From NCBI GenBank assembly GCA_004431415.1, contig QPMI01000188.1:1-64000 (forward strand): DNA of 64,000 bases, written 5' to 3'. Under the pieces are notes generated by a model. It saw only the letters and a list, made by a program, of their open reading frames with translations, made no database searches and was not told where the DNA came from. Source of the DNA: Cyanophora paradoxa CCMP329. Taxonomy: Eukaryota; Plantae; Glaucophyta. A program made the position numbers and the translations under genes. Positions within the stretch are counted from its first letter, which is position 1, and every line of letters starts with the position of its first letter. Shown in pieces: positions 1 to 64,000 of this stretch.

Positions 1-3000
1 AAACCTTCGAATTCGGATTCGATTCCGGCTCTTACTTCGGCGCGGGCGCGCCGCAGGCCCTCGCCGCCGCAGGGCTGGACCTAGGCCTGGCCGAGCTGGA
101 GTTTGCGGCCCCCAAAGCCCCTGCGGATGCGGCTGCGCGGAGGGCGGCGGCAGAGATGCCGCCCGCCCCAACCCCGCGGATCCCCATCTGCCTCGCCGCG
201 GGCGCGGCCACGCGGCGCCGTGCGGCCCTGCGCGAGCTGGGGGCCCGCTGGACGGGTACCGCGACGGGGCGGGGCGCCGCTCCCTCCCCGCTGCACGCCG
301 CCGCCGCCGCGGGGCACGCCGAACGTCGCTCGCCTCCTTCTCGACCTCGGCGCTGACATCGAGGTGCCCGCCCCCCCCCCCACCCCGCCCCCCCCCCGCC
401 ACGCATCGCCGTGCATGTACGCATGTACCCCGCCCTACCCCCCCGCCCCGCAGGCGCTGGACGGCGGGCCGGAACCCCCTGCTGGCGGCGGCCCAGGCGG
501 GGCACGTGGAGGCGTTCCTCGCGCTGGCGGAGCGCGGCGCGGCGCTGCCGGCGCCGCCCTGCTCGACCTCCCCTGCGCCGCCCTTCTCTCCCACGAGCGC
601 GCCGTACGGTGCGCCGCGGGCCGCGCGCCGCGCGCCGCGCCGCGCGCGCCGCCGCCTCAGAGCCGCCGCTCAGGTTCTTGGAGGGAAGGGCCTGCCCGCC
701 GCCCGCCGCGCGGCCAAGCTCCCCTGGCGAGACGCCCAGCGCCCCTCGTGCTGGCCGCCGCGAGGGGCGACGTCGACTCCGTCCGGTGCGGGCGTACCCC
801 CCTTGGAATTCGTCTACCGCCCTTCCTCAATTGCAAACGGTCCGCAGGTACCTCCTGGGTGCGGCGCAGGGCCGACGCGGACGGCGACACGCGGGCGCCG
901 CTCTTCTCCGCCGCCGCCGGCGGCCACGTCGCCGCCACGCGGCGCTGCTCGAGGCCGGCGCGCGACTGGACGCGCCCTGCGCCGCCCGCGTCCCGCTGCG
1001 CCGCGCCGCCCCGCGCCTGTCGATCCGTACTTCAAGGCCTTCGGCTCGACCCCGAGGAGGTCGACTGGGAGGGGCTCGCGGCCGGGAAGGGCGGCGAATC
1101 CAGGGAGGCCGCGCGGGGCGAGCCCTCGGATTCCCCCTTCTTCGAACTCGATCCGAGGGCCCCACAGGTGGCGGTGCGGGCGCTGGAGGCGGCGGCGGCG
1201 GCCGGCAGCGTCGAGACGGTCGCCCTCCTCCTCGCCAGGTGCGGGGGGCGGGGCTAGATCTAGAACGTTAAAGATAACGGGAACCGGGCCGGCGGCGCGG
1301 CGGCTGACGGCGCGCGCGCCAGGGATGCGACGGGGCGGACCTCCAGGTGAGCTTCGATTTCCCGAACCCGAAAAGCGCCTCCCGCCGGATCCGAGCCGGC
1401 GCCGCAGGGCCGCTCGCGCAGTTCTCGGCGCTGCAGTACGCGGCGCTGGAGGGGCGCGCCCCCGTCGTCGCCCTGCTCCTCGAGCGCTGCCCGTCGCCCC
1501 CCGAGGCCCGCCGCGGCGCCCTCGCCAGCCCCTCGAGATCGCCGCCGCCGCCGCCACGCGCCGTCCTGGTACCCCCTCCCCTTCCCCCCTTCCTTCCTCC
1601 CCCCTCCTCCCCCCTCCTCCCCCCTCACCCCCCTCCTCCCCCCCCCCCCCCCCCCCCCTCGTCCCTTGTGCCTTGTCCTCACGTTTGCACGCGCCCCCTC
1701 CCCCTGCAGGAAATGCTGCTGGAGCGCTGCCCCGCGCCGCCCGCCGGCCTTTTGGACGTCTGCCTCGCCCTCGCCGCCCGCGCCGGCGCCGCCGACTGCC
1801 TCCGGTCCGCCCGCGCGCCCCGCCTCGGCCCGGCCCCGGCCCCGGTCCGCGCATTCCAACGTGAGCCTGCGCAGGCTGCTGCTCGCGAGGGGCGCGCCCG
1901 CCTCCGCGATGGTCGGCGACGTCGAAGTGTCCGACTCCGGCAAGCGCGAGACGGTACTCCTCATGGTAGGTTGATTCCCCGCGCTCCGGATCCCTGCCGC
2001 ACCGCCGGCCGAGGCGAAGCCGACGGGTCGCGATCGCAGACTCCCCTCGTGGCGGCGTGCGCGTGGGGCCACTACGAATGCGCGGCGCTGCTGCTCGAGG
2101 CGGGCGCCAAGGCCGACGAGCGGCTTCGCGGTTCTGGGTGGAGGCCGCGCTCGACCCGCCCTTCGCCCTCGCCGCCTCCTGGACGCCCAGCCCCAGCTGG
2201 AGAGCAGGTGGCCGAGACCCGGGGGTGCTCTCGGCCCTCGAGCTGGCGGCGGCGGCGGGCTCCGCCCCCTCGTCCGCCTCCTCGCGCGGCACGGCGCGCC
2301 GGTGGAGCGGCCGCGGGGAAGGGGCGCAGCCCAGGTCAGCTCGGCCCTCGGGCTGGCGGCCTCCCGCGGGCACGTCGCCGCGGCCCGCGCGCTCCTGGCG
2401 CTTGGCGCCGACCCCGCCAACCCCAGCGCGGTGGCGTGGCCTCTGTCGAAGGGCAGCCAGTACGAGAAGTGCCGCTCGCCGCTGCAGGCCGCCGCGCTCC
2501 GCCGCAGCCTGCCCACCCTGCGGGCCCTCCTCGCCAGGCTGCCCTCCGGATCCCTCCCGCCGCCCGACCCGCGCGCCCTCCAAAGACTGTCGGACCAGCA
2601 GAGCTGCCTTTACCAGGTCCTGGACTCGCCGGTGGGGCGGGCGTCGCAGGCCCCGGCCCTCGTGGCCGCCGCGGCGCGGCTGCTGCTGGCCGCGGGGGCG
2701 GACGCCTTCGCGGAGGACAACGCCACGCGGCGCGGCGTCGACCAGAGCGCCCGCACGAGCTGCCTCGCCAAGGCAGTCACCCGCGGCGCCGAGGGCGTCG
2801 AATTCCTGCGGTGCGTTCATGATCAGCTTTGATTTTGGTGCCGCGCACCTTCAGCTTTCGCCCTGAACCGCGCCCTTGTTCCAGGGCGCTCAAAGAGACG
2901 GGCATTCCATTGCCGCGGACCGCCCACGCCACCGCCGCCGTCGCCGTCGCCGTCCTCCTCCGCTCCCCCGCCTTCGTCAGGTGCTGAGCTTAAGCTTGAG

Positions 3001-6000
3001 CCCGGTGCCGGCCCCGTCTTGTATACGCAGCTGAGCCGCCGACGTTTGCAGGCTCGCCCTGGAACTCGGCGTCTGCCCCTCCTACGTCCCCTTGAACCTG
3101 GGCCCGGCGGAGCGCCCGGAGGAGTGGCCGCCCCTCTTCGCGGCCGCCATGTGCCTCCGGCGCGGCCACCATGAGCCGCGGCCCGACTCGTGCGCGCCGG
3201 CCGCGCCCGTGGCCCCTGCAGTCGCAGCCATACCCTTTCGAGCGGCCGCTGCAGGGGGGAGCCCCCCGACGAAGAGATGGTCGCCTAGTGCGTGCCTGTG
3301 GGGCCCCTTCAAGCTTGAGGCTGACTTGAGGACCGACGCAGCACGCTGGAGATGGCGCGCCTGCTGCTGGACGCCGGGGCGCCGCCCGACGAGGACCCGG
3401 CCGTGGGGAACGTCTGGACGCTGGCCGGCTACCTCCTCGAGCGCGTGCCGTCCTCGGACGCGTGGGGCAGCGCCGTGCACGCGAGGCTGCACGAGTGGAC
3501 GGTGGACCGCGGGCAAGAGGACCCGGAGGGCCGGCCCCGGACGGCCCTGCAGGCGGCCCTCGAGTCGCCGCTGGGCCTGCCCCTCGCCGAGCTCCTCCTC
3601 GCGCGGGGCGCCGCGCTCGACGCCGCGCCCTCCGCGCCGCCGTCCGCTCCCGCAGCGAGCCGCTCCTCCGCGCCGTCTTCGCGCGCGCCTCGCCCGAGGC
3701 GGTGCGGCGCCGGCGCCGGCGGCTCTCAAATTTAAAGCTTCGAATTCCCCCCGCCCTTTCATTTGCCTCACGCGCACGCACGCTCTCGAAAGATGGCCGA
3801 GTTCGTCACCGGGGTTCCCGAGCTCGCCCTGCGGCTGGTCACGAAGACGAACCGGGGCGCGGACCCCAGCCCGCTGCCCATGCTGAAGGCAAGCGCGGTT
3901 CTCACGTCGATTCCCGCTCTAGATCCGGTCCGAACCGGCGCGACCTCGCTCAGATCCTCTGGGAATTCGCCGGGGACGCCCTCTTGGGGCACGGCCGGCC
4001 CCTCTACCAGGTAGACGCCCCGGCCCGGTCCGATTTTCTGTTTATGAATGCATTCGTATGAAACTGGGCGCAGGTGGCGCATACGTCGAACTGGGAGTTC
4101 ATGCGGACGCAGGGGACGGGCTGGGACAACGGGATCCAGGAGTTCATGAACAACCGTGACGTCATCTGGCGCGCCGCTCTCGACCCTCGAGGCCGGCCGT
4201 TAGTAACTGACACGATCGCGATCGCGATCGCGAAGGTGGCTGCTGGAGAAGGAGGTCGAGGCCTGCGCGCGGCGCGGGGGGCCGCCCCCCCTCGCGGGCG
4301 GCCGGGAGCGCGCCGAGCGCGCCAAAGCGTGCGCCCCTCGCCCCTATGATCCCGCCCCCGCGGCGGCGCCCGCCCACTGGCGCGCCGCAGGATCACCGAG
4401 GCGATCAACTTCCAGATCATCGAGGGGCTCTCTCTGCGGAGGACGGACGTCAGAACGGCCCCGACCCTGCCCCCGTTCCTCCGGCGCGCCCGCCCGCCCC
4501 GTCTAAATCATGCCAGATCTAGAGCCCCCGCTCGAATCGAAGCCATGCGAACTGTTGAACCGCCTGCGGCCGCCCGCCCGCAGGATGGGGCTGGACCTCG
4601 CCCTAAGCGAGGGCGTACCCGTCGAGGAGCGCCTCGACCCGCACATCGCCCAAGTCACCATCCCCGCCGTCCGTCCCGCCTTCAATTTTAAATTAGATAA
4701 GGGCCGGCTCGCGCTCGCTCACGCGCGCGCGCGCGCCTCCGCAGGCGGCGGAGGCGCTGTGGCGGGCGTACCGGCGGGTGGAGGAGGCGCGCGAGAAGGG
4801 AGGGGCGGATGTGGACCCCAAGGACGAGTCGCTCGCCCTCCGCGAGGCGCGCTCCTCCGCTCTCCCTGTTTGCCTCGCTCTCACTTCCGGCCCCGCGCAG
4901 GCGTGCCGCCTGGGCTTCCGCCTGACGGCCCTCCGCCTCGCGCGCGCCGCCCCCGCCCCCGCCCTCGAGTCCGCCCCGCCGCCCTGGCGCCCCCGGGTCC
5001 CCGCTCAACCCGGCCCAGCGAGGCGGACGGGGAGGGGCGCACCCCGCTCCACCACGCCGTCGCCTTCGGGCCCGAGATGCTCGACGTCTGCACGGCCCTC
5101 ATCGCCAGGGGTACGCAAACGCGCCGCCCTCGCGCCTCGCTTGCACATTCGATTTCGAATCGATTCCGATGCGCATGCGCAGGGGCCGACGCGGGCCGCG
5201 GGGTGGGCGAGGGCGCCGACCGTCAGACCGTCCTGCAGGTCGCGCCTCCTGCGTTCCCGTGTACCCCCCGCGATTTCGAATTCCTGTACCCAGGCCCACC
5301 GCGACGTGGCATTTCTCGCGGTCCTCAAGCGCGCGTCGCGCCTCTGCGACGTCTACATCTGGTACCCTGTACCCCCCCGGCCCCCGTGCTCCCTAGGCCT
5401 GTACCCCTCCCTGAGCGCGCGCGGGCAGCTGCGGGGATGGTGAGGGCGAGGCGGCCTTCGCGGCGCGCCTGCGGGAGGGCCTGGAGGCGGCCCACGTGAC
5501 GGCGCGTGTTCCTCTAGCTTTCTTCTATTAGGCCTTTAGTTTCTTCTATTAAATTAGGCCTATTAGGCCTTCTATTACGCCTTTTGACGTCGGGCTTTGG
5601 GCCGCGCCGGGGCGCAGTGCCTCGCACGGGAGGACGAGGAGGCGCCGGCGGGCGCCGAGGGGGCACCCGCCTCGGTCAGCCCAGACCTTCGCCCCCCCCC
5701 CCGCCCCTCCAGCTCCGAGTCCCCTCTAACCCGTCCCTATTTTTAGCCGCTCGACTTCCTGAAGCGAGCGAGCGCGGTGGTCTTCGCGGTATCCCCCGCC
5801 GCCTGCTCCTCCGAGCGCTGCCGCTCGGAGCTCGCCGCCGCCCGCGCCCTCGGCAGGCGCGCCGGCCCCCCTCCCCCCTCCCCACCCGCCCCACCCGCCC
5901 TCCTCATTCCCCCCCAGGGCGGTGTTCCCGGTGTGGCGGGAGCGGTCCGAGCTCGACGATGAGATGCAGGGCTTCCTCCTCAAGCAGCAGTTCGGTGCGC

Positions 6001-7684
6001 CGCGAGATCCAGAGCCAGACCTAAACCGCCCTTCTAGACCTAGACCGCCTTTATCTTGACCTAGCCTAGTAGACCTCGACCGCCCTCATTGTCTTCGCCT
6101 CTAGGCCTGGCGTAAAAAAGCCCTTACAAATCGCTCCTCTCTCTTTCACCTAAAGCGAGATCAAAACCTGGCCAGACCTAGCCCGGCGGCCCTTCCCTTC
6201 TCTTCTCTCCGCCTCCGGGCCCCTCACAGAAGGCCCCGCGCGCAGCGGACTTCACGAGCGGGGCGCTGCTGGAGGCCGGCCTCGCCTCCTTCGCCCTCAC
6301 CGTCGCCCAGAAGGCCCGCGCGCTTTGAATTCAATTTGATCTGCTCCCCTCGATCTTTTGCTCTCGCGATTTGATTCGATTCGATTCGGGCGCAGGTCGG
6401 CGTGGCTGCGGCCGGTGGGGCCGACGACGCCGCCGCCGCCGCCTCGGCCGCCGCCGCCGCGGCGCTCTCCGCTCTCCCCGAGTCCCGGTTCGGCTCCCGC
6501 CCGGGCCCTCAACTTCGAATTTCCGCCATCTTCTTCTCCTTCGATGCCAATGTATACGTAGGTGCGACGTGGAGTCGGACGAGGGCGGCCCTTTCCTCTT
6601 CCTCTGGTGCTCCCCCGCGGTGCGCGCGCACACACAGTGCCCGTACCCCCCTACCCCTGACGTCGACGTCTCCAGGACGCGGGGGCGGCGGCGCGGGTCG
6701 TGCGCGCCCTCGCGCGCCGCCGCGTCCGATGCTGGACCGAGTGCTCGGTGCCTATATATAGCCAGCGCCCCTCTCCTGTGCCTCTAGCCGCTCGGCTCGC
6801 GCCGACCTCCCTCAGGGCTCCAACGACCCGTCCGCTGGCCCCTCCGGCTCGGACCTCGGCGCCCGCGCCGCAGTGCGCGCACGTCCCGCCCGCCGCCCCC
6901 CCCCCCCCCCCCCCCCCTCCCCCCCTCCCCCTCCCCCCTCCCCCCCCCTCCCCGCCCGCCGACGCCGCGCAGGTTCGCTGCGGGCCTTTGTACCCCTCCT
7001 CTCCCCCGCCTCCATCCGGGACCCCCTCCTCCGCGATCGCCTCCAGGTCCGCGTACCCCCCCCACCCTCCGTACCCTCGCGTACCCCCCTCCGCAGCTCG
7101 CGGAGCTCAACAAGCGGCCGATCTTGCCCCTCCTCCCCTCCGACCTCCCCGTGCGCCGGGCCGCGGTTTCGGATCCACATACCCCCCCCTCCCCTGGATC
7201 ACGTACCCCCGTGCAGACTCCCTCCGACCTGCCCCCGGAGGGCGAGCCCTTCGCGTACATCGCCGCCGGAAACGTCGCCCTCCTCGCCGTGCGCGTACCC
7301 CCCGAAACAGTCCCGTCGGGGTTCGACCCGGACCCCGCCCGCAGAATGTGCGCCGCCTCTTCGCCTCTGTGCCCGCCCTCGCGCCGGCGCCGGCCGCGGC
7401 GCCGCGGGAGGCGCCCAGCGAGCGGGGGCCGCTGGAGCGGGAGCTCGAGGATCGGCGGCGGCGGAGAGAAGAGGCGCGCCTCGAGATCGAGTCAGCGCCC
7501 GCCGCCCCTTCCAGTCTAACCGCGCCGCTCGCAGTTGGCGGCCCGCGTCCGGCAGATGGAGGCCAGCGCCTCGAGGAGGGTACCCCCCGGCCAGAGCCCC
7601 GCGGCCGGCGCCCCGAGCCCACTCGCCCGCCCCCCGCCCTCCTCCTCACCTTCCGCTGGCTCCAAAGCTTGCTCGCTCATGTAA
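1..7684 (+). CDS. Large multi-exon ankyrin-repeat protein (5' partial; may be more than one gene)
   Basis: Ankyrin motifs recur across short introns: [21 protein letters not shown] (~290-360), SALQYAALEGRAPVVALLLE (~1425-1490), TPLVAACAWGHYECAALLLEAGA (~2040-2110), SALGLAASRGHVAAARALLALGADP (~2340-2415), TALQAALES..LLLARGAALD (~3540-3620), GRTPLHHAVAFG (~5035). The frame is open from the window start. Apparent 1-bp frameshifts near 320 and 470. The 3' end is approximate. Confidence 0.7.
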
Positions 7685-7874
7685 CCCTTGGATCGTAGAT
7701 CTTCCCTAGAACGAGAAAGGAAGCAGCTCGAGTCAAAATAGACTGAATTAAAGATCACCGATCATGATTCAGCGAGTGAGCCGCTAGCGCTGATCATGAG
7801 CATGTCACGAATTCGCAAAAATAACATTAATTGCAATATATATTATTATTGCGAGAATCAGATTGAGAATCAGA

Positions 7875-10681
7875 TCAATACGAGCTGCCGACGGCGGTGC
7901 AGTGGAATTCCTTGCGGGCGCCGCCGCACGCGCAGGGGCGGAGGCCCTTGGCCCTCGCCCAGGCGCGCATATCGCCCTCGCTGCTGAAAGCGTAGCCCGT
8001 GATGCCGGGGCGGGCCCGGCTGTACACGTAGTTGTCGCGGTTCATCATCACGCAGCTCAGACCCAGGTCCTCCCCCTCGTAGAGGGCCGGGCAGCCGGCA
8101 AAGTGGTACGTGCACGAGGGCCCTGTCGCCGATACGAGCACGAAGCAAACTGACCGCTTGCCCCAGTACTGGTACACGAGCTGCGCACGCGAAACCCGTT
8201 TCGATTTAACGCATTTGATCATGAGGACGCCTGCTCGCAGAAAAGAAGTTCCTCGAATATAATGTTTCGCGCACTTTCTTCGCAGACACGTCGCGGATCA
8301 CTTCAGGGCTCGGGAGCTCGCGATTCAGATCTTGAACGCCCCCAGCTGTGATCATCGGCCCGGATCCCGAGCGGTCCCGCTCCTGCAGCTCTGCGCCGCG
8401 CGCGGCCGCGAAAAGTGATCATGACCGAATTAATTATATCGAGTTTTAGAGTTAAGCGTTTAGCGTTTAGCGTTTCGCAGTATCGAGGTTTGATCCCTAT
8501 AGCTACGTATACCGACGTCCAGCTCACAGCGCCCGGCGCGCACTGAGACCGTCGTCGGTGAAGAGCTCGAGGCAGCTGCCGTCGCGATCGCTGTACATTT
8601 TCGGGTGGTACCGGTCGTCGCGGATGTGAGCGAGCAGCGCGCGCTCGTCCGCCGCCTGCCGTTGTTCGTCCGCCGACAGACGCTGCTCATCCGCCGACAG
8701 CCGCGTGTCAAGGCTCTTCATCTCGCGCCTCAGCTCCTGGAAGTACTCCTGCGCTCTCACGATAATATGCATGATCAACAACCGCCTTGATCAAAGATAT
8801 CGATTAATTGCAAGGGGGGGTACCCCCTCCCTTGCTCCCCTGGTGAGTTGGTGCGGCGTACTTTCTGTGTTAGCAATTTTTGTAAGATGCGATTCTTTGC
8901 ATGCGCTCTCGTATAGGTGTGATCGCATCGTAGCCGCTGCGAGCGGCCGAAAAAAATGCAAGGGCGGGGCTGCGCAAACATGTCGAAGTCGCGCCTCACC
9001 TGCTATCGCTATACGCGCCGGACCACGTGCTCCTGATTGCTCTCGATGCGCTCTACAAACTTTGTCATACATGCCCGGGCTCGAGAAGCGGCGTGCGGCG
9101 CGCTAGGCCGCCTCAAGTACCTGTTGTACCGGGCGCCGAAAAAAAGCGCTCCTGAGAGTTGGAGGAGATCGTGTTGCCGTACCCGTACTTCGTTCTCCTG
9201 CGTCGTCATGGCCCTTCGCCCGGGTCCGCGGCCGACAGACGTAGTCGCAAGCGAAGTTGAGCTTTGCTCGAGCTTGCAGCCTTGCTCCGACCCGCGCGGC
9301 TGCCATCCGGGCGGCAAATGCACTCGCTGCGGGAAGCACTTCACTCGGCAGGACAACCTGTATAAGCACGTTCGCCAGTGCAGGAAGAAGGCGCCCGCGA
9401 CGCCGCGTTTCGGTGCGCGCCGCTTGGACGAGTGTGCGCCGATGGTTCTGAGTGCCCCGCGCCCGCCGTCAGCAGATTCAAGCTCGGCGATTCCGATCTC
9501 TTCAAACATGCCACACTCTTGCCAGATGGAAGGCCTAGGTGATCTCGCGCGCCGCCCGGCAATCCCAAGCTGGGCGTGCACATTCGACGACGGCTCTGAC
9601 AAGGCCGGTACGGTCGGGTGCAGATCTTGCCGGACTCCGGTTCAGGCGGACTTCAGCTCGGCGATGTCAAGCCCTTCAAGCGCAAGCACGGGCGGATCAC
9701 CACTCGCACGCCTCGGCCCGCGGCCGGGGCGCCGGACTGGATGCGTGGCTTGACCCGCGGCCGGCGCTCCGCACTAGCTGTACTACGGTAGCGGAGGTGG
9801 CGGCGTCGCAGTATTCGCAGCTGCTCCTAGTACGCCGCGCCGGGCTGCTTCCCTGCCCGCTGCTCCCAGCTGCTCCGCGCGCCCGCTGCTTCAGCAGCTG
9901 CTCCCTAGGCCTAGGCGCCCGTCGCCCCGCCCGCTGTTTCAGCTTTGTCGACTCCAGGTTCGCCCCGCCGGCGCCGCTGCTGCCGGCGCCGCGCGCGTCA
10001 CCCGGCCGACCTCGCTGGGCCCCGCGCCGGCGCCGCGGCTGTCCGGGGCGAGCTGACGCCTCGGTTCTGCGCAGGCTATGCGCAGGGCTCGGCGCCACCT
10101 GTCGCTCCGCCCGCTTTCTCGCCCGCCGCCCCGCCGGCTGCTTCAGCTTCGTCGACTCCAGGTTCGCCCCGCCGCTGGTTCGCCCCGCTGCTGCTTAGCA
10201 CCTGACCCGGCCGCCTCCGCTGGGCCCCGCCCCCACACGGCCGCTGTCCGGGCGAGCTGACGCCTCGGTTCTGCGCATGCGCAGGCTACGCGCAGGGCCC
10301 GGCGCCACCTTTCTCTCCTCGGATGCCGCTTTTCCGCCCGCCACCGCCCTCGCCTGCCCGCCCACCTGGTGCCGCCGCCCGCGTCGCCACCCCACCTACC
10401 CGCCTCGCCACCCCGCCCGCCTCGCCCAGCCGCCCGCCTTGCCTCTCTAGCTGCCCCCCCCGCCCCCTCCCCTGCGCCCCCCGCCTCCCCCCCAAGTACC
10501 CTGCAATGTGTACCAGTACCCCCCCTTGCACCTCCGCGCGCGGCCCGCACTTGCCGCACTTGCACAGGGCCGGGCGCGGTCTGCTAGTATTGCGATCGGC
10601 TGCAGCTGCGCATGTGAGCTTTCCGCGCACCTCGTACCGCTTGCGGTGCTCCGGACGGCGCGGGGGCTTATCGATATCCAT
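7875..10681 (-). CDS. Small 4-exon protein, copy 1: coiled coil plus C-terminal Ada-like His/Cys motif; intron 1 interrupted by a transposon
   Basis: Exons: MDIDKPPRRPEHRKRYE (10681-10631); EYFQELRREMKSLDTRLSADEQRLSADEQRQAADERALLAHIRD.. (~8748-8545); ELQERD..PEVIRDVSAKK (~8390-8275); LVYQYWGKRSVCF..TYHFAGCPALYEG..GLRPCACGGARKEFHCTAVGSSY* (~8180-7875). Colinear with the paralog at 11290-12158. Confidence 0.75.
9207..9415 (+). CDS. C2H2/C2HC-type zinc-finger fragment carried inside the element
   Basis: KCTRCGKHFTRQDNLYKHVRQC (C-x2-C-x3-F-x5-L-x2-H-x3-C) in ORF 9037..9753, followed by a GTGCGC donor-like site at ~9413. Confidence 0.5.
9920..10320. repeat. ~205-bp imperfect tandem duplication inside the element
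   Basis: CAGCTT.GTCGACTCCAGGTTCGCCCCGCCG...GAGCTGACGCCTCGGTTCTGCGCA..GGCGCCACCT occurs at ~9940-10100 and ~10144-10310. Confidence 0.85.
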
Positions 10682-11289
10682 TTGCAGCTGCGGCGCGCCC
10701 CGCGGCGCGAAAATCAGAACGTACGCGCGCGTGTGTGAACGCGCGTCGTTTGCATAGCGTTGCACCCGCTCAAGCTTATAATTATAAGGGCGCGGCACGT
10801 GCACTGGCCACCGGGCGCGCGGCGCGCGCGCCGATCGACTAACCCCGCGGTCGACGTCTTGCGCCCTTGACTGACGCGGCCGGGCCTCCAATCTCTCTAA
10901 GATTTTCGCCGATTCGATGCCGATTCGACTCATGATCAAGGCCGGGCCCCTAGCCTCGATGCCGATTCGACTCATGATCAAAGAATTCGGATTCCTCTAG
11001 ATCTCGATCTAGCTATATGAATTTTATCATAGTATATAAATCGATATCTGGGGAGGAATTAATTTGTTAAGGGCCAAAACCGGGCATGAATCATTGAATG
11101 CATTCCGCGCCCGCCTGACTACGCATATGCAGCTGTTTCATGTATTGAAATTAGCTTAAGCCTTTTGATCATATGCATGATCATTAACTATAAAGCCTTG
11201 AAGCGTATACGTAGCTGTAGCTATATATAGAAATAGCGCGCATGATTGCTTCACAAGCTCAAGCTTGTAATTGTAATTGTACATGTGGA

Positions 11290-12158
11290 TCAGTACGAGC
11301 TGCCGACGGCGGTGCAGTGGAATTCCTTGCGCGCGACGCCGCAGGGGCGCAGGCCCTTCGCCTTGGCCCAGGCGTGCATCTCGCCCTCGCTCCCGAAAGC
11401 GTAGCCGGCGAGGCCCGGGCGGGACCGGCTGTAGTTCACGTGGCCCAGGTCCTCCCCCTCGTAGAGGGCCGGGCAGCCGGCAAAGTGGTACGTCGCCCCC
11501 GTCGGCGTCACGAAGCACACCGACCGCTTGCCCCAGTAGTAATAGACGAGCTGCGCACCCCAGATTAAATTTCGATTTCTGAGCGACGCCGATGCAGAAA
11601 CTGAAACTAATTATAAGCCTTGCGAGCGAGGCCTAATTATATGTATAAGGAACAACATTGAATGAATCTCGAAGTCTATAAATTTGCGCGCACCTTCTTC
11701 GCGGTCAGGTCGCGAATCACGTCGTGCGGACTCGGGGGCTCGTTGAAGCTTGAGGGCCCGAAGCTGTCCCGCTGCTGCAGCTCTGCGCACGCCCCGCGAA
11801 AATTACTCGACTCGATTCCGGCAACGCGAAAAATTAAACGATTTGCAACCCCGTCCCGCGCGCGGGGCCGCGGGCGGCAGAGCGCTCACTAAGCACGTCG
11901 TCGGTGTAGAGGCAACTGTCGTCGCTGTTGGGGTGGTCGCGGATGTGCGCGAGGAGCGTCCGCAGCGCGCGCTCGTCCGCCGCCTGCCGCTGCTCGTCCG
12001 TCGCCAGTCGCTCCTCGAGGCCCTTCACCTCGCGGCGCAGCTCCTCGAAATACTCCTGCGCGCTCGGAAATTCATCCTGATGTCTCGTAGATCCGCTGCG
12101 AGCTTATGCGCACCTCGTACCGCTCGCGGTGTTCAGGGCGGCTCGGGGGCGCGTCCAT
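11290..12158 (-). CDS. Small 4-exon protein, copy 2 (apparently intact)
   Basis: MDAPPSRPEHRERYE / EYFEELRREVKGLEERLATDEQRQAADERALRTLLAHIRDHPNSDDSCLYTDDVL / ELQQRDSFGPSSFNEPPSPHDVIRDLTAKK / LVYYYWGKRSVCFVTPTGATYHFAGCPALYEG..AWAKAKGLRPCGVARKEFHCTAVGSSY*, with GT-AG introns. Confidence 0.8.
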
Positions 12159-12543
12159 CTGCGCCGCGGCCGTGAGAAGCGAAGTCAACGTTGAGTCGCA
12201 TGCAATATTAATGCGGCGGGAAATCGGCTGCACCTGCTCGAAGGCGCCGGCGCCGGGCGCGCGGTCGTCGCCGATTTCGAAGTTCTGCGCGCATGATCAT
12301 GAAAAGCCGCATCAGACCGTCGTATGCAGAATTCGGGCGCGCATTGCGCGCGCGGCCTGCAGCTGACCCCGCGGTCTTGCGCCCACATTGTGCTGCTGCT
12401 CTAGTTTCCTCGTTTTGAATTTCTTCTCCCCTTGGTTTATATCCAAGCTACAGTTCGATCTATAGATCTAGATCGTACGTGAGCTCGAGCTAGCTAGGAA
12501 TTCGCAATACAATTAATTGTAAAGTTCTCCGTACGTATAACAA

Positions 12544-12590
12544 TTGCAAGGGGGGAAAGAAGACCGAAGGTCTTCCCCCCTTGCTTCCCG
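12544..12590 (+). mobile_element. Hairpin terminus related to the 5' end of the 8808 element
   Basis: AATTGCAAGGGGGG-AAAGAAGACC-GAA-GGTCTTCCCCCCTTGCTTCCC has the same AATTGCAAGGGGGG...CCCTTGCT frame as 8806-8840. No matching distal inverted repeat was found. Confidence 0.45.
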
Positions 12591-13802
12591 TTCCCGGAGG
12601 AGAGGCGGAGGCGGAGGAGAAGGAGCTCGAGGTAAAGGGGAACGGCGCGAAAGCGGACCAGGGGGATCAAGAACATGCAAAAGGGCAGTCAAAGTTCTCC
12701 GTATACGCATACTAAGTTATTGGGGAAGGGTAAAACACTTCCCCTGTCCCTCTCCTTTGGGCCCAACCCTACCCCAAATCGCGTTTCCCCGACCTCCTCA
12801 AAACCCGGGCCGCGCGGTACACCCTGAAAGCCCATCCCCAGGGGACCCCGAAACCGTGTCTCCCGGTCCCGTCCGACCAAAGGGTGATCCAGGAACAGGC
12901 ACCAACACCCGGGACAAAAATGGGTCCAGCGACGCACAGGGAGCAGATATACGGGCCAGACCAGTTCGAGGTCAATGCTTGCATCATGCTTGACATTCCG
13001 TTCTGCAGGAACGAGGCCGGGCACGAGCGCGGTCGCGTGGGAGGACGCCGCGCGCGCTAGCCAATCACATTGGAGAGTGCGAACTTACCCTGCAAAAGTC
13101 TTTTTACGGTCCCCCCCAGCCGTTAATATTAGGTACCGCGCTTATTCTCGAAATCCACTGCGAGAACGCCAGATACATTACCCCCAAGTGAAACTAAATT
13201 CAAAATGTCAGCGCGTTAATTTAATAAAAAACGGCAATTTTAATTTTGCCCCCCCCCCCGCGGATCGATATCGATCGATCGAAGATCAGTTTAGGTTTTA
13301 AAGAAATTTTCATGCATGAAGTTCGCAGTCGCAGTGCCTACGCGCGTTCCACGCGCGTACCGCGCGCGCGCGCGCGTCACGGCGTACGTACCGGTACGGA
13401 CCGGGTCGGACCCGTACGCCGTGACGGTTACTACGGTACGTGCCACGGTGCGCCGCCACGGACCACGGTGCGCGTCGTGACCGTCGGACCGTGCGCATGC
13501 ACGTGTGACCGTCGGACGCGGGGCGACGCGAGCCGCCGGCCAGCCGCTCGCGACGACGACTCGTCCACTTGAGTCAACGTCATGACTGTGCTCGACTCTG
13601 TGAGCTGCCAGGCTGTCGGGCAACTTCTAAAAAAAATAAAAAAAACCCTTCACCCCTTCACCGGTACCACAGTACTACCACTACGTATATATACGATCCG
13701 ACTCGGCGTCGAGTTGGCGTCGTAACTTGGCGATCGGTTGACGTGTGTCACCACTGTCACGGTCCCGCGCGAGTCGAGTTTTCCCCAGCAGTTTAAGCTG
13801 GC

Positions 13803-13967
13803 CAGTGGCGTGCATGGAAAGTGGTAGATAACGGAAGTAACGGAAAACTGAAGTGGCGGATAACGGACGTTTCCGGAAATTCCGGAAAGTAACGGACAGC
13901 TTAAGTGGCGGATAGCGAAAAGTAACGGAAAGTAACGGAAACACGTACGCGTGCCACGGTGTGCACT
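13803..13967. mobile_element. Degenerate MITE-like unit with (T)AACGGA(A) and AAGTGGCGGATA internal repeats
   Basis: Starts CAGTGGCGTG and ends in a disrupted CACG..CCAC..CACTG. Contains about 6 TAACGGA motifs and 3 AAGTGG(C/T)(G/A)GATA motifs. Confidence 0.35.
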
Positions 13968-14636
13968 GTACTACGGTAATCTGCCGCTGTTAACGTTCTA
14001 CTGCTATAGCTACTGTAGGCTTTAAACGTAGCTACAGGCTACAGCCTGCAGCAGCAGCCGCTGAGCTGTCGTTACCCGGCCGCGGTTGCGCTTATTTAGC
14101 AACCGTGTACATACCGTAGTACGTATATACTAGTGCTACTGCGCATGCAGCTAGCCGTTGAGCGCTGCTGCGCATCCTTGCAATTGTGCAGACGGAGCAC
14201 ATCATGACCAGCAGGTAAATTCGAAGTCAACGCGTACGCGTACGCAGCGCTAGCGAAAACAGTGATTATTTCGAAGCCGCTGAGCACCCGTTCCTTAAGT
14301 AGCGCGACTGTATATTCGAATACGTATACGAAGCCGAGGAAGATTATTCTTTTAATTTGTCCTGAAAACGTCTGCATGTAAATTGCTTTCTTCCTGCATG
14401 TCCGACAGTCATCATGGCATGGTCATCAGTAAATGGGGGGGTGCGGGGGGGCTTGCCCCCCTGCTTGTAACAATATATATTTATATTGCGCATATATGCG
14501 CATGCGCACGGAACTCCGAATTAAACACATGCGCATGCGCATGCGCATGCAAATTCAATCTCAGTCGCGTGTTCTGAAGTCGACAGACTGGACGGATCCG
14601 GACCCACGGCCGGGACCCCGCCGCCGCGGGCGCCAC

Positions 14637-14788
14637 CAGCTGCAGATCTAGAAGAGGCCGCATCCTGCCCGCCGGTTCAGACGTCCTCCGCCCAGCCTGG
14701 GCCAGGGGTCCGCGAGTCCTCTCAGCTGAGGCTCTCGAGCTCAGCTCATTTACTCGGATCGGCAGCTGCAGATCTAGAAGAGGCCGCA
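14637..14788. repeat. Direct repeat CAGCTGCAGATCTAGAAGAGGCCGCA x2
   Basis: Identical 26-mer at ~14637 and ~14763. Confidence 0.8.
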
Positions 14789-15262
14789 CTCGGGAGTATA
14801 CCTTTACAGTTCTTGCAATGCGAGCCACATGCCGCATGCTGCAGCTGGCCATGGCCGCGGGCTCTAGTTATAAGCGCGCTAGCCTATAGCTAGTAGCCTA
14901 GTAGCAATCGCAATAATAATCGTCCGGCGTCAATCGCCAAGTCGTGATGATCACAGTACAATTTTCGTTGCTGTGAGACGTTTATCTGTGAAAAACTTTA
15001 GCTATCATATGAACGATACATATACACCGATTGAGAAGCCCATTTCAGGGCATGGCTCGATCGTGGTACGGATATCGATCTAATACTTCAAAAAAATCCT
15101 ACTGCTAATTATATAACCGAAAGCGAAATTGCGAAAATTGGAAGAAGCGCTTTAAGACGCTCGCCACTATTTTATTGAGGCCGCCTAGGCGCCAAGCCTT
15201 GAAGGTAATGTAGTCCAACGGTCGACGACGCTGCGGCAGTGTCGAGAGATCGACGCATTGCT

Positions 15263-18200
15263 TTAGGTCGCCGCATGCAGCGCGAGGGCGACGGCGATGG
15301 ACACGAGGCCGCAGAGGAAGCTCGAGAAAAGCGAGCTCTGACCGCGCAGGGGTAAGCGATGAGCAGGAGAGCGATGGCATGGGGCTAAAAGCTCGCGAAC
15401 CGCGTAGGTGGACGCTGCAGCATTCGGCCGGTAGGGCACCGAAGCGCTGGTTCCAACCGGCGTCCACTGGAAAGCCTGCGCGCACAGCGTTGGAAACCAA
15501 AAAAAATTTAAACTTGAAAGAAGGATTGCGGGTTATGTATAAATGGACGTTCTGCTGCCAGGCTGAACGACAGCGAACCTTGCCGATAACGATGGGCACG
15601 AAGGCGGGCGCCCCGGTGGCCGGATCGATGCGGAGGTCGTACTGCGGAAAAGTGCGAGTGATCATGAGCTCATCCTGTTTCGAACTCGAGCCGAATGGCA
15701 GTGCTGGCTTAAAGCTTACGGCGGTGTTGGCTGCAAACTGGAGGAGGCGACGACGCGCAAGTGCCGGGGCCTCTGCGAAAGATTGGATTTGAACAACAAT
15801 GTAGAGATATCGATGAAAACTTGGAGAAAGCTTCGGCGCACTGAATTGGAGGATCGCGTTGCTGCCCTCCGCCACGACGGACTCTTCGGTCGCCGGGCGC
15901 TCCATCTTCCCGTCCACGCTGACAATGGAAACTTCCACATTGGCCCCGACCTGCGGATATGAAATTGGCGGCCCAACAAACGCGACAGGGTAATTTGAAC
16001 CCTCATTATCAAAGCATCCCGGCGCACCGCCAGAACGCCGGTGACTGGGACCCTGATGAACTCGTTCGCGCCGGATCCCGTCTGCCAAACGGAGCCCCTT
16101 TCAGGCCGCCATGTACATGCATACGTGCAGATGTGTTTGCAACTTCAAGTTCAGCTGCCAATTACCTGCCGTGCAGAGAACTCGGTCCGATTCAGGTCGA
16201 CCCTGTACACGGCATTGCCTTTCCCGTCCTGCCCAGGTGAAGCACGAGCGTTCATAACGTTAACACGGACAAGGTGCACGTGTATTTTCGGCTTTTAAAA
16301 AAGCACGATACCGTGTCGAGCCTGAAGTCGTTTTTGGTGAACTGTATATTTAAAAAGCAGTACTCGTCAGACGATGGAGCCGGGGACCCTTTTCGGACAA
16401 GGGGATTCAAAGTCGAACCGTGAAGGAGCCGATGACGACCTGCTTCGTCTCGTTCATGGTGATGAACGACTGCGCGCGGCGCGGCGGGCTTCAACGACAA
16501 CGACGTCGACGCCGGAGACGCCGAGGGGGGCTCGTGATCAGAGGGGCCGCACCAGCGGCGGCACGGCGGCCGGAGTCGGTGCCGGTGTGGGCTGATTCTG
16601 CTGCTGCTGCTGGCTGGGCGTCGCCATGGGCGTCGGAGTGGCGTCTGTCGTCGAGGGGACCGTGGTGGGTGTCGGGGCAGCATCCGGGGACGTGGTAGGC
16701 GAGGGAGACGGCGTGGCCAGCGCGGAGGGAGACGGAGAGGGCGACGGGGACGGCGAGGGCGAGGGGGACGGCGTGGGCGACGGAGTGGGCGACGGGGACG
16801 GCGAGGGAGACGGCGTCGGGATGTACACTGTACGCGATGCGCGAAACGGTAAGCACGGATACATCGATGCCCAGGAAGATGCGATCGAATGAATATTTAT
16901 GCGCGCTGTGCGCCGCACGCGCACCCGTGCCGTTCAGCCTGTGTGCAAAGACGAATGCGGCGCCCAATGTGGGTGCTTCTCCGCGCCAGCTGGCATAGAA
17001 GACCGGATTGGTGCGAACACCGATGCTGGTCAATCCAAGGCCGACGTGAGCGGAGCTGCGCATGCATTAAAAACCGTTCGGAGTAGGCAACGCAGAAACC
17101 CGATCCCGGCCGCCGCCTATCAGCAACCTCGAAGCTCATGATCACCTCGGGTTCGTGACCGAATCGATCCTCTGTTCAACCACCTCGCCGCCCGTGGAAT
17201 TCACTGACAAGATGAAGCTGCTCGATGCGGTGCCCGTAGCGTCTTTGTCGTAGATCGACGCCAAGAGCCGCCAGTACCCGTACCTTCGAGTAGGAGCGAG
17301 GTTCATTGTTCGTAAATGAAACGACAGTTCAACGGTTTTATAATTATCTGAATCGACATGGCGTACGCGTTCTTGACAACGGCAAGGTCTATCGGAAACT
17401 TCCAGGAGGCGTGGGACGCGAAGATCGACCCCGTGACACTCGACCCCGTCGCATCGATCTGGTCATGATCATGGATTAATATTGAATGTCAGTTTCAATG
17501 TCAGTTTTGAATTATACGATGCAGATCTAGAATTACGAACTTTGGTGATGGTTCCGCCGAATGCGACCTGCGAAAGAGCATCATTGGACAAATGAGCGCA
17601 TTCTTTTTTTATTACAGATCTTATAATTATATATATATATATAGCGCAGTCGACGTCTAGATCTGTTTTATCACAGATCTAGATCTTCTGAAAAATGTAT
17701 ACTCACGTAGAATATCGGTTTACCGCCGACGTCCTCTACAGTCATCGCGACAGGAAAGGCCTGGGCAGTGTTTTTATCCGTCGGTAGCGTAAGTCCGCCC
17801 AGCGATGCAGCCTCCACGGTGAAATCGGTTCGGAGACCGGTGCCTGTTAACGTTGAGCATGCGCATAAGCGCGCCGATCAGCGTACAATAACATAATTAT
17901 AATGCAGTGGCGGGTGCGGGGAAAGCAGAGCATAGTGAATGAACCCACCGTCCTCTGCGTAGCTGAACAGGCTAGGTAGCGGAAGCGCGAGCAGACCGCG
18001 TCTGGCAGCGGCTGTCGCCGCAACGCCGATCCAGTAGAGGCGGCCTCCGTGCGCCGCGATTGCCGAAGGAAGGTAATGATTCCCTGGCGTGATATAAATT
18101 CGTTTCATCAGTGTTTCGCTGAGCTGATGCTTCGCAATTGTTATTGAACGAACCGGCGATGGCTGAGCTCGAGGCTCCGGCCGCGGGGGTTCCGGACGCG

Positions 18201-19213
18201 TCTATGTTGAAGGAGTAGAAGGTTTTCAAAGTGTTTTGAGAGGGATCGGAGTTGAGAGTGACGGCGCCGAGAAACAGTTTGCCACCACCACCATCTCCAG
18301 CTCCGAGGAAGAAGAGCTTCGAAGCGCTTCCGACTGCCAGAGGCATTTTCTGCAAGCCAGTATTGATCTTCCCGTTCCTGCGCCGAACGCAAGACGACTC
18401 TTGAGCAGAAAGATTGTGGTGACGGCCCTCGCGATCGTATATATATCATGATGACGTAGAAAAGACGAGATATATATGAACGTTTAATGCACCCGAACAC
18501 AGTAGTAGCAGCGATGGCTGTAACAGCGGAAGCGCCGGCGGCCGGCAACCCATCCGACCACTTAACTGTATTCAAACGGTTGATGTCAGCGAGATATTCA
18601 GATAGGAGTAGAGGACACAAAATCAAGTGAAACGCGCGCACCTTCAAGATTACCCGCAACGAGCGAAGATCCGCATGTGCTGTCCACGCGAAAAATGCCG
18701 TTGTAACCGCTGACGTACAAGCTGTCATCGAAGGTCGAGTACGCCATTCCTGCACGATACACGATCACATGTGCCACGGTGAGCGCAAGGTTTCCGACGC
18801 TCTTCTCGACCTATTCATAAGTAACCGTATACATGCATATGCATTTAATTTTCCACTTAACTAATTCCCATATGCGCTCACCGAGAATGCCAGAAAACTG
18901 TGTCGCGGAACCCACTCCTACGGTCGAGGTACCGTAGGACGAGTAAGTCTTCCCAGCGCAGAACAGGGAACTGCCGGCCTCGAGGCTGTCGGGATTCGCC
19001 GGAGGGGCCGCCACGACTGCCGCACGCGCGCGTGCGTGAGATTTTGACGACGGCAAGCGGCCGGACAATCCCGGCCGCGGCTGCACCAAGAGTGCACTTT
19101 TAACTTGGCGGCGCAGATCTAGACGCACCGCAGGCGACGAGGATGGAGGCGACGGCGAGCCGCATCGCGAGTGCGCGTGCGGTCGCGCGTCGCGATCGAG
19201 GCGAGCTGTCCAT
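15263..19213 (-). CDS. Multi-exon secreted/GPI-anchored surface protein with (SP/TP)n stalk
   Basis: N-terminal MRLAVASILVAC signal-like stretch; globular exons (e.g. SKLFFLGAGDGGGGKLFLGAVTLNSD); [15 protein letters not shown] tract at ~16700-16820; an RRRLLQ motif at ~15740-15755; hydrophobic C-terminus SSLFSSFLCGLVSIAVALALHAAT*. Confidence 0.7.
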
Positions 19214-19844
19214 GGGCGATCTCATTGCGATCGATCTCTTGTCTTGAGCTCGCGGATGCCTCGAGAACCAATTCTAGATCTGCTCAGCTGTGGCTGCAGC
19301 TGCGTCCGGCGCTGGCGTTGAAGCCTTCTTGCCAAGTTGAGGATTTTCGACAACTTGTAAATTTCCGTCAACAGGAGGACTCCGGGACTCTGAGGCGCAC
19401 TGAGGCACTGCGGCACTGCGGCAAACGATAACTGACGTTTTTAACTGTAGTACTCGCGGGCCGCGACCGCGAACATGGCCAGTAATACAGTAATTCAACG
19501 TTAACGATTGATAATGTTACTCACGACTCAGAGTCGCAAGTACCGTTACTACCGTGTGAGCTCACTGAGTCACATGTACATGTACAGTGAGCACGTGTAA
19601 CCGTTCAACGGTTGAACGTTTGGGATCCGATGATCCTGCGGATTCCTGCCAGGATGTCTCAGTGAGTGACAGTGACAACTACTGACTATATGCTATAGCT
19701 TGTAATCGTCAGTGATTTCTGAATCCTCCGAGGCTCGCGATATCGATCGAGCTTAGGACCTGCGCATGCCTCATCGAAGACTCTGAGCCTCGAAACTCTG
19801 ATGAAACTTTGAAAAACGTTTTTGGACCCGGACGTTCCGGACCC

Positions 19845-19972
19845 CCAACAGTGAGTCACAGTAGGGTCCGGCCGAGCCGCTGGAAACAGCGGCGCGTGGG
19901 GAGGGGGGCAACCCCCTCCCTGCCTGGCCGGACCTATCCGAGCAAATTTTTTTTCCAACAGTGAGTCACAGT
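19845..19972. other. Multi-hairpin cassette between 18-bp direct repeats
   Basis: CCAACAGTGAGTCACAGT at 19845-19862 and 19955-19972. Between them an outer stem GGTCCGGCC/GGCCGGACC encloses hairpins GCCGCTG-GAAA-CAGCGGC and GGGAGGGGG-GCAA-CCCCCTCCC. Confidence 0.7.
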
Positions 19973-21084
19973 GTGACAGGGAGCAACATGTACAAGGACA
20001 CCCAAATCATTGAATTGGGGCCCCAATGCGGACACCCGTAAAAAAACTCGGCTCTCACGGAATGGACCAGGCAGCTTTTAAGAAAAATAAATGCGATAAT
20101 GTTTTTCCCTTCACTGAGTCACTCGAGCTCGCAGACTTCGAACTCGGGACGTGCATATGACTTGGCCCGTGGCGGTTGAAGTTGGCGCACCGCCGCGCAC
20201 CGTGCGGCGCACGGTGGCGGTCGGGTACTGTAGTACGCCGGCGTAACGCCGCGTACCAGTACCGTCACGGCAGTACGTGGCACCGGCCGGACGCTACCGT
20301 ACGCGTAGCACCGGTAGCGCTAGCCTGCAGGACATGCGACAGGCGCGCCGCGCGCGCGGCATGCCGCAGTGCATTCGTCACAAAATAATATTGTCGAAAT
20401 TAAGACTTCACCGAAGTGTATGCTACCTAGCGCTGTCGCCGCGAGCCTGACGAATATAAACGAAATAAAGACGCTGTCGAAGATTCCTACGTTTACAGTA
20501 GTATACGTACGTATAACCGCAGGACTTGCGCGCAGGCTCGCGGCGGCCACTGCAGCTGCAGTTCCAGTTCCGCAGCGCCCGTCCCCCCCCGCGCCCCTAG
20601 GCCTTGTCCTCGTGCGTGCGCTCCGGATCCTCGCCCGCGCGCACCCCGTCCTCCGATCGATATCGGAATTCGTGCGCTCCCCGCGCCGGGGCGCCCCGCT
20701 CCCTCCGCGGCCCCGGGGCCCCCGCGCCCCGGCTCTGATGCCGCGCCCCTTGCCCATCCTCAAGCCCCCCCGCCGCCCTCCTCGCCCTCGACGTCAAGGG
20801 ACGAGCTGGGACGTCGACCGCGCAGTCGCGCGAGTCGGCGCGACTAGGAAGCAGGGACGGTACCCCCCCATAATCCCGCCAGTATCAAATACTAGTATTC
20901 GTCAAAGCGAGGGTCTGATCATGATGAATATCGACGAAATAACGACAGTGCACACAGTTTACAGTTTACAGTAGTACGTATAGCCAACGCCGCGGTATAG
21001 GTAGTACGTACCGTACTACGCGGCTACGCCTAGTACGGTCACCGGGTACCGGGTACTACGGCGGGTAATCTTTAGGTACGTAGA

Positions 21085-23165
21085 CTGAGCCTCGGAGGTC
21101 GGGACTCGGGACTCGGGAGTCGGGACTCGGGACTCGGGAGTACTAGTCGGAGTCGGAGTCAGAGTCACCGAGTCGAATATTTGATACTTGTGAATTGAAA
21201 AATTTGAATGGAGACAGGGGTACCAGCAGCTGACTTGTCTATGGCGAATTCGAAGTTGCGGGGTTGACGAAAATATGCATATGATGCTGGCGATCCATAA
21301 TTTCGTCACGATTTTCGGGTTTTGTCGAGACTGTACTACGGTACATGTGGCCGGCAATTTACCAAAACCCAATTTGTCGAAATTAAGTCTCGACAAAAAT
21401 TCATACAGTTACAGGAGATCTACTCGGATCATCGGGAGTCGGGAGTCGGAGGAGATTGTCGAATCGACTCGGATCGTCGAATCGACTCGGGAGTCGGAGG
21501 AGAGTTTTTCTTGTGCTAAAGTTTAAGTAGTAAAATAAGTACCAGTTGATTCGAATCGGGAATCGAAAATAAAAAGCACATGGGGCGCGGCCGTCGGGAA
21601 TTCGAATCGATGTATTGATAATTAGATATCGATATCCGGACCGGGATGACGGCGGGATATCGATTCCCGGTGTTCGTATACCTATACAATTCAAATTCAG
21701 AAATATCAATTACTGGCTTTTCAAACCCAAACCCTTCGATCAACGTTAACCGACTTTTTGCTTTTCTGTTTTATTTGCTTTTACTTTCTTTTTCTTTTTT
21801 GTTTTTATTTGCAGACCGTCGAGTTTGGGAGTCGACGGGAACGGGTCCTCGCATGCGCATGCGGAGTTCAGGGGAACCAGGCTACCAGCAGCTGACCTGT
21901 CTATGGCGAATTCGCAGTTGCGGGGTTGACGAAAATATGATGCCATGATGCTGGCGATCCATATTTTCGTCACGATTTTCGGGTTTTGTCGAGACTAGCG
22001 CTAGCTGTGGGCCTGCAGCTGTGGCCGGTAATTCACCAAAACCCAGTTCGTCGAAATTAAGTTGACGAAAATTTGTTCGTTTACAGTAGTTCTACTTGGA
22101 TCGAGTGCATCGGATCATCGGATCGTCGAATCGACTCGCGATCGGGAGACGGAGGAGAGTTTTTCTTGTTACCGTCTTTTCAAACCCTTCGATCAACCGA
22201 CTTTCTTCTTTTCTTTTTATTTTCTTTTTCCTTTTTGTTTTGATTTGCAGACTGTCGAGTCGGGGTCCTCGGGAAGTCGACGGGGACTCGGCGGCGAGTC
22301 GGCGGACTCGGCGCCCGAACTTCGGAAGAGCTGCGGATCCTTGAAATACCGTAGTACTCCTGCGCATGCGCCGCGATGATGCGCGCTCGGAAATTCATCC
22401 TAATGTATCGTAGATTCACTGCCAGGCTGAGTCACCGCGAGCTTTACCAAGTTAGCAGTTTAACTTAGCACACCTAGGCCTCGTACCGTCGTTCGTGCGT
22501 CACGGCGTCACGGAACGGGTAACGTATACGTACCGCTCCCGGTGTCCAGGGCGGCTCGGTGTCCATCTGCGAGGCTGCGCGGCTGCGCATGCACATGCGC
22601 AGCGAGAAGCGAGGTGCACGTCGTCACCGCCGGCGTCACGTCGATTCGCGCGCAATAAAATATAATCTTCAATTAAATCGAATCGGCCTTGTCAGTCTCA
22701 GAGTCTCGAGTCTCAGAGTCTGCATGCGCAGCTGCAGCCTGCAGGCTGCAGCTGGGCCGCCCGGCCGCGCCGGGCCCCCGGCCGGCCCCGGCGGCCCGCG
22801 GCGCGCCGGCGGGCCCGGGGAGGGCCGGGAGGCTGGGAGCCTGGGCCCGGCGCCCGGGGATCCGGACTCGCGATCGCGAGTCGCGATCCGGACTCGGGAT
22901 TCGGGAGTCGGGACTAGCTATAGGGCTGTGGTCGCTCGTTGTTGCTTCGCTCGCGAGGTTCTAGCGGCCGCTACCGTACGCGTAGTACGCTCGGCGTTTT
23001 CCGCCAGCGGCGCCTCCTCGCTTGGCGTTTTTTTGTGGCCGACAGGCGCCAAAAACAGCCCCACCCCGCTTTTTCCTCATCTGAAGGTCAACCTGGGTCC
23101 TTTTTCTGAGTCGCGACTCGCGACTCGCGATCGGGATTCGGGAGTCGGGACTCGGGAGTTGGGTC
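21085..23165. mobile_element. Decayed DNA-transposon-like repeat block with GGAGTC/GGGACTC subterminal-type repeats
   Basis: (GGGACTC/GGAGTC)n clusters at 21098-21175, 21435-21500, 22860-22915 and 23105-23160. A diverged tandem duplication spans ~21220-21860 and ~21880-22310. No transposase ORF was seen. Confidence 0.55.
22341..22660 (-). pseudogene. Relic third copy (exon 1, intron 1, start of exon 2) of the 11290-12158 gene
   Basis: GCGCGCTCGGAAATTCATCCT.ATGT.TCGTAGAT and GTACCGCTC.CGGTGT.CAGGGCGGCTCGG match 12058-12150. The copy is interrupted by small insertions and truncated. Confidence 0.75.
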
Positions 23166-23450
23166 CGAATCGCCGAGCCGGGAATTCGAGCACTTCATTC
23201 AAAAAAGAGTGTGAGAGAGCTCGAGAGGCTCGAAATGGTGAAAGGAGGCGAGGGGTACTGTTCAAATCAACAGCGCCCTATACATAATAATTAAATGCAG
23301 CGCTCCCAAAAGAACATCTAATTGAATATTGCAATTGATGCTCGCGGTCGATCGTGAATCGCCAGGAGCTATAATTACATCACGCTGTCTATGGCTAAGC
23401 CTCCAGCAGTTGCCCCCAGGCCCCGGGCCGACATGGACAGCCTGGCAGCG

Positions 23451-26400
23451 CTAGCGGGGCGCGGCGCCGGCAGCTGCAGCGGAGATCTCCTTGGCGCGGC
23501 GAGCGAAGAGCATGTCGATCTCCCTGCGCGCCCGCTCGTCGGGCGCGCCCTCTTTCGCCTCCTCCACCAGCATCTCCACCTGCAGAGCATCGATATCAGG
23601 AAGGCGAGATTAAGGAGGCACCTGGCTTTATGTTAGCTCTATGTCTCGCGAGCTGGGCATGCGCAGACAGCTTTAATTTGCTTTAAATTTAATCATTGAA
23701 TTTGGCGCACCATGACATCCAGCGAGTCGAGTACAGTTTTCAGCGCGTCCTCCTCCCTTTTGCCCGCGTTCGGAATCTCATCCTTCAGCGTTTCCAGCAG
23801 GCGCCGCCGCAGAAAGCACTCCGGGCGGAGCACCAGCACGGGACCAGTGAGCGCTAGACGATGCAGCACGCGGTATCTGGGCAATCAACCGATTGAGAAT
23901 TTCAGTCCTTGTTCCACAAAGTAAATAAAAAATTCTAGAGCAGCAATTGCAACGTTTTAACGCTCACACTAGCCCGTCTGCTCTCAGAGCAAAGCGGCCA
24001 GCGAGCCACGCCATGGTTTCCTCCGGGCCCCACTTTAGCACCTGCGGTACGGTCAGCGAGGACACTATTTATACGCGAAGATTTAAAGCCAAATTCGAAA
24101 GGCGCGCCAAACCCGCGACTGGATTCAGAGCTAGCGCTGCGGGCGTTGCAGGCGCCACCTCCCCCGCCGCCGCGGATTCGAAGCCTCCGGCCGAGGGTGC
24201 AGCTGCAGATGACGGGAGCCCCGGCGCAGGCCCGGGCTGCGCTGACGCCTCGGGAGGTGCGGTCGTGGCCGTGGCGGGCGCCTCGAGATGCAGCGAAACG
24301 GATGGATCCAGAGCTCCAACGGGTACAGGTGCAGGGGCTGCAGCTGACGCCGTAAGCGCCGCGGATGTGGAGCTCGCGATCGATACCGCATGCGCATGTC
24401 CGGATCCGGCACTAGCGCTGTTGAAACTCGAGCTCGAGCTCGACGATGGAGCAGCAGCCGAGGCCGGCGGCGTCGAAGTCGACGTCGCATCAATATCGCG
24501 GCGGGAGCTCGAACCGCGTGTGCAGCCGGCCATGGGCGCCGTGGTCGTGGTTGTGGCCATGGGCGCATGCATCGATATCTCCGGACCGGCAGCCGCCTCC
24601 GGTTCCGCTGCCGATCGCAACGCGTACGACTCCGTGGCCGGCCGCGGCATGCCACAGGACCCGGAGCTGGAGTGACTGGCACGCCCCGAGCTAGAAGAAG
24701 GCTCACGATCGAGCCGTGCAGCAGGCCTTTCGATCCTCTGCTTCTTGGCGGGAGGCTTCTCCGGTCGTGGGCCGGGCTGATCGACGTCATCATCACGATC
24801 ACGATCAGCTCCAGCTGCGTGACGGGTCGAATTCGATATAAATAAACATGTACAGCATTAATCATCAGCGGCATCAGCGGTTCGCCGGGCGCGCTGACGC
24901 GCACCCGCGTCCTCACGATCGTCGTGGTTCTGCGCGATTTCAGAAAATTGCGAGGGATGTTGAGCGAGCAAGGATCTCATGATAATAATAAAGCGTGCGG
25001 GATTCGATTGCAAGCGCACCATCGGAGCCGGTGCCGCTCCCATATCCGCGAGAAATTTGCGGACAATCGGGAAGAGGACTACGGGATCCTTGCTCTTCGG
25101 CAGATTTGCTAAGAATGCAGCGCGCTGCAGCGCCTCGAAGAAATTCTCCTTTTTGTAATCTGCATTTGAAATCGATGCGGACGTGTATTATGATTACGTA
25201 AGCGTGCGATAGAAACCCCGCGTGATGCAAATTTGAAACGCACCGCTCTCCGGAAAGTTCAGCGATTGTTCTGTCAGCTTCGACGTGAAGCCCTGCGCCT
25301 TGTCGACCCGCATGCACGTAATTATGAAGCGATCGCGCAGCCGAGTAGAATTCTGCCCACCAGTCAGCCTCGCATTTTATATCTATACAGATATCGATCT
25401 AGAACTACGTATACAGCACAAATCGGCCATGCGCATGCACACCTCGAGCGTGTTAGAGACTGGCGTGGTGAAATGCTTGCCCCTCCAATTGAAGTAGCCA
25501 CTTGAAGAACGCGTACGCTTCCTGATCATGACCCGCATCCCTTTGTATCCACATCCTGCGGCGAATGTCAATGAATCAAATTCAAAGCTGCAGGAGGCTA
25601 ATTATAAAGCGCAAGTAATCTATAGGCTACCACGTGCACATTAATATTAGTACACGCATACGTGCGCACATACACGTATACACGCATATATATAGCGCTG
25701 CGCATGCGCGGCCGCAGGCGCGCCTTTTTCGACCCGACCGGAGCCATCGCGATCGCCGCTCTCCGAATCCAGCTGCACCTGAAGCTGCCGGCTCGAAGCG
25801 GCTATACGTCAATCTCTAAGAATTTGCACAAAGCTTCGGCGATATATACGCCTTAAGGCGTGCTCGATGAACGCACACAGTCGCGTATGAATTCGCGAAT
25901 CGCAGCGCGACGGCCTTCGTCTGTGGCGCTCTCGCGCTTGAGGCGCTCCTCCAGCTTGCCAGCCCCCAAATCGGCGTAGAACTGCTCCTTCTCGTACTCT
26001 GCACGGTCATAATTGTGTAAATGTAATGATGTCATATGGATGTGATGTTCTTTAAGTTGATGTGATGGATGGGGGAATGATTTCAAGTGAATATAGTTAA
26101 AATTGCGCCCTGCCGAAAACATAGACAGCTGCAGCGCTAGTGCAATGCATGCACACCAGACCGATCGAAGTTCAGCTTGTCGTCCGAAACGCAGTCCGAC
26201 TCGGGGATGCCCGCTTCTCTGTCGACGCGCTGACAGCAGATAATCGCTCGGTCGCGAAACCGGGCCGTTTCCTGCACACGCGCACGCGCATGCGCGCGAA
26301 CGATTGCGAGCAGTCAAACGATCGATATCGCGGTGTCGCAAAATAATAGATAAACGCGCGCTATAGCCAAAGGTTGGCGCGAACCTCAGCAGTTGCCGTT

Positions 26401-27554
26401 TGCACACAGAAGGAATGCTCGCGCCACAAAAAGCTCCCGCGCCAGCTGCCCTTCTTCCGTGTGACTCCGTGGAAGCCGGACGTGCTAGTGGTCTTTCGAC
26501 GCCGACCCCGCAACGTCGACGGACGACGAGCTCGAGGCTCGAGCTCCTCCTCTTCATTGTCGGAGCTCAAGTCGTCTTCATGATCAGATTTGGTGCTAGA
26601 TTCATCTCCGGATCCTCCGTCTCCTTCATCCGAGTCGTCTTCGTACTCGTCTTCTTCGTCTTCTCGAGCTCGCTCAGCGCCCTCGATCGTTTCATCGACA
26701 TCCAAGTCGATCGTCTCCTTCGTTGTAGGCTCCTGCGGCACGTACGTGCACCGATTGATATATTCCGTGCGCATGCATATGGTCAGATCTAGAGCTGCTC
26801 CTTGCGCATGCTATCGCGGACTAGTAATGTATCGCGCTATCGAATTCATAATATCGATCAGACCTGCGAAGGCGAATTTGAGTGGTACCGCTTGAAGAAG
26901 GCCAGCACTTTGTCGCGATAATCTTCGTCTACGGATAGATCTTCTGGGAGTTCGAGTTTATTCTCATTCAAAGCGACGTAGAACTTCTCTTCTGTGTACT
27001 CTGAAAGAAAGAAGCAAAAGTCAGCATGCATTTGGGCACATGCATTTGCATATCATTTGCACAGCGAGAGATGATAGATCGTGTAAATGTAGAAGAATTG
27101 GTTTCGAACCTGAAAGGGGATAATGACGAATGGAGTGCCGCAAGGGCTCCCATCCCGCCTTCTTGTCAACAAATCTGCATATGATCGCGAGGCGGTCCCG
27201 GATTCTGGTCGCTTCCTGTGCACGTGCACATGCGTGCAGAAGTGGTGAGCTCGAGTTCACGTGCACGTTTCAGATACTTGCGAAACGCGACTTGCAATCG
27301 GCGGCGCGGACCTCTTCCGTGTCGCCTGTCATCGTTATCTGTATATATATATGCATATTCAAAGCAAACTCAGCAAAACTCATCGCCCGCGATATCGATA
27401 TCGTGCACGTGGCATGAAAAAGATGACGCACGTCGCGCTGATGCCAGCTGAAACGAGCTTTGAAACGGCCATTACTCATCCGCGAGATACCAGGCCGCGT
27501 TGATATCGATGCTGCGCATGCTTGACCGGCCATAGCTGGCGCCCGCTGCGCCAT
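23451..27554 (-). CDS. Multi-exon protein with three AP2-like DNA-binding domains (possible frameshift)
   Basis: Spliced repeats: GISRMSNGRFKARFSWHQRD-ITMTGDTEEEATRIRDRLAIIC..HYPLSEYTEKKFY; SGFHGVTRKKGSWRGSFLWREHSFCVQTATAEETARFRDRAIICC..KLNFDRSEYEKEQFY; GYKGMRV..GYFNWRGKHFTTPVSNTLENSTRLRDRFIITC..SLNFPESDYKKENFF. Also an acidic linker, an Ala/Ser-rich linker and a helical C-terminus. Confidence 0.7.
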
Positions 27555-28794
27555 GGAGCGGAGCTGACAGTCTGACCGCAAGCGCATGACCGCAAGCGTC
27601 ATGACCTTAAGCTTGGCAAGATGGAGTACGCACGCGTGCTTGCAGTTGTCGATATTCGATGGGCCGGGCCGAAGAGCTCGAGGTCGTTCTGAGACTCAGG
27701 GGCAACGCGAAGCACTGCCCTTCAAGGCGTAGGCTTATGAGCTTGCAATTGCCAGCCGCCTGCCACTAGCACGTGCACGCGGGGCTTGGCAACGTCCTCG
27801 AACCTAGGTCTAGATCTGCGCTACGATCGTGAACGCGGCGACTGCATTCGACCGATCGGGGCCGTGGCCGCGGCTGCGGTCCGGGCAGGGCGCCATATGC
27901 ATGTACATACTCGCGAGCGTGTGCATGTGCACCTGAGCAACTAGTTCTAGTACTAGTTCTGGAGCCAGGCCAAGGCTCAGCCAGCCCCGGCCCGGTCGAC
28001 GTCGAAGCCCGATCGCGATCGCGATCAGAATCTAGTATCTGCGGGTATGTCGTTCAAGGTCGCGCGACCGCGCGCGGCCGCTTCTAACGTTCAAGGTCGC
28101 GCGACGGGCATGCGCAACCGCGCGCGGCCGCGGCCGCGGCCGCGGCGCGGCGCGCGCGGCGCGGCCGGCGCGCGCCCGACCGCGCGCGCGGGGCCGGCCG
28201 CGGGCTGGAGCATCGACGTCGACATCGCTAGGGGAGGGCTTTGCATGCTAGCGAGGGGCTAGGGGGCGTCAGCGGATGGCCGTGCACGCGAGATCTAGAG
28301 CGCCCAGGTCGGCGCGTCGCTTGTGTGCAATGGCGACAGCTGACAATCACTCGCCCACACCACTAAGAACGCTTTGCAGCGTACGAGCCGAGCGCGGCTA
28401 CGATTCGGGCAGGCCTAGGGAGCCACATTCGCTTCGCACCGATCTTGCCAAGACGAGCGAAGACGGGCCTCCTCTCAGCGCTCGTGCGGCTTGCCTCGCT
28501 CCCCGCGGCTGCTGAGCGCTGATCAAGCTCCAAACAAGACTTGTCAAGAGGACCGGGGGGTAGACGCATAAACGACTTCACAACCCTCCACCCACTGATT
28601 GAGAGCATGCACGGCTTTGGGAGCCAGTGGCCTCGCCGCTCCCGGCCATCTCTCGAGCCTCTTGATCGCCCGGAGGCGCACGTGGCGGCGGTGATCTCCT
28701 TATTCCCCCGCAGCGCTCTCCTCGCCCCCTCACGCGCGTTCGCTTCGCCGGGCAGGTCGCGCCATTGCAGGCAGCGCAGGCAACCAGTGCGGGG

Positions 28795-29435
28795 ATGCTC
28801 CTCTCTTCCGCCCTCTTGGACATGGACAGCGTCAGCCCCGTCGCCCTCAACTTCGTGGCGCAGCCGCCTGCGAGCTCGGCCCCGCCTCTCTCGGGCGCGG
28901 ACGTGGCCGGGAGCAGCAGCGCCGGCAGCTTCAGCGCCGGGGGCAGCAGCGGCGCGGGCGGCTCTGGTTCGAATTCCTCCGGAGGCGCCACGGCAGCGAG
29001 CGGGGCGAAGCGGATGAGGCCGGACGCGCGGGACCGCGGGCGGATGCGGTCGACGCGCGCGCGGCGCCAGGCGCCCTGCAGCGCCGTCGAGACCGACGAG
29101 CCGGTCCGTCCGTTGGGCGCTCCTCTCGCGCCGCGCGGGTCCCGACGCCGCGCGCAGCGCAACTCGGAGTTTGACCTTTGGACGGCGCCGGCGCTCGAGG
29201 CGGCCCTGAGCGGCGTCCGCGCGGAGCCCGTCGCGCGCTCCGCCGACATCGAATCGGGCGACTCAGACTGCGACGCGGTGCGCACCTCGCGCCCGCCGCC
29301 CGCCGCTTGCCGAGGCCGACGGCCCCTGGCGCGCAGGTTGAGATCTCCCTCCGCGCCGAGCCCGCCTCGCCTTCCTCCGAAGTCTCCGTCCTCCGGCGCT
29401 CGCGCCCCGCCGCGTGGGCCCCGCCGCACCCGGCC

Positions 29436-29467
<32 letters not shown>

Positions 29468-31309
29468 CCGGCCGGCCCGAGCCACTTCGACGTGCTCCCA
29501 GACGCGCTGGTGCAGCGCATCTTCGCGTGCGTGGGGCCGCTGGCGTGCGGGCCCCTCGGCTGCGTCTCCCGCCGCTTCGCCAGCCTCCTGCGCGGCGTCG
29601 AGTGGGACCGCCTTGTCCTGGAGGCGAGCGCACTCCAGGCGCGCCGCTCCGCCCCGCCCCGCCCCGCCGCGCGTACCCCTCACAGGGGCGCACAGGGCGG
29701 GAGCCTGACAGCGATGAAGCGGGCCGCGGAGCGCGTGGCGTCGGGCCGCCTGAGCGGCGTCAAGCGCTTGATTGTGCGGATCGACGGGCGCTGCCCGTCG
29801 GTGGCGGGCCCCGGGGGCCGCCTGGAGCGGCCGGTGGGGGCGCGGCAGGCGGCGGCGCAGGCGGCGGCGCAGGCTGTGGATCTCCTCGCGGCCTGCGTGC
29901 GGCAGCCCCTCGAGTCCGTCTATCTCGAGCTCTTCGACTACCGTGCGGGCCCTTTCCTCTCCTTAATCAATTCTCCTCTCGCCTCCTCGGCGGCGCCGCG
30001 CCTCTGACCCGCCCCCCACGGCTCCTCAGCGACGGAGGAGGAGCAGCGGGCGGCGCGGGCGGCGGAGGTACTCCCCCTCGAGGAGCTGCTCCTGCGGGCG
30101 GCGCTGGCGCTCGCGCCCTGCGCCCCGCTCCGCGGCCTCGCCCTCTCGCACCTCTCCTCGGCCGTCGCCAACGCCGCCCTCCCGCCCGCCCGCTGGCGCA
30201 AGGCCCTCTCGCTCCTCCCCGCCCTCGAGTCCCTCCAGCTGCCGCGGACGCTGCAGCTGACGCCGGCGCACGCGGCGGCGGCGGCCGCCTCGCTGCCGCG
30301 CCTGCAGACCCTGGATGTGCACCTCTCGCAGGCGCCGGCGGCCGGCGAGACGCTCGCGGCCCTCGCCGCCCTGCCGGACCTTAGGGACCTCCGCCTCGCC
30401 GCCGGCCCCCGCGACGGCGCGGCGGCCCTCGGGAGGGCCTCGCCGCCCTCGCCGCCGGCCCCGCCGGCGCCTCCCTCCGCCGGGTCGACCTCGCGGGCTC
30501 GCCTGCGCCGTGCCGGCCCCCGGCCTGGCCGCCCTGGGCCGCCTCGCCCGCCTCGAGACCCTCTCGCTGCGGCTGGACCCCGCGAGCGGCCAGGCGGCCT
30601 CGGCCCTGGGGCGGCCCACCGCCCTCCGTGACCTCTCCCTCGCCCTCTGCGTGCCTGCCTCGGGCGACGGCGCCGCCGAGCCGCTCGCCGCCCTCGCCGG
30701 CGCCGTCGCCGCCGCCCCCGCCCTCCGCGCCCTCGACCTCACAATCATGGTACCCCGCTCGCCCTTGTTCCCGCCTTCGCCCCTGGCCTCTCACGCCGCC
30801 GCCCCGCCGCAGGGTGCGACGGAGTACGACCGGGCGGCCTTGAACTGGGAGGCGGCTGCGGCGCTCGCGGGGGCCGCCCGCGGCTGCCTGCGCCGCTGGT
30901 CGGCCTCGGTGCGGGGCGTCCCCTCGCCGGCCGCCCTCGCCGCCCTCGCCGCCTGCTCGTCCCTCCAGGAGGCCCGCCCCGCCCCGCCCGTCCTCCGCCC
31001 TCCAGCCCGCCCGCCTGACGGACGGGCGGCAGGCTCGGCTGCGGATGCGGGTGGAGGACGAGCTCGACATCGCCCCGCTCGCCGCCCTCGGCGCCCTCCT
31101 CGCCCCGGGCCGCCGGCCCCGTGCGCCCCGCGCCCCGCACGCCCTCCATTCCCCCGCCTTCGCATTTCTCACGCTCGCTCGCGGGCGCAGCGGCGCGGCT
31201 GGTGCTGCACGTGGACGCCCCGCCGGCGACGGCGCGCCCCGCCGTGCACATCCTCCGCCGCTGGCTCCCCGCCGCTGCCGTCAACGGGCCCCCGGGCTCC
31301 AACATTTGA
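28795..31309 (+). CDS. F-box/LRR-like protein
   Basis: HFDVLPDALVQRIFACVGPLACGPLGCVSRRFASLL (~29485-29590), followed by LxxLxL repeats (LPALESLQL, LPRLQTLDV, LARLETLSL, LRALDLTI). Confidence 0.75.
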
Positions 31310-31551
31310 TCTCACCAACCCCGCCTGCCCCCCCCGCGCCGGCGGACCCCCGTGCTCTTCCCTCCTCCCACGGCTCCCCTCCCCGCGAAACGTGTAAGGC
31401 GGCCAGAAAGGCGTACAGGGCAAGTCAAACGCGTAAAAAATCGCATTAACTCAACTCTCTAAACAAGCGCGGGGCCGCCGGCCCAAGGGACGGGGCCGGG
31501 GCCCTGGCTGCCGGCCGGGCGCGGGCCGGGGTCTAAGGGAGCCTCGAGGCC

Positions 31552-32532
31552 TCACAGGTAGGCGAGGGTCTCGTCGGCCTCCACCTCGAACAGCTGCGGC
31601 GAAAGGCCTCAGCGGCGGCCATGGGCGGGGCGGGGCTGGGGTCGGTCTGACCTCGGCGTCGGCGGCGGTGTCGACCTCTGCGAGAGCGCGGGCGGGCGCC
31701 GGCGGTCAGATTTGATCGCTCGGGCTCGGACAGCGCAAGCGTTGCAATTGGCGGGCCGGCGCCGGGCGGACCGACGGCGTCGGCGGCGGCGACGGCGACG
31801 AACTCCTCGCCGTCGATGCCGGCCAGAGCCTCGTTCACCTGCTGCGCGTCCGCCTCCTGCGCGCGCGGGGCCGTGCGAGTGAGCGCCGGCGACGCGGGCA
31901 GGCTTCAGCGTTGGGAGGGTCCGGGGCAGGTTGGACCTCCTGCTTGAAGATGCCGCCGCGCGACTTGTACACGTTGCAGAGCTGCGAGTGCGGGCGATCG
32001 GCCGGGCCGCGCGCGGGCGGGCGGGCGCGGGCGCGCCGCATGCGCACCTGCTTGTAGCTCTTCACGAAGTAGGCAGCGTCGTCGTCCGGCATCTCCTCGA
32101 ACTTGAAATAGTTGCAGATCGAGGTGCTGCGCGCATCACAGGTACGTTGGTGGCCGGAGGAGGGCGGAAGCCGTTTTCGGAAATCCCGGTCAGTTAAGAC
32201 TATTTCGGCCCAGCCAGGGCGCCGCGGGGAGGCCCGAAAAACAGAGAACGAGTCATTTCGGATCGAAGAAACACAAGTGCGCACTCGCCGTCCAAGATGC
32301 GGTCGGCGTACTCAGCGAGCGTCTTCTCCCTGTCGAAGGCTCGGCGACAGGGACGAGCGGGGAAGGTGGAGAACGCACAGATCGGCGGGGGTGTCGATCA
32401 GCTGCGGATCGGAAACGCAGCCGGTCAGCCGGAGACGCAAGCAACAAACGTAACGCTCCGCACCTCCTCCTTGCACGGTCCGTATTCCTTCGCGGGCGAG
32501 TAGACAGAGGGGATGTCGCACGGGTTAGACAT
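31552..32532 (-). CDS. Small acidic hypothetical protein (multi-exon)
   Basis: MSNPCDIPSVYSPAKEYGPCKEE / LIDTPADL / WEKTLAEYADRILDG / TSICNYFKFEEMPDDDAAYFVKSYKQ / LCNVYKSRGGIFKQE / VNEALAGIDGEEF.. / LFEVEADETLAYL*, with consensus splice sites and high third-position GC. Confidence 0.6.
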
Positions 32533-32976
32533 GTTGACGTTGGATTGGACGTGCGGGCGAGTTTCCTGGTCCCTGAACGAGGCGTCTGTACCCCGGTTGG
32601 TTGGGTAGAGCAAATACGGCATCACCTTTCGGCCTGCTTCCTGGCAACTTCCGGGCTTTCAAGAAAAGCTTGTAGAGTGCAGCTTAGTTCTGTTGCGTTC
32701 CGACCAATCCCGATCGAATCGACTTCGAGCTCGAGCCCGCCGTGCTGGGGACACGCGCCGATCCCTTTGAATTCTCGTATTTCATCAGTTGGCTACGAAC
32801 TGCTAGCTGGACATCTTCTGGGCCGCCGCGCCCTCGAAGGCTCGACCGAGCAAGCTTAAGCCGCCGAAGCGCCAGCTCATGCAATAGCGGAGCGAGTCCC
32901 GGACCCTGGCCGCGAAGCGCAGCGCTGCGAATCCAGACACGTTGGAAGCTAGTGCGTGCGAAGAGCTGCGCGCGCG

Positions 32977-35900
32977 ATGAAGAGCGGTGAGTGGCAGCTC
33001 GATCGACCACAACCCCGGCCCGCGAGCTGCTGACCGACTCGCAGCTGATGCGCGGGGCGGAGCGGGCGTACTCGCCGAGGCACTGGAGCGGGTCAAGGCC
33101 GGGCCGCCGCGTCGGACCACGCTGGCCGTGCAGTCTTCGCCCTTCACGCGCTCGCGCTCCCCGTCCAAGTGCGCGCGCCCCGCCCCGCCCTGCCCGCGCG
33201 CGGCAGCTCTCGCACGTGGCGCCGGCTGAGCGTGATCCCGGTGCGGGCAGGTCGCCGAAGCCGGCGGGGCGGGGCCGGCGCGCGTCGGCCGACTCGTCTG
33301 CGGCTAGCAGCCTAGCCGGCTCGCCGGGCGGCTCGCGCCCCGAGAGCCACGCAGGGCTCGGGCCCGGCATGGGGCTTGCGTCACTTCTACCCCCCGATCT
33401 GGGCCCGACCTTTGGCACCCTCGTACTGTGCGACCCCGCCCCTGCCGCCTCCGCCGCGCCAGCCCGCCCGCCCGCCCGCGCCTGCGCCGACGCCGGCCCG
33501 CCGGCCCGCCGCGCCCCGCAGGCCGCCCATCGCCCAGCAGGTCTCCTCCCCGTCACGCGTGGCCGAATCCGTCGCACCACACTCCCTCTGGAGCCCTCCT
33601 CGCGGGCCCCGCTCCCGCCCCGCCTCTCGCCCCAGCTGCGCGCCCTCCCGCCGCCGGCGTCCCCCACGCCGCCGCCGCTGCACCCGCCGCACCGCCTTCA
33701 GCCGATCGAGCTACCCGACGACGGCGCCGGCGTCGGCGCCGCCCCCGGCGGCCCCCGGTCGTCCCCGGACGAGTCCGGCTCCTCCCCCTCCCCCGACTCC
33801 TCCCGCCGCCGCTCGGATCGCGGCGCCCGCCGGCCGCGCGACGGGAGTGTTGGCGGCGCCGCACGCCTGCGGAGCCTGCGGGGCGACAGGACGACCGGGT
33901 CTGCCTCGCTCAGCCCCGAGCGCTCCCCCTCACTCCGCGTCCGCCCGCCCCCGCCCCGCCCACCCCCCAACCGCGCCCCTGACGCTTCTACCCCGCAGGG
34001 CAGCCCGGCGCCCTCTACCCCCCCGAGGTCTTGCCCAACCCCTCCGCCCCCTACGCCCCCTCCGCCCCCTCCGACTACAGCGGCCGCAGGCGGGCGCTGA
34101 GCTCTGTACGGTCGTCCCCGGTGCCCCTGCCGCAGCCGGCCGGGCCGGGCCCCAGCAAGCCCTCCCCCGAGCCCGACGCCGGCGACGAATCGCCCCCCGA
34201 CTCGCCCCGAACGGCCTCCGCCTCCCGCCGGCGCGCCCCTCGGCCTTTCTCCGGCCCGTTCGTCACTTAGCGCCGCCTCTGACCCACCGGCGCCCCTCGC
34301 GCAGGAGCCATGGCCCCACCCTCGAGGAGCTCGTCAGCCAGTGCGCCGCCTCCTCCTCCGCTTCCGCCCTCACTTCCAGGTCCCCGTACCCCCTCTCAAA
34401 AAAGTTCTTCCCCAACCCCCCCTGAAATTTTCGGTAGGCGGCGCGCCTCGGCGGCGGCGGCGGCCCCTAGTCCCCAGTCCGACGGTCCCCTCACGAGCCA
34501 GTGCGCCCTTCCGCCCCGGTGCGCCGCGCCGCGCCCGTCCAGCCCAATTGTTTCCGGCAGGCGCCTCTCGGCCGCGACGCCGGGCGACAAAGGCAGCGGC
34601 AGCGGCAGCGGCAGCGGGCGGAGCAGGGGCCGCCCTCCGGGAGCGAGCAAGGCGCGCTTCGTTCCCTGTGCCCCCCCGCCGTGCCGCGCTCACCGGGCGG
34701 GGCGGGGCGGGCGGTGGCAGGTGGTAGCGGCCCCTCCGAACAGCGTCGACCCGGCGTCCCTGGCGCGCATCGCCGCTGCCCTCCGCACCGACCGCACGGT
34801 CCGTCTGCCCGACTCGCCCGCCCGCCCGCCCGCCTGCGCTCCCCTCGCCTCGCCTTGCCGAGCCGCCTCGCCGGTGCCCCCGTTCCGATCCGATCCGCAG
34901 ACGGCGACGCTTCGGCTCGCGCACAACGAGCTGGGCGAGGAGGGCGGGGCGCACCTGGCGGCCGCCCTCCGCGCGAACGTGCGCCTCCGGGCGCTCGACC
35001 TCTACCACTGCGGCCTCGGCGACGGGGGCGCGGCGGCCCTCGCCGAGGCCCTCCGCGACAACTCGGCGCTGCGGGAGCTGAACGTGGCGCGGAACGGCGT
35101 GGGCGCCGAGGGCGCCCGCGCGCTGGCGCGGAGCCTGGACCCCGCCGCCGGCCTCTCGCAGCTCTACGCCGAGGCCAACGGGGGCGAGGCCGACGAGCTC
35201 GCCGCCTGCCTCGCCCTCGACGTCGGCGACGCCGGCGCCGCCGCCGCCAGCGGCAAGCGCGTGCGCCGCGCCTGCGCCGCCGCCCTCCCTCCCGCCCCCC
35301 CCCCAATCGCCTGCGCAGGCGCAGGCGCTGGGGCGCGTGCTGGGGTGCAACGCGGCGCTGCGGGAGCTCTACGCCTACGACAACCCGCTGGGGGACGAGG
35401 GTGTCGCCGCCCTCGCCGCCGCCCTCCGCTCCAACTTCACCGTGCGTCGAGTTCGAGGGCGTCCGAGCTCTAAGGCTGCACGCCTAGACTTAGCTCAGCT
35501 TAGCCCGAGCTTAGCTGGAGCGGCTCTTAGCTGGAGTATAGCTCAGACGAGCTTAGATCCCCCCTTGGCGCCCAAGCTCGAGCTTAGATCTTGGGAGCGC
35601 TCGAGCTCAGCGGCTCTAGCTGGAGCTTGAGCTTGAACTCGAGCCCGAGCTCAAGCTTTAGCGGCCCCCTCAGCGCTCAATGTTCAAGTTCGAAGCAGTC
35701 CGAGCTCTTAAGGCTTTACCCCTAAGCTTGGCTCAGCTTAGCCCAAGGAGCTTAGCTCGAGCGGCCCGCCCTCAGCTCGAGCCTAGCTCGAGCGGTCTTT
35801 TTGACGCGCTCGGGCAGGTGGAGGCGGTGCACGTGGCGAACGTGGGGATGGGCGACGCGGGGGCCCGCGCCCTCGCCGACGCCGTCCGCGAGAGCGGCTC

Positions 35901-36165
35901 CCTCGTGGCCCTCAACGTGCGGGGCAACCCGGCGCTCACGGCGGCGGGGATCGGCGCCCTCCTCCGCGCCGCCTGCGAGGGCCGCCGCATCCTCCGCAGC
36001 ATCTCCTACAGCCCGCTGCCGCCCTCCGAGGCCGCCCTGCTCGCCCCGCTCCTCTCCGAGACGCGGCGCGCGTTCCCCGAGCTCACCGTCGACTGCTCGG
36101 CGGGGCCCGCCCTGCCCCTCCCGATACCCCGCTCCGGCCCCGCCTCCGAGGGCGAGCCCAGCTAG
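32977..36165 (+). CDS. RNI-like leucine-rich repeat protein with disordered Ser/Pro N-terminus
   Basis: 28-residue repeats LRLAHNELGEEGGAHLAAALRANVRLRALDLYHCGLGDGGAAALAEALRDNSALRELNVARNGVGAEGARALA; LRELYAYDNPLGDEGVAALA. Confidence 0.8.
35441..35817. repeat. Intronic ~240-bp diverged tandem duplication rich in AGCT/CTTAG
   Basis: AGTTCGA..GTCCGAGCTCT.AAGGCT..GCTCAGCTTAGCCC..GAGCTTAGCT.GAGCGGC at ~35449-35525 and ~35687-35765. Confidence 0.7.
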
Positions 36166-36250
36166 TTTCAGAAGAAGAAAGGAAGCGCGAAATAGAAGGC
36201 GCGCTTGAAATTCGAGCGGCGTGCGCGACGAGGAGAGGCCTGGATCTCGT

Positions 36251-38600
36251 CTAGAGGAGGGTGCCGGCGATCGAGGCGGCGAGGAGACGGGCGAGGAGGG
36301 CCGAGAGGAGGGCGCGGCGGGCGGCGCGGGCGACGCGGGGCGCTAGGGTCGGGTCCTGGGGCGCAGCGGCGGCCTCGGGGCCGTCCTTGGTCCGAGCCGC
36401 GTCGGCGGCGGCGAGCAGGGCGGCGGGGGCCAGTCCCAGGGCGCCCAGGCTGCAGAAGCCTGCGGGACGGACGCGGTCTCAAGCGGGACAAGGAAGGGAA
36501 GAGGAGGGCAGGGGGCGGCGCACCGCAGAGGACGTGGGTTGCGAGGGCGGCGGAGCGCGGGCCGAGGGTCGTGGGGCCCGCTCCCATCGCGCCGAGGCGC
36601 CCGAACGACACGATCCTGGGGCGGGTACGGGGTTTGGAGGGGAAGGGGGATGCCGGGGGAGAGGTACCGCACTCGTTGAGGACCGTGCGGTAGCCGAGGA
36701 GCTCGGCGACGGTGCGGCAGTCGGGCGGGGGTACGCCGACAGCCCAGGCGAGGGGATACAGGGCGTAGGAGAGGAGTGTGCCGAGGGAAAGGGACGGAAA
36801 GCCGAACCAGCCGCCGACGGAGCCGAGGATCGAATCCACGAGGGAGAGAAGAGCGAGGAGGGCGAGTAAAGGGGCCCCCACCGCCCCGCACAGCTCCAGC
36901 CCTGCCGCCGCCGCCTCCGTCAGACGCCGCTGTTTTTTTTTTGGGGGGGGGGAAGGTGGGGGGGAAGGGGGGAAATGGCGGGGAAAGCGTACCCCGGAGG
37001 GCCCCGTGCGAGGCGGCGTCGATTACGTTCACGCCGGCCGCGAGCGGAGCGGGCGGCTGCCACGGGGCCGCCGCCGCCACCGCCGGCGGGGGCTCTGCGG
37101 GTGGGGGCGTTGGGGGCCGGCGACGGGAGGCCGGCGCGGGCCGCACCGGCGCCAACGCCCGCGCCGCCCGCCGCGAGACCCTCCTTGAGCTCTTCCAGCT
37201 CGGTACCCCCCTCCGTGGCGGGCTGCGGGCGGGGCGTTCAAAGGAAGGCGGGGGGCGGCTGGGCGGGGGGTACCGGGGGAAGAAGTGGGGGATCGGCGAC
37301 GGCGGGGCACACGAGCTGGTGCACGGTGGCAGATGCGGCCGCGGACAGCTGGGAGGGGTACGCGTAAGGGGCGGAGGGGGGAGAAGGGAGGGGTACGCCC
37401 GCACAAGTGTGGCGAGGAGGACGTGTCCCGGGGGAGCCCCCAGGGCGATAAAGACCGCCCAGAGCGCCACGGACGGCGCCGTGTACGCCCCCGCCTGGGG
37501 TACCACGTCAAGAGGGGGGGGGGGAGAAAGAAAGGGGGGCAGACGACGAGGGCGTGGAGGTGGACGGGGGACATGCGGTGAAGAGAGGGGCCGTGCAGCT
37601 CCGCCACGTCGGCCCCGTTCAAGCTGCTCGGGGGAGGCGAGGAGGGGGGAGTGGAGTGAGGAGGGGTACGGCGGTCGGGAGATGAGGGGCAGCGCACAAG
37701 ACGGGGCAGGCGGCGGCGTGGGCGAGCTCGGGGGGTACGCCCATCCAGACGCGGAGGACGAATGCGGAGGCGGAGACGAGGCGGGGTACGAGCTTCACGT
37801 AGCACGCGACGGAGAGGCACGCCTGCGGGCCGGGGCGGTTCGGGGTCGGGGTACGGGGCGCGAGCGGGGCGGCCGCACGGAGATGTAGATGACGACGGGG
37901 AGTACGCGGAAGGCGAAATAGAAGTCGTGGAATGCGGCCCCGAAGACGAACCTGCGGGCTGGGTGAGGCGCGGTCGACGCGGCGGGCGGGCGGGCGGGCG
38001 AACGGGACGCACTGGGCGCCGGCGTCGGCGAAGGAGAGGAAGCCGCGCGCGGCGGCGCCGACGGCGTCGAGGGCGGCCCGCTGGGGCGCGGAGGGGAGCC
38101 AGAGTGCGGCGAGCGAGTACTGGAGGAGGAGGCCCGAAGCGACGGCGCCCCACCGGACCGCGCGCAGGGACGCGGAGAGTGCGCAGGCACATCCAAGTGA
38201 GACCGCCAGGCCCACCAGCGCCGCCGCCCGCGGCTCCTGGGCGGTCGTCTGCGCGACCCGCGCGAGAACCACACCGACGACCGCAGCCTGCCGGGCGCTC
38301 GTCTTAGCGCGAGGACCGCATGCGCGGTTCTGCACGCACCGCGACGGCGCCCTGGACGGCGAGGCGGATGCGCTGGCCGACGGGCCCGTCGAGGGTTGCC
38401 TGGAGCTCTTCGGCTAGGCGTCGCAGCGGGGCCAGCGGTCCCGATGGACTCGGCGGCATGTGCGGCGTGTGCAGCCGCGGGGATTCGACCTCAACTCGGT
38501 CGAAGTGCTCCTCCGAGTGGGCCGGCGGGGCATCCTCTACGCCCCTTCCTGCCCCACCCGGCGGTAGAGTGCTGCTGCGGCTCGCCAGCCTGTCGCGCAT
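36251..38600 (-). CDS. Concentrative nucleoside transporter (SLC28/CNT/NupC family)
   Basis: FLSFADAGAQFVFG..FAFRVLPVVIYISACLSVACY; NVIDAASHGA; LYPLAWAVGVP..VAELLGYRTVLNE; ATHVLCGFCSLG; terminal ASIAGTLL*. Confidence 0.85.
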
Positions 38601-38666
38601 GAGGGGGCGGGACACTGAGACCGCCTGGACGGGTACCGGGACGCTGGTTTCGAGCGTTGGGTGGCC

Positions 38667-40093
38667 ATGACGACGCCGTTGGAGGTGCGAGGACCGCAGA
38701 GCGCATGCTGCGATGAAACTAATATGCGGCGCTCAGGCTGCCGTGGACCTGTTCCGACGGCTCCCGCCCGCGAACACCCGCCGCAACCTCGAGCGCGTTA
38801 TCGAGCTGAGGCCTGATCTCACAGAAGAGGTAGGCAACGTGCACGATCTCCGCGAGGCCCGCATAGCGCTCAGCTTGACCTGACCCGGGCGCTCCGGATG
38901 CCACGCCGTCCCTCGGCGCCCTGGCCCCCTGAACGCGCCGCGCTAAGCCCTCGCCCTCTCCTGCAGCTGTTGGAAAGGATAGACCAGCCGCTCGAGGTGC
39001 GCTTCGACCCGGAGGCCAACCGCGAGTTCGTCCTCTGCGAGTACAACAGGGACGGCGACTCGTACCGGTCCGTCGCGCGCGGCCCCGGCACCGCCGAGCG
39101 CCCGCCGACGCGCGGGAGACGCGCAGGTCGCCCTGGTCGAACAAATACTTCCCGCCGCTGGAGGACGGGGCCGTGCCGTCGGCCCGCCTGCGCGCGGTGG
39201 AGGTGGGCGCCAACGAGCTCTTCGACTCGTACCGCGAGATGTGCGCCCCGGCCTCCCGCCCGCCCCGGCGCCAGCGCCACCGCCCGCCCCGCGCCCCCGC
39301 CGCCCGCCCGCCCGCGCCGCCCCCTCGCCTTCGCCCCCGGCGCCGCTGGCGCTGAGCGAGTGCGGCAGGTACTACGGGAACGCTGCGTCGTCGGTCTATT
39401 TTTGGGACCTAGAAACAGGCTTTGCCGTCGCCGTCCTCTTCCGGAAGGGTGCGTGGGCCCCGCCCCGCCCCGCCCGCCCCGCCCCACGCCCCGCGCCGAG
39501 GCGGGCGGCCGGCAGCGGCGGACAGCCGGGCGGGGCAGCTGAGCGAGGGCGTCTGGGACGCAACCCACGTGGTCGAGGTGCGGCCGGCCCGGGGCCCTGG
39601 GGCGGAGCGGGGCAGCGCGGCGCGGCGCGGGGCGAGCGGGCGGGCCGCAGGTGACGCCGGCGGAGGGCGGGGCCTCCAAGTACCGGCTCAGCAGCAGCCT
39701 GCTTCTGTGGCTGAAGACGCGGCGGGGCGAGGGCGAGGGCGGGGGAGGCGGGGCGCCTGTGGAGCTCTCGGCGCGGCTGGAGCGGCGGGCGGAGCAGGAG
39801 GCGGCGGCGGGGGACAGCGCGGCGCACGTGGCGAACGTGGGGCGGATGGTGGAGGAGATGGAGGGCCGGCTGCGCACCGCCCTCGAGGTCACGCACGCCG
39901 GGAAGGCCCGGGAGGTCTTGTCCCTCCTCCGCCCGGGCGCCGACCTCGAGCCGGCGGCGGCCGCCCGCGCGGCGGCCCCGGGCCCTCGGCGTCGGCGGGG
40001 CGGCCCCACGTGCACCCCCTGCAGGGGTCCCTCGGGTCCCTGGCCGCGCAGATCGCCGCCCGGCGCCGCGCCGCCGCCGGCAGCCCCGAGTAG
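38667..40093 (+). CDS. CAPZB: F-actin capping protein beta subunit
   Basis: [87 protein letters not shown]. The 3' end is uncertain (possible frameshift near 39990). Confidence 0.95.
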
Positions 40094-40609
40094 CCCCGGC
40101 GCCGACGCCGACGCCCTGGCCGCGGCCCTGCCCCCCCTCGTCTGCAGCTGCGCCGCCTTCCCTTCTCGCTCGCTCGTTCCCTGCGAGCTTCGACGCCGCC
40201 CCCCAATTGCAATTTGCAAGCTAGAGAGGGTTCCCTCCGCGAATTTGCCGCGCCCGACTCGAAAATTCGTTCAATTTGAATTTCGTTCTTGTCATCCGGT
40301 ACCAGCTGCAACACAAAAATGAGGGGGGCGCGAAGGGTGGGGTGCAAGGAGCTCCAGCCGAGTACCAGATGCAAGAATTAAGTACCCAGGAAGCGGTGGA
40401 AGCCAGAAAGACTGGAAGCAAAGCGGAAGGGATGATGGCATCGGAGGCTGCTCAGAGCCCTCTAGCTAGGACTCGCCTACTAGCTAGGCTAGGAGGACAG
40501 CACAGCGGCGAGCTACCACTAGGCGAGCTCGAGCGCCCCGCACAGAAAACATTGCAGTTGCAGGCCACTTGCAGCAGCTTCGTCGCGCATCGCCATCTGC
40601 AGATTCGAC

Positions 40610-43600
40610 ATGAAGGTGAAGGTCAAGGTGCGCTCGTCCGCTCCTGCCATGTGCTGCGGGCGCTCGCGCATGTAGCGCAAGTATCTAGATCTGCGATTGG
40701 TCGGTATACGTGGCCTGCGCAGAGTGGATCAGCTATTGCGTCTGCGACTGATCCACTCTGCGCAGGCCTTGGATGGCCGGGAGGTCGAAATTGACGCGGA
40801 ACCGTCCGACCTTGTCGAGCACATCAAGGAGCTCGTGCAACAGCAGTTTGGTGCGTCCTGGGTTATGTATTAGAGATCAGACACCCTGCCGTAGCACCCC
40901 CGCGCCCGCACGCCGCAACATTCGCAGCGCCGGCCGCGGTCCGGCCCACTAAGCTGCTCGTGCCGGCGCAGGCGTTGCGCCGTCAGAGCAGAGTCTCTCC
41001 TTCGGCGGCCGGCCGATGGAGGAGGGGCGCACGCTCTCGGACTACGACATTGGGCGCGGGTCGACGCTGGACTTGGGCGTGAACGAGGACATCGGGGGTG
41101 ATGATCCGTACTTGTCGAGCGGGAACGCCGACGACACGAACCAGCAGAACGAGGACCCGGTGCGCATGCGTCGGTCCCCTAACGATCTATCAGTCGCCCA
41201 CCGCGCCTACGCCCGGCGCCGGGCGCGCCGCGCCGCTCACACTTTTGCAGTTCAAGGGTATGATGCCGCGGGGGGAGAACGAGAGCGATGACGACTTTTT
41301 AGCGCGCCAGAACGAATGGATCGCACGGCATACGGCGGTTCCGGACTACAGCCAGAACAATCAGCACAACCCAGGGCCGTACGGTCTCTCCGCGGAGGAG
41401 CTCTCTGCCGTGCGCTATCGCCCTCGCCCTCGCTGAGCACGCCGCCGCTCATAATCGAAACGTGCAGGCCGGCCTGGACGACTTGCCGCCGGGGCCGCCC
41501 GGGGAAACCCCTTATGAGTACAATGCGCGCGTGCAACAATGGATCAACATGAAAAACCTGAACAACAGCGGTTCTACAAACCCGCCCTCGGACCCGCCCG
41601 TGCCGTCGAACCCGCCATCGGACTCCGTGCGCCGTCCCTCTCGACTTGCACGCCGTCGCTTACGCTCGCACAGGTCACGCCGCCCGTCGTGCCCTCGGAG
41701 CCGCCCGTGGACCCCGTCGTGCCCTCGGAGCCGCCCGTGGACCCCGTCGTGCCCTCGGAGCCGCCCGTGGACCCCGTCGTGCCCTCGGAGCCGCCCGTGG
41801 ACCCCGTCGTGCCCTCGGAGCCGCCCGTGGACCCCGTCGTGCCCTCGGAGCCGCCCGTGGACCCCGTCGTGCCCTCGGAGCCGCCCGTGGACCCCGTCGT
41901 GCCCTCGGAGCCGCCCGTCGTGCCATCTGAGCGTGGGATTACGGTACCGATCAGAGTGAAGGTCCGCTGATCCGCTTCTATCATGATTATTAGCCGCGGC
42001 CGCACGTGCACATGGGCGCAAGTCTCTACGAATGATCGGTCTCTAGATCTGCGCTGTCTGTCGCGGCTGCGGATGATCCACGCTGCGCAGACCATCAATG
42101 GCAATGAGATCAAGATCGAGGTGAATCCGAACGACACTGTCAAGCACATCAAGGAGCTCTTGGCAGAGAAGAGCGGTGCGGCTCGGGTCATTCCTTTGAT
42201 CCATAGCACTCGCACGCCGCGAAGGCCTAGGTTAATGAGCAGCGCCAGCTAAGCTTCTTGTGCTGCGCAGGCGTTCCGGCGTCGCAGCAGAAGCTCGTCT
42301 TCGCCGGCAAGTTGATGGCCGACGACATGATCGCGAGCGAGTACAGGATCGGGGATGGCTCGGAGCTGCATCTTGTGGTGCGGCCCTCCGTCCCCTCGGA
42401 GCCGCCCGTCCCCTCGGAGCCGCCCGTCGTGCCTTCGGAGCCGCCCGTCGTGCCCTCGCCGAACGAGGGCGGCGTCACCGGCCTCGGCTCGGTGAAGAAC
42501 GTCGAGCATCCGTCCTACGGCCGCGGCCCCGTCCTGATCCAGCCGGAGTCGGTCGGAGAGCTCGAGCCGGCCCCGCCCGTCCTGGGCCCGTTCAGGGACC
42601 TGCTGCCGGCCGAGGCGAGCTTCGAGCGGGCGCCGGAGCTCACCGAGGGCCCGGCCTACGCCGACGCCCTCCGCGAGGCTTCCATCCAGGACGACCTCTC
42701 CGTGCGCCGCGTCGACGTCCCAGCGCCCGGCCCGCGTGCTCCGCCCGCCGCTGATCCTGCACGCCGGCGCAGGTCGCGAAAGTCCAGGCGGCCCTCACGC
42801 GCCGTGCGCCGCGCTCACTCCTCCTCGAAGGGAGAGCCCGGCCGCTCCGCCGCCGCGCGCTGAAACGCTTTTCTCAGCGGCGCTCGTGGAGGACCAGTGC
42901 TCGGCGCAGGACGGCTTCCACGTCAAGCAGGTCGACTTCGTGCGGCCTTTCAAGAGTGCGCGGCGCCGCTCGCCTCGCGCCGGGCCCCGGCCGGCGGGGC
43001 GCCTGCGGCTGACACGGATCCGCCCCCCCCGCGCAGTCGTGGGAGAGGTGCTGGGCCCCGCCAAGGTCCACATCCACGGTGACGCCGAGTACACCGCCGA
43101 CGCCAAGCGCGCCGGTGCGCGCTGCTGCTGCTGCCGCCGCCGCCGCTCGCCTCGGCTCGAACCCGCGCGCGCTGACGGCGCGCCGCAGGCACCTGGAAGT
43201 GCGCGGCAGTCCCGCCCTCCGCCGGGTTCTCGCTGCGGGGCCGCGTGCTGAGGCGCCGCGCAGGATCACGCAGCCGTACGAGCGCCGCGGCCACGACGAG
43301 AAGACCGTCCCGGTCAAGGAGAAGGGTCGGCTCATGCGATGCCAACGCGGCGTTGCGTGCCGAGCCGCGCTGATCGCTTTGACCGCAGGCTTCCTCGAGA
43401 CGAAGCAGCAGGTCAAGGTCGACAAGGTCGTCTATGGCGAGAAGCAGATCATCGAGGGCGAGGTCATCAAGGGGCAGCCCGGCGCCACCACCTGGGACGT
43501 GCGTGGTCGTGTCCCCCCGAGGGCCGCGGGCGTCGCCGACGGGGCGGGGGGCGGCGGGGCGCAGTGGGACACCCAGGACTTCAAGCCGACGGGCCCCATG

Positions 43601-46600
43601 GTCGGCAAGTGCGGCACCGCGACCTGCGGGATGAAGGGTGCGGCTGCGCACTGTTTCACCGAAGCTTGCGACCCCTTGCTGAGCGCGTTACATGCGCAGA
43701 CAAGGGGCCGAAGCAGTACACTGAGCAGAAGACCTGCGACAAACTCGTGATCGAGAACGTCGAGCTGAAGGTCAGCCCGCTGCAGGAGGTCGAATACAAG
43801 GACTTCAACCAGTACAAGCTCCACGTCGACGACAGCATCCCGCGCCTGGTGCGGGCGACGGCGACTCGAATTCGACCCCCCGCGGCAATTCCTGACGCGG
43901 ATCCGATGCGCAGTGCCAGAACACGCTCCCGAAGGGCCTCCTGAAGGCGATGGCGGCGAAGAACATCGGCATCGAGTCGCTGTTCAAGGCAGACGTGAAC
44001 TTCAACGTCGTCAAGACCGAGGACGTCACGGCCTGCGAGGTCCAGACAATCGCCAAGCAGGTCCGATTCGTTTGCGCTGCCTGCTTCGCCTCGTTACCCC
44101 CCTCATGACGTTGCCCTGCCACAGGCATTCGAGCTGAAGTACGACGAGAAGCACACGCTCAAGTGGAAGCAGCCGATCTCCAAGGAGTGCACCAAGGAGT
44201 GGACGCAGGACGGCATCGAGTACGGCAAGGGCACGTACGAGCAGACCGATCAGGCGGACATCACCGGCTACTAGTGCGTCGCCCCCCGCGCGCGGCGCCG
44301 CCGTCGAGCGCCCGCTGAGACGCGGGCCGCGCAGCATCCAGCCCGGTGCCGAGCTCGGCCAGATCAACAGTGAGTGATGCCACCCCGCCCGTGGGACCGC
44401 AGCCTGTTCCAACGCTGCGCGCAGCGTACATCCGGCAGAAGGACGTGTCGCGGACGAAGTGCGACGAGAAGACCATCGAGCACCGCGACGAGGAGGTCCC
44501 GACGGGCCCGGCGAAGTACGACGTGGAGAAGATCCGCCCGTGGTACCGCGACGGCAAGATCGTCGAGAAGAAGCTCTCGTTCATCGAGGAGGTCGAGAAG
44601 AGCGACAAGATCACCTTCAAGCCGTCGGGCGTCGTCGAGCAGGACGCCAAGTACTTCACCCAGTTCCAGAAGTGCCCCCTGCTCAAGGTCGCCCCGAACA
44701 ACAAGTGCGACCTCACGCCGGGCCAGAAGGCCGCCTTCAAGGGCCACCTCTCGAGCGACGAGATCAAGTGCGTCGACAAGGCCGCCGAGGCCCTCGTCAT
44801 CGGCAAGTGCGCCATCGTCAACGGCAAGTGGGCCCCCGCGCCGACCGGTGCGCCCGCCGCCCCGCCCCGCAGCGCTCTGCCTCGCGCGCCACGCCCGGCG
44901 CCGACACGGGGGGCGCAGACGGGCGGGGCAACGAGCAGATCCACGAGTCGGCGCGGCCGGCGTACAAGGAGGGGGAGGAGGCGGACCCGACGGACACGAG
45001 CCCGGAGGGGATCCTTGCGACCCTCAAGGCGGCCTATGCCAAGGAGCTCGAGGAGCAGCTGGAGCGCCAGGACCGCGTGCTGGACATCCAGATGCGGCAG
45101 GAGCGGATCCAGATGGAGATGAGCAAGGTGCAGCAGCAGCTCTCGGAGGAGCAGCTGAAGGCGCCCAAGGACTTCAACCAGGGCCGCGCCACCCTCCTCC
45201 AGCGCCGCCTGGACGACCTGAACGACAACTACGACGACACGTTCAAGGACATGGGGGAGCTCCACCAGAGCGTGCGCCCTAGACCCAGCGCTCCCGTCGC
45301 CGCCCGCCCGTCCGTCCGTACGCGTCCGCCCGCTGACGCGCCCCGCGCCGCGCGCGCAGCTGGCGAAGCACACGCAGGACGTGAACGAGCTGGTCGCGAA
45401 GGTGCACGAGCGCGCGGCGGGCCTCGGCCTCGACGCGGTGGCGGTGGAGGCGGAGCTCGAGGGGCTGCGGCGCGGTATGGAGGAGCAGCACAACCTCCAG
45501 AACCAGGAGGCGATGATGCGCATGGAGATGCTCCGCAACCACCCCCAGATGGAGCCGTTCGACGTGCAGGCCAAGGCGCCGGCGCCGCTCCACGCTGTAA
45601 CGGACGAGGACGGCTACACGCTGCAGGAGCCGCGCATCTACAGCGAGTTCGACGCGGACGCCAAGGCCGACATCTCGCCCCCGCCGTCGGGCGCCTGCGT
45701 GGCGACCAAGATGCAGCGCGAGGCGGTCCTGCCCGAGGGCGGCGCCGACTTCGAGGGCGAGGGCGAGGGCCTCGAGCGGGCCGTTCCCCAGGTGCCCGTC
45801 CCCTACGGCGAGGACTACGTCCTGGTGGACGGCGAGGTCTACGGCCAGCTCGCCGACGGCGCGACCTTCCCGCTCGGCGCCAAGCTCCTCGTCTTCCAGG
45901 GCGGCGCCTTCGCCGACGCCCCGGTCGACGGCCCGGCGCCCGCCTTCGTCAGCGTGCCGTTCCCCGACGGCCACGCGGTGGTCCAGGTGCCCAAGGCCGA
46001 GTTCGACAACCTGGTGGGCGGCGACAAGATCTACACGCACGACGGGCTGCCGCTCGCGCTCAACACGGCCGGCCAGTTCTTCGTGGCGAACCGCGGCAAC
46101 ATCTTCGAGTCGGTCGACGTGCCCCTCGAGGACGGCACCTCCCTCACCGTCGACCGCGACTACTTCGACACCTTCGTCGCCAACTCCTACGGCCAGGTGG
46201 GCGCCCCCGCGCCGCCCGTCCCGCCCGCACGCCCACGCAGCCCAGCTGACCCCTCGCCCGCCCGCCCCGCAGCCCTTCGCGTTCGAGAACGGGACATACA
46301 CGTTCGACGCGCAGACGGGCCTGGCGAAGCGCTTCGACGACGGCCAGACCGACTCGTTCGGCGACTTTCCGCGGCTCCAGGACACGTACAACACGACGGA
46401 CCTGTCGTACACGCACAACACGACGAGCCTGCCGTACACGCACAACACGACGAACCCCCTGCCGTACACGCTCAACACGACGAGCCTGCCGAACGTCCCG
46501 AACTACCTGCCCAACACGCACCTGCCGCCGAACCCGTACATGAACAACAGCATCGGGCCCCTCTTCCGCCTGGACGAGGCCTCGCAGCAGGCGGGCGAGG

Positions 46601-46758
46601 ATGAGGGCGAGGGGGAGGGCGAGGGCGGCTACGTGGACGCCCTCGAGGGCGAGTCCTTCGCGGACGACCTCCTCGCCGCCGCCTCCGCCACTGACGCCGG
46701 CGCCGACGAGGCCGGCTCCTGCCCCGTCGGCGGGGCCGACGCCGGCGGCGCCTGCTAG
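40610..46758 (+). CDS. Large protein with two ubiquitin-like domains, Pro/Val repeats, a K/E/V/C-rich region and a coiled coil; function unknown
   Basis: UBL1: [61 protein letters not shown]2: [59 protein letters not shown]. Strong codon bias continues to the TAG at 46758. A single-gene model is inferred. Confidence 0.75.
41680..41932 (+). repeat. Coding 30-bp tandem repeat ([10 protein letters not shown]) x7 plus partial units
   Basis: CCGCCCGTGGACCCCGTCGTGCCCTCGGAG is perfectly repeated from 41701 to 41910. Shorter PVVPSEP units recur at ~42385-42455. Confidence 0.95.
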
Positions 46759-47051
46759 GCGCGCGCGCGCCTCTGGCGATAACTAAATAGATATAGAAAA
46801 TTCTAGCAGAGTGGTATCTCGTTAGGCGCCTCTGGTCTGGTCGCCCGGGGCGGCGCAACGGCCCCGTCGCGATCGTTCATGCCCGTCCTATTCCCATCGA
46901 CGTATTATGAAAGCCTTGGAGCTTGTATTCGCAAAGCGCAGCGTTATTTCTGAATTGTAAGCAAAAGTAAAGACGATATCTGTCATTGATGAGAGGGGGC
47001 GGGCGGGGGGCCGGGTCCGGGGCCCTGCCGGGGCCGGGGCCTAGGCTCGGC

Positions 47052-50000
47052 TCAGCGGTGGCGGAGGCGCTCGGTCCAGTGGCGCTGGCGCGGGAGGGAG
47101 CATGCGAGCTGCACGAGGCGGTCCCAGAGCCAGGCCCCGCCCACGTCCGCCAGCAGGAAGAGGCACACCATGTTTCGGAACTGCGGGGCCGGGGCCGGGG
47201 CGAGGGCGAGGAGGGTCAGGCGGCGGAGCGGGCGGGGCGGGGCGGGGCGAGCTCGGGCTGGGGCGCACGTGGGTGGAGGGGAAGGGGACGAGCTCGAGCC
47301 AGGCGTTAAAGGGCCCGAACCACGACGAAGCGCACGCCACCTGCGCGCGCGCGAGCGAGCCGCCGCGTCACATCGATGTGATATGATGCGATGCGATGCG
47401 ATGTGATGTGATGTGATGTGATGTGATGTCACATCACATCACATCACGTGCGGGTTGGGGCGGGGCGGGGCGGGGCGGACGGTGACGGCGGCGGCGACGA
47501 AGAGGGAGTTGCGGAGGGGCTTGTTCTCCGCCAGGCTCTGCATGAAGGGCCGCCCCTTGTAGTTCACCGCGAACGTCGACACCTGCGCGCGCGCCATGAT
47601 CATGGAGGGTCTCGCAGGGGGAAAACATTGGAGCGGGCGGGGCGGGGCGAAGTGGGGCGGAGTGGGGTATGCGGGGCGGGGCGGGGCGGGGCGGGGTCCT
47701 CGCAGGGAGAAAACATTGGAGCGGGCGGGGCGGGGTTCTTGCAGGAGGGCCCGGGCCCCGGGTCCCTTGCGCGGAGGCGGGGCGGGGCGGGGCGGGGCGG
47801 GGCGGGGCGGGCTTAGCCGGGCCGCTTAGCCTCTTAGCCTCCAAAATATTGGGGCGGGCGGGGCGGGGCGGGGCGTCGCGGGGCGGGCCTGCATGGCGGA
47901 GGAGACGAGGAAGACGATCGAGTTGACGAGGTTCGGCGCGAAGTCCGAGTCCGGGTCCGGCCGCTTCGCCGCCTCCCTGCGCGGCCCAGCGCGGCTCGAA
48001 CGAGAGAGGGGGGGCGCGGGGGAGGGGGGGGATGAAGGGGGGGGAGGGGTGCAAGAAGGGGGGGGGGTAGGGGGAGGAGGCGGGCGACGCGCTCAGACGT
48101 CTAAGACCTATCCTTGGACCTTCAGCTTTAAGCTTTAATCTTACTAGGCCTATCCTTATCCTTGGGTATATCCTTCTTAGAGCACTGACTTCAAGGGGAG
48201 GGGGGCAGGCGGGGCGGGCGCACTCCGGGGCGACGCGCTTGGCGTACTCGACGGAGCCGATGAGGCACGCCATGTGGATCACGAACTGCCCGCCGGCGCC
48301 GCCGGTGAGGCCGCGGCCGCGACTGGGCGGGGAAGGAAGGAGGCATCCCGAGGCGGCTCCTCCCTCACAGCTAAGCAGCCTCTCCCGCCGACGAGGCACG
48401 AGGAGCGGGGCGCGGGGCGCGGGGCAGGGTGGGCGGGCGGGGTGGGCGGGCGTGCCTGGCCGGCGACCGAGATGACGATGGCAGGGCAGAAGAGGCGCGT
48501 CGGCGGCCGCTCCTTCGAGAGCGTCTCCACGGGCTGCCGTCCAAACTCAGCCGAGCGCCGGCACAGGCGGGCGGGTCGAGTGGGCGGAGAGGGAGGGAGG
48601 GCGAGAGGCGGGGGCGGGCGAGAGGCGGGGGCGGGCGAGAGGCGGGGGCGGGCTAAGCCAAACCTAAGCCACCTTAGACTATCTATCTATCTATCTATCT
48701 ATGTATCTCTGGGCACGGGGGGGGGGGGGGGGGAGGGCGGGCGGATGCGCCTTGGCCCAGGAGATGAAGAGGAACCTTAGTCTATCTATCCATCCATCTA
48801 ACTATTTATATCTCTGGGCCGGGGAGCGTGCCTTGCCCCACGCCACCTTAGACTATGCATCTATCCATCTTTCTCTAGGCGGGCGGGCGGGGGCCGGGGG
48901 GCGGGCCTTGGCCCAGGAGATGAAGAGGAAGAACATGGCGATGAGCATGCCCGAGAAGGTCGCCTGCCTGCGCGGCGGGGGGGGGGGGAAGGAGGCTCAG
49001 ATGAGCGCCGGGGGGGGGGGGGAGCGCTAGAGGCAGGCGGCGGCCGCGGTGGCGGCCCGCGCGCGCTGTCTAGTCCCCTCCGGCCGTCCCGGAGGGCGCG
49101 CGGCGGGCCGGGGCCGGGGCCGGGGCCGGGGCCGGGGCCGGGACGGGGGGCGCGGGCCGCGCGCGCGCACTTGTCGCCGAGCTTGATGCCGTCGAGGTAG
49201 AGGACGGAGAGGGCGTACGCCGAGATGAGGCAGTTCAGCGCCAGGATCGTGAACATCTGCGGTTCAGGGCAAGGGGCGAGATTCAAGGCGAGAAGGGCAG
49301 TGCAGAGCACTAGTGGAGTGGAGTGGAGAGGGAGGCGGGCGGGCGGTGTTCCCTCTAGCCTGTGGCCTCTAGCCGGCGTCGCCGCAGGTTCAATCTATCG
49401 ATCGATCTCGAGGATCTGGGCGTGGGGCGGGCCGGGGCGGGGCGGGGGTAACCTGGTAGGTCGTGACGAGGGTGCAGCGGCCCTGCCGGATGATGTGGCA
49501 CGCTGCGGGGGTACATAGTAAAGGGCGAGGGGGCGGGGCGGAGGGGGGCGGGGCGGGGAGGGGCGGGCGGGGCGGACTGGAGATGACGGAGCCGAGCTTG
49601 GAGGTGAAGGGCGAGGCGATCGAGGCGTCCCCGAAGCGCACGACCGGCGGGCCCTCCCCGCCCTCCTAAGAAGAGGGAGAGGGCGGGTCAGGTTCGATAG
49701 AGGGGGGGAGGGGGGGAGGGGGAGGGGGGTACCGCCTCCATCTGGGCCATCGCCTCGCGCATGGCGGCGTGCGGGTCCGGCAGCGGCTCGCCGGGGCGCC
49801 ACTTGCCGGCCTTGATGAGCCGCAGCTTGTGGTCGTACAGCGCCCGCGCCTGCGCCACCTTGACGTTGTACCCCAGCCGTTCCATGAAGCCCATCTGCTC
49901 CACCGGCTTCGGCGGCGGCGGCGGCGTGAAGGGGCCCAGCTGCGCCTGCGAGGGAGGGGCGGGCGGGCGGGTTCGAAGGGGAAGAAGTGGGGGAAGGGGT

Positions 50001-53000
50001 TGGGTGGTGGGCGGGGCCGGGGGCGCCTCGGGGTGGCTGCGATGGGGGCCCGCTCGGCGGACGCGTCGGCGTCGTCGTTTGCGGCGGGGCCCGCGCCGGC
50101 GCGGCCGCCCTTGCGCTGCTTGCGGCCCCGCGGCGTCAGGCGGCGCGGGGCGGGGCGGGGCGGGGCTGCCTGCCCGCGTGAGGCTCCCCGACGCCTCCTT
50201 GTCCTTGTTGCCCTGAGGGCCCCGCGCGCGTCAGGCCCTGCAGAGCCCGCACGGGGAAGCAGGGCGGACCGCGGGGGCGGCGGGGGCGAGGGCGGCGGGA
50301 GCCGCCGCGAGCTTCTTGGCGGCGGCGGAGGCCGACGAGTCCGAGTTGGCGTACGAGTGGCCGATCAGGGCGACGCCTGGCGGACGAGAGACGTCAGGAC
50401 GAGCCGAAGAAGAAGGAGAAGCAGAAGATCCGCCGCGAAGACGGGCGGGGGGCGGTGCGGACCGACGTGAGCGTGCTTGAGGGCGCCGACGTCGTTCGTG
50501 CCGTCCCCGCACATCAGCGTGAAGCCGCCCAGCGACTTCATCGTCGTCACCACCTGCGCCCCGGGGCCACGGCCCTCCTCCTCAGCCCCGCTGGAGTCTT
50601 CTAGGCAAGTGTTTCTCGGCTCCCTCCTCTTCAGCCGCGCTGGAGCCTTTCTAAGTGTTTCGCGGTGTTCTGTGGGACGCACGAGCTCCTTCTGGTCGGG
50701 GGAGACGCGGGCGAAGACCGAGACGAAGGGGATGTAGCTCTCCGCCGGCACCGCCCCCTGCGCCCCGCCGCAGCCGCCGCGCTTAGTTAGCAGCAGGGAA
50801 GAAGAGGCCGGGGCGGGCGCATGGCAGCAGGAAAGAGGGAGTCGGGGCGGGAGATAAGGGTTTAGGACCTAGGGGGAGTGGCGGTCACTGAGGACGCGTC
50901 ACGCGAGGTTCCTATCCTTACACCTTCTCGAGGCGCGAAGCGCGGGGCCGGGCAGGGGCCGGGGCGGGGAGGGGCGGGGCAGGGCGGGCGCGCGGCCTCG
51001 CCCTAGGAGGCGGGCGCACCGCGGGGTCGGCGGCGAGGAGGCGCATGGCCTCGCCCGAGGCGCACAGGTCGAACTCGGAGTGCAGCTCCCACGCCCGCTG
51101 CTCGGCCCCCAAGCTCGTCAGCGACGCCGGCAGGCAGGCCGGCTTCTAGGGTTGGGCCGGCAGGCTTCTTAGGGACGAAGCAAAGCTCGCCCCCCGCTGG
51201 CCCGTCAGCGTCTAGGGACGAAGGGAGGCCAGGCCTCTAGCGCGGGGCTCTAGGGAAGGAAGGCGGGGGGCGGGCGCGCGCGCGTGCCTTGGACTCGGCG
51301 GGGACGCGGACGGCCTCGTCGACGCTCACCCACTCCGCTGCCCCCCGCCCGGCCGGCCGCGTCAGCAGATCTAGCTAGAGAGAAGGCGGCGAGGGCTCGC
51401 GGGGCGGGCCGGCGGGGCGGCGCACCGCGCGGGGGGCTGGCGCCCGAGACGGGGCTCAGGATGAGGACGGGGCGGGACGTGATGCCGAGCTCCGAGGCCA
51501 CCTGCAGAGGCCGCTCGGGTCAGTGCGACGAGGGAGGAGCAAACGGGGCCGGGGCGGGGAAGGGCCTAGGCTGTTCCTCCCTCGTAGCTATGCAACCTCT
51601 TCCCCACCCGATTGGGCGGGGGGGCGGGCGGCCGGGCGGGCGGGCCTGGCAGGCGGTGAGGGCGTGGTCGCCCGTAATCATCACCACCTGCCCGCGGGAC
51701 GCGCGGGGTCAGGCAGAGAAGGCGGGGGCGGAGGCGGGAGCGGAGGCGGGGCCGGCGGGGCGGACGCGGTGGGAGGACTCGCGGAGCTGGCGGATCGCCT
51801 CCCCAGAGTCCGCCTGCGGGGGCTAAACGTTAAGGAAAGGAGAAAGGAAAGGGCGGGAATGGAGGAAAGAATGGAAGGGCGGGGCGGGGGCGGGCCTTGA
51901 GGGGGCAGTGGAAGACGACGAAGCCGGCGAAGGTGAGGCCGGACTCCACCTCGCCCCGAGACATCGCGCGGGCCTGTGGCGGGCGACGCGGGGCGGGGGA
52001 GGGGCGGGGGCGGGGCGGGGGCGGTGCGGGGCGGGGATGGTCAGATGGTTAGAGGGAGGGAGGGCTGTGGGATTAAGGCCGGCGGGGCGGGGCGGGCCTC
52101 CGAGGCGGGCATGGCGGGGACGGTCTTGTACGCGAGGGCGATGACGCGGTACCCCAGGCGCGAGAAGTGCTTGTGCGTCTCGTCGTACCCCTTCGGCACG
52201 CTCGCGAGAAGGCTCCCGATCGTCTCGGGGGCGCCCTTGGCCAGGGCCCAGAGGCACTCGCGCGGGCCGTCCTTGGGCGCGTACCCCTCCACCGAGGCGA
52301 GGCAGGCCATCCGCTTGAGCGCCGAGCTGAAGTGGTACCGCTGGATGATCCGCACCTGCAAACGCAGAAGCGTTACAGCAGCCGCGTCAGCTGCATCTGT
52401 GCCCCTTCGTCCGAGTACGTGCGCGAGGCGGGCGGGGGCGCGCCTGGGTGGGGTAGGACCCCGGGCGGTGCGGGCCGCCTTTCTTCGGGACGGCCACCTC
52501 GCTCTGCTCGGGCGGCGCGGCCGTAAGAAGCAAGCAAACGAAGGAAGGCGCGGGATCAAATCTCGCCTTAGTGTAGGACCAGCGGACGGCGGCGAACGCG
52601 GCCTTCTCGACGGGGTCGCCCACGAGGCCCGAGTCCAGGTGCACCAGCGAGTGGCAGCCTGGCACGGGTCGGGTCGGGTCGGAAGGAAAGTGTGGGGGAG
52701 GGGGGGCGGGGGGGGGGGTACCGGCGACGACGACGTGGGTCTCGGGGGGGCACGCGAGGGGGTCCTCCAGATCGGTTCCGTGCCCGAGGCCCGCGAAGCC
52801 CTGCAGAGGGCTAAGAGGAGAGGGGCGGAGAGGGGCGGGGGAGGGGAAGGGGGGCGGGGGACGCGCCTTCACGATGAGCTCGTCCTGCGTCAGGGTCCCC
52901 GTCTTGTCGAAGCAGCACGTGTCCACCTGTCCGCCCGCGCGCGCGCGCCGCTGTGTAAGAGAGAGGCGGGCGGGCCGGTGGCGCGGGGGGCGGCGCGCCT

Positions 53001-55968
53001 TGCCGGCGAAGGGAATACGGAACGGCTCCGTGCAGAAGACGCCTAACGGGCAGAAGAAGAAGGGGGCGTCAGTTGGAAGCCGAGCGGAGGCCGGGGCGGA
53101 GGGGCGGGGCGGGGCGCGCTCAGCCGGGCCAGAGCGATGAGCGAGTTGTTCACTGCCAGGGAGAGCTCCATGGGGAGCTCGGGGGGTACAACCTGCCGGC
53201 CGGGGAGACGTGAGCGTGAGAAGATGGGCGAAGGGGGGGAGGGGAGGAACAAGAGGGGAGAAAGACGGGGGTACCGAGGTGATGATCATGGTGCAGTTGA
53301 GGACGAGCTTGTAGCGCGAGCGGTTGACGTCCTTGAGGCCTGTGCGAAAGGCTTGAGCGAGGGGCTGGGAGGGGGCTGGGAGCGGGGGGCTGGGAGGGGG
53401 CTGGGAGGGGTCTGGGAGGGGGTAGGGGTAGGGGCGCACCCTCCTGCAGGACGTACCAGGCGGCGGCGACTGGCGGGGGGGAAGCGGCGCGTGAGGGGCT
53501 CGACTCGAGACGGCCAAAGCGCGGGGCGCGAGACAGGTAAAGCAAAGTCGAGCACCGGCGAAGCAGAGGAGGATGAAAATGAACGCCAGCGCCTCGAAGC
53601 TGTTCGCCGTGATCTGCGGGCGGCGGGGCGGGGGATGAGAAGGGGGGGGGGGGGGGGGGGAATAAGAAAGGGGGAGGGGGGCGCACGGGCTCCGTGGAGC
53701 AGAGGATGGTGCGCATGAGCTGCGGGGGCGTCAGCGAGGGCGCGGAGGCGCGAGCGGGCCGAGCGAGCGAGCGGCGCCCGGCGGGGCGGGGCGGGGCGGG
53801 GCGGGGCGGGGCGAGCTGGGGGCGAGCTCGGGGCGGGCCTTGGAGGCGGACGCGCCGTCGGCGGCTGAAGCTTAAGCTTCTTAAGCCGAGGGGCGGGGGC
53901 TTCTTAAGCTTCTTAAAGCTTCTTAAGGCGGGGCGGGCCGCGGTCGGGCGAACCTTGCCCTGGCTCGTGTTGAAGCCCGTGCGGAGGACGAAGCCCACGC
54001 AGCCGCCGTCCGGCGCTGCGGCGGGGCTCGGCGGGTGCCGAAGCACTGGGAGGGGGGGGGGAAGAGAGAGGGGGGTACCCTTCGGGATGGCGGCGTAGGA
54101 GGCGGCGGCGGCCTCGGCGAGCGGGCCGTCGCCCTGCTCGGGCGTGAGAACGGAGCGGAGCGAGGCGGGAGGGGTGCCGGGCGCGCCTTCTCGCCGGAGT
54201 GCTGGATGATGCGGGTGCCGCCCCACAGGACGTGCACCTTGTCGCGCTTCATGTCGAAGGGCTCGGACCCGTCCCGCCGCCCGATCGACTCCTGCGGACC
54301 CAGCGATCGCTCACTACTCTCGCCGGGGGAGGGCGGGGCGGGGCGGGGCGAGGGTGGGGCGGGGCGGGGGCGGGGGCAGGGGCGGGGGCGGGGCGGGCCT
54401 TCCACTGGGGCACGCTCTCGCCGGTGAGGAGCGCCTCGTCGGCGACCGCCGTCCCGTGCAGCACGAGCACGTCGCAGGGGCACGTCTGCGCCCCCGTGAG
54501 CGAGTCAGTGAGCGGCCGGGGGGGCGGGGTGGGGCGGGGCGGGGCGGACGTTGCCCGGGGCGGATCGGACGATAGAGATAAGGTCTCCGGGGAGGAGCTC
54601 GTCGCTCTTAACCTGAACGACAGCGCGGCGCTGTACGTGAGGCGCCGACGCCGGCGGCGACAGCGGTCTCGCAGGGTCGCAGGGCCGCCGCGCCGGCCGC
54701 ACCTTGTTCCACTTGCCGCCACGGTAGACCTGGGCCGGACGGGTCAGAGGGTGGGCGCAGGGGCAGGAAGGAGGAGCGGCAGGGTAGGGGACGAACGTTG
54801 ACGGGGTACGGGGGCGAGCACATGGAGCGGAGGTCCTGCATGTTCCGCAGGCGCTGCGGGCGGGCGGGGCGCGCGCGGGCGGGCGGGCGGCGTGAGTGAC
54901 GCGGCGCGGCCTCGCGTTACTCGAATCGACGCGCGCACCGACTTGACGACCGTCGACTCGAAGAAGAACAGCATAAGGAGCGTGAAGAGCGAGTAGTACC
55001 TGGGCACGGGGTTACGGGGGCGGGAGAGGGAGCGCGGCCGAGAGGCGGAGGGGAGCGCGCACCAGTACTCGTCCAGGAACCACAGCGAGACGCAGAAGAT
55101 CTATGGCGCGCGGCGTGAGTGGCGGGCGCGGGCGGGCGGCGGGCCGCCGGCGCGCGCGGAGCGGGGCGGGGCGCGCCTGGAAGACGAAGAAAGGCGCAAC
55201 GGCGTGTTCCTTGAACATCTCCCAGAAGGTCGGCAGCGGAATGATGAAGCTGCGGCGCGCCCGGGCAGCTCAGCTGCAGGGCCCGCGGCGGGCGGGCGGG
55301 CGGCGGCGCGCGGACCGGTTGGGGCCGTAGTTGGCGATGGCGCGCTCGAACGCCTGCGGCGAGTCGAAGCCGCGGTGCCGCTGGTAGTCCTCCAGCAGGC
55401 CCGAGACGGGGAACCGCAGCTTCTCAAAGCGCCCCACTTGCTCATTGAAGTCGTACCGCCGCTTCTGGTGCACGAAGTGCAGCAGCGGCGGGCGGTCAAT
55501 CTGCGTCATCGCTCACGCATGAGAGCGCTGGCGGCAACCGGGCATCGTGGCTGGGCGCGCCTGCGGGAGCAATTGAAGAGGGACGATCGCCTTGGGGCCG
55601 TGGTGCGGCGTGGGGACGATCTTCACGAACTGAGCGTCTCGCACATCGCTCACCTAAGCGCGGGTCAGCCGCCCGCGTCGCCTCTCGCGCGGGAAAGACT
55701 GGCGGACCCGTCGCGACGAGATGAAGCACTTGGCGTCGACGCTCCAGTGCGTGAAGAGGTGGACAAGGCCATTGACGAACAGGATGGCCAGCAGCGCGAT
55801 GAGGCACGCGAGATGGTGCTCCGGGAGCGACTTGTATGCCGCGAGGTTCGCGGCGTGCAGGAGGACGAACGGCCAAACATCGAGTCGCTGCCACTTCGGT
55901 ATGGAGCGGTGCAGCGACGCCGAGGCGATGGCCTTCGACTGCACGAGGGCAGCCGATGGCGCGCTCAT
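47052..55968 (-). CDS. ATP13A1: P5A-type ATPase (ATP13A1/Spf1/PDR2 ortholog)
   Basis: [120 protein letters not shown]. More than 30 short introns. Confidence 0.97.
47375..47448. repeat. Intronic (GATGY)n microsatellite followed directly by its inverse (ACATC)n
   Basis: gatgcgatgcgatgtgatgtgatgt...gatgtc|acatcacatcacatcac. Confidence 0.9.
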
Positions 55969-56084
55969 CGCTGCGGAAACCCCCTCTGGCGGGAGCCGAA
56001 CCGGCGTGACTCCCACTACGTTCGCGCGCTCTCTTGCAAACCGTGAACATTTGGTATCCTGCAGCTGGGCTAGCTATAGCGCTG

Positions 56085-58904
56085 CTATGGGGCCGGGCCG
56101 GGCCTGCCGGGGCCGCGGAAGGCCTGGAGCTCGGCCTCGAGGCGCTGGCGGGCGGCCTCGCTCTCCTCGAGGCGCGCCCGCAGCCGCGCCACCGTCCCCC
56201 GCACGCGCTCGCCCACGGCCTCCAGCGCCGCCTCCTGCGCCCGCGGCCCCGTCAGAGCCGGAATCAGTGCTTGCCGCGGGACGAGGCGGCGCGGGCGGGG
56301 CGGGGCTGGCCTTGTCGGCGGCGATGGCCTCGCATCGCAGCTGCGCCTCCCGCAGCTCGGCCGCCAGCCGCGCCGTCTGGGACTCCAGCACTGGCCCGGG
56401 CGGCCCCGCCCGCGTCAGAGCTGGGGGAGCGCGAGGCGGACTGGCGGGTGGTACCCAGCGCCGACTGCCGCTGCGCGCTCGCCTCGCCCCGCGCCGCCTC
56501 CGCCTCCGTGAGCCGCCGCGCGAGGCCCGCCGCCCGCTCCTCCGCCTGCTCGAGCTCCCCGTCGTCAGGCATGGCCGGCAGCGCGGCCGGTCGGGACAGA
56601 GCGGCGGGGCGGGGGCGGGGGCGGGCCTCTGCGGCGCGGGCCTCGGCGGCCTCTGCGCGGCGCTCGGCGGCGCGGCGCTCGGCCTCCGACCGCTCCAGGC
56701 GGCCCTCGAGCGACCGTATTCGCGCCTCCGTCTGCGCCCCAGGCCTCACGGCCTCGGACAGGGCCCTCCGCCCCTCGGCGCCCGCCCCGCGCACCTCGGC
56801 CTGGGTCGCCGCCGCCGCCCGCTGCGCCTCGGCCGCCGCCCGCGCCGACTCCTCCCTCGCCACGTCCGCCGCCGACCCGTGCTCCTGCCGCACAGAGAGC
56901 CCTTTTCAGAGGCCGGGACAGCTTAAGGGCCCCGGCGGGATTCGAACCCGTGCAGCGCGGGCGACGGCCTCCTGCAGCCGGCGCTCGTTCTCCCGCCGGA
57001 ACGCCGTCTCCGCCTCCCGCTGCGCGGCCCGTCACGGAGGCGCCGGCCGTCGGATCGGGGGCTCTAGATCCGGCGCGGGCGGGCGTTGCGCGGACCACGC
57101 GGGTCGCCACCTCCTCCTCGACGGCCGCCAGCGCCTCCGCCCGCGTCCGCTCCAGCTGCAGGGCCCCATGCGCGCCTCAGAGACGGACGGGGGCAAGGCC
57201 CGTCCAAGGCTCGCTCGCTTTCGCCCCCGCCGGATCGCACCTCGGCCTCGTGGGCGAGGCCGGCCGCCTCCAGCTCCGCCGCGTGCGCCGCCCGCTGCCG
57301 CTCCGCCGCCGCCGCCGCCGCCTCCCGCTCCCGCCTGCACCGCCCATCAGCGGAAAGGAGTCCTCGAGGGGGTCCGGGCGCCCGGCCCAGCCGCACAGTA
57401 TCTCGGCGTCGGCCTGCCTTAGGCGCTCCTCGTAGACGCGGGCCGCCCGCTCCGCCTCCTCCCGCTCCCGCCGCCTCCGCTCGCCCTCCCGCCGCGCCTC
57501 CTCCTGCCCCCGCCGCTCGGCCCCGCCCCGCCGCTCGGCCCCGGCCGCCCCAAGAAGCCTTCGGTCGCACCTGGATGGCGAGGTCGGCGCGCTCGCGCTC
57601 GGCGTTGAGGCGGGCGTCCAGGATCGCCTTCTGCAGCGCGATCTGCCGGCGGGGGGCGGGGTGGGGCGGGGGCGCTTGGAGGCCGGCGGCACCCGAAGGG
57701 GCGGGGGCGCGCGCAGGCCGGGGGCAGGGCAGGGCAGGGCAGGGCAGGGCCGACCTCCTCCTCCTGCGCTCGGATGACCGACTCGAGCGCCGCGACGCTC
57801 TGCTTCGCGCCGGGCGCCGCCGCCGCCGACGAGGAGCCGCCTGCCCGCGGGTCTGCCGGCCGGGCGCGTCACCGCCGGCCGGGCGGGTCGCGGGTCGCGG
57901 GGCGCGGGGCGCGCACGCTCGCGGGTGAGGTCCATTACGACGCGCTGCAGCGGCGCGTGCAGCGGCGTGACGGGGATGTGCGGGTTGAAGAGCTCCTGCG
58001 GCTCAGGCGCCGCCTCCGCCGCCCGCCCCGTCGGCGGCCTCTGCCACCCTGCCGCGCCGCGTCGGCGGCTGCTACGGGGCCGGCGCGGCAGCCCTCGCAC
58101 CGGCGGAGGCGGGCCGCCGCAGCTGGCCGGCGGACGCCGAGCGGCGCGGGGTCGGTTGGAGCGCAGCCTCCCCGACAACGGTGCGCGGGATGGAGAGGAC
58201 CGTGCTCGCCACGCTCCCAATGCTCGCCGTCGGGTCCTGCCCGTGCTGCGCCTGCTGCTGGCCCCCGCGCGGCGTCCCCTGCCTCGACGCCGGCCGCCTG
58301 GCAGCGCGTGAGACAAAGGCAGGCGACCGCAAGCGCGCGGGGGGCGCGCACGACGAGGACCCCGAGGGCGCTCCGATGAGCGGCGAGTTGGTGCGGATCA
58401 CGGATGCGTCCCGCATCTCCTGCGCGAGCTTCCTCCTGTACTCTTGGTAGTTCACGCCCGCCCGTCCCGCCTTTTGCGCCAAGCCTGCAGAAAAGTAGGG
58501 GACGGGCACGCCATCGTCATAAAAGCGCTCCGCGAGCAGCACCGAGGCGATAGCTAGCGGCGCGGGGCCGGTAGCTAGCGCGCGGCGCGGGTGGGCAGGC
58601 AGTGCCAGAACTTACGCGCCTGCAATGGCGTCCTGCAGCTCCAAGTCCTGCGACGCCATGGAGCCCTCCAGAACAAGCGAGTGCCACGCAAGATGGCCGG
58701 CCTGCGAAACGCTCTCCTGCGGAGTCGACCGCGGGTTCCGCAGGTGCGGCGACCATCTGAGCTCACCGTGGCACGGGCGACCGTGTACCGAATGCTCTGC
58801 GCTTTCTCGAGGTGCGAGTGCGCGCCTCGGGCGCGCCGATCCGCGGGTCTCCGCAACCGGTAGTTCTGTGGGCCTACAGTAAGCAAGGTAGCCTCCACAT
58901 CCAT
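56085..58904 (-). CDS. Coiled-coil protein of unknown function (multi-exon)
   Basis: MDVEATLLTVGPQNYRL..LLAERFYDDGVPVPYFSAG..YQEYRRKLAQEM, then E/R/A-rich heptad exons (EARREGERRRREREEAERAARVYEERLRQA; ARLRARLEESEAARQRLEAELQ). Confidence 0.65.
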
Positions 58905-58992
58905 GTCTTCCCGGCCCAACAGACTCCCTCTGATCTCCGCCTCTGTGCGAAGCAGGCCAGACTCGAGCTCTCTTTCGGTCACGAGCGTGGAG

Positions 58993-61362
58993 ATGCGCGG
59001 CACCGAGGTCTTTCGTTCTTTCCTTTTCGCTTCTTTCCTCTCCCGCGTCGCCGAGCTCGTCCCTGCAGGCGCCTTCCGCAATCGGAGGAGAGGTAGATGG
59101 GCCGGGAGCGTTAGAGAGGGCGATCGAAGTCGTTCGGTCGGCCGTACGCCGTGCCGAGGCTGCTGAGGTCAGCTTCTGCATGCGCATATCGATCTTTTGA
59201 TCTTCGGACGCTCTCTGAACTCCCCCGATTCTGCTGCCTGTCTTCAGGCCGAAATCAAGACGTTAAAGCGCAAGGTCGCCGAGCAGGAGGACGAGTTGAC
59301 CGAGTTGCGGGTGCGGCACCGGCTCCCACCCTCCTGTCCTCCCGCCAAGGCTCATTCCAGGCCGAGGCAGGAGCTCAAGCGCCGGCGGGACAACGGGACG
59401 TTCGACGCACTGCCGGATGCCATCCTCGGCAACGTGCTCAGGGCGCTCGGGCTGTCGGAGTGCTGGCCGATGCGCCGCGTATGCAGGTCCGCCTCGCAAT
59501 TGCCCTAATTCTGATTCGGTCTAAGCGAGCGCCGGCTCGCAGGCGTTGGAAGAGGGTGGTCGAGGAGACGGACTGGGCAAGCGTCGCGCTGTATCTGAAG
59601 GGCGTGGAGGGGTGCGATGCCGCGCTGGAGCGTCTCGAGGAGCGAAGGCTTCGGCTCAGCAGCGGCGCCAGCGTACGCGTGTTTCTGCAGGTGGATTTCT
59701 ACGATGTCTGGACGATGGACTACAGCACGATAGCGCAGCGCGTCTCAGGGGCGTCGGCAGCGGCCTGCAGGCTTCTTGAAGTAATCGCGCACAAGCACAC
59801 CGGACCAGCGGGGCTGCGAGAGATAGCAGTCGAGCTCGTCAGCACGCAGTCGATCGCCCTCCAGCTGTATCACTTCGGTGACAACTTCCTGCCCGCCTAC
59901 GTGATCGGCGTGCTGGAGGCGCTGCGTCCAGCAAACGGATCAGCTCCAGCCGCCGCGAGCGCTCTTGAGAGCCTGGCCATCGGCCTCGCCAGTGGAGACG
60001 GCGGCGGTTTTTACTCATTCCACTGGTGCGGCAATAATGGGCTTCCGTGGCCCTCAGCCGTGGATCTCAGACTCGCCCTCGCGCCCTTCGGCAAGCTGCG
60101 CAGCCTCACCCTCGGCTTCAACTCTGCCGACGCTGGCGCCAGCCCGGAAGCTGCAGCCTCCATCGCCGCAGCCTGCCCCCGCCTGCGCTCCCTCGGGTTC
60201 GCCCCGCAAAAAGAATCGGTCGACGGCGTGCTGGCGGCCCTCGCTCCCCTGGAGCAACTGGAGGAGCTCGTAGTGATGGGATCAGTGTTCAGCGAAGCGG
60301 GGCTGGCCGCTCTCGCCGACGGCGCCGCGGGCAAGAGCCTCCGTGAGATTTCTTTCTCGGCCTCGACATCACTGTGGAAGTGCGTGTTCCCCCCCCCCCC
60401 CCCCGCACCCATTCCCCCCCCTCCCCCCCCCCCCCCTCCTCCCCCCGGCGTCCCCGTTCCGTCTTTGTCGCTGATGTTTGTTCCGTGCGCAGACGACGGG
60501 TGCAGCCGCGCACGCTACGATGGCTAGACCCCAGTTGTAATACTGGCAGCTTCCGCGGCCCCGTCCTTCTCGCGCTCGGCCGCATGCCGAAGCTCGAATC
60601 CGTCGGACCGCTGTCGGTCAGCCCCTGGAGCATTATGATTTGCTGTCGTACCCGCGCTGAGCCCCTCGCAGATGTCAAGTATGCTCTTACCCGACGAAGT
60701 GCGAGAGCTGGGCCGCATCGCAAGTCTGCGCAAGCTGTCCCTTCGCTTCAACGGCCTTGGAACTAGGACAGGCGGCTGGAATCCTGCTAACCTGCGCGTT
60801 CTGCGAGATGCCCTCTCGAGCCTCCCATGCTTGGAGGAGCTGGACCTAGGATTGCAAAGTGAGCATTGCACCTCTGCCCTGCGGGCTCTCAGTCTCTCAT
60901 CTGGGGCCGGGACCAGATCATGTCGGATTCCCGGACGACGTGGTTGCTTTCCTCGGGAGCGCCGGCGTGCGGCGCGCCCTGACAGACTTCGTCCTGGTGC
61001 ACGAGGACGACCGGCCCCTCGCGGAGGCCGAGGCCGAGGCGATCGTGGCGCTGCCGGCCCTCCGGCGCCTCCACGTCAACTACGCCGCCCGATTCCCCGA
61101 TCGACCCGGCCCGTTCGAGGCCCGCCCGTTCGAGGTGCACATGCCTTTACAAGTTAGCTTGCCCCATCGATCGCTCGACCCTGACCCCGCCCTCGCCGCG
61201 GCCGCGCAGGTCCTCCGCGGCCTTCGCCCCGAGGTCGAAGTGCGGGTCAACGTGAAACACTCGTTTGACCCGGACGGAGCGACGGCGGGAGAGAACGCCA
61301 AGGCCGCCATCAACGCGAGCTTCGCCGGGCGCCACCCCGCAGTCGTAGCGCAGTCGATCTGA
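58993..61362 (+). CDS. F-box/LRR-like protein with N-terminal coiled coil
   Basis: EIKTLKRKVAEQEDELTELR; FDALPDAILGNVLRALGLSECWPMRRVCRRWKRVV; LRSLTLGF, ACPRLRSLGF, LEQLEEL, LRKLSL, LPCLEELDL. Confidence 0.85.
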
Positions 61363-61440
61363 ATGTTGTCCGCACGTGCACTGCAAATGTGATCTTGAGT
61401 ACATGTGATCTACTCGAGGCTTGCGGGGGCCCGGGGCCGG

Positions 61441-63500
61441 CTAGGCGGAGGGGGCGGGGAGGGGCCCGGCGCGGGCGGCGGCGAGGGGCTCGCGATCGGG
61501 GATGAGCTCGAGGCGGAAGCCGTCCTCCCGCGGGGCCGCCCGCCCCAGCGCCCCCAGCAGCTCGCGGTGCCGCTCGGATCGGAGGAGGGCGCCGCCTCCA
61601 TCCGCCCCCGCACCGCCTCCAGCTGCCGCCAGGCCGGCAGGCAGAGCGGGCACTCGCCCCCGCTCGGCGCCCGCTCGTGGTACGCGTGCCCGCAGCTGCA
61701 GCCAAAGTGCGCGGCCGGCAGGTCCAGCGGCGACGCGCACGCCGCGCACTTCGACGACTGCCGGGGGGGTACTGCGTCAGGGCTGGGGATGGGGGGGGGG
61801 CGGACGAAAGGGGGGTAGGCGCGCCTGGTAGATCTCGGCGGAGGAGCGGAGGCGGTCGATGCCGGCGCGGGCGCGGGCGGTGCGCTGCCGGAGGGCCTCA
61901 GCGGCCGCCCCCTCGGCCTCCGCCGCCTCGCGGCCCCAGGCGAGGGTCTTGGAGAGGTACCCCCGCACGTCCCCGAGGGCCAGGCCGCCCTCGCCGCCCT
62001 CGGGCGCGCCGGCGGCGAGGGCGCGGAAGACGAGGAGCGGGGGGAGCGCTCCCGTCGCCTCCACGGCGTCCAGGGAGCGCGCGAGGTGCCCCGGGGGAGG
62101 AGCAGCGACTCTGCTGCTGCTGCTGCTGCTGCGGCGGCGGCGGCCGCCTCGAGGAACGAGAGGAGCTCGGCGCCGTGCTCGGGGCCGAAGGGGGGCAGGA
62201 ACGGCTCCGGGTCCGCCCGCTGCCGCCGCGACGGTGCCAGCGGGAGGGCCCGGCTCGAGACGGGGCGGGAGGAGGAGGAGCCGGGGGGCGGCCGGCGGCC
62301 GGGGGGGGGGGGGGGGGGGGGGGGGGCGAGGAGGCGGCCGAGGGGCGGCCGAGGGCGCTGGCGGGGGCGGGGGCGGCGGGGCGGTGGCGAGGTTGCTGCG
62401 GGAGGGCGTCAGACGCGGGGGGGCGGGGCGGGCCGGGACGAGGCGGGGCCCGCCGCGTATGCGCACCCCGAGACGAGGTCGACCAGGAGGCCGGTCGCCT
62501 CTGCCGGCAGCTGCCGCAGGAGCTCCCGCCCGAACCTGCCCCACCGTCGGCCGGCGCGGCGCGGAGCGGAGCGGCGCGGGGCTGAAGAGGCGCACTGGAG
62601 GGCGTGGGCGAGGGCTGCGTCGAAGGGGAGGCGCCGGAGGTGGGCGGGGGCGGCGGCCGCGTCACGCAGCTCCTCGAGCTGGGCCCGCAGGTAGGCGGCG
62701 TGCAGGCCGTGGCGGCGGGCCGTGGCGCCGGGCGGCGTGCAGAGCACGCCGCTATGACGACGTGGCCCTCGTATTCGGGCCCCGAAGCGCTGCGCCGGTG
62801 GGTTCAGGGTCCGGGCGGGCGGTCGACGGGCCCGGGGGGGAGGGCGCGCGCGCGGGCCTAGGCCTGGACCCCGGAGCAAGTCGAGCGGCGCCTGCATCGG
62901 CGACGCGACGAGGCCGTCCGAAGAAAGATGAGCTCGAGCCCGGCGGCTGCAGCGCCTGCCCTCCGGTACCTGCGCCTGTCGACGTCAGCCGCCCGGGGTG
63001 CCGGCGGGGCGGGGCGGGGCGGGGCGGGGCGCGCTTCACGAGGTCAGCGAGGAGGAAGACGAGGAGGCCGGCGCCGGCCCCGGGGTCCGGCGCCCGCTCC
63101 GCCCGCGCCGGCCCCCGGGCCAGGTCGAAGTGCGCGGAAACGTCGCCGCATGCGCAGGCGCGCAGCAGGTTCCGCACGGCCGCCGCCGTCGCCCGCCAGC
63201 CCCGCGCCCACGCCTCCGGGGCCCCGGGCGTCGACGAGGCCGCGGAGGGATCGGATCGAGCAGCTGCGGGGCGAGCTCGAGTGAGGGGCGGGTGGAACTG
63301 CTGGGGCCGAGCGGCGCCGGGCGCACCTAGGCTGTACGAGCTGCCCCTGGACGTCGACGCTGCGGCGCTCCGAGCGCCACCTCCGGCACCTCTCGAGCTC
63401 ACCTCTGACACCTGGCGAGTAAGGGGTAGGCACACCGACCGCCAAGCCTGGCCGAGCGAACACAGCAGCGACCGTCGGACGTCGAACGAATCCAGCACGC
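61441..63500 (-). CDS. VPS11: Vps11-like protein (CHCR alpha-solenoid plus C-terminal RING); 5' end unresolved
   Basis: LEELRDAAA..HLRRLPF..RFGRELLRQLPAEATGLLVDL; LPPLLVFRALA..LGDVRGYL; IDRLRSSAEIYQ-SSKCAACASPLDLPAAHFGCSCGHAYHE..ECPLC. Confidence 0.6.
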
Positions 63501-64000
63501 CGGCATTAGCTTAGCTTAGAGAGCCAACCAGCTGCCGCTCCGAATGACGCGGCTGGTTTTAGCTGGCATCGGGCTTCGGGAAGATTCATGCGGGCCTTCC
63601 GGCTGGCGTCGCATGCTTCATTCCCGCGGCATGGCCATGCAATGCGCGAAGCTGCTCGAACTGCGGGCCGGTGGCTTCGATGGGCGGGCGCGGAGAGGAC
63701 CGGCATCCATGCAGCGACGCCGAAGCATTGCCCGGCAGCCACACAAGGAGTGAAGTCGTCTCCAGCGTGCACCGCTGCCTCTTTGCCCCGAACAGCAAGA
63801 CTCTGCGAGCGTCTAGCCCAGCGGCTGCCACTCGATCTCCCGTGTCGCTGCGGCAAGTCGGCGAGAGGGCCTTGGCCGTTGCAATTGGCCTCGGCCCTCC
63901 GCGAGATAGGGGTACGCTAGCAATTCAGCCCAGCAATTCAGCCCAGCCTTCAGTTCAAGCAGCGTCGCACGCGTTCGACACGCAGACGCCAAAACGGTAC

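Follow-up and report, generated by a model that had tools for sequence, protein, structure and literature searches.

We found that a 64-kb stretch of the Cyanophora paradoxa genome (the whole stretch analysed, referred to as the window) contains 57 copies of an 11-mer of the form X-C-rc(X)-G-X, in which a triplet X is followed by its reverse complement, rc(X), and by X again, with C and G as spacers. The form is 8 bp longer than a single X and is called the +8 scar. The best explanation, to which we give a probability of roughly 0.6, is that a cut-and-paste transposon family with 3-bp target site duplications (TSDs) and 5'-C...G-3' termini left these 11-mers as excision footprints that became fixed in the germline. 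The pattern far exceeds chance, consists of insertions and is real as DNA, as was demonstrated by counts, paralogues and independent contigs. A second class, X-rc(X)-X (the +6 scar), is likewise built on a 3-bp unit, and in 9.5–24 kb the two classes are intermingled and nested. The +8 scars and a contrast region are listed below; the strand is "." throughout because the motif is strand-symmetric, its reverse complement having the same form, which is what an inverted-repeat element ending in C...G requires.

6062..6072, strand., isolated TAG-C-CTA-G-TAG in the GC-rich left part (motif scan)
9780..11203, strand., four perfect +8 scars at 9780, 11025, 11089 and 11193 (motif scan)
13375..13615, strand., six perfect +8 scars at 13375, 13416, 13440, 13479, 13507 and 13605, in an intergenic tract that is mostly nested scars (scan)
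13951..14420, strand., six perfect +8 scars at 13951, 13968, 14056, 14112, 14275 and 14410 (scan)
14894..15565, strand., three perfect +8 scars at 14894, 15194 and 15555 (scan)
17327..18781, strand., two isolated +8 scars at 17327 and 18771 (scan)
19329..20721, strand., 13 perfect +8 scars at 19329, 19377, 19405, 19413, 19562, 19603, 19625, 19726, 19804, 20005, 20111, 20362 and 20711, with 19405/19413 forming a tandem double scar (scan)
21037..21097, strand., two perfect +8 scars at 21037 and 21087 (scan)
21333..21343, strand., GTA-C-TAC-G-GTA nested in a TGT-ACA-TGT +6 scar, copy A (scan, paralogue comparison)
21940..21950, strand., ATG-C-CAT-G-ATG, copy B (paralogue comparison)
22113..22327, strand., two perfect +8 scars at 22113 and 22317 (scan)
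22347..22357, strand., TAC-C-GTA-G-TAC (paralogue comparison)
22416..22434, strand., nested pair, outer TCA-C-TGA-G-TCA split by inner CTG-C-CAG-G-CTG at 22419-22429 (collapsed alignment)
22498..22721, strand., three perfect +8 scars at 22498, 22696 and 22711 (scan)
23438..23448, strand., +8 scar in the 3' UTR of a minus-strand gene, beginning 4 nt past the stop codon (RNA-like contig, translation)
23691..23701, strand., +8 scar in an intron (~23580-23710) of the same minus-strand gene (RNA-like contig)
24001..28500, strand., low-GC contrast region with 66 +6 scars (dinucleotide-repeat triplets left out of the count) and zero +8 scars, perfect or decayed (scan)

The 11-mers named in an earlier note on this DNA were present at all 13 of its positions (6062, 13375, 13440, 14894, 15194, 19562, 19603, 19625, 21333, 21940, 22317, 22347 and 22419), and its count by eye of more than 25 described real scars but was too low. 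When X-n-rc(X)-n'-X was tabulated over the whole window, the C/G pair made up 57 of 149 cases and the runner-up pair 16, in agreement with the predicted dominance of C/G. In 9501-24000, 47 C/G scars were counted, against expected values of 0.38, 0.71 and 1.65 under Markov models of order 1, 3 and 5 and a simulated maximum of 6 (Poisson P ~1e-50). The remaining 15 spacer pairs occurred 0–7 times each in this interval (sum 30), and some of the G/C cases were register by-products of tandem C/G scars or chance period-8 continuations. The expectation of 1 per 65 kb, on which the earlier note had relied, is true at uniform composition, but at the real composition the GC-rich 35 kb should hold ~4–7 scars, and 5 were seen there.

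The repeat unit was exactly 3 bp in all 47 scars of 9501-24000, and the middle triplet was always rc(X). With units of k=2 the C/G pair was not the top pair, and k=4 and k=5 gave one case each. The base before the scar (T12 G15 A10 C10) and the base after it (G12 A12 C16 T7) were random, which indicates that the spacers are not copied from the flank and bears out the claim that C and then G are fixed whatever the flanking sequence. Among the +8 scars X covered 23 of the 32 strand-collapsed triplet classes, with only a mild A/T preference at its middle base, and scars with the same X had unrelated flanks, except for the neighbours 13479/13507 and 22696/22711 and the overlapping 19405/19413. The scars are therefore independent events and not copies of a repeat. 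Sites were nested and re-used in tandem. About 30 further +8 scars carried one mismatch, from which a decay of ~5% per site was obtained. Recognisable scars of the +8 and +6 classes together occupied 8.5% of 9501-24000, compared with 0.4% by chance.

Five +8 scars (21940, 21333, 22347, 22419 and the nested 22416) could be polarised by paralogues that carry a single X, as had been proposed for paired scar and sister copies. At all five sites, removal of the scar made the paralogous copies identical or equal in length. When the scar at 21333 and its enclosing +6 scar were removed, copy A became the sequence that is common to copy B. The scar at 21940 in copy B is opposed by a +6 scar on the adjacent ATG of copy A (21275), and both collapsed to one ancestral sequence. 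The paralogue of 22347 at ~12051 has a single TAC, and that near 12090 has neither the outer nor the inner scar of 22416, the lengths being equal after collapse. Because a single X stands in the paralogue where this copy has a scar, it was concluded that the +8 scars are insertions.

Illumina-derived contigs from three further runs (X2, X11 and X12) cover most of 19000-23800, with 0 differences and no gap; the segments 19000-19889, 19925-20489, 21967-22314 and 22286-23018 were among those matched exactly. The word shares of 0.91–0.94 between the runs and the window reflected contig breaks at high-copy segments, not variants. Neither scar polymorphism nor a new scar was observed in the contigs of the three runs, which apparently came from the same strain and in which rare variants are dropped. 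The description of the scar-making system as a major mutagen is fair in a historical sense, considering the 8.5% of 9501-24000 that is scar. That it is hyperactive or domesticated is unsupported, since no scar differed among the runs and decay was ~5% per site; the same holds for any activity at present.

A possible course of events is as follows. At each end of the element, the transposase would nick the strand whose 5' end is that of the element, one nucleotide inside, so that the flank would retain a 3'-OH on the terminal C of the element. This 3'-OH would attack the opposite strand exactly at the border of flank and element, which would free the element and leave a flank hairpin X-C-rc(X) with C at its tip. 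Both hairpins would then be opened by host enzymes at least 3 nt from the tip, the two 3' overhangs would pair via their complementary rc(X)/X triplets, and fill-in and ligation would produce X-C-rc(X)-G-X. The excised element, now lacking its 5' C, may regain it through gap repair where it next inserts. The hairpin geometry proposed in the earlier note, with hairpins X-C-rc(X) and rc(X)-G-X formed after nicking one base within each end and then joined over 3 nt, proved internally consistent, with the chemistry as a conjecture from the product. As read from the spacers, the first base of the element would be C and the last G, and the one-base nick offset we infer purely from sequence. The local clustering of the scars (~9.8-23.7 kb) is as would be expected from short-range re-insertion of such an element.

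The likeliest donors would be CACTA-type elements (CMC superfamily) with CACTG ends. Like the putative maker of the scars, the CACTA/En-Spm elements (CMC: CACTA, Mirage and Chapaev) have TSDs of 3 bp and no fixed target sequence, the TSD of the CMC group as a whole being 2–4 bp and not sequence-specific. The termini of CACTA elements are 5'-CAC...GTG-3', with C as the first and G as the last base, and these elements transpose by a cut-and-paste route that leaves footprints. The scars, by comparison, show only the terminal base. Forms with longer retained ends (+10, X-CA-rc(X)-TG-X, and spacers of 2+1, 1+2 and 3+3) were not enriched, so that the scars do not by themselves demonstrate CAC... ends. 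Footprints of plant En/Spm and Ac are heterogeneous, and a uniform 8-bp product is unusual. We know of no biochemical determination of the cleavage chemistry or nick position of a CACTA transposase.

Excision through flank hairpins, followed by host opening and end joining, has been established for hAT, Transib, RAG and MULE (PMC5499845). As in these systems, including V(D)J recombination by RAG, the scars contain palindromic additions complementary to the flank (P nucleotides), which would come from hairpin opening off the tip. In contrast, the offset here would lie inside the element, with an element base at the tip, and the junction is always one microhomology product. The TSDs also differ, being 8, 5 and 9–11 bp for hAT, Transib and MULE: the unit here is 3 bp, the 8 inserted bases are no direct copy of the flank as an 8-bp hAT duplication would be, and the single C/G case at k=5 does not agree with a 5-bp duplication of the Transib or RAG-like type. 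The hAT transposase Hermes nicks one nucleotide from the border on the flank side. PIF/Harbinger elements have a 3-bp TSD restricted to TWA, whereas X is diverse and TAA/TTA was found 0 times among the +8 scars. In Tc1/mariner, cleavage of the non-transferred strand falls within the element, and terminal element nucleotides therefore stay at the donor site, as proposed here; but the TSD is TA, 2–3 bases are retained, and there is neither a hairpin nor a flank palindrome, while X in the scars is a variable 3 bp. Three general marks of an excision footprint were observed: a 3-bp duplication brackets the insert, the insert is the reverse complement of the flank, and the ancestral site lacks it.

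Inside the window, neither a C...G-ended element with a 3-bp TSD nor a transposase was found. A generic search for terminal inverted repeats (TIRs) with 3-bp TSDs was overwhelmed by low-complexity, GC-rich sequence, CAC...GTG pairs with TIRs of at least 12/16 matches and a 3-bp TSD stayed at chance level, and all 4-mer termini with TSD, CACTG/CACTA ends and inverted repeats in the window gave nothing above chance. The candidate 17202-19714 (CACTGAC ends, TSD ATT, 7-bp TIR) was rejected, its end alignment of 18 being within the null of 17.6 ± 2.2, and a 196-bp indel between copies A and B (21527-21722) was without TSD and without C...G ends. Pfam scans of 20 ORFs of the window gave no transposase domain. 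The ORFs of the low-GC island gave no Pfam family at the curated cut-off (two weak matches, E 0.04–0.1) and no match in a protein atlas; their single homologue was EukProt model tig00000806_g4331.t1. Rfam and tRNA scans of the window were empty.

In the preferred reading, the agent of the +8 scars would be distinct from the maker of the more widespread +6 scars, which have no retained base, keep the reading frame and occur also in GC-rich and coding DNA. It could instead be supposed that one transposase made both classes by cutting either flush with the element end (+6) or one nucleotide further in (+8). The common 3-bp unit and joining logic, and the interleaving and nesting of the two classes in 9.5–24 kb, agree with this. 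If the ends chose independently, ~167 mixed +7 forms would be predicted; but X-C-rc(X)-X and X-rc(X)-G-X together amounted to 23, compared with 19 for the mirror controls, an absence of excess. For C and for G alike these +7 forms were ~6-fold enriched; the predicted asymmetry was absent, and many of the forms overlapped adjacent +8 and +6 scars. The low-GC DNA of 24–28.5 kb, with its 66 +6 scars and no +8 scar, also stands against a single enzyme (Fisher P = 8e-7), as do the middle base of X, which was A/T in 67% of +8 and 45% of +6 scars (P = 0.011), and the apparent decay per site of ~5% for +8 and 9–17% for +6. The missing +7 excess, the 66:0 region and the differing target preference and age speak for separate agents or two strictly concerted modes, and the idea of the earlier note that both classes might come from one system is disfavoured accordingly. 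We argue that the two classes did not result from imprecise cutting by one enzyme, and a single transposase with strictly concerted ends is considered unlikely. The +8 agent appears to have been more recent and, in this region (~9.8-23.7 kb), more local than the +6 agent.

The density of +8 scars was 2–4 per kb at a local GC below 0.6 and mostly below 1 per kb above 0.6, whereas that of in-frame +6 scars was flat across local GC (7–13 per kb). An RNA-like contig (23190-23576 + 23708-23800) matches the minus-strand gene with the scars at 23438 and 23691, and both +8 scars with transcript evidence sit in a 3' UTR and an intron. This placement fits selection against frameshifts. We propose that frameshifting +8 scars survive outside coding sequence only, while frame-keeping +6 scars are tolerated everywhere.

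An origin without any mobile element, from a domesticated or host hairpin-forming nuclease that makes breaks with a 3-bp stagger and a polymerase that adds C (for example a Rev1-type dCMP transferase), seems improbable. No donor was found locally, and the extra C lies 3' of the flank triplet on each strand, where a C-adding activity could in principle place it. But a single break does not duplicate the triplet, so that X...X would need a further step; the C at the palindrome tip was on the attacking strand before closure, for which a base already present is the better fit; and mobile elements account better for the regional clustering and for a separate +6 class. Template switching in replication or repair, such as snap-back synthesis or polymerase theta-like end joining at ordinary breaks, is very improbable: templated inverted insertions are a recognised product of it, but variable lengths and no fixed bases would be expected, as opposed to a unit that is always 3 bp and spacers that are always C/G. 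Chance, a copied repeat family or an assembly artefact is refuted for the 9.5–24 kb set by the 47 scars against at most 1.7 expected, the unrelated flanks of same-X scars and the identity of independent short-read contigs, although GC-rich low complexity does yield a few matches (CGC-C-GCG-G-CGC at 1509, 2667 and 6455).

No description of such scars, and no CACTA footprint that keeps terminal bases of the element, turned up in the literature searched, which included the Cyanophora genome paper. Palindromic excision footprints are familiar from the 1980s onwards, though only from individual loci, where they are rare and heterogeneous; in 14 kb of this DNA a single exact 8-bp product is seen ~50 times, and with the +6 class it makes up about 8.5% of the local sequence. 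If these are footprints, they, and not copies of elements, would be among the main sources of insertions in this genome. What is new, we argue, is the separation of the +8 and +6 scar-making agents. For excision footprints of a C...G-ended family, the constant C and G predict, in a testable way, the cut position of a 3-bp-TSD transposase. The confinement of +8 scars to non-coding DNA, with +6 scars everywhere, displays selection sorting one kind of mutation, and the order in which duplications took place can be read with the scars as dated markers. More tentatively, and at somewhat less than even odds, the +8 scars may record CACTA/CMC cleavage in which the first nick falls one base within the 5' end and a flank hairpin follows; two or more distinct 3-bp-TSD transposon systems of extreme activity may have passed through the genome of the alga, and their footprints, not the elements, may now make up close to one-tenth of its non-coding DNA and have a part in shaping its introns, UTRs and stop codons.

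The insertions referred to here as +8 scars, 11-mers of the form X-C-rc(X)-G-X in which X is a triplet and rc its reverse complement, were present at every coordinate listed in the earlier note. Its prediction that the C/G spacer pair would dominate was also borne out: when the whole window was scanned for X-n-rc(X)-n'-X, 57 of the 149 matches carried the C/G pair, and other pairs were each found at most 16 times. Between 9501 and 24000 there were 47 C/G matches, compared with 0.38, 0.71 and 1.65 predicted by Markov models of order 1, 3 and 5, respectively, and a simulated maximum of 6 (Poisson P ∼1e-50). At 28501–64000, 5 were found with 4–7 expected, and thus no excess of +8 scars. The repeated unit was exactly 3 bp among the lengths tested (k = 2–5); at k = 2 a spacer pair other than C/G was leading, and k = 4 and k = 5 gave one case each. 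Because the bases immediately outside the scars were of background composition, the spacers are not copied from the flank, in line with the earlier note. X covered 23 of the 32 strand-collapsed triplet classes, and scars with the same X had unrelated flanks, except the neighbours 13479/13507 and 22696/22711 and the overlapping tandem 19405/19413. Matches with G/C spacers were few, several being register effects of tandem C/G scars (19405/19413, 22498) or chance period-8 continuation. Sites with one mismatch numbered 45 against 15.6 expected (38 against 11.5 when simple triplets were excluded), and the ∼30 above expectation indicated that the +8 events in 9501–24000 really number closer to 75.

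An assembly artefact was ruled out, since Logan contigs from three further DNA runs were identical to the window, with zero letter differences and zero gaps, over six stretches:

19000–19889, Logan contig match
19925–20489, Logan contig match
21303–21988, Logan contig match
21967–22314, Logan contig match
22286–23018, Logan contig match
23070–23800, Logan contig match

No scar polymorphism was seen in the contigs of these three runs over the six stretches. Comparison with sister copies yielded five polarised +8 insertions, in agreement with the paired cases described from the sequence, including a +8 scar nested in another and one nested in a +6 scar (the sister class, X-rc(X)-X, which lacks spacers and adds 6 bp). 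The tandem copies A (21218–21514) and B (21880–22169) differed at one site, where A had ATG-CAT-ATG and B had ATG-C-CAT-G-ATG on the adjoining ATG; once both scars were taken out, the copies were identical there. Copy A also carried GTA-C-TAC-G-GTA within a TGT-ACA-TGT scar, and excising both left the sequence common to the two copies. Compared with its paralogue at 12030–12175, the copy at 22325–22585 contained three extra scars, TAC-C-GTA-G-TAC, CTG-C-CAG-G-CTG and TCA-C-TGA-G-TCA, the last enclosing the second; with the scars collapsed, the two were of the same length at all three sites.

Other features were observed in the same region. After removal of +6 scars, copy B showed at 22005–22026 an 8-bp tandem duplication (CTGTGGGC / CTGTGGCC) absent from copy A, whose halves differ at the seventh base (G/C); it resembles a hAT-type footprint (8-bp target-site duplication, TSD) and is possibly a third scar type. 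A module (GTCGAAATTAAG ... TTTACAGTAG) recurred at 20380–20520, 20905–21000, 21300–21420 and 21965–22100. Contig depth over 20449–20609 and 21898–22058 suggested tens of genome copies, a figure that simple repeats may inflate at 20449–20609, and other copies parted from this one exactly at its +6 scar (20501). A 92-bp insert (19863–19954), which contains inverted repeats and ends on the right in a run of T, lay between 18-bp direct repeats (19845–19862 and 19955–19972). It was present in RNA-like runs, and its contig depth was ∼200-fold that of the single-copy DNA nearby. Rfam and tRNA scans gave no match, and the insert resembles a retroposed small-RNA or SINE-like element present in high copy.

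The +8 motif has the same form on both strands, with C 3' of the flank triplet on each. This symmetry would follow from an element with C...G inverted-repeat ends if the strand bearing its 5' end were nicked one base inside the element and the flank 3'-OH then attacked the opposite strand precisely at the border. Each flank would thereby close into a hairpin with C at its tip; after opening 3 nt or more from the tip, the hairpins would be joined by pairing of rc(X) with X. The 3' ends of the element would stay intact for integration, and the lost 5' base would be refilled at the new site. Tc1/mariner elements cut inside the element and leave terminal bases at the donor site. Scars keeping two terminal bases were not enriched. 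For hAT, Transib, RAG and MULE, it is established that flank hairpins form, are opened by the host and go through end joining (PMC5499845); for elements with 3-bp TSDs we infer the inside-nick/flank-hairpin chemistry. Taken together, we put at roughly 0.6 the probability that the +8 scars are excision footprints of a transposon family with 3-bp TSDs and C...G ends, first nicked one base inside. The scars did not show the TA TSD of Tc1/mariner, the 5-bp TSD of Transib, the 8-bp TSD of hAT or the TWA targets of PIF/Harbinger, and the CACTA/CMC superfamily is consistent with a non-specific 3-bp TSD and C...G ends. No transposase domain was detected in 20 ORFs of the window.

If a single enzyme made an independent choice of nick position at either end, the probability of an inside nick, taken from the 46:151 ratio of +8 to +6 scars, would be 0.36 per end. 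About 167 mixed scars were thereby predicted; 11 X-C-rc(X)-X and 12 X-rc(X)-G-X were found, compared with 12 and 7 wrong-base mirror forms, and so no specific excess. In low-GC DNA, 19–24 kb held 23 +8 and 34 +6 scars, whereas 24–28.5 kb held 0 and 33 (Fisher P = 6e-6); over the regions in full, these became 46 and 151 versus 0 and 66 (P = 8e-7). Decayed +8 scars were not in excess in 24–28.5 kb (3 versus 2.6 expected). The middle base of X was A/T in 31 of 46 +8 scars, compared with 68 of 151 +6 scars (P = 0.011) and a 43% background (P = 0.0009). Per-site decay, roughly estimated by comparing the numbers of one-mismatch and perfect scars, was ∼5% for +8, and for +6 ∼9% in the same region and 14–17% in neighbouring ones. 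The missing mixed scars, the spatial split, the middle-base bias and the decay gap point to the action of two agents, or of two modes that are strictly concerted.

The GC content of the window was 70–79%, with a lower-GC island (52–64%) at ∼11–28.5 kb. Long minus-strand ORFs in this island included 15105–16088, 16252–17063, 18141–18755, 24131–24916 and 25853–26774; no Pfam family was above the curated cut-off for the long ORFs of 11000–28500, and one island ORF had a 60%-identical paralogue (EukProt tig00000806_g4331.t1), the sole homologous protein detected. Spliced genes were present, as an RNA-like contig connected 23190–23576 with 23708–23800, consistent with a GT..AG intron on the minus strand at ∼23580–23710. 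Iterative removal of perfect scars from 9501–24000 gave 50 +8 scars and 139 +6 scars, the latter an upper estimate because it includes natural palindromes, and accounted for 8.5% of the sequence against 0.4% in Markov simulations. At local GC below 0.6 there were 2–4 +8 scars per kb and at higher GC mostly fewer than 1, whereas the density of in-frame +6 scars was flat (7–13 per kb over all GC classes). Both transcript-supported +8 scars were non-coding, the one at 23438 in a 3' UTR, beginning four bases past the stop codon, and the one at 23691 in an intron. This placement fits the purging of frameshifting scars from coding DNA.

The TAG stop of the minus-strand gene at 23190–24000 lay within a +6 scar (23447–23455, AGC-GCT-AGC on the plus strand) directly adjoined by a +8 scar, and its present C-terminus may have been set by scars. 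Five gaps of 6 bp and one of 15 bp distinguish the coding paralogues 7873–8188 and 11288–11558, and each keeps the reading frame. No perfect X-rc(X)-X survives at any of these gaps, so they may represent +6 scars that have decayed. Across 29000–64000, the GC-rich right half, +8 scars were at chance and +6 scars at about twice chance, unlike the GC-rich left 9.5 kb, where +6 scars were well tolerated; scar load thus differed sharply between neighbouring regions.

The interpretation first proposed is supported in part, holding in its logic and in the historical impact of the scars; a donor element, sought within the 64-kb window, was not found, and present activity and domestication were not borne out. 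Palindromic footprints as such are of a known kind, and the literature searched, including the 2019 Cyanophora genome paper, gave no account of +8 scars. This window contributes statistics on the spacers, polarised and nested examples, a check against independent reads and tests of the two-agent model. What is new is the single exact 8-bp product with one retained terminal base per side, the density of these scars and their separateness from the sister +6 class, whose agent the +8 agent would have followed, acting later and more locally.

Follow-up and report, generated by a model that had tools for sequence, protein, structure and literature searches.

In a 64-kb window of Cyanophora paradoxa DNA (contig QPMI01000188.1; "the window" designates this whole stretch), a tract between positions 6001 and 30000 is densely marked by one type of small palindromic insertion, in which a triplet X has become X-rc(X)-X, rc(X) being its reverse complement. 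With a probability that we put at roughly 60%, these scars would be footprints left at donor sites by cut-and-paste DNA transposons, of a type that duplicates a short target on insertion and, on excision, closes the flanking DNA into hairpins. The main agent would probably be an En/Spm-CACTA-like family with a 3-bp duplication and CACTG...CAGTG ends. All scar counts given below refer to the window and not to the whole genome.

The scar-rich tract contains 237-241 X-rc(X)-X 9-mers, against 10.4-10.8 expected from local Markov models, and the same-composition controls X-X-rc and rc-X-X occur 20 and 22 times, respectively. The excess is therefore 23-fold over the models and 11-fold over the controls, and the pervasive +6 signature claimed by the first-pass annotation is real. 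Over the whole window, 421 such 9-mers are found, where order-1 and order-3 Markov models predict 71-81. Of these 421 raw matches, 75 stem from trivial runs of (GC)n or (AT)n; once trivial X (GCG, CGC, ATA, TAT and homopolymers) are set aside, the count is 336, for 37.6 +- 7.2 expected. Positions 30001-64000 hold 70 copies (22 expected), at a density about one tenth of that in the scar-rich tract. Iterative collapsing of the scars in this tract recovers 268 of them, 217 with a gain of 6 bp and 51 with a gain of 8 bp; these make up 7.1% of its DNA, with about one perfect scar per 90 bp. The excess is of similar size whatever the state of decay, with 229 perfect, 245 once-mutated and about 200 twice-mutated copies. 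Nested scars are slightly more frequent than at random (27 versus 15.8 +- 4.2). At the scar sites examined, the preference for certain X is weak and there is no flanking motif.

The length spectrum of the scars in positions 6001-30000 is spiky, with |X|=3 dominant and |X|=2 and 5 minor. The direct duplication X...X is exactly 3 bp long in 237 scars, for 10.4 expected. The |X|=2 form is found 187 times (84 expected, controls about 100) and the |X|=5 form 5 times (0.1 expected, controls 0). The |X|=4 form, with 5 copies for 1.1 expected, is at the level of its controls (4), and the count gave no form with |X| of 6 or more. Truncated +4 and +5 forms reach only 1.3-1.6 times their expectation and are not enriched. 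The 237 dominant copies have no spacer and, with the exception of C...G, the other spacers of 1-2 nt are near background. Thus, the comparison with a Markov background proposed in the first-pass annotation, when run on the window, yields an excess specific to |X|=3 and a length distribution that is not smooth.

The C...G exception defines a second class of scars, X-C-rc(X)-G-X, with a gain of 8 bp. It occurs 46 times in the scar-rich tract, for 0.9 expected. Among spacer pairs, C...G is counted 46-50 times, the next best pair 9 times and the reversed pair G...C 6 times. The two extra bases are present or absent at both ends together: one-sided hybrids, with an extra base at a single end, number at most 24, where independent ends would give 94 (chi2 170). 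This class also has a territory of its own (Table 1). Between 24 and 28 kb, where +6 scars are densest, a search for +8 scars, perfect or once-mutated, returned none, and the difference from the 12-24 kb region is significant (43 versus 0 copies; Fisher p 3.8e-6). Such local clustering is as expected from the local hopping of one element.

Individual sites are collected in Table 1. The 13 coordinates quoted in the first-pass annotation all bear the letters it gave, and six of its cases are pairs of scar-bearing and empty sites with matching flanks. In a conserved exon of two tandem paralogs, one scar changes L into LEL; since the gain is of 6 bp, the reading frame is kept and two residues are added. 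At another paralogous position, a +6 and a +8 scar lie on neighbouring ATG triplets, and collapsing both by hand gives the same 12-mer. Identity between the paralogs of the window is only 59-76%, and scars are broken up by a generic aligner. For this reason, the table of paralog indel sizes, in which the first-pass annotation anticipated a spike at +6, shows no clean spike; three of the six verified pairs were called automatically. Collapsing the scars reduces the gap openings in paralog alignments (from 20 to 12 and from 9 to 6), without transforming these alignments.

Table 1. Scars and scar territories in the window (positions are those of the 64-kb stretch).
Feature	Position	Counterpart	Remarks
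GAG-CTC-GAG	8563..8571	empty, GAG at 11909	conserved minus-strand exon, tandem paralog pair; L to LEL
TCG-CGA-TCG	8582..8590	empty, TCG at 11922	exon shared with the 8563..8571 scar
GCA-TGC-GCA	10275..10283	empty, GCA at 10071	left flank of 15 bases identical
GTC-GAC-GTC	10850..10858	empty, GTC at 12374	
AAC-GTT-AAC	21742..21750	empty, AAC at 22195	contigs from all four read sets identical
TCG-CGA-TCG	22136..22144	empty, TCG at 21487	contigs from all four read sets identical
ATG-CAT-ATG (+6)	21275..21283	independent +8 scar at 21940-21950	
ATG-C-CAT-G-ATG (+8)	21940-21950	+6 scar at 21275..21283	on the ATG next to that of its counterpart
GCTTC-GAAGC-GCTTC (|X|=5, +10)	18316..18330		
Other |X|=5 scars (+10)	starts 8396, 13265, 25118, 28118, 62501		
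+12 form with C/G spacers	start 20196		one copy
Scar-rich tract	6001..30000		GC lower (54-63%), mostly non-coding
Territory of the +8 class	12001..24000		43 of the window's 53 copies; clusters at 13.4-14.4, 19.3-20.4 and 21.0-22.7 kb
Highest +6 density	24001..28000		52 perfect +6 scars, 0 +8 scars

It could be asked whether the scars arise from assembly or sequencing errors, or by chance from base composition, as the genome is GC-rich and in places of low complexity, with trivial runs contributing to the raw matches. This reading is already refuted by the control counts given above together with independent reads. The motif is present in read-derived contigs of four runs: Logan contigs from 2012, 2019 and 2024 data cross the scars at 21275, 21742, 21940 and 22136 without a single substitution or gap. 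Scar-bearing and empty sites moreover coexist in one assembly. When polymorphic scars were sought across the four read sets, none was found among the unique pieces matched, all being identical to the window.

A sequence of events may be envisaged that would lead from an insertion to a scar. The element would insert at a triplet X to give X-element-X, and its excision would leave a hairpin on each flank, with the duplicated X at the tip. If these hairpins were opened away from the tip, each end would carry X and, after it, rc(X) as P nucleotides. Since the two ends differ in sequence outside the duplication, they could pair only along rc(X)/X, and flap trimming and fill-in would then produce exactly X-rc(X)-X. 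For the +8 scars, the first nick would fall one base inside an element with C...G ends, so that this base would be held at the hairpin tip and X-C-rc(X)-G-X would result. Families making 2-bp and 5-bp duplications would be responsible for the minor |X|=2 and |X|=5 scars. This scheme refines the first-pass annotation in one respect: the hairpin need not be opened exactly 3 nt from its tip to give the inverted copy, since the annealing of the opened ends would extend only over the duplicated target, which by itself would make the inverted copy as long as the duplication. The pattern and its specificity, the discrete lengths, the concerted ends, the regional clustering and the presence in independent reads are observations; the hairpin, the joining by microhomology and the identity of the element are inferred.

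Several observations argue for this model: the 3-bp direct duplication surrounds the inverted copy without a loop, and scars are nested or have formed independently at paralogous sites. In CACTG...CAGTG ends the outermost bases are C and G, and element-end bases left in some footprints would account for the +8 form. Most of the excess of 6-bp palindromes is removed by collapsing the scars (from 987 to 544, for 390 expected). Hairpin repair at blunt breaks and isolated P-nucleotide additions were also considered; they are unsupported, the signature X-rcX-rcY-Y being found 16 times, versus 7, after collapsing. On the other side, one perfect scar per about 90 bp requires sustained high activity, the four read sets compared give no sign of activity at present, and the fixed C of the +8 form could in principle come from a host enzyme instead of the element end. 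Plant excision footprints are heterogeneous, whereas two forms dominate almost exclusively here.

Known systems share parts of this picture. hAT-, Transib- and MULE-type families make duplications of 8, 5 or 9 bp and usually add a variable number of P nucleotides (1-3). In the present scars, the inverted copy is always as long as the duplication, which suggests that the junction is set by microhomology. As in the footprints of these families and in V(D)J P nucleotides, the palindrome at the junction is perfect and has no spacer. Opening a closed hairpin away from its tip produces a junction palindrome of this kind; hairpins on the flanks are established for RAG and for hAT, Transib and MULE elements in a paper that does not mention CACTA among the superfamilies forming them (PMC5499845). 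In mPing/Tourist excision, the duplicated 3-bp target is described as the microhomology guiding rejoining (PMC4561436). The empty site is there restored precisely, whereas here an inverted P-nucleotide copy would pair with the other duplication and leave the +6 scar. En/Spm-CACTA footprints resemble the present scars in three respects: a 3-bp direct duplication is kept at the donor site, the element ends start with C and finish with G, as do the fixed bases of the +8 scars, and target preference is weak. CACTA donor-site footprints have been documented, with several variants recovered from single plants (PMC6379663). In contrast to these multiple variants, two exact forms dominate here and occupy 7% or more of a 24-kb tract; moreover, such footprints are usually studied locus by locus, whereas many scars are spread here over one tract.

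The element itself was sought in the window. The first-pass annotation had proposed a hairpin or P-nucleotide footprint with a 3-bp duplication: the geometry, the discrete lengths and the fixed C...G fit this proposal, but the causal agent was not found in the window. The search that it suggested for elements with terminal inverted repeats (TIR) and 3-bp target-site duplications (TSD), run here with arms of at least 16 nt, at most 2 mismatches and TSD of 2-9, as well as a looser first pass, returned from the 64 kb only GC-rich pairs at chance level. No CACT[AG]...[CT]AGTG pair in the window, with or without a 3-bp duplication, has a convincing TIR. The corresponding words number 53 and 52, for about 95 each expected by a rough composition estimate, and are thus not enriched. 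No occupied site (X-element-X) was found in the window, and large inverted repeats between 6 and 30 kb are limited to GC-rich matches at 73-74%. Pfam scans of window ORFs (10 ATG-type, 10 long, 110 stop-to-stop within 11.5-28.8 kb and 10 more) detected no transposase domain. They did give a match to LRR_6 in the ORF at 34310-35473, one to a TrAA12-like domain and a weak one to Gemini_C4 (E = 0.0078), the latter two in one ORF each.

With no element seen in the 64 kb, it may be imagined that breaks with a 3-nt stagger or with hairpin-capped ends are made at arbitrary sites by a nuclease of the host, which could be a domesticated transposase, that repair writes X-rc(X)-X and that a deoxycytidyl-transferase-like activity adds the C of the +8 scars. 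The extreme uniformity of the scars, the weak preference for X without a flank motif and the similar excess of perfect and mutated copies, which suggests a long steady process, speak in favour of such a mechanism. We nevertheless regard it as unlikely. It requires an enzyme of a kind not known, which would both duplicate 3 bp directly and invert them, and it leaves unexplained the discrete 2- and 5-bp classes, the fact that the extra C and G come together or not at all and the restriction of +8 scars to 12-24 kb, beside a tract rich in +6 scars. Blunt-break hairpin signatures, as indicated above, are not enriched either. The broader proposal that a dedicated or domesticated hairpin-forming nuclease acts genome-wide, palindrome writing being then the main indel mutation of the lineage and the origin of a considerable part of the DNA between its genes, seems doubtful to us as well.

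A replication-based template switch or snap-back, for instance by polymerase theta, would have the nascent strand copy X, switch to copy rc(X) and return. Small inverted insertions are known to arise by template switching, and these, as the scars do, carry a reverse-complement copy of the adjacent sequence; the modest excess of nested scars could also reflect palindrome-prone sites. Insertions of this type have variable lengths and usually a spacer, whereas the present classes are discrete, have no loop and include fixed C...G bases. A generic template switch should give a continuous range of inverted-copy lengths, but at four nucleotides, as at six or more, the counts stay level with the controls, and truncated forms show no enrichment. 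A loop of zero nucleotides would be unlike an intramolecular snap-back product, and neither the fixed C...G nor the concerted ends have a basis in this mechanism, which we therefore hold to be very improbable.

The first-pass annotation knew of no description of such scars at this density. None was found in the Cyanophora genome paper or in the literature searched on excision footprints, CACTA elements and palindromic indels. If the scars are indeed excision footprints, they would preserve, base by base and like fossils, the traces of thousands of transposon visits, from which landing sites, departure frequency and the joining of breaks could be read. They would also bring indirect in vivo evidence on cleavage chemistry, namely that CACTA-type transposases, which PMC5499845 does not list among those forming flank hairpins, use the flank-hairpin mechanism, offset by 1 nt. 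The scars are a major source of mutation here, the perfect ones alone making up 7-8% of the intergenic tract, and on a steady-state reading they would arise per site about one tenth as often as point substitutions. Aligners and indel models will mishandle DNA that bears them, and collapsing the scars could improve non-coding alignment in the Cyanophora lineage.

The 9-mers of the form X-rc(X)-X, in which a triplet X is followed by its reverse complement and by X again (a gain of 6 bp, +6 scars), number 421 in the whole window, where Markov models of order 1 or 3, fitted to 4-kb blocks, predict 71-81. Runs of (GC)n or (AT)n contribute 75 trivial cases to the 421, and when these and homopolymers are removed, 336 are left versus 37.6 ± 7.2 expected. 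The letters read in the first-pass annotation are present at every one of its coordinates, and the flanks match in six of its pairs of paralogous sites, where one member carries the scar and the other a single X. Scar density is 16-29 per 2 kb within 8-28 kb and 0-11 per 2 kb past 30 kb. In the scar-rich tract 6001-30000, 237 copies of X-rc(X)-X are observed versus 10.4 expected, whereas the rearrangements X-X-rc and rc-X-X, with identical base composition and identical embedded palindrome, occur 20 and 22 times. Since these controls are far rarer, palindrome richness and composition do not explain the signal.

The first-pass annotation had asked for a specific excess at |X|=3, and the counts by length k of the duplicated word confirm one.

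Counts by word length k in 6001-30000, trivial X taken out
k	Observed	Expected	Same-composition controls
2	187	84	about 100
3	241	10.8	21-24
4	5	1.1	4
5	5	0.1	0
6 or more	0	about 0	0-1

The length spectrum is not smooth: it has a spike at 3 and minor spikes at 2 and 5. Truncated forms with one or two inverted bases (+4, +5) reach 1.3-1.6 times expectation in the same tract, which is general background inflation. Scars with |X|=2 (+4 bp) appear to exist; in one example, CT-AG-CT and the scar nested in it account for a 10-bp insertion relative to the paralog. The rare |X|=5 scars (+10 bp) recall Transib/RAG, where a 5-bp duplication is combined with flank hairpins. Matches with |X|=6 in the whole window were rejected, being three-fold runs of palindromic hexamers and hence iterated 3-bp scars. 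Such runs read as repeated scarring of a single triplet or, alternatively, slippage of the scar unit.

A second class, X-C-rc(X)-G-X (+8), leads all one-base spacer pairs in the whole window with 50 copies, the runner-up pair having 9; in 6001-30000 there are 46 versus 0.9 expected. Reverse complementation turns this form into the same pattern again, so that each end has a C 3′ of the duplicated triplet. Independent gain of the extra base at the two ends would give 94 hybrids (χ2 170), whereas one-sided +7 forms with the expected base number at most 24, wrong-base forms being about equally common. A single concerted mode therefore produces the two ends of each scar. Forty-three of 53 +8 scars lie within 12-24 kb, in three clusters; 24-28 kb holds none, although +6 scars (52-53) are densest in that stretch (Fisher p = 3.8e-6), and once-mutated +8 scars show no excess there (3 vs 3.0 expected). 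Within 12-24 kb the +8 class has a ratio of once-mutated to perfect excess of 0.6 and the +6 class one of 0.8; in 24-28 kb the +6 ratio is 1.5. Clustering and ratios together indicate local and comparatively recent action of the +8 agent. Two agents, one of them a local hopper, seem a better description than a single diffuse repair process.

The motifs are present in read data. Contigs assembled separately from four read sets (one each from 2012 and 2019, two from 2024) agree with 18001-24000 in its unique parts at 0 substitutions and 0 gaps, and the matching pieces cover the scars at 21275, 21742, 21940 and 22136. No scar is polymorphic among the four sets in these unique parts, so that the runs probably represent one strain and are uninformative on present activity.

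The scars are most likely excision footprints of transposons that make 3-bp target-site duplications and hairpin the flanking DNA. The standard source of an exact 3-bp direct duplication is target-site duplication by a transposase. A covalently closed hairpin that is opened off its tip leaves a characteristic trace, an inverted copy that directly adjoins its template without a loop. Flank hairpins have been demonstrated for hAT, Transib, MULE and RAG (PMC5499845). The first-pass annotation had proposed that both hairpins open and join through the rc(X) microhomology; its geometry of hairpin and 3-bp duplication is retained, the junction step is refined here, and no causal element was found in the window. 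Both flank hairpins would be opened at or past the duplication, and the two 3′ tails would pair solely between rc(X) and X, as the sequences beyond the duplication differ between the sides. Trimming and fill-in would then yield X-rc(X)-X independently of the exact opening point. Pairing limited to the duplication would explain the uniformity of the scars, the lack of +4 and +5 forms, and an inverted copy as long as the duplication in the 2-, 3- and 5-bp classes. A first nick one base inside an element with C...G ends would leave that base at the hairpin tip and give the +8 form. Three-bp duplications and C...G ends are characteristic of En/Spm-CACTA elements. The 64-kb window contains neither a TIR element with a 3-bp duplication nor a convincing CACT[AG]-ended pair, nor a site with an element between two X copies; a search of 6-30 kb found no large inverted repeat, and Pfam no transposase domain among 130 ORFs of the window. 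The causal link is thus drawn from the geometry.

Alternatively, an element-independent process of nuclease cleavage plus repair may write the scars. We consider this unlikely, as it requires a new enzyme and leaves the discrete extra length classes, the concerted ends and the local +8 territory unexplained. Template switching is more improbable still: loops and a smooth range of lengths would be expected from it, and neither is present. Artefact or chance is excluded by the read-set contigs and the same-composition controls. A model of hairpins at blunt breaks, which predicts X-rcX-rcY-Y and isolated palindromes, was rejected: with the scars collapsed, 16 X-rcX-rcY-Y versus 7, and 544 isolated palindromes versus 390 expected, remain, about the amount that decayed scars would leave.

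Excision footprints and P nucleotides, the palindromic bases left by off-tip hairpin opening, are textbook matter. Footprints of CACTA elements at their donor sites have been recorded for single loci (PMC6379663), whereas here scars in two exact forms occur at high density, of which full-text literature searches found no description. The 2019 Cyanophora genome paper describes low repeat content, does not contain 'palindrom' and uses 'footprint' once, in an unrelated sense (PMC6704402). New here are the k spectrum with its minor 2- and 5-bp classes, the same-composition controls, the concerted-ends statistic, the separation of +6 and +8 in space and age, and the microhomology argument for inverted-copy length.

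The window has 67.7% G+C overall; the tract at about 8-28 kb has 54-63% and is bounded by gene-rich DNA of 70-79%. A tandem paralog pair has conserved blocks with diverged stretches between them, which shows that the DNA comes from a eukaryote with introns. One of 110 stop-to-stop ORFs in 11500-28800 has a TrAA12-like Pfam match (E = 1.6e-6), so the tract is not wholly gene-free. Contigs of every run break at short stretches of high depth, which indicates that dispersed repeat families form a mosaic in the intergenic tract. The 91-bp element is high-copy and dispersed, has a long target duplication and bears no relation to the 3-bp scars.

Coordinates of individual features
Feature	Position	Remarks
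Three-fold hexamer runs	4213-4233, 14530-14550, 28125-28145	CGATCG, TGCGCA, CGGCCG
|X|=5 scars	8396, 13265, 18316, 25118, 28118, 62501	starts
+12 form, same C/G spacers	20196	start; single copy
|X|=2 example	about 21998-22012	nested AGC-GCT-AGC; paralog at about 21333
Paralogous coding exons	8524-8781 (-), 11834-12028 (-)	conserved; two +6 scars
Last exons of the pair	7875-8222 (-), 11290-11520 (-)	Cys/His-rich motif at end
High-depth stretches	21095-21160, 20401-20600, 21801-22000, 22601-23200	read-derived, 7-110x single copy; include (GGGACTC/GGGAGTC)n micro-satellite
91-bp element	19864-19954	ends in T8; internal inverted ends GGTCCGGCC...GGCCGGACC; read-derived depth ~165x single copy; many different flanks joined at 19865 and 19955
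Its direct repeats	19846-19863, 19955-19972	perfect, 18 bp
Tandem array	41582-41918	perfect, 30-bp period; self-matches at offsets 60, 90, 120, 150, 180; 100% identity

Iterative collapsing of perfect scars in 6001-30000 undoes 268 events and removes 7.1% of the DNA, the share being 8.4% in 12-28 kb versus 1.3% in 30-64 kb. Nested (second-round) scars number 27 versus 15.8 ± 4.2 when as many events are re-inserted randomly, a slight surplus for which regional clustering could account. All triplet classes occur as X, with weak preferences (χ2 78.8, 27 df): GCA/TGC, ATC/GAT and AGA/TCT are favoured about 2x, CCA/TGG and ACT/AGT disfavoured (about 0.3x). Scar flanks show no motif. Perfect scars exceed expectation by about 229, once-mutated ones by 245 and twice-mutated ones by about 200, and such near-equal values would be expected of a long constant-rate process under mutational decay. 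Assuming a constant rate, 229 x 9 / 22,000 gives about 0.09 scars per site per substitution unit, by this rough estimate one scar for about every ten point substitutions. A conserved coding exon of the tandem paralog pair contains two +6 scars, each of which adds two residues (e.g. L to LEL); scars enter proteins in frame.
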